Part shown: in pieces, positions 1 through 64,000 of the stretch | Layout of the letters: each line of letters begins with the position of its first letter | Position numbering within the stretch: the first letter of the stretch is position 1 | From: Shimia sp. | Lineage (GTDB): Bacteria > Pseudomonadota > Alphaproteobacteria > Rhodobacterales > Rhodobacteraceae | Reading direction: 5' to 3' | Assembly: GCF_049116215.1 (NCBI RefSeq) | Contig: NZ_JAGDZB010000001.1 | Location: 459,678 to 523,677, forward strand | DNA: 64,000 nucleotides | Translations under genes and position numbers: made by a program | Notes under the pieces: model-generated | Told to the model about the DNA's origin: nothing | Database searches by the model: none | What the model saw: only the letters and a program-made list of their open reading frames with translations

Positions 1-18632: not shown

Positions 18633-19203
18633 GGAACTGTTGCGTTAATCTTCCGAGGCCGAATTGATGTGGTCGAAGTGCGGATCATGACGACGAATAA
18701 CTTCCTAAATCACGCGCTGATAGGCGCAGGCTTTTTCTGCCACAATGGGCACGAGCCTGTGCAAGCGGTCGCGTTCAATGGCCCTGTTCAGAAAGGCCTT
18801 GTTGGCTTTTTCATCTCATAGGGCTGTGAGCCGGAAGTCAAACATCTGGCCGTTGGCATCGACAGCGCGCCAGAGATAGTGCCACTTACCACCGACGCGG
18901 ATGTAGGTTTCACCTAAGTGCCAGTCGACGCTAGCACAGCGCAGGTGTTTCTTAGTTAATTTGAACAGTTCATTGCCGAACTTCTGAACCCACCGAGGGA
19001 CTGTCGATCTGTCAACGTCGACGCCCCGTTCGGCCAGCAGATCGACAACGTTTTTGTAGGATAGCGGAAACCGAAGATACCAACGAACAGCGCACCGAAA
19101 AATCTCACGCGGGAAGTGGTGGTGTTTGAATGGTGATCTACGGGATATTCGCAACCTCAAAACACAGAACGTCACCAAAGTTGCCGATGACTGCAACAGT
19201 CCC
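18633..19203 (-). mobile_element. Internally deleted, inactivated IS6-family element (571 bp)
   Basis: Terminal IRs GGAACTGTTGCG (18633, +) and GGGACTGTTGCA (19203, -); transposase remnant AVRWYLRFPLSY...WHLGETYIRVGG with DET changed to GET and in-frame stops at 18816 and 18705. Confidence 0.88.
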
Positions 19204-19499
19204 GGCTGCATAGCTTGATCTAAGTTCGAAGGCTTGGCCAGTTTCCGATCGCGGTTTTTCAGATTTTCGGTCAGTGTCGTCATTTTAAAGCCCCAAGTTC
19301 AATCCCTGAAGCAATGCATGTCTACGTTGCGCAGGTCACAAACCAGCAAACGATTTCGCATGCGCCCGTTTGAAGCTGGCCTCTCGCTTACTCCCACAAA
19401 TCACAGAACTGGCTTACGCCACACTTTATGCCACGCAAAGTTACGCGATACCTAGCAAAGCACCCGATTACTCAACTGAAAATGACATTAAATTTGATT

Positions 19500-19576
19500 T
19501 GGTGACCCCGGCAGGATTCGAACCTGCAACCTGCCCCTTAGGAGGGGGCTGCTCTATCCAGTTGAGCCACGGGGCC
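19500..19576 (-). tRNA. tRNA-Arg (anticodon CCT)
   Basis: GGCCCCGTGGCTCAACTGGATAGAGCAGCCCC-CTCCTAA-GGGGCAGGTTGCAGGTTCGAATCCTGCCGGGGTCACCA, 77 nt with encoded CCA. Confidence 0.97.
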
Positions 19577-19653
19577 AAGCAGGGGCGTTTTAGCGCCGCC
19601 GCTCGTGTTTGTCATCCGGCGAATTGCCTGAACTATGGGCCAATCACATGCGT

Positions 19654-20136
19654 TCAGAGGTGCCCGTCAAACGCAGCCACAACCTGTTCATAAACCTCGC
19701 GCTTAAACGGCACGATATTGTCCACCAACTGATCCGCTGGCAGCCAGCGCCACTCAGAAAACTCTTGGTGATCCAGGGCAATATCAACCTGATCGTCCCG
19801 GCCATGAAACCGCATCAGATACCACTTCTGTTTCTGGCCGCGATATTTGCCTTTCCAGATACGCGATACAATCTCCAGCGGCAGATCATAGGCAATCCAG
19901 CCCTCAGTCTCCGCCTCGATGGTCACCAGATCTGCGGACACACCGGTCTCTTCTTCCAGTTCGCGCAACGCCGCCGCGCGGGGCTTTTCGCCCTTGTCGA
20001 TCCCGCCTTGCGGCATCTGCCAGGCTGGCTCCTTGCTGTCGATCCGCTGCCCCACAAACACGCCACCGTCTGCGTTCACCAGCATCACACCCACATTCTT
20101 GCGATACGGCAGTTTTTCCAGCTCTTCAGGGGTCAT
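19654..20136 (-). CDS. rppH: RNA pyrophosphohydrolase RppH (Nudix)
   Basis: [17 protein letters not shown], Nudix box [21 protein letters not shown]. Confidence 0.95.
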
Positions 20137-20204
20137 TTGCGCACTCCAAACACAGATCTCTCCCCGTCCTAGCGAAGCGCTTCCCCTGACGCAATGCGCC
20201 TGGG

Positions 20205-20262
20205 TTTCTCCTGCCTCAAATATCCCGGGGAATCACAGCCTGCTGTGACGGGGCAGCGCCCC
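20205..20262 (-). repeat. REP-like intergenic element, copy A
   Basis: Minus strand GGGGGCGCTGCCC-(hairpin)-TTCCCCGGGATATTTGAGGCAGGAGAAA. Confidence 0.6.
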
Positions 20263-20319
20263 CAAAACCAAAACGGGCGCCCCACTTGGGACGCCCGCAA
20301 ATCTCACGCCTCGCGCAGG

Positions 20320-21657
20320 TTACTCTTTTGGACCCAGCGCCGACAGGCCGGTCAGGATGTCCAGCGCGTAAGCCAACTGATAATCCTCTTCGCGCAGCTT
20401 GGCCGCCTCATCCGCCTTGGCACGATCTTCTTCGATCTGGCGGATCTCGTCCTCGGTCAGGCTGTCGTTGTTGAGGCTCCCACGCAGGTCCGCCTCAGAG
20501 CGGGTGCGACGGTTGGTGTCTTCTTCTTCCTCAGGTGTCGCATCCACACGGCGCGGCTGTTCCACCACGATGTCCGGGCTCACACCCAGCGCCTGAATGG
20601 AGCGCCCAGATGGCGTGTAGTACCGCGCGGTGGTCAGACGCATCGCGCCATCGCCGCGCAGCGGCATCACGGTTTGAACCGAGCCTTTGCCAAAGCTCTT
20701 GGTGCCCACCACAATCGCACGACGGTGATCTTGCAGCGCACCAGCCACAATTTCAGACGCGGAGGCAGAGCCACCGTTGATCAGCACAACAATCGGTTTG
20801 CCTTCGGCCAAGTCCCCCGGCTGCGCATTGTAGCGTTCACCATCCTCTGGGTTCCGGCCCCGGGTGGAAACAATCTCCCCCTTTTCCAGGAACTCATCGG
20901 AGACTTTGATCGCCTGTGTCAGTAGGCCACCCGGGTTGTTGCGCAGATCGAGAACAATCCCGTTCACGTTTTCCATGCCACCCAGCTCTTCAACTTGCTC
21001 TTGGAAGCCGCTGATCAGGTTTGGCGTGGTCTGATCGTTAAAGGTCGTGACACGCAGCACGACGCTGTCGCCAACGTTGCGGCTGCGCACAGCGGTGAGC
21101 TTGATGGTGTCGCGCACGATGGTCACGTCAAATGGCTCAGGTTCGCCTTCGCGCACCACGGTGATCACAATCTCGCTGCCCACCGGACCACGCATCTTTT
21201 CAACCGCTTCGTCCAGGGTCAGCCCCAGCACACTTTCGCCGTCCACATGGGTGATAAAATCACCCGCTTCCATGCCAGCCGCATCCGCAGGGGTGTCATC
21301 AATCGGAGAGACAACTTTCACAAATCCCTCTTCCTGTGTCACCTCAATGCCCAGACCGCCAAACTCGCCACGGGTCTGCACTCGCATGTCATCCGCGTCA
21401 TCCGGGCTGAGATAACTGGAATGCGGGTCCAACGAGGTCAACATACCGTTGATGGCCGCTTCGATCAGGTCAGCATCGTCCACCTCTTCCACATATTGAA
21501 TGCGGATGCGCTCAAAAATGTCACCAAACAGGTCAAGCTGTTCATAGACATTGGACTTGCGAGCACTCTCCTCTGCCAACAGTGGCCCGGCCACCTGTGT
21601 GGTGACCAACAATCCGGCCACAATGCCTCCCGCAGCAGCGGCGACGAATTTCTTCAT
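20320..21657 (-). CDS. ctpA: Carboxy-terminal processing protease (S41)
   Basis: PDZ domain, LDLRNNPGG, SASASEIV, TKSFGKGSVQ. Confidence 0.95.
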   Translation of the reverse strand: MKKFVAAAAGGIVAGLLVTTQVAGPLLAEESARKSNVYEQLDLFGDIFERIRIQYVEEVDDADLIEAAINGMLTSLDPHSSYLSPDDADDMRVQTRGEFGGLGIEVTQEEGFVKVVSPIDDTPADAAGMEAGDFITHVDGESVLGLTLDEAVEKMRGPVGSEIVITVVREGEPEPFDVTIVRDTIKLTAVRSRNVGDSVVLRVTTFNDQTTPNLISGFQEQVEELGGMENVNGIVLDLRNNPGGLLTQAIKVSDEFLEKGEIVSTRGRNPEDGERYNAQPGDLAEGKPIVVLINGGSASASEIVAGALQDHRRAIVVGTKSFGKGSVQTVMPLRGDGAMRLTTARYYTPSGRSIQALGVSPDIVVEQPRRVDATPEEEEDTNRRTRSEADLRGSLNNDSLTEDEIRQIEEDRAKADEAAKLREEDYQLAYALDILTGLSALGPKE

Positions 21658-21661
21658 AGAC

Positions 21662-22807
21662 TTATCCATCCTCATTCGTTTGGAACCACAATTCCGGGTC
21701 CACAGGCGCTTTGCCTTCTCTGACCTCTATATAGAGCGTTTCTGAGCGCGTATTGCCAGAGGCATCACCAGACTGTGAGAGAATTGCGCCACTTTCCAGC
21801 CCATTTCCTCCCATCAAACCAATTGGCGTGCCTTCTGGGATCACTTCGCCCGCATCGCCATAGACCTGCGCCAACCCGCCCATGACAAAGAGTACGCCGG
21901 GTTGCGGCTCAAGGATCATCACATTTCCGTAGTCGAGCAGCGGGCCGCGAAACCGGATTGTCGCCGCTGTGGGCGCAACCACCAGCGCGCTGGGCCGTGT
22001 TGCCAAAACCAAGCCCGGGCGGCGAATCCCTGCGGCATCGGCTTCTCCGGCCCGGCGCAGCACGCTCGCATCCACCGGCAGCTGCAAGCTGCCCTTGCGG
22101 TCCAACACATCCGGCAGGTCAATTTCCTGCATGCCCTCGACCTGCAAATCCACCAGGGCGCTGGCAAAGCCTTCGAGCGTTTCCGTGGAGGCAATCATCA
22201 ACGCAGTCTGCACCGGGTCTTCGATAAAGCGTTTGGGCAAATCGGTGCGATCGGCAATGGCTTTAGACAGCTCGGTGCGTGCGTCCTGAGCACCTTCCAA
22301 CCCGCCTTGCAACGTCTCAGCTGCGCCTTCTTGCAGGCTGCGCAGGATAGTCACTTCTTCCAAGTCACGCCGCAGCTCCACCGCGCTCTTTTCGAGTGCC
22401 GGTGTCACATCTGCCAAAATCATCCCGGACCGGGCTGTGCCCATAGGACCACCCGGATGCACCAAAATCACTTCAGGCGGGCCTTTTCCCATACTCTGCA
22501 AAACCCCCAAAAGTCGGGCAATCTCAGCCTCTTGCGCCTTGAGCTGTTTGGACAATTGCGCTTCGCGAATGGCCGCGCGCCGCAATCCGGCCCGCAAAGC
22601 GGTCAGGCCAGTCTCATAAGCTTGCACCACACCGGTCAGGGATTTCACCCGATCACGCCCACCCTTGGCCTGCGCCAAGGCAACAGAGGCCGCCTCAAGC
22701 TGATCCACAGCCGCCCGCGCCGCCGTGGCCGGATCAGGCTCCGCCCAAGCCGGTACCGCCATCAACGCCAAAGACGCCGCAAAGATATGCCTGCGCAGCT
22801 GTCTCAA
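21662..22807 (-). CDS. envC: Murein hydrolase activator EnvC family protein
   Basis: Signal peptide, long coiled coil, degenerate M23 domain (LYIEVR...PVDP); between gpmI and ctpA. Confidence 0.88.
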   Translation of the reverse strand: MRQLRRHIFAASLALMAVPAWAEPDPATAARAAVDQLEAASVALAQAKGGRDRVKSLTGVVQAYETGLTALRAGLRRAAIREAQLSKQLKAQEAEIARLLGVLQSMGKGPPEVILVHPGGPMGTARSGMILADVTPALEKSAVELRRDLEEVTILRSLQEGAAETLQGGLEGAQDARTELSKAIADRTDLPKRFIEDPVQTALMIASTETLEGFASALVDLQVEGMQEIDLPDVLDRKGSLQLPVDASVLRRAGEADAAGIRRPGLVLATRPSALVVAPTAATIRFRGPLLDYGNVMILEPQPGVLFVMGGLAQVYGDAGEVIPEGTPIGLMGGNGLESGAILSQSGDASGNTRSETLYIEVREGKAPVDPELWFQTNEDG

Positions 22808-24321
22808 ACGATCAGGCTCTCCCCTGTCATCTCTTCTGGTTTCTCAATGCCCATTAGCTGCAACAGGCTCGGCGCCAGATCGGCCAAACGACCAGCCCGC
22901 AGGCCCGCACCTTCCGGCCCGTTCACCAGCACCACCGGCACCAAATTGGTGGTATGCGCCGTGTGCGGCCCGCCGGTCTCGGGATCAACCATAACTTCGC
23001 AATTGCCATGATCCGCAGTGACAATCATCGCCCCGCCGACCTTCTCAAGCGCCGCGCGTACTTTGCCCAAGCCGCGATCCACCGCCTCACAGGCCGCCAT
23101 CGCGGCCTCAAGACTGCCAGTGTGCCCCACCATGTCGGGGTTGGCAAAATTGGTCACAATCAGATCGTAGCCATGTTCAATCGCAGCCACAAATTTCTCC
23201 GTGACCTTGTCCGCGCTCATTTCCGGCTGCAGATCATAGGTCGCCACCTTCGGCGACAGCGGCATAAACCGGTCCTCGCCCTCAGAAGGTGTTTCTGCGC
23301 CGCCGTTAAGGAAGAAAGTCACATGCGGATATTTCTCGGTTTCGGCCAAACGGAACTGCGTCTTGCCTTGCTTGGCCACCCATTCGCCCAGCGTGTTTCT
23401 GATCTCTTGTTTGGGATAGGCGGTAGTCATGTAGCTGTTGTGCTGATCCGAATAGTTGACCATGCCCAAAACCGCGGCCCACGCAGGACGTGCGGACGCA
23501 TCAAAAGCGTCAAATGCCGGCTGCGCCAGCGCCGCCAAAATTTCCCGTGCCCGGTCAGCCCGGAAGTTCAGGCAGAAAAACCCGTCGCCATCCTTCGCGC
23601 CGGCGTAGTCGCCAATTGTGGTTGCAACGATAAACTCGTCGCTTTCATCGCGCGCATAGGCCTCTTCAACCGCCGCAATCCCGTCTGCCGCGCGATGCAT
23701 CGCCTCGCCAGTCACCCAAGCGCCAAAGGCCTGAGACACCCGCTCCCAACGGTTGTCACGGTCCATGGCATAGTAGCGCCCGGTCACGGTGCCAACTTTG
23801 GCGCCTTCCGGCATCTGCGCCTGCAGAGTGGCAAAGTATTCCAGCGCGGACTTCGGCGCCACGTCACGGCCGTCGGTCACCGCATGCAACACAACCGGCA
23901 CGCCAGCCTCCGCAATCGCCTTCATCGCCGCCAACACATGAGTGATATGGCCATGTACGCCACCGTCGGAGACCACGCCCATCAAATGCGCCGTCCCGCC
24001 GGTCTCTTTCAGCTTGGCAATAAACGCCTGTAGAGCAGCATTTTCAAAGAACGATCCATCCTCAATGGCCAGATCTATCTGACCCAGATCCATCGCCACC
24101 ACACGGCCTGCGCCGATGTTGGTATGGCCCACTTCAGAATTGCCCATCTGCCCGCTTGGCAGGCCAACATCCGGGCCATGGGTGATCAGCGTTGCAGACG
24201 GCCCGTCCGCCATCATCGCGTCAAAGTTCGGTGTTTTGGCCAGATAGGGCGCGTTTGCCTCGGTTTGATCAGACAGCCCCCAGCCGTCCAGAATGCACAA
24301 TACAACGGGCTTTGGCGCCAT
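22804..24321 (-). CDS. gpmI: 2,3-bisphosphoglycerate-independent phosphoglycerate mutase
   Basis: ILDGWG, MGNSEVGH, NFANPDMVGH, TADHGN, HTAHT. Confidence 0.98.
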   Translation of the reverse strand: MAPKPVVLCILDGWGLSDQTEANAPYLAKTPNFDAMMADGPSATLITHGPDVGLPSGQMGNSEVGHTNIGAGRVVAMDLGQIDLAIEDGSFFENAALQAFIAKLKETGGTAHLMGVVSDGGVHGHITHVLAAMKAIAEAGVPVVLHAVTDGRDVAPKSALEYFATLQAQMPEGAKVGTVTGRYYAMDRDNRWERVSQAFGAWVTGEAMHRAADGIAAVEEAYARDESDEFIVATTIGDYAGAKDGDGFFCLNFRADRAREILAALAQPAFDAFDASARPAWAAVLGMVNYSDQHNSYMTTAYPKQEIRNTLGEWVAKQGKTQFRLAETEKYPHVTFFLNGGAETPSEGEDRFMPLSPKVATYDLQPEMSADKVTEKFVAAIEHGYDLIVTNFANPDMVGHTGSLEAAMAACEAVDRGLGKVRAALEKVGGAMIVTADHGNCEVMVDPETGGPHTAHTTNLVPVVLVNGPEGAGLRAGRLADLAPSLLQLMGIEKPEEMTGESLIV

Positions 24322-24432
24322 GATCACTTGCTCCAATAGGTAAGTCGGCCTCAATTACAGGGGTTCTACCGCGCAGGCTGCCGTGAAGGAACCGGTTTTT
24401 ATAGAGAAGCCCACTCGTAGAGTGATGACCGC

Positions 24433-26472
24433 CTACCTTCGCCCCTCGCGCAACCAGCCCATCAGGATGAACCCGGACGCCATAAGCAGCACAAGCCACC
24501 CCGGCAACAATGGCGCGCGCGCCACATCCAGCGTCTCAAATGCCTCCCTCGGCGTCAGGCCAATCCAATTGCGACCCGCCGCCGGGCGCCCGTCACGCAC
24601 ATTGCGTACCCCCGGCACGCCGTCCTCCAACATCAACGCCCCGCCTCGCGTGGCTTCAAGCAAGGGAGCCAACGCCTCCGCGCTGGCAATTGTGGTCTCA
24701 AACTCCCGCGGTGCCGCGGGCCCCAGCCCCACCACGGTTTCCATGTCATCTTGGGCAAGGCGATAAAGCCCCATTTCCGGCCCTTCATAGGTGGTCTCAA
24801 AATGCCCCGGCGTGCCCTCTCGCATCTCCAGCGTCACGGTCTCACCACTTGGCGTGGTGATAGTCAGCGGGCCAACAGCCTCTTCCAGACTGCGCCGCAC
24901 AATCCGCAGCGTCTGACCTGTGGGCTCTGCCGAAAGCGCCTCTTCCTCAAGCTCAGGCTCACCCATCATCCAATGCGCCAAGCGCCGCAACAGCTCCAAC
25001 TGCGGACCGCCGCCTTCATAGCCCCGTGCCCAAAGCCACGCATGATCCGAGGCCAACAGCGCCACGCGTCCCTCTTCCACTCGGTTGAGCACCAGCAAAG
25101 GTCGATCCTCGCTGCCGGTCATCAAGACATCGCCCGAGTCGGGCGTCACCTCGATCTGGCGCAGCCAGCGCCCCCAAGTCTCTTGATCCGGCAAGCCCGC
25201 CGTCACCGGATGGCGCGCGCCAAGATCAGAAACAGATGGCGCATAAGCCTCTTCAATCACCCGGGCGGTTGGGCTGGCGGGCAACACTTCGGCCAAAGGT
25301 GAGCGATAAATACTGTCTGCTGAAGCATAATCCGGTCCCGCGGCAACCAGTACGGCGCCGCCCTTGCGCACGTAATCCGCCACGTTCTCCAGATACAGAG
25401 ACGGCAAAATCCCGCGCCGCTGATAGCGGTCAAAGATGATCAGATCGAAATCTTCAACCTTCTCCAGAAATAACTCCCGCGTCGGAAAGGCAATCAACGA
25501 CAACTCGCTCACCGGCACGCCGTCTTGCTTTTCCGGAGGCCTCAAAATGGTGAAATGCACCAAATCCACACTGGCGTCCGACTTCAGCAGGTTGCGCCAA
25601 GTCCGCCCGCCCGGATGCGGCTCACCGGACACCAACAATACGCGCAACCGATCCCGAACCCCGTTAATCTGTACCAGCGCCGCATTGTTGCGATCGGTCA
25701 GTTCGCCCTCGGCCATCGGCACTGAGAACTGGATCACGTTGCGCCCGCCGTGGGAGAGCGTCACCGGCAGATCAATATCGCGATCCAAAGGTACAGAGAA
25801 CCGCTGCGGATCGTCGCCGTCGATGGAAATATCCACCTCCACACGGTCTGCATCGGTGGGTGCTGCGCCTGTGTCTTCAATCCGGAGGGTCAGCGTCACT
25901 GGCTCGCCCAGGATGGCAAAGGCAGGCGCATTCTTGATGCTCAACCGCCGATCCCAATCGCCGTTACGCCCGGATTGCAGCAAATGAAATGGCGCTGGCA
26001 GGTCGGGCGCGCGGTCCATGTCGTGCACCTGACCGTCACTCAGCGCAACAATGCCTGCGATACGCCCGCGCGGCTCCTGGGCCAAAGCTTCAGACAGCGC
26101 CGCCATCATCTCGGTGCCGCCGTCACCATCCGCGTCGCGTACATCAATCCGGCGCACTTCGGTGTTGTCCCGCGCGGCCAGCCGCGCCGCGAGCGCCGCA
26201 GCCGCCTCTTCGGTCTGTGCCTCGCGGTCACTCAGCCGCTGGCTGGCGGAGCCATCCACCAGCATCAGCACAATGTCACTCAACGGCGCGCGGTTCTCGG
26301 TCTGCAACACCGGCCCCGCCAAGGCCGCCAAAATCACCAATCCCGCCGCCCCGCGCCAGGCCCATCCAGCCAAACCTCGCCACAGCGCCACCGAAATGGC
26401 CAATGCACTCAGCACCGCCAAAACCGCCAACAGCCACAGCGGCACAATCGGATCAAACACCACGCCCGTCAT
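24433..26472 (-). CDS. Membrane protein with vWA-like (DGSAS) and class I glutamine-amidotransferase-like domains
   Basis: N- and C-terminal TM helices, LVDGSAS MIDAS, DLIIFD/GGAVLV GATase-like segment; last gene of the MoxR cluster. Confidence 0.75.
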   Translation of the reverse strand: MTGVVFDPIVPLWLLAVLAVLSALAISVALWRGLAGWAWRGAAGLVILAALAGPVLQTENRAPLSDIVLMLVDGSASQRLSDREAQTEEAAAALAARLAARDNTEVRRIDVRDADGDGGTEMMAALSEALAQEPRGRIAGIVALSDGQVHDMDRAPDLPAPFHLLQSGRNGDWDRRLSIKNAPAFAILGEPVTLTLRIEDTGAAPTDADRVEVDISIDGDDPQRFSVPLDRDIDLPVTLSHGGRNVIQFSVPMAEGELTDRNNAALVQINGVRDRLRVLLVSGEPHPGGRTWRNLLKSDASVDLVHFTILRPPEKQDGVPVSELSLIAFPTRELFLEKVEDFDLIIFDRYQRRGILPSLYLENVADYVRKGGAVLVAAGPDYASADSIYRSPLAEVLPASPTARVIEEAYAPSVSDLGARHPVTAGLPDQETWGRWLRQIEVTPDSGDVLMTGSEDRPLLVLNRVEEGRVALLASDHAWLWARGYEGGGPQLELLRRLAHWMMGEPELEEEALSAEPTGQTLRIVRRSLEEAVGPLTITTPSGETVTLEMREGTPGHFETTYEGPEMGLYRLAQDDMETVVGLGPAAPREFETTIASAEALAPLLEATRGGALMLEDGVPGVRNVRDGRPAAGRNWIGLTPREAFETLDVARAPLLPGWLVLLMASGFILMGWLREGRR

Positions 26473-29219
26473 TGGCCCAACCGATCCAGCAACGCAGGCA
26501 CATGCACCTGATCGCTTTTATAATTCCCTGTCAGCACATGCATGATCAGGTTCACCCCAAACCGATAGGCCAGCTCGCGTTGCCGCTCTCCGGCCCGTCC
26601 ACGTCCCACCGGGAACAAGGTGTTGCCACGTGTGTCCACCGCCCAGGCCGCGCCCCAGTCATTGCCGCCAATCACCACCGGCGTGACCCCGTCATTCAGA
26701 TTGCGAAATGGCATGCCTTCAATCTTTTCTGCATCCGCAGGGGCTGCCTCGACCCAGACATCGCGGCTCATGTAGCGGCCCGGAAAATCTTGCAGCAGGT
26801 AAAACGTGCGCGTCAGCACATGATCTTCCGGCAGCGGATCGAGCGGCGGAATGTCCAATCCAGCGGCCAGTTTCTGCAACTTCCGCCCCGTTGGGCTGCT
26901 CGCCCCAAATCGCGCCACATCACTGTCGCGCGTGTCAAACAGGATCATGCCGCCACTGCGCAGATAGGCGTTGAGCTTTGCATAAGCCTCCCGCGATGGG
27001 CTTGGTTGGTCCGGTGTGATGGGCCAATACAAAAACGGATAAAACGCCAACTCGTCCATCTCCAGATCCACCGTCACCGGATCTGCAGGCTCCACCGATG
27101 TGCGGAAATAGAGCACATTGCTCAACCCGCGCAGCCCCGCCAGCGCGATGTCGTCCACCTCGCGATTGCCCGTGCGCACATGGCCCAGAACCACCTCCTG
27201 CGCGGCTGCCGCAGTCACGGCGCTCTCTTGTGCATAACCATCCGTGGCAGGCAGCATCAACGCCAAGGCAACAACCGCCACCCGCGCGCCCCAAAGCCGC
27301 CCGGACACAAACAAGGACGCCAGCACATCCAGCGCCAAAATCACCAAAGCCGCCGCAAGGAAATAACCCGACAAATCTGTCGTGACTGCACCGCGCAGCC
27401 CTTCCACCGGCACCGTCACCGGCCACGTCGCAGGCGCCAACTCCGTGTCAGGCGCCAACACATGCAAGGCCAAAACCTTTTCCCCATCACGATACAATCC
27501 AGGCCGCAGCTCTGGTCCGACACGCCCTTCGGCCAAGGCCTCTCCGGCCACACCCGGCAAGGTCTGCGCATCTTCCAACCTACCAAATCCATCGAGCACT
27601 TTCAGCGGTTGCCAAGTGGTGCCCGCCAAGCGCGCCTCGGCTTCTTCCCCCACAGCGCTCAGCACCGCCAGACGGTCCAGCATCTGCACAAACAGGCCCG
27701 ACAAGGGCAACCCTGACCACTCCGCATTAGCGGTCACATGCACCAGCACCACCTGCCCCTGTCCCACAGCCTTGCGCGTCACCAGCGGCGTGCCATCGCT
27801 CAGGCTGGCAATCACCCGCTCCGCCAAAGTTGGATCCGGCTGCGCCATAACCTGCGCCGTCACAGTCACCTCATCGGGCACCGGCAGGCCATAAAACGGG
27901 CTCTCCACATCAAATGGCGCGAGTGACTTGGGCTCGCCCCAACTCATCGCGCCGCCCACACTCCTGCCACCCGCGCGCAGGCGCACCGGCAACAGCGGGT
28001 CTTCTTCGGTGCGGCTGATCTCACTCGCCGCCAAACGCGGCCCGGCAAAGCGCAGCAGCAAGCCGCCGTTTTCCAGCCACTCAATCATCGCCGCTGTCTC
28101 GCCTTCGGACAAAACCGCCACATCGGCCAAAACAATCACATCCGGATTTGCGGGCAAAATGTCACTCAACGCGCCTTCAATCACATCCGCCGTCGGCACC
28201 AAGGCCTGCCGCAAATAATGCAACGGCGACAACAATTGCAGCCCCTCGCGGTCTTCCCGCCCGGCAATCAGCGCCACCTCGCGCCGCCGCAGGCTGTCAT
28301 CACTGAGCGCCACAGTGCCCGCTGATCGTACACCAGCAATCTCAAACCGCGTCAGCCGCGCGCGCAGCTCGCTTGGCAAAACAAGCGCGTTTTCACTGGA
28401 CTGCGCGCCTTCTTCAAACCCCAGCGGCAGGCTCGCCAAAACCTGCTCCGTGCCGCCCGGATCGGTGCCAATCGCAAGCGCTGTGACCTCTTGAGCAATC
28501 GCCACTTCACTGCGCTGCGCCGTCATCATAAGCTTGCCATCCTCATAGGTTGGCGGCATCAACGCCATCGCGCCACGCCCGGTCTGCACCACGCGCACAG
28601 CGCCCTTGCCCTGTAACGCTGCCAGCAAATCCTCGCGACCTTCTCGCGCCACGCCGTCCGACAGCCACACCGTGTCAAACTCGTCAGCAGCCGCCAACGT
28701 CTCAGCAAACGCAGCCATCGCTGCTTCGTCTGCTGCCCAAGCCATCGGCACAACGCCCGCCATTCGCGACTTCCACGCATCCGCCTGTAAAAACAACAGC
28801 GGTTCCGGCGCGCTCAACCGCTGCACCGCCGCCACGCGCCCATCCCGCGCCGCCTCATCAAGCAGCGCCGTGACCATATCACGCCGCGCGTCCCAATCTG
28901 GCGCCGAGGCCCAGCTGCCATCCATCAGGATCAACAGCGGCCCGCTGCCCGCCTCGCGGGTTTGTGGGTTCAGCACCGGCCCCGCAAGCCCCACGATCAC
29001 CGCCGCCACCGCCAGCATCCGCAGCAACAACAGCCACCACGGCGTGCGATCCGTGACCGTGTCCTCGTCGCTCAGCCCAAGCAACAGCACCACGCCGGGA
29101 AACCGCCGCCGGATCGGCGCAGGCGGAATCGCCCGCAAAATCAACCACAGCACCGGCAGCGCGATCAGCGCCGCCAGCACCCAAGGCGCGGTAAATCCTA
29201 TCGGCAAGCCAAAGATCAT
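26469..29219 (-). CDS. BatA domain / DUF4159 domain membrane protein
   Basis: N-terminal APW.L.L..LP...RTPWWLLLLR BatA motif; C-terminal FYPFLYW, YLRSGG, ELAYRFGVNLIMH.LTGNYKSDQ. Confidence 0.88.
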   Translation of the reverse strand: MIFGLPIGFTAPWVLAALIALPVLWLILRAIPPAPIRRRFPGVVLLLGLSDEDTVTDRTPWWLLLLRMLAVAAVIVGLAGPVLNPQTREAGSGPLLILMDGSWASAPDWDARRDMVTALLDEAARDGRVAAVQRLSAPEPLLFLQADAWKSRMAGVVPMAWAADEAAMAAFAETLAAADEFDTVWLSDGVAREGREDLLAALQGKGAVRVVQTGRGAMALMPPTYEDGKLMMTAQRSEVAIAQEVTALAIGTDPGGTEQVLASLPLGFEEGAQSSENALVLPSELRARLTRFEIAGVRSAGTVALSDDSLRRREVALIAGREDREGLQLLSPLHYLRQALVPTADVIEGALSDILPANPDVIVLADVAVLSEGETAAMIEWLENGGLLLRFAGPRLAASEISRTEEDPLLPVRLRAGGRSVGGAMSWGEPKSLAPFDVESPFYGLPVPDEVTVTAQVMAQPDPTLAERVIASLSDGTPLVTRKAVGQGQVVLVHVTANAEWSGLPLSGLFVQMLDRLAVLSAVGEEAEARLAGTTWQPLKVLDGFGRLEDAQTLPGVAGEALAEGRVGPELRPGLYRDGEKVLALHVLAPDTELAPATWPVTVPVEGLRGAVTTDLSGYFLAAALVILALDVLASLFVSGRLWGARVAVVALALMLPATDGYAQESAVTAAAAQEVVLGHVRTGNREVDDIALAGLRGLSNVLYFRTSVEPADPVTVDLEMDELAFYPFLYWPITPDQPSPSREAYAKLNAYLRSGGMILFDTRDSDVARFGASSPTGRKLQKLAAGLDIPPLDPLPEDHVLTRTFYLLQDFPGRYMSRDVWVEAAPADAEKIEGMPFRNLNDGVTPVVIGGNDWGAAWAVDTRGNTLFPVGRGRAGERQRELAYRFGVNLIMHVLTGNYKSDQVHVPALLDRLGQ

Positions 29220-30100
29220 CCGCGCCGCTCCAATGCCCGATGCAACCACAACAGCGCCGCCTGCGCGGGCTGACCCGTGCTGTGATAGCCATAGAGCCAC
29301 CCCGTTGCACGACACAGGTCTTTCAAAGCCGCCTGCCGCTCCGCCAACCGCTCCAGATACCGCAGACGCAGATCATCCGCTTTCTTGGTGTCGTGGCTCA
29401 AACTGCCACCCATGCTTTCAAAAATCGCCCGGCCCTTGTAGGGAAAATCCTCTTCTGCTGGGTCCAGCACCTGCAAACAGGCCCCAACAACACCGCGATC
29501 TGCCGCCTTGGTCAGTGCCACCTGCACTGCGTCAAAGTCGCCCATGAAATCAGAGATAAACACCGCCCGCGCATGCGGCAGCATGGCCCGCGATTCTGGC
29601 GTGCCATAGTCCGGTATCTCGCCGTCTGCGTCATCGCGCAAAAACACTTCGGCCAACCGCATGATCTGCAACTCACCCCGCCGTGGCGGCAGCTCGGTCC
29701 CAGTCAACCCAACCCGTTCGCCGCTGCGAATGAGCAAGATCGCCAGCGCCAAGGCCAACAACCGCGCGCGATCTGCTTTCTGCGGCGTGTCTTTGTCGCT
29801 GGCAAACAGCATTGACGGGGCCGTATCGACCCACATCATCACCGATTGCGCCACCTGCCATTCGCGTTGCCGCACAAATTGCGCGTCCGATTTGGCCGAC
29901 CGCCGCCAATCAATGTGGCGCAAACTATCGCCAGGCTGCACCGGCCGGTATTGCCAGAAATCATCACCCATGCCTGCGCGTCGCCGGCCGTGCTCGCCAA
30001 GCAGCACTGTGCCTGCCAAATGCTCCGCATGCGCCAAAAGCGGCGGCAGGCTGGCGGCCTCCGCTTCAGCCTGACTGCGCAGATAGGGCGCTGCACTCAC
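29216..30100 (-). CDS. DUF58 family protein
   Basis: GDDFWQYRPVQPGDSLRHIDWRRSAK; follows MoxR. Confidence 0.93.
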   Translation of the reverse strand: MSAAPYLRSQAEAEAASLPPLLAHAEHLAGTVLLGEHGRRRAGMGDDFWQYRPVQPGDSLRHIDWRRSAKSDAQFVRQREWQVAQSVMMWVDTAPSMLFASDKDTPQKADRARLLALALAILLIRSGERVGLTGTELPPRRGELQIMRLAEVFLRDDADGEIPDYGTPESRAMLPHARAVFISDFMGDFDAVQVALTKAADRGVVGACLQVLDPAEEDFPYKGRAIFESMGGSLSHDTKKADDLRLRYLERLAERQAALKDLCRATGWLYGYHSTGQPAQAALLWLHRALERRG

Positions 30101-31104
30101 GCGGCGGCTCCCACTTTGTCAAACTGCGCCACCGTTTCCGCAATCAGCCCTGCAAGGTTCTCGCCCCGCGCCCGCGCCGCAAAAGTCAGCGCCATCCGGT
30201 GGCTCAATACTGGCGCCGCCATATCCATCACATCCTGCGCATTGGGCGCGAGCCGCCCGTGCAGTAACGCCTGTGCCCGCACCGTCATCATCAGAGCCTG
30301 CGCTGCCCGTGGGCCCGGCCCCCAGGCCACGTTCTCGCGCACCGCCTCGGTGGCGGTCTCATCATCCGGGCGGCAGGCCCGCACCAGATCCAGGATCAAC
30401 TCCATCACGCTTTCGCCCACTGGCATCCGCCGCAACAACGTTTGAGCCGCGATCAACTCTTCTGCGGTGAACACCGTATGCGCCTCTTCCTCTTCGACGC
30501 CAGTCGTGGCCAAGAGAATATCACGCTCCGTGTCGCGATCCGGATAGGGCACATCAATTTGCACCAAAAAACGGTCCAGCTGCGCTTCCGGCAACGGATA
30601 GGTGCCTTCCTGTTCAATTGGGTTTTGCGTCGCCAACACATGAAACGGTGCATCAAGCGGGCGATCCGCCCCGGCCACGGTCACCTGCTTCTCCTGCATC
30701 GCCTGCAACAACGCGGATTGCGTCCGCGGACTGGCGCGGTTGATTTCATCGGCCATCAAAAGCTGACAGAAAATCGGTCCCGGCACGAATCGAAACTCCC
30801 GCGTTCCGCCTTTGCCTTTCTCCAGAACCTCGGAGCCAAGAATGTCAGCGGGCATCAAATCCGGCGTAAACTGCACGCGATTGCCATTAAGCCCCATCAC
30901 AGTTGAAAGCGCATCCACAAGCCGCGTTTTGCCCAAGCCCGGCAGACCAATCAACAGCGCATGTCCTCCACAGAGCAAGGCCGAAAGCGTCAGGTCAACC
31001 ACCTGGTCCTGACCGATAAAACGTTTGCTGATCGCCGCCTTGGCCGCCGCCAATTTGCCGCCCAGCTCTTCGATCTCTGCGACAAGGTTCTCTGCGTCTG
31101 CCAT
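30097..31104 (-). CDS. moxR: MoxR family AAA+ ATPase
   Basis: GLPGLGKT, QFTPDLMPAD, ADEINRA, TQNPIEQEGTYPLPEAQLDRF. Confidence 0.96.
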   Translation of the reverse strand: MADAENLVAEIEELGGKLAAAKAAISKRFIGQDQVVDLTLSALLCGGHALLIGLPGLGKTRLVDALSTVMGLNGNRVQFTPDLMPADILGSEVLEKGKGGTREFRFVPGPIFCQLLMADEINRASPRTQSALLQAMQEKQVTVAGADRPLDAPFHVLATQNPIEQEGTYPLPEAQLDRFLVQIDVPYPDRDTERDILLATTGVEEEEAHTVFTAEELIAAQTLLRRMPVGESVMELILDLVRACRPDDETATEAVRENVAWGPGPRAAQALMMTVRAQALLHGRLAPNAQDVMDMAAPVLSHRMALTFAARARGENLAGLIAETVAQFDKVGAAA

Positions 31105-31159
31105 ACGTTGTCTCCCGTTACTCTACCTGCTTACGTTGACAGTAACGCGCTCAGATGAA

Positions 31160-31762
31160 ATGGCAAAAGCAATGAGGGAACAATTTCCTGTGAAAGTGAA
31201 CGCAGACACCATCGCCGCCTCCGCAACTGCCGCCGTGAAAGCGCGCGGCCCGGCGCCCGTGCACCTGTGGAATCCGCCACATTGCGGCGATCTGGACATG
31301 CGCATCGCCCGTGACGGCACGTGGTTTTACGAAGGCAGCCCGATCAATCGCCCCGCCATGGTGAAGATGTTCTCCAACATCCTGCGCAAGGATGGCGACG
31401 ACTACGTGCTGGTCACTCCGGTCGAAAAAGTTGGCATCACGGTTGAGGACGCGCCGTTTATCACCGAAGATTTTGAGGTAACCGGCGAAGGTGACACCCA
31501 AGTTCTGACGTTTGAAACCCAAGTGGGCGACTTCACCACCGCCGGACCGGACGCTCCCATTCGCGTAGATATCGACCCAGACACAGATGAACCGGCGCCC
31601 TATGTGACCGTCCGCACCAACCTCGAAGCGCGCATCACCCGCAAGGCGTTTTATCGCCTTGTGGAACTCGGCACCCACCAGGACGTCAAGGGCCAAAGCA
31701 TGTTTGGCGTGATGTCTTCCGGCGTGTTTTTCCCCTTCCTGCCATCAGAGGCGTTGGACTAA
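31160..31762 (+). CDS. DUF1285 family protein
   Basis: PVHLWNPPHCGDLDMRIARDGTWFY, VTPVEKVGI.VEDAPF. Confidence 0.9.
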   Translation: MAKAMREQFPVKVNADTIAASATAAVKARGPAPVHLWNPPHCGDLDMRIARDGTWFYEGSPINRPAMVKMFSNILRKDGDDYVLVTPVEKVGITVEDAPFITEDFEVTGEGDTQVLTFETQVGDFTTAGPDAPIRVDIDPDTDEPAPYVTVRTNLEARITRKAFYRLVELGTHQDVKGQSMFGVMSSGVFFPFLPSEALD

Positions 31763-31854
31763 AGCGAACTTCCGCCAAACCGTTCAAACTTGCGGAATTT
31801 CGGACTGTTTTCACACTGGCAAAGCTGGAATAACCCTCGTCAGAGGAGAGCCCC

Positions 31855-32607
31855 ATGCCCAAATTTGCCGCCAACCTGACAATGTTGTTTGCCGAATTTC
31901 CGGAGTTGGACCGCTACGAGGCCGCCGCCGAGGCAGGCTTTGAGGCGGTGGAAATCCTCTTTCCCTACGAAACTCCCGCGCCGGAAACACAGCGGGCTTT
32001 GCTGCGCAACGGCCTGTCGCTGGAGCTGATCAACTGCCCGCCGCCCAACTACACCGGTGGCGACCGCGGCTTTGCCGCTGTGCCCGGTTTGGAAGACCGT
32101 TTTCAACGCGATTTCCGCCGCACCCTGCGCTATGCCGACATGCTGCGCGCCCGGATCGTGCACATTATGGCCGGGGCGGCCTCTGGTGATGAGGCCCGCG
32201 CCACCTTTGTACAAAACCTCAAATGGGCCTGCGCCTTTGCCCCGAAACAGCAACTCACAATTGAGCCGATCAACGACGTCGATATGCCGGGATATTTCCT
32301 GAATAGCTTTGACCTCGCCGCCGAGATTCTGGACGAGGTCAACGCCCCCAATCTGGCGCTGCAGTTTGACACCTATCACGCCCATAAAATCCACGGCGAT
32401 GTGCTGGATTGCTGGGACAAACACAAAGACCGCGTGCGCCATATCCAGATCGGCGGCCTGCCGGACCGCAACGAACCGGTGAAGTCGAAACACTTCGACT
32501 ACCCCGCGTTCTTCGAGATGCTGGACGAAAGCGGCTACAGTGGCGCCGTCAGCGCCGAATACAATCCGGCCAAGCGCACCGAACAAGGCTTGGGCTGGCT
32601 GAGTTAA
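31855..32607 (+). CDS. hyi: Hydroxypyruvate isomerase family (xylose isomerase-like TIM barrel)
   Basis: MPKFAANL, GFEAVE.LFPY, IEPIN, QFDTYH, HIQI..P.R.EP. Confidence 0.85.
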   Translation: MPKFAANLTMLFAEFPELDRYEAAAEAGFEAVEILFPYETPAPETQRALLRNGLSLELINCPPPNYTGGDRGFAAVPGLEDRFQRDFRRTLRYADMLRARIVHIMAGAASGDEARATFVQNLKWACAFAPKQQLTIEPINDVDMPGYFLNSFDLAAEILDEVNAPNLALQFDTYHAHKIHGDVLDCWDKHKDRVRHIQIGGLPDRNEPVKSKHFDYPAFFEMLDESGYSGAVSAEYNPAKRTEQGLGWLS

Positions 32608-32615
32608 GCTGTCTT

Positions 32616-32669
32616 GGGCGCCGCGCCACCCGCAAGGGCAGCGCAGTGGATATTTTTGGTCAAATGAAG
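32616..32669 (+). repeat. REP-like intergenic element, copy B
   Basis: GC hairpins then GGATATTTTTGGTCAAATGAAG. Confidence 0.5.
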
Positions 32670-32686
32670 CGAGGCAATGGCGCGCC

Positions 32687-35485
32687 TTAATGCGCCTCCG
32701 CCCAATTGGCCCCACGTCCCGCATCAACGATCAACGGCACGTCCAGCTTAATCGCAGGCTCGGTGGCCCGCTGCATCACGTCTCGCGCCACTTCGATGGT
32801 CTCGTCCACCGCAGCGTCCTCGACCTCAAAGATCAATTCATCGTGCACCTGCAACAGCATTTTCGCGGGCAGGTCTTTGATCGCGTCCGGCATACGGATC
32901 ATCGCGCGCCGGATGATGTCAGCCGCCGTGCCCTGAATCGGGGCGTTGATGGCCGCACGGTAGGCAAAGCTGGCGCGCGGCCCTTTGGCGTTGATCTCCG
33001 GTGTGTGGATTTTGCGGCCAAACAAGGTCTGCACATAGCCGTGCTCTTTGGCAAACGCCTTGGTGTCGTCCATATAGGTACGAATGCCCGGAAATCGCTC
33101 GAAGTAGCGGTTGATAAAGTCTTGCGCCTCTCCCCGTGGAATGCGCAAATTGCGCGCCAGACCAAAGCCGGAGATGCCATAGATCACACCAAAGTTGATC
33201 GCCTTCGCACGCGAGCGCACCTCGCTGGTCATTTCCTCCATGGGCACGCCAAACACCTCTGACGCGGTCATGGCGTGAATGTCATGCCCATCGCGGAATG
33301 CGGCTTTGAGCGCATCGATCTCCGCAACATGTGCCAGAATGCGTAACTCCACCTGCGAGTAATCCAGCGAAATCAGTGTTTTGCCTTCTTCCGCCACAAA
33401 GGCCTCACGAATACGCCGCCCTTCCTCGCTGCGCACCGGAATGTTTTGCAGGTTTGGATCGGTCGACGCCAAACGTCCGGTATTGGCCCCGGTCTGCACA
33501 TAAGACGTATGAACCCGCCCCGTGTCCGCATTGATGTGCGTCTGCAAGGCATCGGTATAGGTCGACTTCAGCTTGCTCAGCTGCCGCCAGTCCAACACCA
33601 GCCCCGGCAGGGCATGTTCGGTGGCAAGGTCTTCCAGCACGTCGACACCCGTCGCGTAAGCCCCGGTCTTGCCCTTCTTGCCGCCCGGCAGCTCCAGCTT
33701 ATCAAACAGGATTTCGCCAAGCTGCTTGGGTGAGCCCACGTTGAACGTGCCCCCGGCCAGCTCATGAATCTCAGCCTCCAGCGCCGCCATCTTCTGCGCA
33801 AAGGCATTGGACATGCGGCTCAGCGTGTCGCGGTCCACTTTGACGCCATGCCGCTCCATCTGCGCAAGCACTGGCACCAAGGGTCGCTCCAGCGTTTCAT
33901 AGACCGAGGTCACCTGACGGCGGTGCAACTTTGGCTTGAACAACTTCCACAGCCGCAGCGTCACATCCGCATCTTCGGCGGCATAAGGCAGGGCGTCCTC
34001 AATAGGCACCTTGTCAAAGGTGATCATGCTTTTGCCGCTGCCAATCAGCGTTTTGATCGGCACCGGTTGGTGGCTCAAATAGCGTTCAGACAGCGCATCC
34101 ATGCCGTGATTGTGCTCCCCGGCGTGCAGCGCATAAGACAGCAGCATCGTGTCATCAATCGGCGCCACGGTGACATTGTAATTGGCAAACACCTTGCAGT
34201 CATATTTGGCATTCTGAAAGATTTTCAGCACGGCGGGGTCTTCTAGCACCGGCTTCAACGCATCCAGCACCTCATTGAGCGGCATCTGCCCCTCTTGCAG
34301 CTCGTCCCCACCAAACAGATCGTCGCTGGCGCCCTTCTTGTGGCCCACCGGGATGTAACAAGCCTCACCCGGCTCCACCGACAGACAAATCCCAGCAAGT
34401 TCCGCGATCATTTCATTCAACGAGTTGGTCTCGGTATCCACCGCCACATAACCGCGTTTCATAATGGCGGCGATCCACCGGTCCAGTGCAGCGCGGTCTT
34501 TGACCCACTCGTATTTGGACGCGTCAAACGGCGCATCTTCCTGTGCAGGCGTCTCATCCGCGGCAGCCCCCACCGGTTCCGGAATGCTTGGCGCTTCCAC
34601 ACCCAACTTATCGGCGGCGCGTTTTATTTGCGTGCGGAACTCCATCTCCGTGAGGAAGCCCAATAGCACCTCCGGCTCAGGGTCCTGCACCTCCAGATCG
34701 TCCAGCGTGAAATCCAGCTCCATCTCGCAATCCAGCTGCACCAACCGTTTGGACAGCTCAATCTGATCACGTTTTTCAATCAATGTCTGGCGACGTTTGG
34801 GTTGTTTAATCTCTTCTGCGCGGTCCAGCAGGCTCTCCAGATCGCCATATTCGTTGATCAACAGTGCCGCGGTCTTGATGCCAATGCCCGGCGCGCCTGG
34901 CACGTTGTCCACGCTGTCCCCGGCCAGCGCCTGCACATCCACAACCCGCTCCGGTCCAACACCAAATTTCTCAAACACCCCGTCGCGGTCAATGCGCTTG
35001 TTTTTCATCGCGTCGAGCATTTCCACGCCGCCGCCGACCAGCTGCATCAGGTCTTTATCCGAACTAATGATCGTACAACGGCCACCGGCGTCGCGCGCCT
35101 GACAGGCCAGGGTGGCAATGATGTCATCTGCCTCAAAGCCCTCAACCTCTTTGCAGGCAATGTTAAATGCCTTGGTGGCCGTGCGCGTCAGCGGAAATTG
35201 CGGCACCAGATCTTCCGGCGCGGGCGGCCGGTTGGCTTTGTATAGGTCATACATCTCGTTGCGGAAGGACTTGCCGGAATAGTCAAAAATCACCGCCACA
35301 TGGGTGGGCGCATCCGGGCCAGAATTGTCCTCAATGTAACGCTGCAACATATTGCTGAACCCAGCCACCGCGCCAATCGGCAGCCCGTCTGACTTGCGCG
35401 TCAGCGGAGGCAGCGCGTGATAAGCCCGAAAAATAAAGGCCGATCCGTCGATCAGATGCAGGTGACATCCTTTGCCAAAACTCAT
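32687..35485 (-). CDS. polA: DNA polymerase I
   Basis: 5'-3' exonuclease (LIDGS...RAYHA), 3'-5' exonuclease (DTET), polymerase motifs DYSQVELR, KAINFGVIYG, QVHDEL. Confidence 0.99.
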   Translation of the reverse strand: MSFGKGCHLHLIDGSAFIFRAYHALPPLTRKSDGLPIGAVAGFSNMLQRYIEDNSGPDAPTHVAVIFDYSGKSFRNEMYDLYKANRPPAPEDLVPQFPLTRTATKAFNIACKEVEGFEADDIIATLACQARDAGGRCTIISSDKDLMQLVGGGVEMLDAMKNKRIDRDGVFEKFGVGPERVVDVQALAGDSVDNVPGAPGIGIKTAALLINEYGDLESLLDRAEEIKQPKRRQTLIEKRDQIELSKRLVQLDCEMELDFTLDDLEVQDPEPEVLLGFLTEMEFRTQIKRAADKLGVEAPSIPEPVGAAADETPAQEDAPFDASKYEWVKDRAALDRWIAAIMKRGYVAVDTETNSLNEMIAELAGICLSVEPGEACYIPVGHKKGASDDLFGGDELQEGQMPLNEVLDALKPVLEDPAVLKIFQNAKYDCKVFANYNVTVAPIDDTMLLSYALHAGEHNHGMDALSERYLSHQPVPIKTLIGSGKSMITFDKVPIEDALPYAAEDADVTLRLWKLFKPKLHRRQVTSVYETLERPLVPVLAQMERHGVKVDRDTLSRMSNAFAQKMAALEAEIHELAGGTFNVGSPKQLGEILFDKLELPGGKKGKTGAYATGVDVLEDLATEHALPGLVLDWRQLSKLKSTYTDALQTHINADTGRVHTSYVQTGANTGRLASTDPNLQNIPVRSEEGRRIREAFVAEEGKTLISLDYSQVELRILAHVAEIDALKAAFRDGHDIHAMTASEVFGVPMEEMTSEVRSRAKAINFGVIYGISGFGLARNLRIPRGEAQDFINRYFERFPGIRTYMDDTKAFAKEHGYVQTLFGRKIHTPEINAKGPRASFAYRAAINAPIQGTAADIIRRAMIRMPDAIKDLPAKMLLQVHDELIFEVEDAAVDETIEVARDVMQRATEPAIKLDVPLIVDAGRGANWAEAH

Positions 35486-35564
35486 GGCGCGCTCCCGTTT
35501 TGTTCTGCTTTGCCCCGTTGTGCCATGCCACCCCTCTCGGTGCCAGTCGAAAACCTGCGCAATC

Positions 35565-35626
35565 CGGGGGGCAGCCCCCGCCGCCTCGCGCGGCGCCTCC
35601 CCCGGAGTATTTAGGGTCAGAAGAAG
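35565..35626 (+). repeat. REP-like intergenic element, copy C
   Basis: GGGGGGCAGCCCCC-(hairpin)-CTCCCCCGGAGTATTTAGGGTCAGAAGAAG. Confidence 0.6.
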
Positions 35627-35729
35627 CAAGGGCAGATCTCTCGCTGACGGTCTCACGACGTAGGGGCATCTCTCTTGCCAACGTGCCAACAGGCTGATCT
35701 ATGGAAATGCGAATATGAGGGGAGCGGAG

Positions 35730-36785
35730 ATGACGCATCTTTGGGTACGGGCCGAGCAACGGCAAAATGAGGAGCGGGTGGGGCTGACACCCGACGGTGC
35801 AAAAGCACTGATGGACAAGGGCATCCGCGTGACCGTGGAAGAGAGCTCCGTTCGGGCCATTCCAATTGACGGCTACAAAGCCGTAGGCTGCGACATCGCC
35901 CCGGAAAACAGCTGGCCAGACGCCCCTCGTGACGCCATCATCTTTGGCCTCAAAGAACTGCCAGAAGACGGCACGCCCCTGCCCCACCGCCACATCATGT
36001 TTGGCCACGCTTTTAAAGGCCAGCACTCCGGTGTGGCCCTGCTCAAGCGCTTCAAAGCGGGTGGCGGCACGCTTTATGATCTCGAATACCTGGTGGACGA
36101 AACCGGCCGCCGCGTCGCCGCCTTTGGGTACTGGGCGGGCTACGCTGGGGCCGCCGTGACCCTAAAGTCCTGGGCTGCGCAACAACGTGGAGAGCTCTGC
36201 GGTCCCGTTGGCGTTTATGCTGGCAAGGACGCCCTGCTCGCCAACCTTGGCGCGGAACTGGACGCCCTTTCCAAAGACCGCCCCTCCGCCATCGTGATTG
36301 GCGCGCTGGGGCGCGTGGGCACCGGCGCTGCTGATCTGCTCGACGCCATGGGCTGCACCGTCACCAAATGGGACATGGCGGAAACCGCCTCCGGTGGACC
36401 GTTCCCGGAAATTCTGGACCATGACCTGTTCCTGAACTGCATCTTTGCCCGCCCCGGCACGCCGGTGTTTGTGCCGCAAGAAGCTTTGACGGCCGACCGC
36501 AAACTCACCGCCATTGGCGACGTGGCTTGCGATCCCGACAGCGATTACAACCCGGTGCCGGTCTATGACCGCGCCACCACATGGGACGCCCCGGCCCTGC
36601 GCGTGGCCGACGCCCCTGTGCTCGACGTCATGGCGATCGACAACCTGCCATCCATGCTGCCGGTGGAAAGCTCGGAAGACTACGCCGCACAGCTGCTTAA
36701 CACTTTGATGAAACTTGATGACCTCAGCGACGGTGTCTGGACCCGCGCCGAGGCCGATTTCATCACACACTGCAAAAACCTTTGA
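35730..36785 (+). CDS. Saccharopine dehydrogenase (lysine-ketoglutarate reductase / Lys1-like)
   Basis: LRAE..ERR..LTP, GLKELP, LYDLEYL, GRRVAAFG..AG, GALGRVG, IDNLPS.LP.E.S. Confidence 0.9.
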   Translation: MTHLWVRAEQRQNEERVGLTPDGAKALMDKGIRVTVEESSVRAIPIDGYKAVGCDIAPENSWPDAPRDAIIFGLKELPEDGTPLPHRHIMFGHAFKGQHSGVALLKRFKAGGGTLYDLEYLVDETGRRVAAFGYWAGYAGAAVTLKSWAAQQRGELCGPVGVYAGKDALLANLGAELDALSKDRPSAIVIGALGRVGTGAADLLDAMGCTVTKWDMAETASGGPFPEILDHDLFLNCIFARPGTPVFVPQEALTADRKLTAIGDVACDPDSDYNPVPVYDRATTWDAPALRVADAPVLDVMAIDNLPSMLPVESSEDYAAQLLNTLMKLDDLSDGVWTRAEADFITHCKNL

Positions 36786-36812
36786 CCAAAGACCTCTGAG
36801 GGGAGAGACAAC

Positions 36813-37955
36813 ATGACAATCCACTGGTGTGGCACCGGCCTTTCCGCCATTCCCGGCCTGCGTCGCCTGATCGAAGGCGGCCGCGCGGTCACCGTCTGGA
36901 ACCGAACCATTGAAAAAGCGCAGGAAGCGGTTGGCGACCTGACCCAAGACATCCGCGCCTTCGACATCGCGGCTCTAGGAGCTGTGCTTGAATCTGGCGA
37001 CGTGGTTGTTTCCATGCTGCCGGGTGATTGGCACGTGCCACTGGCCGAGCTTTGCATCGAGAAAGGCGCGAATTTCGTCAGCTCCTCCTACATCGCGCCA
37101 GAAATGAAAGCGCTCGATGCCAAAGCCAAAGAGGCGGGCGTCGCCTGCGTGAACGAAGTGGGCCTGGACCCGGGCATCGACCACCTGATGGCGCATGCCT
37201 TGGTGGCAGACTATCGCGCCTCTGACGCTTACGACGCGGACAACGCCATCAGCTTCATCAGCTACTGTGGCGGCATCCCCAAACATGCCAACCCGTTCCG
37301 CTACAAATTCAGCTGGTCGCCGCTCGGCGTGCTGAAGGCCCTGCGCAGCCCGTCCCGCTCCATTCGCGACGGAAAACCGCTGGACGTGAACCGCCCTTGG
37401 GACGCGATCAGCAGCTATGAAGCGCCACTGGCAGAGGCGGAAACCTTCGAGGTTTACCCAAACCGCGACAGCATTCCTTTCATGGAAGACTACAAGTTTG
37501 ATCCGGACTGGAAAGTTGACACCTTTGTGCGCGGCACCCTGCGCCTCAACGGCTGGACCGAGGCGTGGTCTGAGGTCTTTCGCGAAATCGAAACGCTCTC
37601 CGGTCCCGAAGGCGACGCACGGCTGAAAGAGATGTCCGATCAGTTCTGGGATGAAAACTCCTATGACGAAGGTGAACCGGACCGCGTTGTGCTCTGCGTG
37701 GGCTTCAAAGCGGAGAAAGACGGCGCAGAGGTCTTCCACAAAACCTATGTGATGGACGCCTGGGGCGACGCGCGCGGCACCGCCATGGCCCGCCTTGTGT
37801 CGATCCCGGTCTCCTTGGCCATCGAAACCGTACTGGACGGCAAAATTGCCCCCGGCGTGCACGCGGCCCCATCTGAAGAAGCGCTGTTTTCCGAGTGGCT
37901 CACCCACATCGGCACGCTGGCGCAGCACATGCAGATCGTCGATCACACGGCTTGA
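36813..37955 (+). CDS. Saccharopine dehydrogenase (Lys9/SDH-like)
   Basis: NEVGLDPGIDH, SYCGG, YKFSWSP.GVL, RGTLR, AMARLV. Confidence 0.9.
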   Translation: MTIHWCGTGLSAIPGLRRLIEGGRAVTVWNRTIEKAQEAVGDLTQDIRAFDIAALGAVLESGDVVVSMLPGDWHVPLAELCIEKGANFVSSSYIAPEMKALDAKAKEAGVACVNEVGLDPGIDHLMAHALVADYRASDAYDADNAISFISYCGGIPKHANPFRYKFSWSPLGVLKALRSPSRSIRDGKPLDVNRPWDAISSYEAPLAEAETFEVYPNRDSIPFMEDYKFDPDWKVDTFVRGTLRLNGWTEAWSEVFREIETLSGPEGDARLKEMSDQFWDENSYDEGEPDRVVLCVGFKAEKDGAEVFHKTYVMDAWGDARGTAMARLVSIPVSLAIETVLDGKIAPGVHAAPSEEALFSEWLTHIGTLAQHMQIVDHTA

Positions 37956-38071
37956 TTATATAGCCCTTTGGCGCAGCCCTCGTAAAAGGGCTGCACCTCA
38001 CTTTGTAATCCCTTGCCATTCCCGACAGACTGCGAAATCCTGCGCCACACTTAAAGGGTGAGGAGCGCAAC

Positions 38072-38695
38072 ATGTCATCGGAAACCTGGATTGCCTTTGT
38101 ATTGGCCAGTGCCCTGGTTGTGCTGATCCCTGGACCCAACATTGTTCTGACCATCAATCACGCGGTGCGCTCTGGCAAACGCTCAGGCCTCGCCACCATT
38201 CCCGGCATTTCTGCAGGGGCCTTTGTCGGCATGTCTGTGTCCCTTATGGGCGCAGGTGCGATCCTCTCGGCCTCCACCACGCTTTTTACGCTGATGAAGC
38301 TCATTGGCGCAGTGTATCTGATCTGGCTCGGCATCAGCCTCTGGCGCGCACCCGCTGAGGGAATTGGCTCAAACACGGTGGATCAAAAACCCCTCAAGCC
38401 GCTGTTCTGGCAGTCGTTCCTGATCAGCGCCCTCAACCCCAAAGGCCCGGCGTTTTACATCGCCTTTGTGCCGCAGTTTGTGACCCTGTCGCAGCCGGTG
38501 TTGCCGCAATTTGCCATCCTGATCGCCACCTTTGTGGGGATCGCCACGCTCAACACCGTGTTCTGGCTGTTCTGCGCCGACGGGCTACGCGGGCTGTTCC
38601 AACACCCGCGCGCCATGCGCAGCCTCAATCGTGTGGGCGGCGGTTGCCTGATGGCAGCGGGCGTTTTGACCACAAGAGTCTCACGCCACAGCTGA
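38072..38695 (+). CDS. LysE/RhtB family exporter
   Basis: LIPGPN, G..YL..LG, LNPKG. Confidence 0.92.
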   Translation: MSSETWIAFVLASALVVLIPGPNIVLTINHAVRSGKRSGLATIPGISAGAFVGMSVSLMGAGAILSASTTLFTLMKLIGAVYLIWLGISLWRAPAEGIGSNTVDQKPLKPLFWQSFLISALNPKGPAFYIAFVPQFVTLSQPVLPQFAILIATFVGIATLNTVFWLFCADGLRGLFQHPRAMRSLNRVGGGCLMAAGVLTTRVSRHS

Positions 38696-38701
38696 CAACT
38701 C

Positions 38702-39295
38702 TTAGGCCGCCTGCGCGCCGATCTTGGCCGCCTGTTGGATCCACTTGTCGGCAACTCCGTCTTTGGGATGACTCGCCCCGGCGAACTTGGTGACCTTCAC
38801 CGGCTTGATGCCGACAAACTCCAAAATCTGCTGCTGGATCTGCACCACCATCGCGTTGCGGTACATCAAGCGGAAGAACCATCCGGGCGTATCCGAGAAC
38901 AAAAGCACCCGCCCTGTGCGCCCAGTCAAAAGCGGCTTAGGCAGCCCCAAGGCCGTTGTGTTGCGGGTGTCAAACGTGCGCCCCGGCAGCAACGCGCGAT
39001 CAAACAAGCCTTTGAGTTTTGCCGGCAATCCGCCCCACCACATCGGCGTCGCCACCACCACATGCTCGGACCACTCAATGTCCTGCAGCACCTGTTCCAG
39101 CTCTGGTTCCAACGGCTTCTGGTTCACATAACCGCCAAAGCCATAATCCGGATCAAACTGCAAATCATTCAGGTTGGTCATCCGCACCTGATGCCCCGCC
39201 TTGCGCGCCGCTTCCGCGTAGCTCTCTGCCACCGACCCCGTCAGAGACTCCGCCGCCGGGTGTCCGTTCAGGATAAATATCCGCTTCTGTGTCAT
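38702..39295 (-). CDS. NAD(P)H-dependent (quinone) oxidoreductase, flavodoxin-like fold
   Basis: ILNGHP, TPMWWGGLPAKLKG.FDR. Confidence 0.9.
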   Translation of the reverse strand: MTQKRIFILNGHPAAESLTGSVAESYAEAARKAGHQVRMTNLNDLQFDPDYGFGGYVNQKPLEPELEQVLQDIEWSEHVVVATPMWWGGLPAKLKGLFDRALLPGRTFDTRNTTALGLPKPLLTGRTGRVLLFSDTPGWFFRLMYRNAMVVQIQQQILEFVGIKPVKVTKFAGASHPKDGVADKWIQQAAKIGAQAA

Positions 39296-39310
39296 TGCGA
39301 TTCTCCAAAT

Positions 39311-39378
39311 ATTGACCATGGTCAATTTCATCGCATACAAAAATGACCGCGGTCAATTACAAATTTGACCACGGTCAC
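39311..39378. promoter_or_regulatory. Three TetR-type operators TGACC-N2-GGTCA
   Basis: ATTGACCATGGTCAAT (39311), ATGACCGCGGTCAA (39343), TTGACCACGGTCAC (39365) between divergent genes. Confidence 0.85.
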
Positions 39379-39383
39379 AATTC

Positions 39384-39977
39384 ATGTCAAAACGAGCCAT
39401 GGCCAAAGCAGTTCAACAACGCACCCTCAAAACCCGCGCCAAGCTTCTGGACGCGGCTCAAGCCGTGATCTCAGAGAGCGGCTATGAAGCCATGCGGGTA
39501 GAAGAGGTGGTGCTGCGCGCAGGCGTCGCCAAAGGCACTTTTTTCTCTCATTTCAAAGACAAAGACGCGTTGATGGACCAACTGATTGGTGCAGAAATCG
39601 ACCGTCATCTGGATGGCATCGAAGCGCTGGACGCGCCCACATCCATCGCCGAGATGGCCAACGCCATGATGCCGCTGATCACGTTCATGACCTGTGAGCG
39701 CTATGTCTTTGATGTGATTCTGCGCCACTCCGGCGCGGCGGCCAACGCGGACATCGGCCCCATCGCCATGACCTTTGGCCGCCACGCAGAGGTGGTTACC
39801 AAATGGCTCTGGGACAAACCCTTCCGCAAGGACATCTCCGCCGAACTACAAGCGGAAGGTGTGCAGGCCTTTATGGTGCAGGCGATTTCCCTGATGTTCT
39901 GCAGTCTGCACAACTCCGTGTCCCCGCGCGAACGGCTGGAGACCTATCTCACTGCCTGGCTGATGCCGACGGCCTGA
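39384..39977 (+). CDS. TetR/AcrR family transcriptional regulator
   Basis: N-terminal HTH: AGVAKGTFFSHFKDKDAL. Confidence 0.95.
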   Translation: MSKRAMAKAVQQRTLKTRAKLLDAAQAVISESGYEAMRVEEVVLRAGVAKGTFFSHFKDKDALMDQLIGAEIDRHLDGIEALDAPTSIAEMANAMMPLITFMTCERYVFDVILRHSGAAANADIGPIAMTFGRHAEVVTKWLWDKPFRKDISAELQAEGVQAFMVQAISLMFCSLHNSVSPRERLETYLTAWLMPTA

Positions 39978-39979
39978 AG

Positions 39980-41023
39980 TCAAGCCGCCACCCGCACCAG
40001 ATCGCGAAACACCGGACGGCCTTCTGCCATCTTGCGCCAGGTCTGCGCCTCATGCGCTTTCATGGTGGGCAAGGCCGTCTGCGCAAAACGCGGCTTCAAC
40101 CACGGCTTGGCCTCCAAAATCTGATCCAACTCGGCCCGCGCCTCCACGCCCAAGCTCTCCAATGCCTGATCGCCGATGAACAGGCTCTCCGCCTCGGCCC
40201 CATTGGCCTCCACAATGTGGTGACGGTCAAACATCAGGTGCACATAGTCCACGCCGTCGCGCCATTCCCGCCCGGGAATGCCCGGCTGTGGCGCCAGATG
40301 TTTGGCATGCGCAAAGGCGGCCTCAGACGCGGTCAACATCTCCACCTGCCAGCCGCGCAGCGCAATCCGGTGCTGTTGCGAAACCCACAAATCTTGGCTC
40401 GGCACCCCCGGCGCAAGGCTATCCGCATCAATGCACACCGGCCGCAGCCCTGCGTTCTGCAACATCTCGGCGTAGGAAAAATGGCTTTTCGCGACCCAGA
40501 AGACCTTGGCTGGCTTGCCTTTGGCGACACAGACAAAATCACCCGACTGCAGGCTTTCCACCGCGCGCGAACCGTCTGGTGTCGCGATCATGGTGCCAGG
40601 CAGAAAACACACCGGAATGTCTTCCGGATGCCGGTCTGGGTGTTTGACCACAAATTCCTCATCCTCAAACTCATTCATGTCCTCTTCGCTCGGATCCATT
40701 TCCGGGAAGAAAAACATCCGGGTCTCATCGCCCGGCTCGGGGTAATCCTGAATCGAGATCACCGCGATCTCCTGCCCCCAGAATTGCTCTGGAATGTCCT
40801 CGTCCTGAGGCACGGTTCCGGTCAGTTCAAAGATAAAATCATGGGCCTCGCCGTCGATCAGCACCCGCGTATCGGGATCGGGCTTGTTGTTATTGTCTTC
40901 AAGCACCAGATCGCCATCCTCGCCCTTAGGCACAAAGGTGATTTCCTTGGCCGGATCATCGGTGGGCTCAAATTGTTTTTGATTGCCGTGATTGTCGTCA
41001 AAACGACCCCAGAAACTGGACAT
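39980..41023 (-). CDS. Hint domain (bacterial intein-like) protein
   Basis: VCFLPGT.I.TPDG start, LWVSQQHR, YVHLMFDRHHIVEANGAEAESL. Confidence 0.9.
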   Translation of the reverse strand: MSSFWGRFDDNHGNQKQFEPTDDPAKEITFVPKGEDGDLVLEDNNNKPDPDTRVLIDGEAHDFIFELTGTVPQDEDIPEQFWGQEIAVISIQDYPEPGDETRMFFFPEMDPSEEDMNEFEDEEFVVKHPDRHPEDIPVCFLPGTMIATPDGSRAVESLQSGDFVCVAKGKPAKVFWVAKSHFSYAEMLQNAGLRPVCIDADSLAPGVPSQDLWVSQQHRIALRGWQVEMLTASEAAFAHAKHLAPQPGIPGREWRDGVDYVHLMFDRHHIVEANGAEAESLFIGDQALESLGVEARAELDQILEAKPWLKPRFAQTALPTMKAHEAQTWRKMAEGRPVFRDLVRVAA

Positions 41024-41329
41024 GGGCGACCTCCTTCTGCACGACAGACCTCCCAACGCCGCCCCATGGGTTGCAAGGCTCAGACACAAGACAAGAGGGC
41101 ACCGCCCGCAAAATGCAGGGTGCGGATGTTTCCTAAAAAACAGGCGCGACGTCAGTGATCAAATCGTGGATCGGGCGGCACGCAAGCGTGACAGCCCTCC
41201 CTCTATGGCGCAGATAAGAAGGCACTTCCCAAACGTAAAGACCCGCGCCAAAGCTTGGCGCGGATCCCAAATCTGTTGGCATAAATTCGCAAAACCTGCG
41301 GGCCAACCAGCCAATTTTTGCCGATTTGT

Positions 41330-41656
41330 TTAGCCGCCGCGGACCAAATCATCCTCTTCGTCGGTCAAAGACATGCCCAGCGCCTCCATGCCGTTTTCCA
41401 AGTGATCCGACAGATGAGGCGAGCCCAGCAGGTAATCCGCAGTGGGCACGGTGTTTTCGGTTTTGGCGGTCATGATCGCCTCGGCCAGGTCATCCGCCAT
41501 AAAGCTGTCCCGTCCAATCCACATCACCGCAACCAGGCCGGCCTGTTCATCTTCGTTCAAGCGATCAATAAAGCCGCGCAGCTCGCCTTCAGCCCGGTTC
41601 AACTCCCGCGACATCAGCACAACCTGCGCCACCTTCCATGCAGAAATCTCAAGCAT
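41330..41656 (-). CDS. DUF3775 family protein
   Basis: L..DEQA.LVA.MWIGR, YLLG.PHL.DHLE.G. Confidence 0.88.
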   Translation of the reverse strand: MLEISAWKVAQVVLMSRELNRAEGELRGFIDRLNEDEQAGLVAVMWIGRDSFMADDLAEAIMTAKTENTVPTADYLLGSPHLSDHLENGMEALGMSLTDEEDDLVRGG

Positions 41657-41743
41657 TTTTCGCGCCTCCAATTTGGTTTGGCCCAGTGTCCCCTCCAGCA
41701 TGCCCTACGTCTTTGACATGGCGCAAACTGTTTCTGTTGCATC

Positions 41744-41784
41744 GGGGCGCTGCCCCGGACCCCGGGATATTTGCAGACTGTGAA
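41744..41784 (+). repeat. REP-like intergenic element, copy D
   Basis: GGGGCGCTGCCCCGGACCCCGGGATATTTGCAGACTGTGAA. Confidence 0.6.
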
Positions 41785-41789
41785 TGACG

Positions 41790-43121
41790 TCAGCTGTCTG
41801 GTTTGGTCAAAGGCACCACTTTGTCGTCAGCCGTCTGTGCCAGCTCTTCAAAATCAAAGTTGTCGAGCCGCCGCGCCCGGCGCCCAGCTTTGTCAGCGCT
41901 GATCTTGATTTCGCTGATGTCTTTCGCCGCCTGACCAAAGTGGCGGTCAAGATTCTCCACACGCGTGCCCAGCCGCTCAACATCAGAATAAAGCAGCCCC
42001 AGTTCTTTGCGGATCGCGCCCGCCTGTTCTTGCATACGCGCGTCTTTCAAAATCGCCCGCATGGTGTTGAGCGTCGCCATGCAGGTGGTGGGCGAAACAA
42101 TCCACACCCGCGCTGCAAAGCCCTCACGCACCAGTTCCGGGAAATTGGCGTGCAACTCCGCATAAACCGCTTCGCTTGGCAGGAACATCAACGCCCCATC
42201 AGCGGTCTCGCCTTCGATGATGTATTTCTCGGAGATGTCTTTGATGTGTTTCTTCACCGAGGTGCGCAGCATCCGCGCCGCCTCATTGAGCTGTGCCTGG
42301 GTCTCCGCATTGCGCAGCAACTCATAAGCCTCCAGCGGGAACTTGCTGTCGATCACAATGGGTCCAGGCGGGTTGGGCAAATGGATCAGACAGTCGGCGC
42401 GTTTGCCGTTAGAAAGCGTGTGTTGCAGTGCATAGCTGTCGCTTGGCAATGCTTTGCCAACGATGTCATTGAGCTGAATTTCTCCAAACGCCCCACGCGT
42501 CTGTTTGTTGCTCAAAATGTCTTGCAGGCTGAGCACATCGCCGCTGAGCCGGGTGATATTCTCCTGCGCCTTGTCGATGGTGGCCAACCGCTCCTGCAAC
42601 TGTGTGAGCGAGGTCGCGGTCTGCTTGGCATTGCCGGTCATCGACAGGTTCAGCTTCTCCTGCATGTCGTTTAACGCGCCGCCGGTGCGCAGCTGCATAT
42701 TGGCCAGGCTTTCCTGCATCTGCAGCTGTTGCGCCGCCATTGTGTCCGCCATCTTCTGTTGCATGCTGGCGAGGTTCTCACCGGTGCTGCGCTGCACCTT
42801 GGCGAGGTTCTCATGCATGTTCACTTGCACCTCACCCAGCCGCTGCTCCATCAAGGTGGCAATCTGCCCCTGCGATTGCGCCTGCGCCTGCAGGTTGCCA
42901 TCCAGATGCGCCTGCCCGGTGGCCAGCTGATCCACCCGCTGCGCCATCTGCCCCATGTGCTGGGCAATCACCATCTCGGTCCGGTCCGCCCGCTTCTGCC
43001 CCGCGCTGCGCAGCATCAGGAACAACACGGTGAGCAACAGAATTGCCCCGCCAACGCCCCCAAACAAATAAAGCGCCATGGCCTCCATGTTGGCCATTGC
43101 TTCGTCCATACCTTCCATCAC
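41790..43121 (-). CDS. rmuC: DNA recombination protein RmuC
   Basis: N-terminal TM, coiled coil, [24 protein letters not shown]. Confidence 0.93.
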
Positions 43122-45025
43122 GTCCGTCCAAACAGCCGCTCAATATCGGCCAGCTTTAATTCCACATAGGTTGGCCGCCCGTGGTTGCATTGCCCCGAAT
43201 GTGGCGTTGCCTCCATCTCGCGCAGCAACGCATTCATCTCTTCACCACGCATCCGCCGCCCCGACCGGATCGAGCCGTGACAGGCCACCCGACTGAGGAT
43301 CGCTTCCAACTTGGCCTGCACCAACATGCTTTCGCCCGCGTCATCGAGCTCATCGAGAATATCGAGCACCATCGCCCGTGCATTCACCTCGCCCAAAAGC
43401 GCAGGGGTCTCGCGCACCGCCACCGCGCCGCCGCCAAAGGCCTCAATTGTCAGCCCCAGCTTAGACAGCGGTTCTGCCACAGTCATGATCCGCGCACAGT
43501 CGCCCTCGGACAACTCAACAATCTCGGGGATCAACAAGGCCTGCGCCGCAACCCCGTTTTCCGCCATCTGGTGTTTGAGCTTCTCATAAACCAGACGTTC
43601 ATGTGCGGCGTGTTGATCGACAATCACCATGCCGGTCTCGGTCTGCGCCACAATGTAATTCTCATGCACCTGCGCCCGTGCTGCGCCCAAGGGCAGTCCT
43701 TCGGCCGGGGTCTCTTGCGGAGCCTCCGTGTCAAAAGTTTCCACTCGCGCAGAATAAGCCTCGGTCAAATCCGAAAAGCCTGGCTCCTGCGGCATTGGCG
43801 CCTGCGCCTGATAAGCCGCCGTGCGTGCGCCAAGACTTGGCCGATCCATTTGATAGACCCGCGCCTGCCCCGGTGCGGGCGCGCTTGGCGTGATTCCCAA
43901 AGCCCCCAGTGATGCCCCAACTGGCTCGGGCCGGAACAACTGCAACGTGGCCCCGGCGACCGTGGTCGACGCCCGATGCCCGGCTTCCGCCAACGCGTGA
44001 CGCAGGCTGGAGACAATCAGCCCCCGCGCCAATCCCGGATCGCGGAACCGCACCTCGGATTTGGCGGGATGCACGTTCACATCCACCAGATGTGGATCAC
44101 AATCAATGAACAGCGCCGCCGCCGGATGGCGATCCCGGCTCAGGTAATCAAAATACGCCCCGCGCAGCGCCCCAACCAGCAGTTTGTCCTTCACCGGACG
44201 CCCGTTCACAAACAGATACTGCGCCACCGACGAGCCCCGCGAATAGGTCGGCAAAGCCGCATAGCCAATCAGCCGCAACCCTTCCCGCTCCGCATCAATC
44301 TTCAGCGCGTTTTCGGCAAATTCCTTGCCCAAAATTCGCGCCAACCGGCCATGCAAAGCGTCAAACAGATCGCCATTTTCCGCCTCTACGCGGAAGGTCA
44401 CACGGCCTTCTCCGCCACCAGTCACATCGCGCAGCGTGAAGCCCACAAACGGCTCCGCCATCGCCAGACGCTTGACCACATCGGTGATCGCCTGCGCCTC
44501 CGCCCGATCAGAGCGCATAAACTTCAACCGCGCCGGCGTGGCATAAAACAGATCGCGCAGTTCCACGATGGTGCCCCCGGACAGCGCCGCCGGTTTCACC
44601 GCGCTCATCGCGCCACCCTCAACCGAAATCTGCGCCGCAGGCGCTTTGCCCACCCGGCTGGTGATGCTCAACCGTCCGACAGCACCCAGCGAGGGCAAGG
44701 CCTCTCCACGAAAGCCAAATGTGTGGATGTCGAGCAAGTCCGTGCCATCAATCTTGGACGTGGCATGGCGCGACAACGCCAGCGGCAATTGTTCCTCGGT
44801 GATGCCACAGCCATCATCGGTGATCCGGATCAGCGTCTTACCGCCATCAGCATAGGCAATCTCAATGCGCCGACTTCCCGCATCAATGGCGTTTTCCACC
44901 AGTTCTTTCACTGCAGAAGCTGGCCTTTCGACCACCTCACCGGCGGCAATCCGGTTGATCGCGGCATCATCAAGTTGCCGAATGACCGGCAAATCTTGGC
45001 TTATATTGGGGTTATCCACAGACAT
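43118..45025 (-). CDS. mutL: DNA mismatch repair endonuclease MutL
   Basis: [39 protein letters not shown]. Confidence 0.98.
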
Positions 45026-45142
45026 AGTGCCAAATCTAGCATGTTCTCGTTTGATTCTACCACCAAGTTTGCAGAGATCCGCAGTCGCTTTTTGCCATCC
45101 CCGTGTCGCTCTTTCTCTGGACAGGGCACCACGGTCGCCGCA

Positions 45143-45158
45143 TAATTTGATCAAATTT
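45143..45158. promoter_or_regulatory. Palindromic operator TAATTTGATCAAATTT upstream of the aminotransferase
   Basis: Perfect 14-bp palindrome at 45144-45157; matches the copy at 59241 at 15 of 16 positions. Confidence 0.75.
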
Positions 45159-45201
45159 TTTGACCCGCAGGAATCACCCCTGCGCCCAAGGGAGCACAGC
45201 C

Positions 45202-46554
45202 ATGAAAGACGACAACTTCCTGACGGAAAACAACGCCCGCCACCTCTGGCATCCGATGGGCGCCCCCGCCGATGCGCACAGCACCCCGCCCAAGATCATC
45301 AAAGGTGCGGAAGGCGTGAACATCACCGACATCGACGGCCACTCTACCGTGGACGCCGTGGGCGGCTTGTGGTGCGTGAACCTCGGCTACTCCAACGACG
45401 TGGTGAAAGAGGCCATCTCCAAACAGCTTTATGATCTGCCGTATTACTCTGCTTTCGCGGGCACCTCGAACCCACCGGCCATCGAGGCTTCTTATGCGGT
45501 GCGCGAATTCTTCGCCGAGGACGGCATGTCCCGTGTGTTCTTCACCTCCGGTGGCTCAGACTCGGTGGAAACCGCCCTGCGTCTCTCCCGCCAGTACCAC
45601 CGTCTGCGCGGCGAGCCGACGCGCACCAAGTTCATCAGCCTCAAGAAAGGCTACCACGGCACCCACTTTGGCGGCGCATCCGTGAACGGCAACAACCGTT
45701 TCCGCATCAACTACGAACCGCTGCTGCCCGGCTGTTTCCACCTGCCGTCGCCCTACACCTACCGCAACCCGTTCAACGAAAGTGACTCGGCCCAGCTGGC
45801 GCAGACCATCGCCGCCGCCTTTGAGGACGAGATTGCGTTCCAGGATCCCAAAACCATCGCCGCTTTCATCATGGAGCCAATTCAAGGCGCGGGTGGTGTG
45901 ATCGTGCCAGACGCGAGCTTCATGAAGCTCATGCGCGAGATTTGTGACCGTCACGGTATCCTGATGATTTCTGACGAAGTCATCACCGGCTTTGGCCGCA
46001 CCGGCGATTGGTCCGGTGCGCGGCACTGGGGTGTGCAGCCTGACATGATGACCACCGCCAAGGGCATCACCTCCGGCTACTTCCCGGTTGGTGCTTGCAT
46101 GGTGGGCGACAAAGTCGCCGACGTATTTGAAAACGACCAAACCGGCGAAGCGGGCATCTTCCACGGCTACACCTACTCCGCCCATCCGGTTGGCTCCGCC
46201 GCCGTAATCGCCACTTTGGCAGAGACCACCCGTCTTGATCTCAAAACCAACGCCGCCGCCCGTGGCACGCAGCTGTTTGAAGGTGTGAAAAAGCTGGCTG
46301 AGAAATACGACATCATCGGCGACGTGCGGGGCGGCCACGGCCTGATGACCGGCATCGAGTTGGTCTCTGACGCCGCCGCCAAAACCCCGATGGACATGGC
46401 CACCATGAAGAAGATCCACGAGGCCACCTATCAGGCTGGCTCCATGGTACGCCTTGGCGCGCACAATGTGCTGATGTCTCCACCGCTGACCATTTCCGAG
46501 GGTGAGGTGAACACCATCCTCTCCGCTTTGGACACCGGTTTCGCCGCCGCCTAA
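45202..46554 (+). CDS. Class III (omega) PLP-dependent aminotransferase
   Basis: [47 protein letters not shown]. Confidence 0.95.
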
Positions 46555-46753
46555 AACCTCTGCGGCTCGGGGCTTATCGCTCCGGGCCGCTTACACCGCA
46601 GGCCCGTTAACCTAACGAGAACGTCAATTTTTGCACCTCCGCAAAACAGTCGCGATACCGACGTCATACCGACGTGCCATCCGGCCAAGCTAGCTGCGTT
46701 AACCTTTGAGCCGCGCCGTTATTTGCCGACAAGTTTTCCTGTAAGGGTTTTCT

Positions 46754-46771
46754 TATTCCAATTTTGGAATA
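46754..46771. promoter_or_regulatory. Palindrome TATTCCAA-TT-TTGGAATA (ATTC-N8-GAAT, SqrR/BigR-like box)
   Basis: Perfect 8-bp inverted repeat about 35 nt upstream of the SulP start. Confidence 0.6.
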
Positions 46772-46805
46772 TATAGAGCGCACCAGCGACTCTCATGAGG
46801 CCCCT

Positions 46806-48539
46806 ATGCCACAGCAGCTCAAGCGTTACTTCCCGATCTTAGATTGGGCAAAAACCTATGACCGTCAGATATTTGGCGCCGACCTCATGGCCGCCGTAAT
46901 CGTGACGATCATGCTGATCCCACAGTCCTTGGCCTACGCCCTGCTCGCCGGTCTACCACCCGAAGTGGGCCTGTATGCCTCCATCCTGCCGCTGGTTGCC
47001 TATGCCATCTTCGGCACCTCCCGCGTGCTCGCCGTCGGCCCCGTCGCCGTGGTCTCCCTCATGACCGCAGCCGCCCTCGGAAACCTCGCTTTGCAAGGCA
47101 CCACAGAGTACCTGATCGCGGCCATCACTCTGGCCTTCATGTCCGGCGTCATGCTCACGCTCATGGGCCTCTTACGCCTTGGATTCCTTGCAAATTTCCT
47201 GTCCCACCCGGTGATCGCAGGCTTCATCACCGCCTCCGGACTCCTGATCGCCACCAGCCAGTTGAAACACATCCTCGGCGTCACAGCCCACGGCCACACT
47301 TTGCCCGAATTACTCACCTCACTGGTGACCCATTTGCCGGACACCAACCTCTTCACAGCTACCCTCGGTGCGGCCGCATTGGCCTTCCTGTTCTGGACCC
47401 GCAAAGGCCTCAAACCGCTTCTGCTCAAACTGGGCGTCGGTCCCCGCCTCGCGGACGTCCTCACCAAAGCCGGCCCCGTCGCCGCCGTTGCCGCCACTAC
47501 GATTTCCGCATATGCCTTTGATCTTGAAGGGAAAGGCGTGGCCATTGTTGGCACCGTTCCAACCGGCCTGCCGCCACTTTCAGCCCCCAGTTTGTCTCCA
47601 GACTTGTGGTCCCAACTCTTCTTGGCCGCACTCCTGATCTCGATCATCGGTTTTGTCGAAAGCGTTTCCGTCGCCCAGACCCTCGCCGCCAAACGCCGCC
47701 AACGCATCGATCCCGACCAGGAACTCATCGGCCTCGGCACCTCTAACATTGCCTCAGCAATTTCAGGTGGTTACCCGGTCACCGGCGGCTTCTCTCGCTC
47801 TGTTGTGAACTTCGACGCAGGCGCACAAACCCCCGCCGCCGGCGCCTTCACCGCCGTCGGTATCGCGGGCGCCGCGCTCTTCCTGACCCCGCTGCTGTTC
47901 TTCCTGCCCAAGGCCACTCTCGCCGCCACCATCATCGTCGCCGTGCTCAGCCTCGTGGACCTCTCGATCCTGCGCCACGCATGGGGCTACTCCCGCGTTG
48001 ATTTTGCCGCCGTTGCAACCACCATCGCGCTCACTTTGGGCCTTGGCGTTGAGGTTGGTGTCAGCGCCGGTGTAATCCTCTCCATCGCGCTGCATCTCTA
48101 CAAAACCAGTCGTCCCCACGTGGCAGAAGTTGGCCTCGTACCTGGCACGCAGCACTTCCGTAACATCCTGCGTCATAAGGTTAAAACCTCATCACATCTG
48201 GTTACGCTGCGCATTGACGAAAGCCTATATTTCGCCAATGCACGCTTCCTAAAAGACTACGTCTATGACCGCGTAGTTTGCGACCAACCCATCACCGACG
48301 TCGTGCTCATGGCCTCGGCCGTCAACGAGATTGACATGAGCGCGCTGGAAAGCCTGGAGGCGATCAACAGCCGCCTCAAAGAGCTCAACATCCGCCTACA
48401 CCTCTCCGAAGTCAAAGGCCCCGTCATGGACCGCCTCAAGCGCAGCCATTTCCTCGATGACCTCAGCGGAGAGGTCTTCCTCGCACAATATGATGCCTGG
48501 AGCCGCCTCGCCGGCGACAACACCCAACAAGCGGCCTAA
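46806..48539 (+). CDS. SulP family anion transporter with STAS domain
   Basis: PQSLAYA, GLYAS, ELIGLG..N, GGFSRS, RIDESLYFANA. Confidence 0.95.
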   Translation: MPQQLKRYFPILDWAKTYDRQIFGADLMAAVIVTIMLIPQSLAYALLAGLPPEVGLYASILPLVAYAIFGTSRVLAVGPVAVVSLMTAAALGNLALQGTTEYLIAAITLAFMSGVMLTLMGLLRLGFLANFLSHPVIAGFITASGLLIATSQLKHILGVTAHGHTLPELLTSLVTHLPDTNLFTATLGAAALAFLFWTRKGLKPLLLKLGVGPRLADVLTKAGPVAAVAATTISAYAFDLEGKGVAIVGTVPTGLPPLSAPSLSPDLWSQLFLAALLISIIGFVESVSVAQTLAAKRRQRIDPDQELIGLGTSNIASAISGGYPVTGGFSRSVVNFDAGAQTPAAGAFTAVGIAGAALFLTPLLFFLPKATLAATIIVAVLSLVDLSILRHAWGYSRVDFAAVATTIALTLGLGVEVGVSAGVILSIALHLYKTSRPHVAEVGLVPGTQHFRNILRHKVKTSSHLVTLRIDESLYFANARFLKDYVYDRVVCDQPITDVVLMASAVNEIDMSALESLEAINSRLKELNIRLHLSEVKGPVMDRLKRSHFLDDLSGEVFLAQYDAWSRLAGDNTQQAA

Positions 48540-49462
48540 GCCGCTGGCGCCCCGCTGCGATGCCGGTGGGGTGCAAAACACGCTGCCAAAGCAAGAATAA
48601 TCCCCGACACCGTCGCGATCATACCGGCCGCGCTGACCGCATTGTCAAAGCCCAGCCACAATGGCCCGTAACCGGCAAAGACATAGCCAAGAGCCGCAGA
48701 AAGCACTGCAAAAACAACGCTCCAGGCAACTTGATGCTCCAACCGGTTGGTCATCAACCGCGCCGCCGCCGGCGGGCAAATGAACATCGCGATCACAATG
48801 ATCGACCCCACCGCATCAAACGCCGCCACCGCCGCCAAAGCCGCCACCATCACCAACGCCACACCCAAGCGGTTGGTCGCAATGCCCATGGCCTGCGCAA
48901 AACTCTCGTCGAACGTGGACAACACCAAAGGCCGCCAAAACAACCACAAAAACGCACAAACGCCAAACAACGCGACAACCACACGTCCCAACTCCGGCGG
49001 CAATCCAGCTAAGGCAACGGGATCAAGCAGGCTTTCCCAGCCGATCGCGTCCAGCCAGATCAAGCTCTCCAAATTGCCATACAGCGCGTGTTCCACATCC
49101 AGATGGACGGAAGACGTATCACTTTGTTCCAAAAGCAAAACACCGGCCGCAAACAATGTTGTAAAGGTCAGCCCCATTGCTGCGCCGGGTTCGATATTGC
49201 CCAGCCGCCGAATGGCTTCAATCATCACCACAGACACCAAAGCCGCCCCCGCCGCGCCCAGCATCATTGGCGCGGCTGCCACCACGCCGGTGATCAAAAA
49301 CGCCACTACAATGCCCGGCAACGCCACGTGGGAAATTGCATCCCCAATCAGCGCCTGCTTGCGCAGCACTAGGAAATTGCCCGGCAAAGCGCAGGCCACC
49401 GCCGCCAACACACCAATCAGCATGGGGGTTAGGGACAGTGGGACAAATTCCTCACCACTCAT
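48536..49462 (-). CDS. mntD: Mn/Zn/Fe ABC transporter permease (MntD/TroD-like)
   Basis: ALIGDAISHVALPG, FDAVGSI. Confidence 0.85.
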   Translation of the reverse strand: MSGEEFVPLSLTPMLIGVLAAVACALPGNFLVLRKQALIGDAISHVALPGIVVAFLITGVVAAAPMMLGAAGAALVSVVMIEAIRRLGNIEPGAAMGLTFTTLFAAGVLLLEQSDTSSVHLDVEHALYGNLESLIWLDAIGWESLLDPVALAGLPPELGRVVVALFGVCAFLWLFWRPLVLSTFDESFAQAMGIATNRLGVALVMVAALAAVAAFDAVGSIIVIAMFICPPAAARLMTNRLEHQVAWSVVFAVLSAALGYVFAGYGPLWLGFDNAVSAAGMIATVSGIILALAACFAPHRHRSGAPAA

Positions 49463-50664
49463 GATGCCACCCCCTGTGGTCCGCCAATACGTTGATCTAT
49501 CTCCGAAATCTGGTCTCCGGTCAGCACGGTCTCGATATCGCGCAATCCGTCATACAACGCGGCTGCGCTCTCAAATGCCTGATCTGCCCGTACCAACTCC
49601 CAGCGCTTCTCGTCACGCAAAGCCTTGGCTGCACGCGCCCGCCCATCTTCGGTAGGTACGCCATCCGCATGCGCCAATCCGGCCCGCTTCAGCAAGCGTA
49701 CCGTGAAGGCTTCATAAATCGGCTGCCCTTGTGCCAGCGCCAACAAACCTTGGCGCATATGCACCCGTCGTTGAAACCGCACGTGCCGCAAATACACCGC
49801 CAGCACACCCCGATTGGGCGCCAACAACAGCGACAACACAAACAGCGCAAAGCTCGACAAAACAATGATTGGCCCGGTTGGCATCGCGGGGGCAAAAGCC
49901 GACAACGCCGCGCCAATCCAAGCGGCCAAGCCACCACAAAGCCCTGAAATCAAAACCATATGGTCAGTGCGCTCGGTCCAAAACCGGGCGGTGACAGGCG
50001 GAATGATCAACATCGCGACAATCAGGATCAGCCCGACAACTTTCAGGCCAATCACCGTGACCGCCAGCGCCAGCGCCATAATGGCAAGATCCATGCGCCC
50101 GACGTTCACACCTCGCGACGCCGCATATTCAGGATCAAAGGCCAACAAAGTCATTGGCCTGCGTAAGATCAACACCGCCAAAAGCGTCAAGGCGCCCCCA
50201 CCAGCAATCACCAACGCATCATTGAACAACATGCCCGCCGTGGAGCCCAAAAGGAAGCCTTCCAAACCAGCCGCACGTCCCGCGCCCATGGTTTGGATCA
50301 CGGTCAGCAACACAATGCCAAAGCCAAAGAACACTGACAGCACCGCGCCAATTGCCGCGTCTTCAGACAGTCGCGTAAACCGCGTGAGCCAACTCACACA
50401 CAACAAGCCGCTCCAAGAAGACACCGCTGCCCCAAAGAGCAAACCTGGCAAGGCGCGCCCGTCACCGCCCAGCAGCACCATCAGCATAAACGCAATGCCC
50501 ACACCCGGCAGAGTGGCATGGCTGATCGCGTCACTGACCAACGCCCGTTTGCGCAGATAGAGAAAGGTTCCGGTCACACCCGCCGCTATACCCAGCAAGG
50601 TCGCACCAATGGTCACCAGCGTGGCATTGTAGCCAAGCTGCAAAGTCAACGCATTCCAAAACAT
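49459..50664 (-). CDS. mntC: Mn/Zn/Fe ABC transporter permease (MntC/TroC-like) with C-terminal soluble extension
   Basis: ALVSDAISHATLPG, EDAAIG, VVGLIL; about 110 aa hydrophilic tail. Confidence 0.85.
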   Translation of the reverse strand: MFWNALTLQLGYNATLVTIGATLLGIAAGVTGTFLYLRKRALVSDAISHATLPGVGIAFMLMVLLGGDGRALPGLLFGAAVSSWSGLLCVSWLTRFTRLSEDAAIGAVLSVFFGFGIVLLTVIQTMGAGRAAGLEGFLLGSTAGMLFNDALVIAGGGALTLLAVLILRRPMTLLAFDPEYAASRGVNVGRMDLAIMALALAVTVIGLKVVGLILIVAMLIIPPVTARFWTERTDHMVLISGLCGGLAAWIGAALSAFAPAMPTGPIIVLSSFALFVLSLLLAPNRGVLAVYLRHVRFQRRVHMRQGLLALAQGQPIYEAFTVRLLKRAGLAHADGVPTEDGRARAAKALRDEKRWELVRADQAFESAAALYDGLRDIETVLTGDQISEIDQRIGGPQGVAS

Positions 50665-50667
50665 GGG

Positions 50668-51474
50668 TTAGCCCGCCGCCAGCTCCAGCTGGTCAATCTG
50701 GCCCGTCGCCAATCGTCCGCCGTAAGTTTGGTTCAAGTTTTCTGACGTGAATGCTTCATCCACCGTGCCTTCCGCCATCTTGCTTGTGTTGATCAGGAAC
50801 ACACGATCAAAATAGCTGCGCACGGTGGTCAGGTCATGGTGCACGGCCACGACCGTTTTGCCTTCAGAGCGCAAGGACTTCAGCACATCGATAATGGCTT
50901 TTTCCGTTGCCGCATCGACTCCGGCAAACGGCTCATCAAGCAGATACAAATCTGCTTCCTGTGCCAGTGCCCGCGCAAGGAACACGCGCTGCTGTTGACC
51001 ACCGGAAAGCTGGCCAATCTGACGATCGGCAAAATCGGTCATGCCCACCCGCTCCAAGCAAGCCCGTGCCTTTTCAATGTGCTGCGGACGAATGCGGCGC
51101 AGCAGACCCAGCTCACGATAGAGCCCCATCAGCACCACATCGATCACGCGGGTTGGAAAATCCCAGTCCACACTGGCGCGTTGCGGCACATAGGCAATGC
51201 GATGCCGCGCCGCTTTCAACGATTTGCCATAGACCAGAGCCTGACCAGCCAACGGCTGCACAATGCCCAAGGCGGCTTTGAGAAGCGTCGACTTACCTGC
51301 GCCGTTTGGCCCAATGATGGCTGTCATTGAGCCTTCAGCCACGGTCATATCAACAGAGAACACCACCGGCTTCTGCCCATAAGATACCGTCATGCCCCGG
51401 ATCGCCAAAGGGCTGTCTACCGGGATTTCTGCTGTGGGCGCTGCGCCCATATTTGCCGCCAGTTCTAGGCTCAT
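50668..51474 (-). CDS. mntB: Metal ABC transporter ATP-binding protein (MntB/TroB-like)
   Basis: GPNGAGKST, YVPQR..VDWDFP, LSGGQQQR, DEPF. Confidence 0.9.
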   Translation of the reverse strand: MSLELAANMGAAPTAEIPVDSPLAIRGMTVSYGQKPVVFSVDMTVAEGSMTAIIGPNGAGKSTLLKAALGIVQPLAGQALVYGKSLKAARHRIAYVPQRASVDWDFPTRVIDVVLMGLYRELGLLRRIRPQHIEKARACLERVGMTDFADRQIGQLSGGQQQRVFLARALAQEADLYLLDEPFAGVDAATEKAIIDVLKSLRSEGKTVVAVHHDLTTVRSYFDRVFLINTSKMAEGTVDEAFTSENLNQTYGGRLATGQIDQLELAAG

Positions 51475-51484
51475 GGTCTTTTCC

Positions 51485-52447
51485 TTACGATCCCGCCGAC
51501 AGGCGTCCAGTCATGCCGCGTTCCGGCACATCCCCGCCCAGCGCATCGCTGATCACGGTGATATTGTGGTCAATCATGCCTACATAAGTACCTTCATAGG
51601 TGCCATCCGGCCCCATCGCGTCCGAGAACAGCTCGCCACCAATCGCCACGTCATGGCCTTTGGCCGACGCGCCTTCAACCAACGCCCGCACCGTGCGGTC
51701 AGACACGGAGCTCTCCACAAACACCGCTTGAATGTCGCGCTCAATCAATGTGTCCACTAGGCTGCTGATCCGATTCAGCCCAGCCTCACTCTCGGTGGAA
51801 ATGCCCTGCACCCCCAAAACCGAGAAGCCATAAGCGGCCCCAAAATAGCCAAAGGCATCATGCGCGGTCAGCAGAATACGGGCCTCTTCCGGCACTGTGG
51901 TCAGGGATTTCTCCGCATAGTCGCTTAGATCAGACAACTCCGCCAGGAAGACCTCTGCATTGGCAACAAACTGCGCTTCGGCCTCCGGTTTCTTCTCAAT
52001 CAGCGCGTCACGCACACGCTCTGTCACAAACACCCAAAGGCGCGGATCCATCCAGACATGCGGGTCAAATTTGTCTGCATAGTCGTCATGCCCACGCAAC
52101 ACATCACGCGGCATGGTATCGGTCACAGCCACAACCGTGCCGCGCTTTTCCAGCTTGTGGAAGAAGTCTTCCATCTGCGCCTCAAGATAAAGCCCATGCC
52201 ACAACACCAAGTCGGCTTTGGTCAGCGCCACAATATCCGTGCGGGTCTGGCGATAGGCATGTGGATCCACACCCGGCCCCATAAGGCCCTTCACCTCAAC
52301 CGCATCGCCGCCAATGCGCCGCGCAGTGTCTGCAATCATGCCTGTGGTGGCCACAACCTGCAATTTCCCACCCGCAAAGGCGGGAGTTGCGCTGGCCAAA
52401 CTGGCCGCAGCTGTTGCCACAATAAAGTCTCGACGAGAGAATCGCAT
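51485..52447 (-). CDS. mntA: Metal ABC transporter substrate-binding protein (MntA/TroA-like)
   Basis: Tat-like RRDF signal, GVDPHAY, DPHVWMDP, HDAF.YF, DAMG. Confidence 0.9.
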   Translation of the reverse strand: MRFSRRDFIVATAAASLASATPAFAGGKLQVVATTGMIADTARRIGGDAVEVKGLMGPGVDPHAYRQTRTDIVALTKADLVLWHGLYLEAQMEDFFHKLEKRGTVVAVTDTMPRDVLRGHDDYADKFDPHVWMDPRLWVFVTERVRDALIEKKPEAEAQFVANAEVFLAELSDLSDYAEKSLTTVPEEARILLTAHDAFGYFGAAYGFSVLGVQGISTESEAGLNRISSLVDTLIERDIQAVFVESSVSDRTVRALVEGASAKGHDVAIGGELFSDAMGPDGTYEGTYVGMIDHNITVISDALGGDVPERGMTGRLSAGS

Positions 52448-52476
52448 GGATCACCTGTGCTGTTGCTCCACTTGAA

Positions 52477-52526
52477 TATGAGAACCATTCGCAGTAGTGT
52501 CAACGCAATTGCGACTTATTCTCATA
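52477..52526. promoter_or_regulatory. Two Fur/Mur-type 19-bp boxes upstream of mntA
   Basis: TATGAGAACCATTCGCAGT (52477) and ATTGCGACTTATTCTCATA (52508) in inverted orientation. Confidence 0.7.
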
Positions 52527-52532
52527 TTTTAG

Positions 52533-52548
52533 TTGACTAAATGGTCAA
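52533..52548. promoter_or_regulatory. Palindrome TTGAC-N6-GTCAA upstream of deoC
   Basis: TTGACTAAATGGTCAA; candidate operator for the deoC operon. Confidence 0.45.
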
Positions 52549-52636
52549 AAAAGTAGCTGAAGCGTCGTTCTGCGACTTGCCAAAGCCAGTATTTCTGAGG
52601 CATTTTGATCCCTGTTTTCCGCAACAGGATGGACCG

Positions 52637-53629
52637 ATGCAAACGCCCACCATTACCGCCGAAGGGCATCAACTGCCCACCGCGCTGGAACCGCGCAATC
52701 CTGGCATGGCGCTGGACCTTGATTGGGTTCGCACCGCGCAGGCCAACACTTCGGCCATCGAACGCCGTGCCAAGACCTTGCCGGGCCGCCGCTCGGTCAA
52801 GAAGGACTATCAGGCCGCATGGCTGTGTAAGGCAATCTCCTTGATCGACCTGACCACACTGTCCGGCGATGACAGCGAAGGCCGTGTGGAGCGTCTCTGT
52901 GCGAAAGCCAAGCAACCGGTACGCGCCGACATTCTGGAAGCGCTGGACATGACCGGCCTGACCACCGGCGCAGTCTGTGTCTACCACGACATGATCGAAA
53001 CCGCCGTGTCTTCGCTGAAAGGCAGCGGCATTCCTGTGGCGGCTGTGTCCACCGGCTTCCCGGCAGGTCTGTCGCCGTACCACCTGCGCATCGCCGAAAT
53101 TGGCGAAAGCGTAAAAGCGGGTGCGGAAGAAATCGACATCGTCATCACCCGCCGCCACGTACTGCAAGGCAACTGGCAGGCGCTCTATGATGAGATGAAA
53201 GAGATGCGCGAAGCCTGTGGCGATGCCCACGTCAAAGCCATTCTCGCCACTGGCGAACTGGGCACCCTGCGCAACGTCGCCCGCGCTTCACTTGTTTGCA
53301 TGATGGCCGGCGCCGACTTCATCAAAACCTCCACCGGTAAGGAGAGCGTCAACGCCACTTTGCCAGTGTCTCTGGTGATGATCCGTGCCATTCGCGACTA
53401 CTACGACCGCACCGGCTTCCGCGTGGGCTACAAACCGGCGGGTGGTATTTCCAAAGCCAAAGACTCTCTGGTGTATCTGTCACTGATCAAAGACGAACTT
53501 GGCGACCGCTGGCTGCAACCAGACCTGTTCCGCTTTGGCGCTTCCTCCCTTTTGGGCGACATCGAACGCCAGCTCGAGCATCACGTCACCGGCCAGTATT
53601 CGGCCAGCTACCGCCACGCGATGGCGTAA
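52637..53629 (+). CDS. deoC: Deoxyribose-phosphate aldolase
   Basis: IDLTTL, GAEEIDIV, ADFIKTSTGK, GYKPAGGI, RFGASSLL. Confidence 0.95.
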   Translation: MQTPTITAEGHQLPTALEPRNPGMALDLDWVRTAQANTSAIERRAKTLPGRRSVKKDYQAAWLCKAISLIDLTTLSGDDSEGRVERLCAKAKQPVRADILEALDMTGLTTGAVCVYHDMIETAVSSLKGSGIPVAAVSTGFPAGLSPYHLRIAEIGESVKAGAEEIDIVITRRHVLQGNWQALYDEMKEMREACGDAHVKAILATGELGTLRNVARASLVCMMAGADFIKTSTGKESVNATLPVSLVMIRAIRDYYDRTGFRVGYKPAGGISKAKDSLVYLSLIKDELGDRWLQPDLFRFGASSLLGDIERQLEHHVTGQYSASYRHAMA

Positions 53630-53639
53630 GGACAGAGCC

Positions 53640-53933
53640 GTGAGCGCCGCCCCAGACACCACAGCCCCTGCGCCGGATCAGTACCTTCTACGTATGAAGG
53701 TCTGGTCCCAACGGACCTGGGTCGCGCGCTGCGACGACCATCTGTCTGGCGCCACGCTGGAAGCCCGTCTTGCTGACTTTCTGCAAGAAGCTTTTGAACA
53801 CGCGCACACGCAGCCGGATCTACTCGACAAAACCACCGCACAAATTGCCGAGGCCGTTATGGCTGGCATTTTACACAGCGAAACAGTGCCAGCCGAAGAC
53901 CTTCAGGCCGCGCTTCACAAGATAACCTCGTAA
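53640..53933 (+). CDS. Small hypothetical protein inside the deoC operon
   Basis: GTG start 10 nt after the deoC stop; stop 11 nt before the ALDH start; 97 aa. Confidence 0.6.
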   Translation: MSAAPDTTAPAPDQYLLRMKVWSQRTWVARCDDHLSGATLEARLADFLQEAFEHAHTQPDLLDKTTAQIAEAVMAGILHSETVPAEDLQAALHKITS

Positions 53934-53944
53934 GGGGAAGACAA

Positions 53945-56290
53945 ATGACCGTTAAAGAGATTTTTGACACCATGGACTACGGCCCCGCCCCCGAAAGCGC
54001 CGCAGATGCGCTGGCCTGGATTGTCGATCAAGGCGCGGCCTTTGGCCATTTCATCGACGGCGACTGGACCACACCACGCAAGGACTTTCAGTCCAAGAAC
54101 CCGGCCAACGGCGAAACCCTTGCGGACCTGACTCAGGCGTCTCAAGACGAAGTCAACGCCGCCGTCAAAGCCGCGCGCAAAGCCCAAGTCAAATGGGATG
54201 GCCTCGGCGGCCACGGCCGTGCCAAGTACCTCTACGCCATCGCCCGCCTGCTGCAAAAACACAGCCGCCTGTTTGCGGTTCTGGAGACGCTCGACAACGG
54301 CAAACCGATCCGGGAAAGCCGCGACATCGACATTCCGCTGGTACAGCGCCACTTCTACTACCACGCTGGCATGGCGCAACTGATGGAAGCGGAACTGCCC
54401 AACGCCCAAGCGCTCGGTGTTTGCGGTCAGATCATCCCATGGAACTTCCCGCTGTTGATGCTGGCGTGGAAAGTTGCGCCTGCTTTGGCGATGGGCAACA
54501 CCGTGGTACTGAAACCCGCCGAATACACCTCCCTAACAGCCATGGCCTTTGCCGACATCTGTCAGCAAGCAGGCCTGCCAGCAGGTGTGGTCAACATTGT
54601 CACCGGTGACGGCGCGGTGGGCGAAATGATCACCGCGCACGAAGACATCAACAAGGTCGCCTTTACCGGTTCGACTGACGTTGGCAAGCGCATCCGCGAA
54701 GCCACCGCTGGCTCCGGCAAGTCGCTGACTTTGGAGTTGGGTGGCAAATCCCCATACATCGTCTTTGAAGACGCCGACATCGACTCCGCCATCGAAGGTC
54801 TGGTTGACGCCATCTGGTTTAACCAGGGGCAAGTCTGCTGCGCAGGCTCCCGCCTTCTGGTGCAGGAAGGCATTGCAGAGACGTTCTATCGCAAGCTCAA
54901 AACCCGCATGGACGGACTGCGTATCGGCAACCCGCTCGACAAATGCATCGACGTGGGTGCTGTTGTCGATCCAGTCCAGCTGCAAACCATCACCGACATG
55001 GTCGCAGGCAATACCGACGGCGAGACCTATCAAGCCCCCATCGACATGCCGGTCGAGGGCTGTTTCTACCCGCCAACCCTGATCACTGGCCTCGCGCCGT
55101 CGTCTAAGCTGATGCAGGAAGAGATCTTCGGGCCTGTGCTGGTCTCCACCACCTTCCGCACGCCTTCCGAAGCCGTCGCGCTGGCCAACAACACCCGTTA
55201 CGGTCTTGCGGCCACGCTCTGGACCGAAAACGTGAACCTCGCTCTGGACATCGCGCCCAAACTGGTTGCCGGCGTGGTCTGGGTCAACGCCACCAACCTG
55301 TTTGACGCGGCCGCCGGCTTTGGCGGTGTGCGTGAAAGCGGCTACGGCCGCGAAGGGGGCTGGGAAGGGCTATCCGCCTACACCAAACCCAAAGGCGCGC
55401 CCAAGGCGCTCAAGCCTGTCGAGGCTTTCACCGGCGACAAAGGCCCAAGTGACCCGCTGGACCGGACGCCCAAACTCTACGTCGGCGGCAAACAAGCCCG
55501 CCCGGATGGCGGTTACAGCCAGAACATCTATGGCAAAGACGGAACGTTGCTCGGCCAGACCCCGATCGCCAACCGCAAAGATGTGCGCAACGCCGTTGAG
55601 GCCGCTCACGCCGCCAAAGGCTGGTCCGGCACCACAGGCCACCTGCGCGCGCAAATCCTCTACTACATCGCGGAAAACCTCTCTGCCCGCAAAGACGAGT
55701 TTGCCACCCGCGTGAACCTTCTGACCGGCGGAAAGACCGGCGCCGCAGAGGTCGAAACCTCAATCCGCCGCCTCTTCACCTACGCTGCTTGGGCCGACAA
55801 ATATGATGGCCAGGCGCACGGTGTCCCGATCCGAGGCGTGGCCCTTGCGATGAAGGAGCCAGTGGGCGTGATTGGTGCGCTCTGTGCGGATGACGCCCCG
55901 CTTCTGGGTCTGATCTCCGCCATGGCGCCGGCTATTGCCATGGGCAACCGCGCCGTACTGGTCGCCTCGGAAGCCTTCCCTCTGGCCGCCACAGACTTCT
56001 ACCAGGTACTAGAAACCTCCGACGTTCCGGGCGGTGTGGTCAACATCCTCACCGGCGCCCACGCCGAACTGGCTGCCCCCTTGGCCAGCCACCTCGATGT
56101 GGATGCGGTGTGGTCGTTCTCCTCCTCCGATGTCTCTGCTGAGATCGAACACGCCAGCGCAGGCAACCTGAAAAGAACCTGGGTCAACAACGGTCTCACA
56201 CGGGACTGGATGGGCGCCGAAGGCGAAGGCCGTACCTTCCTGCAGGCCGCCACTGAAATCAAAAACATCTGGGTGCCCTACGGCGAATAA
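53945..56290 (+). CDS. Two-domain aldehyde dehydrogenase (ALDH16-like)
   Basis: PWNFP, FTGST, LELGGK, QVCCAGS, EEIFGP in the N-terminal ALDH, then a second Rossmann-like half without catalytic motifs. Confidence 0.92.
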   Translation: MTVKEIFDTMDYGPAPESAADALAWIVDQGAAFGHFIDGDWTTPRKDFQSKNPANGETLADLTQASQDEVNAAVKAARKAQVKWDGLGGHGRAKYLYAIARLLQKHSRLFAVLETLDNGKPIRESRDIDIPLVQRHFYYHAGMAQLMEAELPNAQALGVCGQIIPWNFPLLMLAWKVAPALAMGNTVVLKPAEYTSLTAMAFADICQQAGLPAGVVNIVTGDGAVGEMITAHEDINKVAFTGSTDVGKRIREATAGSGKSLTLELGGKSPYIVFEDADIDSAIEGLVDAIWFNQGQVCCAGSRLLVQEGIAETFYRKLKTRMDGLRIGNPLDKCIDVGAVVDPVQLQTITDMVAGNTDGETYQAPIDMPVEGCFYPPTLITGLAPSSKLMQEEIFGPVLVSTTFRTPSEAVALANNTRYGLAATLWTENVNLALDIAPKLVAGVVWVNATNLFDAAAGFGGVRESGYGREGGWEGLSAYTKPKGAPKALKPVEAFTGDKGPSDPLDRTPKLYVGGKQARPDGGYSQNIYGKDGTLLGQTPIANRKDVRNAVEAAHAAKGWSGTTGHLRAQILYYIAENLSARKDEFATRVNLLTGGKTGAAEVETSIRRLFTYAAWADKYDGQAHGVPIRGVALAMKEPVGVIGALCADDAPLLGLISAMAPAIAMGNRAVLVASEAFPLAATDFYQVLETSDVPGGVVNILTGAHAELAAPLASHLDVDAVWSFSSSDVSAEIEHASAGNLKRTWVNNGLTRDWMGAEGEGRTFLQAATEIKNIWVPYGE

Positions 56291-56303
56291 GCCAATCCAT
56301 CAC

Positions 56304-56345
56304 AAAAAAAGCGCCGATGATCCCTCATCGGCGCTTTTTCTTTTC
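56304..56345. terminator. Bidirectional Rho-independent terminator
   Basis: A-tract, AGCGCCGATGA / TCATCGGCGCT stem, T-tract between convergent genes. Confidence 0.9.
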
Positions 56346-56359
56346 GGGACATACAGTAT

Positions 56360-57949
56360 TTAGGCGGCGGCCCAGGCGGCATCATCACCATCGTCATCAA
56401 ACATCTCAACGTCACCGGTCTCAGGCGTCACTGCCGCGACGCGGAACCCGCCCAGTGCTGTCACCAAACGGTCGACCGCCATATCAAGGCTGGATGTCGC
56501 GGCAGAGGCCTCCTCCGCCCGCGCGGCATTGGCCTGAGTCTCGCTGCCAATGGTCTGCATGCTGCCACGGATCTTCTCAACCGATTGCGCTTGCTCAGAG
56601 GACACATCGGAGATTTCCGCCACATTGCCTGAGACTTGATTCACATCCCCCAAGATCGCCTCCAGCGCCTCGCCAACCTGCCGCACCAAGGCTACGCCGT
56701 TGGTTACATGTCCGTTGCTTTCCGAAATTAGCTTGTTGATATTCTGCGCGGCCTCGGCAGAGCGATGCGCCAGTTCACGCACCTCCGAAGCAACAATCGC
56801 AAAACCTGCACCAGCTTCACCCGCTCGGGCCGCTTCGACACCAGCATTCAACGCCAAAAGGTTGGTTTGGAACGCGATATCTTCGATCAGAGTCACAACG
56901 TGGTCAATCTGCGAAGAGGAGGCCTCAATTTCATCCATTGTACTGACGGCTTGCCGAACAACCTCCGCTCCGCTGCTTGTCATGCTGCGAGTGTTGTCAA
57001 ACCGTTCCTGAGTGGACTTTGCCTTTGCAACGGCCCCGTTCATCGCATCTGCAATCTCTTCCACAGCCGTTGTGACACCCTGCAAGGCATCGGCTTGCCG
57101 CTCTGAGCTGTGCGCCACACTATTGGAGACCTCTGACAGCTCGCGACTGTCAATTTCAATCTGACTGGAAACCGAGGTCACAGAGTTAATAATGCCGCTC
57201 AGCGACGTGACAGCGTCATTAAAGCTCTTCCTCAACGCCTCGTAGCTTTTATCAAACGGCTTATCGATTGCCGCGTCCAGATTGCCATCGGCAATACGAG
57301 TTAGACGTTCGTGCAACGTCGTGACAACATCTGCCTGGGCCTTTTCACGTGCCTCTATGCCGGCCTTCTCGAGCTGTAACGCATCCATGGTTTCGGAGAG
57401 CACGGCCTGCTCTTTGTTGCGTTCGTTCATCTGACGCAGCGTTGTCATGACTGAAGTCAGTAGAATGCCCGTTTCCGCGATCACAACAATTGCGTGCAGA
57501 ACAGTTCGGCCCACGTTCTCCATCAAATCAACTGAAGGATACACCATCGACGGCCAGAGGAAGGTCAATGCCAAGTGATGAACGGCCGTTACGCCTGCCC
57601 CCACCAACAAAGACGCCGGGCAAGTCATCAATGTCAGCATCGCCAACGCAGCAAAAAACACCATGTGTACATCCAATTGCCATGCATGACCTGCCATCGA
57701 CGCCAGGATCAGCGCAATCTGTCCGACCACGGCCACTGTCACACTCAAGCGAGCTGCCAGGTTTCCACCGAGCCGGAAGGCATAGAACGCCAATGCGGCA
57801 AAGGTGCCAGCTGAAGCGCCAATCATCACAAACTGCCCACTTCGCAGAAAGGCAATTGTAGCCGCAGTGGCCCCCAGAACGGCCGCCACAATAGCTAGAA
57901 CTTTCACGCCCGTTTGACGGGCTTTAGTCAATTTCAGATCTTCAATCAT
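56360..57949 (-). CDS. Methyl-accepting chemotaxis protein with multi-TM membrane-embedded sensor
   Basis: IEDIAFQTNLLALNAGVEAARAGEAGAGFAIVASEVR hairpin, HAMP-like segment, 5-6 N-terminal TM helices. Confidence 0.95.
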   Translation of the reverse strand: MIEDLKLTKARQTGVKVLAIVAAVLGATAATIAFLRSGQFVMIGASAGTFAALAFYAFRLGGNLAARLSVTVAVVGQIALILASMAGHAWQLDVHMVFFAALAMLTLMTCPASLLVGAGVTAVHHLALTFLWPSMVYPSVDLMENVGRTVLHAIVVIAETGILLTSVMTTLRQMNERNKEQAVLSETMDALQLEKAGIEAREKAQADVVTTLHERLTRIADGNLDAAIDKPFDKSYEALRKSFNDAVTSLSGIINSVTSVSSQIEIDSRELSEVSNSVAHSSERQADALQGVTTAVEEIADAMNGAVAKAKSTQERFDNTRSMTSSGAEVVRQAVSTMDEIEASSSQIDHVVTLIEDIAFQTNLLALNAGVEAARAGEAGAGFAIVASEVRELAHRSAEAAQNINKLISESNGHVTNGVALVRQVGEALEAILGDVNQVSGNVAEISDVSSEQAQSVEKIRGSMQTIGSETQANAARAEEASAATSSLDMAVDRLVTALGGFRVAAVTPETGDVEMFDDDGDDAAWAAA

Positions 57950-58257
57950 TTTGCATCACCACACAGCCAGGAGAGCGCTTCGCCGTCCAGAATGGCCCAG
58001 GCTCCGTTCCGTTTCAGTCTCTGTTCAAATCCATCGTCGTCTGACACTCCCATAACCGCCAATGGTGCACGCGCTACGCCCACCACCCAGCCGCCAGAGC
58101 CCTCAACCAGTTCTGTCAGGTCTGTCCCCGGCCGCGCGACAATCAAAACCGGCCCACCCGTTTTCACAGGTGCGCTGACAATTGCCAAAACCGGGGTCAC
58201 GGTCAGGCAAAAGACAACAGCGAGAATCGCCGGAAGATATTGCATGCGTTGGGTCAT
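57946..58257 (-). CDS. Small exported/membrane hypothetical protein coupled to the MCP
   Basis: Hydrophobic N-terminus, GAWAILD...WLCG C-terminus; stop overlaps the MCP ATG. Confidence 0.75.
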   Translation of the reverse strand: MTQRMQYLPAILAVVFCLTVTPVLAIVSAPVKTGGPVLIVARPGTDLTELVEGSGGWVVGVARAPLAVMGVSDDDGFEQRLKRNGAWAILDGEALSWLCGDAK

Positions 58258-58427
58258 CCTGCCCTTCTTCGGACAAAACAGTTTCCAGCCGCTTAATTTC
58301 GCAGGAGGAATTAGTTTGCGCGGCAAAATTACCAAGCGTCAGATCGCGCTCACCGGCCAAAAGAAAAGCGCGCCGGGAAACCCAGCGCGCTTTCAAAATG
58401 TCCAAACCGGTTATTAGTACCGGGTAC

Positions 58428-59081
58428 TTAACCTGGCAGCTTGGTGGTGCGCAGGTATGGGAAATGCGTGGTGAACTCACCGTATTTCGCCTTTGCATCC
58501 GCATCGCTCACCGCAACCGGAATCACCACATCGCCACCTGGGGTCCAGTTCGCAGGCGTAGCGACGTTCTCTTTTGCCGCAGTCTGCAAACCATCCAACG
58601 CGCGCAGCACCTCGGCAAAGTTGCGACCCACGTTCATCGGATAGGTCATCGACAGTTTCAGCTGCTTGTCCGGCCCAATGATGAACACAGAACGCACAGT
58701 TGCGCTGTCCGCAGGCGTACGACCATCCGGCAAATAGGCTTCTGCGGGCAGCATGTCGAAGGCTTTGGACACAACCAGACCGTCATCAGCAATGATCGGG
58801 AAACCCGCGCCGGTGCCTGCATAGGACTCGATGTCTTTCTTCCAGCCTTTGTGGTCTTCCACACCATCCACGGACACACCAATCACCTTTGTGCCGCGCG
58901 CCTGCCACTCATCAGCAAGCTGCGCCACGGCGCCAAACTCAGTGGTGCAAACCGGTGTAAAATCTTTGGGGTGAGAGAACAGAATGGCCCAGCTGTCGCC
59001 GATCCAGTCGTGAAAAGTAATCGTGCCCTGATCCGTCTCGGCGGTGAAATTTGGCACAACATCATTGATTCGCAAGCCCAT
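58428..59081 (-). CDS. 1-Cys peroxiredoxin (Prx6 family)
   Basis: FSHPKDFTPVCTTE, YPMNVGRNF, ATPANW. Confidence 0.95.
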   Translation of the reverse strand: MGLRINDVVPNFTAETDQGTITFHDWIGDSWAILFSHPKDFTPVCTTEFGAVAQLADEWQARGTKVIGVSVDGVEDHKGWKKDIESYAGTGAGFPIIADDGLVVSKAFDMLPAEAYLPDGRTPADSATVRSVFIIGPDKQLKLSMTYPMNVGRNFAEVLRALDGLQTAAKENVATPANWTPGGDVVIPVAVSDADAKAKYGEFTTHFPYLRTTKLPG

Positions 59082-59240
59082 GGGTATCTCCCTCGCTGTG
59101 GGTCGCACAGTCCGCCTTGCCAAACGAATGCGAGGCAATTCTCGCGGGTGGGGCGGTCTGTAAAAACGGTTTTTGTCGCAAAACGACTGTCCGCAGACTA
59201 CATCTGTCTTTTTTGAACGCCACCCCTTTACCGGAAGAAA

Positions 59241-59256
59241 TAATTTGATCAAATTA
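59241..59256. promoter_or_regulatory. Palindromic operator TAATTTGATCAAATTA upstream of the aldehyde dehydrogenase
   Basis: Perfect 16-bp palindrome; near-identical copy at 45143. Confidence 0.75.
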
Positions 59257-59328
59257 CTTGTGACCGCGCGTCGCCCCACTTGCGGCTCCCCGTTAAGCCG
59301 CGCAGACTGACGCCAAGATCGAGAGGGA

Positions 59329-60765
59329 GTGAACACCATGATCGAGAAACGCCAATTCTACATCAACGGCCAATGGGTCGACCCCGTTGCCGCCAATGAC
59401 CTGCCTGTCATTGACCCCGCCACCGAAGAAACCTGCGCCGTGATTTCGCTCGGCGATCAGGCCGACACCGACGCCGCAGTGGCTGCGGCCCGCGCCGCAT
59501 TCCCTGCCTGGGCAGACACGCCTTTGGAAGAGCGCGTGGCGAAGGTCAAAAAGCTGCGTGAAATTTACATGGCCCGCCGTGATGACATGGCTGAGGCCAT
59601 GCGCCTGGAAATGGGGGCGCCAACCGATCTGGCCAAAAACAACCAATGGGGCGCCGGTGTCTGGCATCTCGATGGCTTCCTCGAAGCTCTGGAAGACTTC
59701 GAATTTGAATATGCCATGGGCGCGGACCGCATGCGCAAAGAGCCCATTGGCGTCTGCGCCATGATCACCCCATGGAACTGGCCGATGAATCAGGTCTTCC
59801 TGAAGGCCATCCCAGCGCTGCTCGTCGGTTGCACCATGGTGTTAAAGCCATCTGAAATCGCCCCCCTCTCCTCCATTGTCTTCACCGAAATGATGGACGA
59901 AGCCGGCTTCCCCGCGGGCGTTTTCAACATGGTCAATGGTGACGGTGTGGGTGTCGGCTCCCAGCTCTCCGCACATCCTGATGTGGACATGGTGTCCTTC
60001 ACCGGCTCTACCCGCGCAGGCATCGCCATCTCCAAGGCTGCCGCTGACACCCTCAAACGTGTGAGCCTTGAGCTCGGCGGCAAAGGCGCCAACATTATCT
60101 TTGCCGACGCAGACGAGAAAGCCGTGAAGCGCGGCGTGATCCACTGCATGCAAAACTCTGGCCAATCCTGTAACGCGCCAACCCGTATGATGGTCGAAAG
60201 CAGCCGCTATGCCGAAGCTGTGGACCAAGCCAAAGCCGCAGCGGACGCAACCCAAGTTGGTGCCACCACAGAGTCCGGCCGTCACATCGGCCCTGTGGTG
60301 TCCGAGCTGCAGTTCAACAAGATCCAAGGTCTGATTGAGACCGGCATCAAAGAGGGCGCCACTTTGGTCTCTGGCGGCTTGGGCCGTCCGGAAGGCATGA
60401 ACAAAGGCTTCTTTGTGCGTCCAACCGTCTTTGCCGACGTGACCCCGGATATGACCATCTACCGCGAAGAAATCTTCGGTCCAGTGTTGGCAATCTCTCC
60501 GTTTGAGAGCGAAGAGCAAGCTGTGCAAATGGCCAATGACACGGTCTATGGCCTGACCAACTACATCCAGACACAGGACGACGACAAACGCCTGCGTGTG
60601 GCGCGTCAGGTCCGTTCTGGCATGGTGGAAACCAACGGCGTATCGCGTATCAACGGCTCGCCTTTTGGCGGCTACGGTCAGTCTGGCAACGGCCGCGAGG
60701 GCGGCACTTGGGGGCTGGAAGAGTTCTGCGAAACCAAATCCATCAGCGGCGTGCCCATGGCGTAA
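59329..60765 (+). CDS. Aldehyde dehydrogenase family protein
   Basis: ITPWNWP, KPSE, FTGST, LELGGK, GQSCNAP, EEIFGP; start GTG 59329 or ATG 59338. Confidence 0.95.
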   Translation: MNTMIEKRQFYINGQWVDPVAANDLPVIDPATEETCAVISLGDQADTDAAVAAARAAFPAWADTPLEERVAKVKKLREIYMARRDDMAEAMRLEMGAPTDLAKNNQWGAGVWHLDGFLEALEDFEFEYAMGADRMRKEPIGVCAMITPWNWPMNQVFLKAIPALLVGCTMVLKPSEIAPLSSIVFTEMMDEAGFPAGVFNMVNGDGVGVGSQLSAHPDVDMVSFTGSTRAGIAISKAAADTLKRVSLELGGKGANIIFADADEKAVKRGVIHCMQNSGQSCNAPTRMMVESSRYAEAVDQAKAAADATQVGATTESGRHIGPVVSELQFNKIQGLIETGIKEGATLVSGGLGRPEGMNKGFFVRPTVFADVTPDMTIYREEIFGPVLAISPFESEEQAVQMANDTVYGLTNYIQTQDDDKRLRVARQVRSGMVETNGVSRINGSPFGGYGQSGNGREGGTWGLEEFCETKSISGVPMA

Positions 60766-60789
60766 CGTCGCCCTCACTACCCTGAAAAA

Positions 60790-60828
60790 GAAACAGCCGC
60801 AGACCCTCGTCTGCGGCTGTTTTTTATG
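60790..60828. terminator. Bidirectional terminator between ALDH and helicase
   Basis: AAACAGCCGCAGA / TCTGCGGCTGTTT stem. Confidence 0.88.
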
Positions 60829-60831
60829 GAC

Positions 60832-62151
60832 TTAAGCGGCGGATTTGCGCGGTCGGTTGCGCCGACGACGCCCGCCACTGGGTTTGCCTCCGGCATTTCC
60901 TCCCGGCTTGCCACCGGGCTTCCCGCCAGGCTTGCCACCGGCGTTTGCTCCACCGCGGCCACGGGATTTCTGACCCTGACCAGCAGCAGCGCGCGCGTCC
61001 CGCGCATATTGCTTACTGGACTCGGCAGGTTCCCATTCAGGCCGATCAAACTTCCGGCCAATCAGCTTCTCAATGTCTTTCAGGTAGTCGCGCTCATCCG
61101 AGGCACAGAAAGAGATGGCTTGGCCATCCCGCCCGGCCCGCGCGGTGCGGCCAATCCGGTGCACATAGCTTTCCGCAACATTGGGCAGGTCAAAGTTGAT
61201 CACCAGCGAGATCGCCGGAATATCAATGCCCCGCGCCGCCACATCCGTAGCCACCAAAATGGTCACGTCTCCATCGCGAAAGGCCTTGATCGCCCGATCG
61301 CGCTGACCCTGGCTTTTGTTGCCGTGGATCGAAGCCGCATTGAAGCCCTCGGCCACCAGCTGCTTCATCATGCGCTCCGCACCGTGTTTGGTGCGCGAGA
61401 AGATCAGCGTGCTCTTATCTTTGTTTTCATTCAGAATTTCACGCAATCGAACGCGCTTCTCGCCCTTTTCGTGATATTCCACCGACTGGGTGATCTTATC
61501 CGCGGTCTTACCGGGAGGGGCACATTCCACGCGCTTCGGATCCGTCAGATAGCTCTGGCTCAACTCGTTCATCTGTTTAGGCATCGTGGCCGAAAACAGC
61601 ATGGTTTGACGCGGTGTGCCCAAGTGCGGCGCAATTTTGCGCAAGGAGTGAATGAAGCCCATGTCCAGCATCTGGTCAGCCTCATCCAGCACCAGATAGC
61701 CCACGGTCGACAGATCAATCTCTTTGCGATCCAACAGGTCGATCAACCGGCCCGGCGTGGCCACCAGAATGTCACAGCCGCGCTTCAGCATGCCAATCTG
61801 GCGGTTGATGGATTGTCCACCGACCACGGTCATGACCTTCATCGGCGTGCCCTGCACCATCGGGCGCAGGTTGTCAGCGATCTGATTGACCAACTCACGG
61901 GTTGGCGCAAGCACCAGCGCTTTGACAGATTTGGGCAAAGGGCGACCCGGCGTCGCCAAAAGCCGATCCATCATTGGCAGCCCAAAGGCCAGCGATTTAC
62001 CGGTGCCGGTCTGGGCCAGCCCCATAATGTCATGGCCCTTCAAGGCCAAAGGAATGGCTTTCTCCTGAATCGGAGTTGGCTTGTCAAAGCCGGCCTTGTC
62101 CAAGCCCTTTAGCAGTGTGGACGACAGGCCCAGCTGTTCGAATGTTGACAC
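60832..62151 (-). CDS. rhlE: DEAD-box RNA helicase (RhlE-like)
   Basis: PTPIQ, AQTGTGKS, PTREL, LDEAD, SAT, HRIGRTAR; GTG start with AAAGGA RBS; Gly/Lys/Arg-rich tail. Confidence 0.9.
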   Translation of the reverse strand: MSTFEQLGLSSTLLKGLDKAGFDKPTPIQEKAIPLALKGHDIMGLAQTGTGKSLAFGLPMMDRLLATPGRPLPKSVKALVLAPTRELVNQIADNLRPMVQGTPMKVMTVVGGQSINRQIGMLKRGCDILVATPGRLIDLLDRKEIDLSTVGYLVLDEADQMLDMGFIHSLRKIAPHLGTPRQTMLFSATMPKQMNELSQSYLTDPKRVECAPPGKTADKITQSVEYHEKGEKRVRLREILNENKDKSTLIFSRTKHGAERMMKQLVAEGFNAASIHGNKSQGQRDRAIKAFRDGDVTILVATDVAARGIDIPAISLVINFDLPNVAESYVHRIGRTARAGRDGQAISFCASDERDYLKDIEKLIGRKFDRPEWEPAESSKQYARDARAAAGQGQKSRGRGGANAGGKPGGKPGGKPGGNAGGKPSGGRRRRNRPRKSAA

Positions 62152-62507
62152 AAAATGTCCTTTCACGCCACGCACGCCCTCGGCGCCACGCAGCAAAACG
62201 TCATCGGCCCCGTTTGGGGCCGCAATCGGGTTCGGCAGCACCGCCACGGCGCAAATCATTTTGCGCACGCCCAGCCTGTCCGTTGGAACCCTGCGTGATG
62301 GGAACGAGAGGTGTCGCTGATGCGTCCGTCAGGTCTCTTAGGATAAGACAAACCCCGGCGCGGCATGCTCACGCGGCTGCGCAACGACCCGCTCCACATA
62401 TAGCGCCCGCTGCCAAAGTCAACCTTCATAGCAAAAAGGACCGATGCAATTGCACCGGTCCTGATTTCATTTCTTACTAGATTTTGCGGCTGTCCCGCCC
62501 TGCGAGA

Positions 62508-63845
62508 TCAAGCTCTGCCTTTCCAGGGCACCAGATATTTCTCGGCCCAGCGCATCAACATATCGATGCCAAAGCCGATGATCCCGATGAGGATAATGCC
62601 CATCAAAACGATGTCGGTGTCCTGAAACTTAGATGCGGCCACAATCATCTTACCCACACCTTTTTCCGCCGCGACAAGCTCTGCGGCCACAACCGTGCCC
62701 CAACAGACCCCCATCGCAACCCGCGCTGCGGTGAAAATTTCCGGCAATGAGTTCGGAATGATCACATGACGCAGGATCTGCTTTTTGCTTGCCCCCAAAG
62801 AATAGGCTGCGTGCACTTTGGTGATGTTCACCCCGGACACACCAGAGCGTGCGCCAATCGCCATGATCCACAGTGCAGCAAGGAACAGCAGGATGATTTT
62901 ACCCTGTTCGCCAATCCCGGCCCAAATGATCACCAACGGAATCAACGCCAACGGTGGCACCGGGCGCATGAATTCCACAATTGGATCAAACCAACCACGG
63001 AACCAATTGGACAGCCCCATGGCATACCCCAGCGGAATACCAACCGCCGCACCCAACGCAAAACCGACAATCACGCGGAACAAGGAATAGCTCAGGTGCT
63101 CTGCCAATGTGACGTTCTGATATCCCTCCTGGCTCACCGAAATCAGGCGTTTCCAAACACTTTCCGGTGCGGGCAGCCAGATGTTCTCCATCTGCCAGCC
63201 TTTGGAAGGTTCAAAGTTCAGCGTGCCTTTGTCGGTCAAAGCCACACGGCCAAAGCCAACTTCGACATCGGTATCCCGATCAATCGGTTGCCCGTCCACA
63301 GCAATGACCTTGGCACCGCCCTTACGGGTCACCTCATCATTGGCATCCCAGCGCAGCAGTTTTGACCGGTAAGCTTGCACCACAAGGGCATCATCTTTGG
63401 CAAGCCCGTCATTCTCCGCAACAACAGGCGCCTCAGGTTTTTCGCCTGCTGTGTGCACCAGAACATTGACCGTCGCATCCGCCTTTTGGCCGTCTTCGGC
63501 TTCCAAAGTGTAGGTGAAGCTTGCTTCCCCGACAAAAGGCCCAGGTGCGTGCAGGAATTTGGGCAACAACGATGATCCGGTAAAGGCGCCCCAAATCACA
63601 AAGATCAGCACAATGGATATCACCGAGGCCGCCTTGTTGGAGATAACCGCGCTTTCATCCCCAAATGTCACTGTTTTCAGCGACGTGTAATCCTGCGCCG
63701 CCGTAAGGCGATGCTTGACCTGCGTATAGAGGAAAGAGGCCAAAAGTATCAGCCCCACGTAAAGGGCCACATACGGCAGCGCGCCCACCACGGAGATCAA
63801 AAGCGTTATCAGCTCACCACCAAGATCAGCAAAAATCTGTCCCAT
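62508..63845 (-). CDS. tauC: Taurine/sulfonate-type ABC permease (TauC-like) with a large periplasmic insertion
   Basis: WLPAPESV, RPVPPLALIPL, EAA-like AAYSLGAS.KQILRHV..P, AELVAA. Confidence 0.85.
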   Translation of the reverse strand: MGQIFADLGGELITLLISVVGALPYVALYVGLILLASFLYTQVKHRLTAAQDYTSLKTVTFGDESAVISNKAASVISIVLIFVIWGAFTGSSLLPKFLHAPGPFVGEASFTYTLEAEDGQKADATVNVLVHTAGEKPEAPVVAENDGLAKDDALVVQAYRSKLLRWDANDEVTRKGGAKVIAVDGQPIDRDTDVEVGFGRVALTDKGTLNFEPSKGWQMENIWLPAPESVWKRLISVSQEGYQNVTLAEHLSYSLFRVIVGFALGAAVGIPLGYAMGLSNWFRGWFDPIVEFMRPVPPLALIPLVIIWAGIGEQGKIILLFLAALWIMAIGARSGVSGVNITKVHAAYSLGASKKQILRHVIIPNSLPEIFTAARVAMGVCWGTVVAAELVAAEKGVGKMIVAASKFQDTDIVLMGIILIGIIGFGIDMLMRWAEKYLVPWKGRA

Positions 63846-63846
63846 C

Positions 63847-64000
63847 TTATGCGCTCTCCTCAGTGCGGCCCATGATCTCTTCTTCCATGTTCCAAATCAT
63901 GTTGAGGATCTCTTCGCGGGTTGGCGCATAGTCGGGGTGTTTCTTCACCTCCCGCAAATCCGCACCCACGCCCATATCTGCAAACGGCAATCGGTATTCT
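63847..64000 (-). CDS. tauB: ABC transporter ATP-binding protein (TauB-like), C-terminal end
   Basis: Frame reads EYRLPFADMGVGADLREVKKHPDYAPTREEILNMIWNMEEEIMGRTEESA*; directly upstream of the permease. Confidence 0.7.
   Translation of the reverse strand, partial: EYRLPFADMGVGADLREVKKHPDYAPTREEILNMIWNMEEEIMGRTEESA

Follow-up and report, generated by a model that had tools for sequence, protein, structure and literature searches.

Two genes 14 kb apart in the genome of a Shimia sp., encoding a class-III aminotransferase and an aldehyde dehydrogenase (ALDH), are preceded by the same palindrome. Both lie in a 64,000-nucleotide stretch of DNA, hereafter called the window. An earlier note on this stretch proposed that the two genes are co-regulated members of an undescribed amine-catabolic pathway under a distant regulator, and that the motif should reveal the transporter, the regulator, and the substrate. 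In this study, we aimed to clarify which genes the palindrome serves and which protein may bind it. The palindrome most likely ties together genes for the uptake and breakdown of polyamines (putrescine, spermidine, and agmatine) in Shimia and in many other marine Rhodobacteraceae.

Occurrence of the palindrome

Both 16-mers singled out previously were found at their reported positions, and their shared palindromic core is exact: AATTTGATCAAATT occurs at 45144-45157 (operator 1) and 59242-59255 (operator 2). A third copy was not found in the window, as the note had said, and allowing up to two mismatches still yielded just these two (0.24 expected from shuffles). The operator has the form AATTTGA/TCAAATT, a perfect 14-bp inverted repeat with abutting half-sites. 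The 4.28-Mb genome contains five exact and five one-mismatch copies, 10 in all at up to one mismatch, whereas a first-order Markov model predicts 0.03 exact copies and 0.93 at up to one mismatch. Intergenic-like DNA holds nine copies, against 0.36 expected under a first-order Markov model, and the reversed motif, used as a control, has none genome-wide. In a position weight matrix (PWM) scan of the genome, eight sites reached at least 28.8 bits and the next best 24.1 bits; operator 1 had the top score of the genome (34.7 bits), and operator 2 scored 33.4 bits. The genome-wide scan that had been called for thus shows that unrelated spacers seldom carry the motif.

The letters of the palindrome recall the FNR/CRP box (TTGAT-N4-ATCAA), since TTGAT and ATCAA occur in both. 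In Shimia, however, these half-sites overlap into TTGATCAA and extend outward, and the 4-nt spacer is missing. The half-sites abut in all strong sites, and an FNR/CRP box was ruled out, in agreement with the note. The TGACC reported within 10 nt after both sites is present in this genome. Because it is not conserved at the aminotransferase promoter even among 98%-identical relatives, we regard it as no common feature of the sites.

The aminotransferase promoter and operator 1

Operator 1 lies 44 nt before the ATG (45202) of the aminotransferase gene, and the 43 nt given earlier for the distance from the 16-mer is correct. The gene (AT1; 45202..46554, + strand) encodes a class-III (omega-type) aminotransferase of 450 aa (Pfam Aminotran_3, 2e-92) that falls into the NCBIfam PRK07481 subfamily (698 bits; cut-off, 575). 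The nearest solved structures are the omega-transaminases 5LH9 and 6S54; 4-aminobutyrate transaminases come next, and AT1 is a candidate GABA/omega-amino-acid:pyruvate transaminase.

A sigma-70-like promoter directed toward AT1 was predicted at 45118..45146 (+ strand), with the -35 hexamer TGGACA (45118-45123), a 17-nt spacer, and the -10 hexamer CATAAT (45141-45146); it has 10 of 12 matches, with 0.1 such promoters expected in the scan. The last three nucleotides of the -10 hexamer are the first three of the palindrome. In the promoters of AT1 orthologues, a CTGGACAG block and a CATAAT/CAATAT/TAGGAT hexamer 16-17 nt apart are conserved amid diverging DNA. The overlap of the palindrome with this conserved -10 hexamer suggests repression.

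Footprinting upstream of the aminotransferase orthologues, also proposed earlier, showed that the motif is conserved. The palindrome is kept in 21 of 22 orthologous promoters within the genus and in 8 of 11 orthologues of other genera. All eight of the latter genomes carry the candidate regulator described below, and outside the genus the aminotransferase gene never lies beside mutL, the divergent neighbor of AT1 in the window (43118..45025, - strand; Pfam MutL_C/DNA_mis_repair). Because aminotransferase genes of other genera keep the palindrome without this neighbor, comparison across genera indicates that mutL is not a target.

The ALDH gene, operator 2, and the divergent neighbors

Operator 2 stands 82 nt upstream of the ALDH ATG; on its other side, the start of a divergent 1-Cys peroxiredoxin gene (prx; 58428..59081, - strand; Pfam AhpC-TSA/1-cysPrx_C) is 161 nt away. 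The distance of 72 nt reported earlier holds for a GTG start at 59329. The ATG at 59338, which gives 81 nt and has GGGAG in front of it, is the likelier start; all ALDH orthologue alignments begin there. The resulting protein (59338..60765, + strand) is an NAD(P)-dependent ALDH of 475 aa (Pfam Aldedh, PF00171; 3e-149), and 3I44, an unnamed ALDH, is its nearest structure. It scored below the cut-off of every NCBIfam model (score/cut-off of the best: BADH, 398/669; aminobutyraldehyde DH, 378/615; SSADH, 334/646), and its assignment stays at the level of the general ALDH family (PF00171). It is a candidate aminoaldehyde (4-aminobutanal) dehydrogenase.

Conservation of operator 2 is narrower. The palindrome is kept in 21 of 29 orthologous ALDH spacers within the genus and in only 2 of 29 in other genera, and because of this distribution ALDH is, on comparative grounds, a lineage-specific recruit to the regulon. 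A search of the ALDH spacer for a sigma-70-like promoter found none. A block outside the palindrome, GTGACCGCGCGTC (59260..59272, + strand), directly follows operator 2; it is conserved in the genus, persists in genus genomes that have lost the palindrome, and has related GTGACAGAGTGCC blocks in 7 of 21 other genera.

The immediate neighbors of the two genes are mutL, SulP, peroxiredoxin, and DEAD helicase genes; as the note had observed, no regulator lies beside either. It had also raised the case that the sites serve mutL and prx instead. Both sites do lie in divergent spacers, the mutL-AT1 and prx-ALDH pairings are nearly always kept within the genus, and with no clear ALDH-directed promoter, an effect on prx in Shimia is conceivable. 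Nevertheless, the palindrome travels with the aminotransferase where mutL is absent, and it overlaps an aminotransferase-directed promoter. In one genome (G015), it is kept before ALDH although prx is not adjacent, the prx-ALDH pair is conserved in 25 of 29 other genera with the palindrome in just two, and the six other sites of the genome have no such neighbors. Control of the divergent genes in place of AT1 and ALDH is thus very improbable: mutL is excluded, and prx is probably not a target. The family-wide pairing of ALDH with a peroxiredoxin hints at another, ancestral role of ALDH.

A GntR/FCD protein as the candidate regulator

Two copies of the palindrome bracket a gene for a 238-aa transcription factor on the same contig, 506 kb from the window (G000:C1:1010895-1011611). 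The protein carries an N-terminal GntR winged-helix domain (PF00392; 3.8e-13, residues 25-85), which is annotated in all of its best 120 homologues, and, at its C terminus, the all-helical FCD effector domain (PF07729; 1.2e-18, residues 95-214). Its best PDB relatives are FCD regulators, namely McbR 4P9F (top, 4e-21), 7U5Q, and 3C7J. It reached no named NCBIfam equivalog (98 bits; 225 required for PRK11414). With both domains present, it is assigned by sequence to the FadR (FCD) subfamily of the GntR family.

Two other regulator types were rejected. In GntR regulators of the MocR/GabR type, which control GABA/amine genes, the effector domain is large and aminotransferase-like (fold type I PLP) and the sites are direct repeats; the Shimia protein, at 238 aa, has no effector domain besides FCD, and the palindrome is an inverted repeat. 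As for polyamine regulators of the PuuR/PauR type (XRE HTH plus cupin sensor), none of the eight sites lies at a gene for an HTH_3/cupin protein.

The link between motif and regulator gene recurs across the family. At 80 named loci of regulator orthologues from dozens of Rhodobacteraceae genera, a site was found upstream in 71, downstream in 75, and on both sides in 69; a SpuC-like gene follows gntR in 76 and a divergent PotF-like importer is present in 62. In a second set of 29 genera, the regulator gene is bracketed by two sites in 25, and in none of the 29 does it lack a site altogether. Among 120 genera, the 53 with the regulator have a mean of 2.8 sites (at least one in 48), whereas the 67 without it have a mean of 0.6 (at least one in 17).

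It is quite unlikely, though arguable, that a different transcription factor, such as a global regulator for nitrogen or carbon, binds the palindrome and that the GntR/FCD gene is merely a member of the regulon. Because physical linkage joins the regulator gene to the importer and the SpuC-like gene, co-occurrence cannot separate a protein that binds the motif from a motif that belongs to the cluster. Some genomes without a regulator orthologue carry 2-9 copies (nine in G117, five each in G081 and G095), and the GT...AC that is canonical for GntR-family sites is missing from the operator core, TTGA/TCAA. Typical FadR-subfamily sites contain TKGT/ACMA boxes (NyGTM-N0-1-KACNy), yet non-canonical cores such as that of BioR are known in this subfamily (PMC4494728). 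Moreover, the GntR/FCD protein is the sole DNA-binding protein of the conserved module, a site at its own promoter in 71 of 80 loci fits autoregulation, the A/T-rich perfect repeat fits a winged-helix dimer of the FadR subfamily, and the motif becomes scarce where the regulator is missing.

Content of the regulon

By Pfam and NCBIfam names, the genes behind the eight top sites encode two class-III aminotransferases, the window ALDH, an agmatinase-like protein, PuuD/PuuA/PuuB-like proteins, PotF-type ABC importers, an epimerase-SSADH pair, and the GntR/FCD protein, scattered over at least seven loci. The palindrome is kept at the agmatinase-like gene in all 25 orthologues. Both flanks of the regulator gene carry PotF-like SBP_bac_8, ABC_tran/TOBE_2, and permease genes. 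The SpuC-like aminotransferase encoded next to the regulator is about 94% identical to the Shimia marina transaminase 8WQJ (SMTA) and reaches 610-620 bits with structures whose deposited names are putrescine or polyamine:pyruvate transaminase. In gene content, the set therefore combines an importer with a putrescine/diamine transaminase, as a polyamine catabolic regulon does.

The motif has accordingly pointed to two PotF-type ABC systems, a GntR/FCD gene, and a polyamine/agmatine substrate class, much as the note had anticipated, and comparative genomics supports its proposal of two genes under a shared operator with a distant regulator; six other promoters appear to share that operator. Its view of the pathway fared less well. 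Far from being undescribed, the pathway corresponds to two known routes of polyamine catabolism, by transaminase and by gamma-glutamylation, and AT1 and ALDH need not be consecutive steps. Because the regulon contains another aminotransferase and another ALDH, the window genes more probably act at steps 2 and 3 of a route with four steps. The regulon itself seems not to have been described before; its kind is conventional and its pathway known.

The regulon might instead answer to another amine class (GABA, beta-alanine, another omega-amino acid, or guanidino compounds), with the window pair in that route. The window enzymes are without an equivalog-level assignment, the nearest structures of AT1 are promiscuous omega-transaminases and GABA transaminases, and the agmatinase family also includes guanidinobutyrases. 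Effectors of the FadR subfamily tend to be carboxylic acids (PMC4494728), and GABA matches this better than putrescine does; even so, GABA or a similar carboxylate effector would itself arise from polyamine breakdown. The part that stays invariant from genus to genus is a PotF-type importer with a SpuC-like diamine transaminase, PuuA/PuuD/PuuB-like genes are among the members, and the importer counterpart in Ruegeria pomeroyi is verified for cadaverine, putrescine, and spermidine. We therefore consider another amine class unlikely, and polyamines the better reading.

Proposed mechanism

Our preferred explanation, to which we assign a probability of about 80%, is that the palindrome is the operator of the FadR-subfamily GntR/FCD regulator, which would control polyamine uptake and breakdown genes and act as a repressor at AT1. 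As a dimer, the regulator would occupy this 14-bp inverted repeat in roughly eight promoters. The predicted targets are the regulator's own promoter, the divergent PotF/G/H/I-type polyamine importer, the SpuC-like diamine:pyruvate aminotransferase with a second ABC importer, the agmatinase-like gene, a PuuD-PuuA-PuuB-like gamma-glutamylation operon, a second PuuA-like gene, an epimerase-like and succinate-semialdehyde-dehydrogenase pair, and the window AT1 and ALDH. Because operator 1 overlaps the -10 hexamer and start site of AT1, bound protein would be expected to block RNA polymerase there. A polyamine-derived effector may bind the FCD domain and relieve repression. In this scheme, the sites, their conservation, and their linkage to the regulator gene and to polyamine genes are observed, whereas binding by this protein, the direction of control, the effector, and the enzyme substrates are inferred. 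ALDH and AT1 would then supply the middle steps of putrescine -> 4-aminobutanal -> GABA -> succinate semialdehyde -> succinate.

Instead of simply repressing, the regulator could activate its targets or do both, most plausibly at the ALDH promoter. Operator 2 is separated from the ATG by 82 nt, and no recognizable promoter overlaps it; in G134, from another genus, the palindrome is upstream of a CTTGCC...GTGACAGAGTG block that is possibly a promoter. However, the palindrome is fused to the -10 hexamer at the second PuuA-like gene, as at AT1, is placed between -35 and -10 at the SpuC-like gene, and contains the -35 at the gntR promoter, an arrangement characteristic of repression. Among catabolic regulators of the FadR subfamily, repressors form the majority. 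Activation is accordingly a doubtful alternative to the simple repressor that we favor.

Comparison with known systems

A close counterpart is found in R. pomeroyi DSS-3. Its potFGHI genes (SPO3466-69), first proposed on the basis of expression data and later confirmed with mutants, encode an importer of cadaverine, putrescine, and spermidine, and the mutant fails to grow on these compounds (PMC10130141). Beside them lie SPO3471, a diamine-active transaminase, and SPO3472, a polyamine ABC ATPase (PMC10130141, PMC11075332, PMC9870897). By locus-tag order, SPO3466-SPO3472 is apparently an orthologous module of importer, regulator, transaminase, and second importer. SPO3470, which we presume from locus-tag order alone to be the regulator orthologue, was not mentioned in the literature searched. 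The Shimia SpuC-like transaminase scores 842 bits against 3HMU of R. pomeroyi, which we take to be the SPO3471 product.

The FadR-subfamily regulators PdhR, LldR, DgoR, CsiR/GabC (E. coli csiD-gabDTP), and McbR have the same PF00392 plus PF07729 architecture and an A/T-rich inverted-repeat operator. The Shimia protein, too, probably regulates its own gene and probably represses catabolic genes until a small acid releases it. Its operator differs in the TTGA/TCAA core with abutting half-sites, compared with TKGT-N(0-3)-ACMA. To our knowledge, no polyamine regulon has so far been assigned to this subfamily.

In function, the system resembles the E. coli PuuR/puu divergon, in which a dedicated, autoregulated repressor with promoter-overlapping sites controls putrescine import and catabolism (PuuA, GS-like; PuuD, GATase; PuuB, FAD oxidase). 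PuuR is an XRE-HTH/cupin protein with an unrelated, asymmetric site and a single gene cluster, whereas the Shimia regulator combines a GntR HTH with FCD, a perfect palindrome, and a dispersed regulon. The Pseudomonas aeruginosa spuABCDEFGH/SpuC system likewise links a SpuC-type putrescine:pyruvate transaminase to a PotF-type ABC importer and runs transaminase and gamma-glutamylation routes in parallel, but its regulator family (PauR is an XRE/cupin regulator), operator, and gene order are all unlike those of Shimia.

Genome-wide occurrence of the palindrome

The promoters of the class-III aminotransferase AT1 (45202-46554) and of an aldehyde dehydrogenase, hereafter the window ALDH (59338-60765), had been described in the earlier note as sharing a near-identical 16-mer, which was read as the mark of a split amine-catabolic regulon under a distant regulator. 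Both 16-mers were located at the positions reported, and their common core is the perfect palindrome AATTTGATCAAATT, at 45144-45157 and 59242-59255. The absence of further copies was confirmed for the 64-kb window even at up to two mismatches (shuffled sequences give 0.24), and inspection of the neighboring genes likewise revealed no regulator beside either gene; the divergent neighbors are mutL and a 1-Cys peroxiredoxin gene (prx), respectively. The proposal that TGACC is common to both sites was rejected, and the TGACC of the ALDH spacer is part of a separate conserved block.

The window corresponds to G000:C1:459678-523677 of the source genome (4.28 Mb, 57% G+C). Genome-wide, five exact copies and ten with at most one mismatch were found, compared with 0.03 and 0.93 expected under a first-order Markov model, and a reversed control word gave none. 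Intergenic-like DNA, defined as the approximately 22% of the genome left over by a crude gene model, contained nine copies against 0.36 expected under the Markov model. A weight matrix built from the sites returned eight matches at 28.8-34.7 bits, and the next best scored 24.1 bits. The flanks of these eight sites have nothing in common; hence, the palindrome is not a repeat or mobile element. An FNR-box identity was rejected by a membership test, and a literature search for the motif string retrieved only insect barcodes and unrelated matches.

Genes preceded by strong sites

In addition to AT1 and the window ALDH, strong sites precede an agmatinase-family ureohydrolase gene (448 bits on the NCBIfam agmatinase subfamily model vs a cut-off of 302), an operon encoding a GATase (PuuD-like), a GS-like protein (PuuA-like), an FAD oxidase (PuuB-like), and a DegT-aminotransferase, and a second GS-like gene. 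AT2, a SpuC-like class-III aminotransferase gene outside the window, also has a strong site and is followed by genes for an ABC ATPase, a binding protein, and a permease. Another strong site occupies the divergent spacer between the gene of a GntR/FCD regulator (238 aa), 506 kb from the window, and an operon for a PotF-like binding protein, ATPase, and permease; the regulator gene is bracketed by two sites. The last site is followed by an aldose-1-epimerase-like gene and then an SSADH-like ALDH gene, whose product reaches 636 bits, against a cut-off of 646, on the succinate-semialdehyde dehydrogenase model. The epimerase-family gene (G000:C1:35939-36934, minus strand; L011:4937-5935; Pfam 5e-76) is the first behind this operator and directly precedes the SSADH-like ALDH, an odd partner for an amine pathway.

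Second-tier matrix matches (23 bits or less) were kept out of the regulon; their neighbors (GGDEF-EAL, 7TMR-GGDEF, UDP-glucose dehydrogenase, TldD, and cox2) are all unrelated. Two of these matches, at G000:C6:226771 (21.5 bits) and G000:C3:449220 (18.8 bits) (loci L245 and L246), have as downstream genes a GGDEF-EAL gene at 75 nt and a 7TMR-DISM GGDEF gene at 103 nt, respectively. Links from polyamines to c-di-GMP exist in other bacteria; the two matches probably arose by chance. The one-mismatch copy AATGTGATCAAATT (24.1 bits; G000:C5:316264-316277, about 5765-5778 of locus L016) has a second GntR/FCD gene (227 aa) on one side and an ABC transporter with an NMT1-type binding protein on the other, and could represent either cross-regulation or a similar operator of a paralogous regulator.

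Association of the palindrome with the GntR/FCD regulator

Every one of the 24 genomes sampled within the genus carried 2-10 palindrome copies and no control matches; essentially no copies were present in the sampled genomes of other families of the order. Across Rhodobacteraceae, sampled at one genome per genus, regulator orthologues were clear in 53 of 120 genera at 48-60% identity, a tier well apart from the paralogues (42% or less). Genera with the regulator had a mean of 2.8 motif copies and at least one copy in 48/53 cases, vs a mean of 0.6 and at least one copy in 17/67 for genera without it. A rank test on these counts overstates significance because the genomes are still related.

The palindrome was found beside the regulator gene in 29/29 loci examined, with a copy on each side in 25. 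Among the best 80 loci of named organisms, including Roseovarius, Ruegeria (though no R. pomeroyi locus), Tritonibacter, Sulfitobacter, Pseudorhodobacter, Rhodobacter, and Celeribacter, a site was present in the regulator promoter in 71, just downstream of the gene in 75, and at both places in 69. In the same 80 loci, the regulator gene is followed by a same-strand AT2 orthologue in 76 and is divergent from a PotF-like importer in 62. The regulator is the sole DNA-binding protein in this conserved importer/regulator/AT2 module. MocR/GabR-type and PuuR-type identities were rejected by membership tests. Its closest named relatives are from Shimia sagamensis (91%) and S. marina (79%), and the public names are all generic.

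One subclade of the genus (G016 and G017; loci L038, L064, and L066) has only two motif copies genome-wide; neither the aminotransferase nor the ALDH has kept its operator there, and the agmatinase-like orthologue is absent. This subclade is an example of regulon shrinkage.

Target genes of the two window sites

The window sites might serve the divergent genes instead of AT1 and the ALDH, and within the genus the mutL-AT1 and prx-ALDH pairings are near-invariant and so uninformative on target choice. The palindrome is kept in 21 of the 22 AT1 orthologues of the genus (at least 81% identity), and the spacer around it diverges. A second conserved block of these promoters is CTGGACAG, separated by 16-17 nt from a downstream CATAAT/CAATAT hexamer that overlaps the start of the palindrome with its final bases; a promoter scanner independently called TGGACA-17-CATAAT (10/12) at 45118-45146. 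AT1 orthologues of other genera (78-84% identity) never adjoin mutL. In eight of 11, the palindrome is retained 30-39 nt ahead of the ATG, fused to a TAGGAT-like -10, and all eight genomes have the regulator. Since the palindrome is kept without a mutL neighbor and is fused to the -10, mutL was ruled out as the target, and the operator is placed over the AT1 -10 and start site. A hairpin (GCAGG-N7-CCTGC, 45167-45183) between the operator and the ribosome-binding site in the AT1 leader is kept in the closest relatives only.

For the ALDH, target choice is only partly resolved by other genera. Within the genus, the palindrome occurs in 21 of 29 orthologous ALDH spacers, at -92 to -108, and has been lost in eight; one genome (G015) keeps it before the ALDH without a peroxiredoxin neighbor. 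In other genera of the family, the divergent 1-Cys peroxiredoxin/ALDH pair (window 58428-60765; loci L216-L244) is kept in 25/29 cases and the palindrome in only 2/29, both in genomes with the regulator. This distribution marks the window ALDH as a lineage-specific recruit. The enzyme probably had an older peroxiredoxin-tied role, perhaps in aldehyde or oxidative stress, before its recruitment to the polyamine regulon in Shimia. The promoter scan detected no sigma-70-like promoter in the ALDH spacer. A second conserved block, GTGACCGCGCGTC, at 59260-59272 just after the operator, is retained in Shimia genomes without the palindrome, and CTTGCx-N14-19-GTGACAGAGTGCC occurs in 7/21 ALDH spacers of other genera; the GTGACCGCGCGTC/GTGACAGAGTGCC block may be recognized by a different sigma factor, as a promoter, or by a second regulator.

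Of the other members footprinted, the agmatinase-like gene retains the palindrome, at -28 to -44, in 25/25 orthologues, and the epimerase-SSADH pair retains it in 9/20, all close relatives.

Candidate substrates and the Ruegeria pomeroyi locus

Comparison with NCBIfam and PDB gave no equivalog-level substrate name for AT1 or the window ALDH, and the latter reached no substrate-specific model. The nearest structures to AT1 are the omega-transaminases 5LH9 and 6S54, followed by 4-aminobutyrate transaminases. AT2 shares approximately 94% identity with PDB 8WQJ ("Transaminase from Shimia marina"); taken with the Shimia proteins nearest to the regulator, this identifies the source genome as a Shimia species. 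AT2 also scores 842 bits against 3HMU of R. pomeroyi, which we take to be SPO3471. Against PDB entries deposited as putrescine aminotransferase or polyamine:pyruvate transaminase, its score is 610-620 bits.

Judged by locus tags, the gene order of R. pomeroyi SPO3466-SPO3472 matches that of the Shimia locus, which would leave SPO3470 at the position expected for the regulator. Mutants of R. pomeroyi DSS-3 in potFGHI (SPO3466-3469) no longer grow on cadaverine, putrescine, or spermidine (PMC10130141), SPO3471 is a transaminase that has been applied to cadaverine and hexanediamine precursors (PMC11075332; bioRxiv 10.1101/2022.11.15.516597), and SPO3472 carries a polyamine ABC ATPase annotation (PMC9870897). 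Among the searchable publications, none described an R. pomeroyi polyamine regulator, and a search on SPO3470 found nothing relevant.

Discussion

We assign a probability of roughly 0.6 to the boldest reading, in which an uncharacterized FadR-subfamily protein, present in approximately half of the Rhodobacteraceae genera, acts as master regulator of polyamine genes in marine roseobacters. Its non-canonical 14-bp operator (AATTTGA|TCAAATT) would define a core regulon (importer, SpuC-like transaminase, and the regulator itself) and a lineage-variable periphery with recruits such as AT1 and, in Shimia, the peroxiredoxin-linked ALDH.

The 14-bp inverted repeat is the predicted binding site of a GntR/FCD dimer. 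AT1 and the second GS-like gene both have the repeat fused to the -10; at AT2 the repeat is flanked by a TTGACT -35 and a TATTTT -10; and at gntR it contains a TTGATC -35, 17 nt before CAATAT, with conservation backing the AT1 overlap only. Overlap with promoter elements implies that the regulator would repress by occluding promoters, its own included. Carboxylic acids are the usual ligands of FadR-subfamily proteins (PMC4494728), and Arg, His, and Asp residues of the FCD domain are invariant across genera; therefore, a degradation product, for example GABA, is no less likely than a free polyamine to be the effector.

In the putative route, two PotF-type systems would serve uptake and the agmatinase-like enzyme would convert agmatine to putrescine. 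AT2 would then form 4-aminobutanal, the window ALDH would oxidize it to GABA, AT1 would convert GABA to succinate semialdehyde, and the SSADH-like enzyme would yield succinate. A gamma-glutamyl branch may run parallel to this transaminase route.

Phytoplankton release polyamines, a significant source of labile nitrogen and carbon of which roseobacters are major consumers. With a defined operator and an assigned regulator, polyamine-responsive genes become predictable from sequence across dozens of genera and, if the reading is true, readable in marine metatranscriptomes. The regulon flags AT1 and the ALDH as candidate enzymes for poorly assigned middle steps, and the operator/regulator pair could be used directly as a component of a biosensor for polyamines or GABA. 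It is also a clean example of regulon turnover, with a core stable family-wide and the ALDH and epimerase-SSADH pair recruited in sub-lineages only. The general understanding of bacterial regulation would be unchanged, the predicted role of the protein being that of an ordinary, local repressor whose regulon is scattered.

Nothing relevant was retrieved by literature searches on GntR-type polyamine regulators of Rhodobacterales or on potFGHI with GntR, and the palindrome regulator is absent from a large GntR-motif survey and its supplements; if the reading holds, the GntR family would gain its first polyamine regulator. The Escherichia coli PuuR and Pseudomonas PauR/SpuC systems resemble the present one in function, but their regulators belong to a different family. 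Structurally, the regulator is an ordinary member of the FadR subfamily, with McbR as the closest structure. Its operator shares the usual A/T-rich palindromic layout of the subfamily but differs in its core, TTGA/TCAA instead of TKGT/ACMA (PMC4494728).

Follow-up and report, generated by a model that had tools for sequence, protein, structure and literature searches.

The tauC gene of this Shimia genome encodes an ABC transporter permease whose first periplasmic loop holds a segment that resembles the repeats of giant adhesins, and the locus raises the question of what this segment is, how it came to lie in a membrane protein and what it may do there. The window, the whole stretch of DNA that was analysed, is 64,000 nucleotides long. 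A sequence-only reading of it had described residues 101-218 of the permease (63192-63545, minus strand) as an adhesin-type repeat with its halves in swapped order, inserted between the helix ending in IWGAFTG and the WLPAP motif. The segment was found in that place and the amino acid strings quoted from it are present. Our analysis makes it highly probable that the first periplasmic loop of TauC holds a complete, circularly permuted Big_9/cadherin-like Ig beta-sandwich.

The long-form TauC permease and its locus

The tauC open reading frame (62508-63845, minus strand, as are all the window features below; 445 amino acids, P0001 in the window ORF list) encodes a long-form NitT/TauT-family ABC permease that consists of an extra N-terminal helix (TM0), TM1, the Ig insert and a core of five TM helices. 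TM0 (residues ~12-40; 63726-63812) is a hydrophobic run of 29 residues that is missing from canonical TauC. It was modelled by AlphaFold (AF2) as a helix spanning residues 2-47 and is conserved among long-form relatives from about residue 22. An N-out topology is predicted for TM0, and the KTVTFGDES motif of the TM0-TM1 loop (residues 57-65; 63651-63677), whose columns are invariant in alignment A4, is probably cytoplasmic. The Ig-less relatives G012, G037, and G156 have the motif as well. TM1 (residues ~73-94; 63564-63629; AF2 helix 71-89) ends in IWGAFTG, and the positive-inside rule and homology to NrtB and CmpB suggest that the insert, which follows it, lies on the periplasmic side.

Homology to canonical TauC resumes at the WLPAP motif (residues 223-227; 63165-63179), of which W223, L224, P225, and P227 are invariant, and the BPD_transp_1 permease core occupies residues 269-436 (62538-63041; PF00528, E 9.9e-29). 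The closest solved relatives of the core are CmpB (9u9z) and NrtB (8w9m). The NCBIfam TauC model NF007545 was the best-scoring model, with 222 bits against a cut-off of 342, and it matched residues 221-444 at positions 49-273 of its 275-position profile. Judged by sequence, Shimia TauC is a member of a divergent subfamily and not an E. coli-type equivalog. In short TauC proteins of the same family (L077 and L078) only a few residues lead from TM1 to (F/I)(L/I)PSP, which bears out the earlier statement that the canonical loop is short at this position. Since the TauC model starts only at residue 221 and the loops of L077 and L078 are short, the intervening segment is a true insert. A wrong start codon or a frameshift artefact was excluded because the single open reading frame is conserved over its whole length in over 100 genomes.

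In Shimia, tauC is the final gene of an operon ordered tauA (binding protein), tauB (ATPase) and tauC, and its ATG lies 1 nt past the tauB stop codon. The edge of the window falls 155 bases upstream of tauC and cuts through tauB, whose 3' end, encoding part of the ATP-binding subunit, occupies 63847-64000 (minus strand). The remainder of tauB and all of tauA lie beyond the edge, and the reading was extended into contig C1 of genome G000, where they were located at 3525-4475 and 4486-5604, respectively, in the coordinates of locus L005. The tauA product matched TIGR01729 (E 3.5e-42) and the tauB product matched PRK11248 (E 1.3e-84). Divergent from tauABC are a class-III aminotransferase gene (tpa), a small ORF that resembles acetyltransferases, the gene for a MocR-type regulator and xsc; the sulfoacetaldehyde acetyltransferase encoded by xsc scored 1,029 bits, well above the cut-off of 620. 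The tauA-tauB-tauC synteny was found in 43 of the 54 related loci. Together, tauABC and the divergent genes are the roseobacter taurine uptake and dissimilation cluster.

TauABC is the experimentally supported route of taurine uptake in Ruegeria pomeroyi, where tauA and tauC mutants (SPO0674 and SPO0676) lost ~92-93% of their growth on taurine (PMC10130141). The insert was found in other Ruegeria (L064 and L065), and a second homologue search found it in many proteins of Ruegeria, Leisingera, Phaeobacter, and Roseovarius. Ruegeria pomeroyi DSS-3, sought for SPO0676, was not named among the 120 matches listed.

Homology, register and predicted fold of the insert

The resemblance of the insert to Big_9/cadherin-like repeats, which had been noticed by eye, is not due to chance; the Pfam, NCBIfam, profile and half-insert searches agree. 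Pfam Big_9 (PF17963) matched the isolated insert at residues 104-128, corresponding to positions 64-88 of the 89-position profile (E 6.8e-5; 24.1 bits against a cut-off of 23.6); within the whole protein, the score was 19.1 bits, below the 23.6-bit cut-off. These positions were the only ones matched, and no collinear full-length Big_9 match was detected. The NCBIfam tandem-95 repeat matched the insert at profile positions 58-94 of 98. Some database entries already flag a partial Big_9 domain in such proteins.

A profile of the insert was built from 80 insert sequences (alignment A1) and searched in 1.84 billion representative proteins, of which 8,760 matched at E <= 0.001. The best matches were nearly all giant repeat proteins of 1,100-7,600 amino acids (one had 835) with up to 57 matching stretches each, and the Pfam labels of the matched stretches were Big_9, Cadherin_5, and Cadherin_4. 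When the halves of the insert were searched separately, both matched Big_9/cadherin-type repeat proteins: the first half gave 1,765 domain hits in giant proteins and the second gave 78, including a few from two TauC fragments (P0194 and P0197) within the searched set. Reversed decoys gave no hits in the half-insert search. A chance motif match was excluded by the number of proteins found with the profile together with the half-insert hits and their lack of decoy hits. Against the PDB, the insert profile gave weak hits only (E of at least 0.014), with the FTYT...ATV motif at the end of a chain or domain, and a phmmer search with an adhesin repeat stretch found nothing. Because no solved structure of the repeat family was found by sequence, the canonical domain limits used here rest on Pfam and on these weak PDB hits.

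The register of the insert relative to the canonical repeat was most evident in the giant protein P0177, in which matches to the insert lie back to back at residues 1704-1807, 1811-1914, 1917-2020, and 2023-2126, each covering insert positions 7 or 8 to 117 or 118. It follows that the insert amounts to exactly one array period. In the same protein, a canonical Big_9 domain is delimited by Pfam at 1841-1942, which places the insert register about 30 residues out of phase. A local rerun of the profile on the giant repeat proteins gave 2,517 stretches, most of which were limited to the F-G hairpin motif at insert positions 5-45; full-period matches (insert positions 7-118) were found in 151 stretches of 12 giant proteins.

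The order of the repeat segments was examined with a canonical-register HMM of 89 positions, which was seeded with Pfam-delimited repeats from the adhesins of this genome and from three giants and was rebuilt from 400 full-length domains. The HMM hit the native insert twice, and the order of the two parts was swapped: HMM positions 63-88 matched insert positions 7-32 and HMM positions 25-64 matched insert positions 72-121. On the re-ordered insert it gave a single domain (positions 26-88; 36.4 bits), and on a doubled insert the hit spanned the C-to-N junction. All Big_9 sequence segments are present in the insert, in permuted order, and the spacing from A-x-D-D to N-D is 17 both in the insert and in the canonical consensus. 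The best HMM alignment opened a gap of 10 residues in the adhesin row within the linker, which means that TauC has about 10 more residues in its linker than adhesins have between repeats; the TauC linker probably runs back along the length of the sandwich.

The claim of a permuted adhesin repeat cut across a repeat junction is upheld by the tandem-array, register, HMM-order and AF2 evidence. At the level of sequence, these alignments show that the insert corresponds to one tandem-array period that starts in the E-F loop and runs through strands F and G, the lengthened linker and strands A-E of what would be the next repeat. The insert proper, this out-of-register Big_9/cadherin-like period, comprises residues 102-216 (63198-63542), with limits taken from the Ig-less protein of G012. 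Strands F and G (residues 104-131; 63453-63536; AF2 strands 106-115 and 121-131) form the canonical C-terminal hairpin and align with Big_9 positions 64-88. They are followed by a variable linker rich in Pro, Glu, and Gly (residues 132-150; 63396-63452), to which AF2 assigned no regular structure. Strands A-E (residues 151-215; 63201-63395) correspond to the first two thirds of the canonical repeat, counted from its N terminus, and are represented by positions 25-64 of the canonical HMM.

AF2, run on the insert alone with alignment A1, gave a compact, all-beta single domain with a pLDDT of 89.6 and a pTM of 0.81. The model has seven main strands, at model residues 10-19, 25-35, 56-61, 66-68, 83-87, 103-107, and 113-117. 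This high-confidence prediction closes the insert into a single domain; the model is all-beta, and no collinear counterpart among known transporter domains was found, in keeping with the beta-sandwich proposed at the outset. The secondary structure of the insert was repeated in the AF2 model of full-length TauC, which had a pLDDT of 69.8, and models of homologues from AFDB and the ESM Atlas superimposed on the insert model with TM-scores of 0.90-0.92.

A Foldseek search of the insert model against the PDB gave no match at E <= 0.001, and no clear match emerged from the PDB with sequential aligners in general. Big_9 proteins aligned to model residues 22-120, which contain strand G, the linker and strands A-E, over 70-71 residues with an rmsd of 2.5-2.7 A. 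The TM-scores to Big_9 proteins were 0.42-0.52 (0.49 for the 70-71-residue rows), values obtained with sequential aligners, which cannot cover a permutant. In sequential Foldseek alignments that took in the whole insert, the cadherin-like and tandem-95 rows had rmsd values of 20-27 A, as would be expected if the F-G hairpin folded back onto strands A-E and was not part of a neighbouring domain. The pTM, the pLDDT and the pattern of the fold searches suggest that the F-G hairpin packs onto strands A-E.

The position of the cut also bears on how the domain would fit its site. In the standard Ig topology, a chain opened at the E-F loop has both ends at one pole, which suits insertion into a loop, and a normal Ig domain would not fit there because its ends lie at opposite poles. 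A cut in the E-F loop would place both chain ends of the TauC domain at one pole, beside TM1 and the WLPAP helix. With both ends at one pole, the linker, of roughly 20 residues, would have to span the length of the sandwich, and a lengthened linker was observed. The loops that contain D152, W166-D167, N169-D170, R174, and T204-D205-K206-G207 would point away from the membrane.

Distribution, ancestry and conservation

The distribution of the insert across Roseobacter TauC, proposed earlier as a check on its nature, showed that about half of the family genera sampled have the long form. TauC matches extending from residue 57 or earlier to the end of the protein were found in ~120 of the 250 sampled family genera, and about a dozen of the 250 had only a short TauC with ~50% identity. 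Outside the family, the long form was detected in four of ~330 sampled alphaproteobacterial genomes; the named genera that have it there are Ahrensia, Stappia, Inquilinus, and Kiloniella. The long form is found in more than 2,000 clusters at 90% identity, and the Ig-bearing clade is widespread in marine Roseobacteraceae/Paracoccaceae, with few members in other Alphaproteobacteria. Taurine is a major currency of carbon, nitrogen and sulfur between plankton and roseobacters. As about half of the genera sampled have the extra domain, kinetic or structural studies of TauC that take the E. coli protein as their model would leave a quarter of the protein out of account.

A maximum-likelihood tree was built on the permease core. 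All 52 Ig-bearing rows formed one clade with support of 94/97. The short forms were outermost in the tree, followed by G037 and G156, which keep the KTV-K-FGD motif and have neither TM0 nor the Ig domain, and then by G012, the sister to the Ig-bearing clade. G012 has TM0 and the flanking motifs and reads HAP-VD-WQM in place of the domain. It is consistent with the state before the insertion or with an early and precise loss of the domain; the tree fits both and G012 is a single taxon. A recent mobile insertion was excluded by the single old clade and by the best per-domain adhesin scores, which were only ~33 bits. The domain would have originated by a single capture of a repeat-sized fragment of an adhesin gene, with extension of the linker at a later time.

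For pairs with unsaturated dS, dN/dS was 0.10 in the insert and 0.009 in the core, and the linker, with a dN/dS of 0.5, was the least constrained part of the insert. These values show that the Ig domain is under purifying selection. The permuted Ig insert is real, ancient and conserved.

Conservation within the insert was strongest at the chain ends that join the membrane, HAPGPF and KGWQMExIWLPAP. The acidic loop that follows strand B in canonical adhesin repeats, ND-S-D-P-D-G-D or more generally ND-x-D-x-D-G-D, is absent, and the insert reads ND-E-V-T-R-K-(D/G)-G in its place, with R174 conserved at 99%. Conservation is complete or almost complete at D152, D167, N169, D170, and D205, which belong to motifs that in adhesins border the junction between repeats. 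Ca binding, suggested in the sequence-only reading, is doubtful in its canonical form, the acidic loop being lost, but these five acidic or amide positions have been kept, and a remodelled metal site is possible. Four basic residues, R160, K162, R174, and K206, are also invariant or nearly so on an otherwise acidic insert.

Possible functions and comparison with known systems

Docking of the binding protein, scaffolding of the transporter and ligand sensing had each been suggested as functions of the insert. In E. coli MalFGK2, the Ig-like periplasmic domain P2 of MalF binds MalE (PMC6906923). By analogy with this pair, we tentatively suggest that the two domains of a TauC2 dimer may flank the docking site and help to capture or hold the very acidic TauA, whose mature form has a net charge of -26; the conserved basic residues of the insert (R160, K162, R174, and K206) speak for this idea. 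Docking is the most economical idea because of the position of the domain, its presence in two copies per TauC2 dimer and the MalF P2 precedent. The TauA of G012 is collinear with the TauAs of Ig-bearing systems, with 61% identity and no notable indel, and no TauA feature that tracks the Ig domain was found in this comparison. A prediction of the complex between mature TauA (A2) and the insert (A3) scored 0.00; having been run without controls, it speaks neither for nor against binding. G012 also shows that the Ig domain is not obligatory in the TauC proteins of this clade, an observation that counts against docking. It is possible, though doubtful, that the out-of-register adhesin piece has become a dedicated TauA receptor or a Ca2+-dependent gate in the main taurine importer of marine roseobacters and tunes uptake at the nanomolar concentrations of taurine in seawater.

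The domain may instead have no partner and act as a buttress or spacer for TM0, TM1 and the periplasmic face, possibly with a bound Ca2+ from seawater. This possibility, to which we give only slightly less weight than to docking, would explain why conservation peaks at the two chain ends and why the acidic and amide residues of the repeat-junction motifs are (nearly) invariant, and it fits the arrival of the domain with, or just after, TM0. It is at odds with the replacement of the acidic DxDxDG loop by VTRK, with G012, which retains TM0 without the domain, and with the purifying selection, since a dN/dS of 0.10 over the whole of a surface-exposed domain exceeds the need of a spacer.

A site for a small ligand is improbable. 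Such a domain would provide a low-affinity site for taurine or sulfonates that feeds TauA or the translocation path, or a site for another molecule of the periplasm or envelope; the basic cluster on the acidic domain of a sulfonate importer points in this direction, as do the lectin-like, cadherin-type domains among the repeat relatives (the RapA2-type rows of the structure search), but the specificity of ABC importers of this type normally resides in the binding protein. It is very improbable that the two halves do not form one domain in one chain, being instead a domain-swapped dimer clamp, which a monomer prediction could not reveal, or a partly unfolded segment modelled over-confidently, as the moderate pLDDT of the full-length model would allow. 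A pTM of 0.81 for the insert on its own is reached only if all strands are placed confidently relative to one another, and the models of three independent predictors superimpose with TM-scores of 0.90 or more. The linker extension is also about the amount needed for an intramolecular return, and the two TM1 helices of type I importers lie far from each other.

Circular permutation of beta-sandwiches is already known, as are Ig-like domains on importer permeases (MalF). No description of the TauC insert was found in the literature searched, nor of the combination seen here, a permuted adhesin repeat that was apparently captured once and occupies the first periplasmic loop of the taurine permease of roseobacters. 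For protein evolution it is an unusually clean case, with the source family, the E-F cut point, the extension of the linker and a domain-less sister gene all visible, and it suggests a way in which tandem arrays give rise to circular permutants suited to insertion in loops. If the domain has indeed become a TauA receptor or a Ca2+-dependent gate, it would be a natural and datable example of permutation by tandem-repeat excision that yielded a new functional module of an ABC importer. The predicted TauC domain is also a second, independent Ig-like periplasmic domain on a type I importer, available for comparison with MalF P2.

Among known systems, canonical TauC, SsuC, NrtB, and CmpB (NF007545; 9u9z and 8w9m) are homologous to Shimia TauC in the core from WLPAP to the C terminus, and canonical TauC is likewise encoded in an operon with TauA and TauB. 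In contrast to the Shimia protein, these canonical permeases are ~275-290 amino acids long, with only a few residues in the loop that follows TM1 and with no TM0. The Big_9 (PF17963), Cadherin_5 (PF17892) and tandem-95 repeats of giant RTX-type and retention-module adhesins are homologous to the insert in all seven strand segments. They have in common with it the G-x-x-S-F-T-Y-T...D-G...A-T-V-x-V hairpin and the G-T-L-x-F-x-P strand E. The TauC insert differs from these repeats in being a single copy and not a tandem array, in its strand order (F-G-linker-A-B-C-D-E) and in its location in a loop of an inner-membrane permease instead of a secreted fibre. It also has a basic VTRK loop where adhesin repeats have the acidic DxDxDG, and R160, K162, and R174 are derived, invariant residues of the insert.

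The split Ig domain of the Vibrio cholerae RTX adhesin FrhA (PDB 9y9w) may offer a further parallel, since the chain of its sandwich seems to be broken at the E-F junction, as in TauC. Insert positions 77-117 aligned with residues 16-57 of the FrhA chain and positions 13-36 with residues 330-353; the match is weak (E 0.014), and we take the likeness as a lead only. In FrhA, a foreign ligand-binding domain lies inside the Ig domain, whereas in TauC the Ig domain would be opened at that same loop and itself lies inside a membrane protein. To our knowledge, MalF P2 is the only well-studied precedent for an Ig-like domain in a loop of such an importer. Neither by sequence nor by fold did a MalF chain appear among the listed matches of the insert, an absence that does not exclude similarity. 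Both MalF P2 and the TauC insert are Ig-like domains placed in a periplasmic loop of a permease from a type I importer. They differ in that TM3 and TM4 of a heterodimeric transporter flank MalF P2, whereas the TauC insert is flanked by TM1 and TM2 of a NitT/TauT permease that forms homodimers.

TauC permeases without the Ig domain

A TauC that naturally lacks the Ig domain was found in G012, a relative whose permease (locus L074; G012:C82:7500-10200) belongs to the same clade as the Ig-bearing TauCs. Its core, the permease part from the WLPAP motif onward, is 74% identical, and both the extra N-terminal transmembrane helix (TM0) and the KTVTFGDES motif are retained. The Ig domain is cleanly missing, leaving the junction sequence ...IHAP-VD-WQMRPIWLPAP, and the core tree placed this protein as the sister of all Ig-bearing forms. 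The G012 TauC provides a natural, ready template for the design of an Ig-deletion allele.

An intermediate TauC subtype was detected in two other relatives, G037 (locus L075) and G156 (locus L076). These proteins have neither TM0 nor the Ig domain; a KTV-K-FGD-x-SAV motif precedes TM1, and the loop that follows TM1 is longer, at about 25 aa.

TauC-like permeases with long open frames (about 650 aa) were detected in G125 (locus L079; G125:C11:16000-18600), G107 and G096, with cores 48% identical. Their N-terminal extension of about 430 aa is a different, unrelated one, with many predicted helices and a high content of Lys and Glu. It looks like a further case of a NitT/TauT permease with an accessory domain that has not been described.

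TauB and a DEAD-box helicase

The Shimia tauB gene lies on the minus strand of the tau locus (L005:3525-4475), with its final 50 codons at window positions 63847-63999. TauB has 316 aa, and against the 255-position model of E. coli-type TauB it aligns only from residue 69 onward. The protein is therefore extended at its N-terminus by about 55 residues, and this extension might touch TauC at its invariant KTVTFGDES loop, which is predicted to be cytoplasmic.

A gene at window 60832-62268 (minus strand) encodes a DEAD-box RNA helicase, RhlE/CshA-like (E 1e-124), whose C-terminal end is a basic, low-complexity tail with GGKPGGKP-type repeats and then a stretch of Arg.

Adhesin repeats related to the insert

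Canonical tandem Big_9 repeats occur in several proteins of the Shimia genome itself, with 12 hits (best E 2.6e-14) on contigs C7 (~323450-325470), C10 (~33890-35170), C1 (~991800-995550) and C3 (~442680-442980), so a gene type able to donate the TauC insert exists in the lineage.

The profile of 80 aligned inserts also weakly matched (E 0.014) the "split domain" of Vibrio cholerae FrhA (PDB 9y9w, chain A), in which an inserted peptide-binding domain separates a C-E-like segment (16-57) from an F-G-like segment (330-353). The FrhA chain appears to be broken at the E-F loop, the same loop at which the TauC Ig domain is opened.
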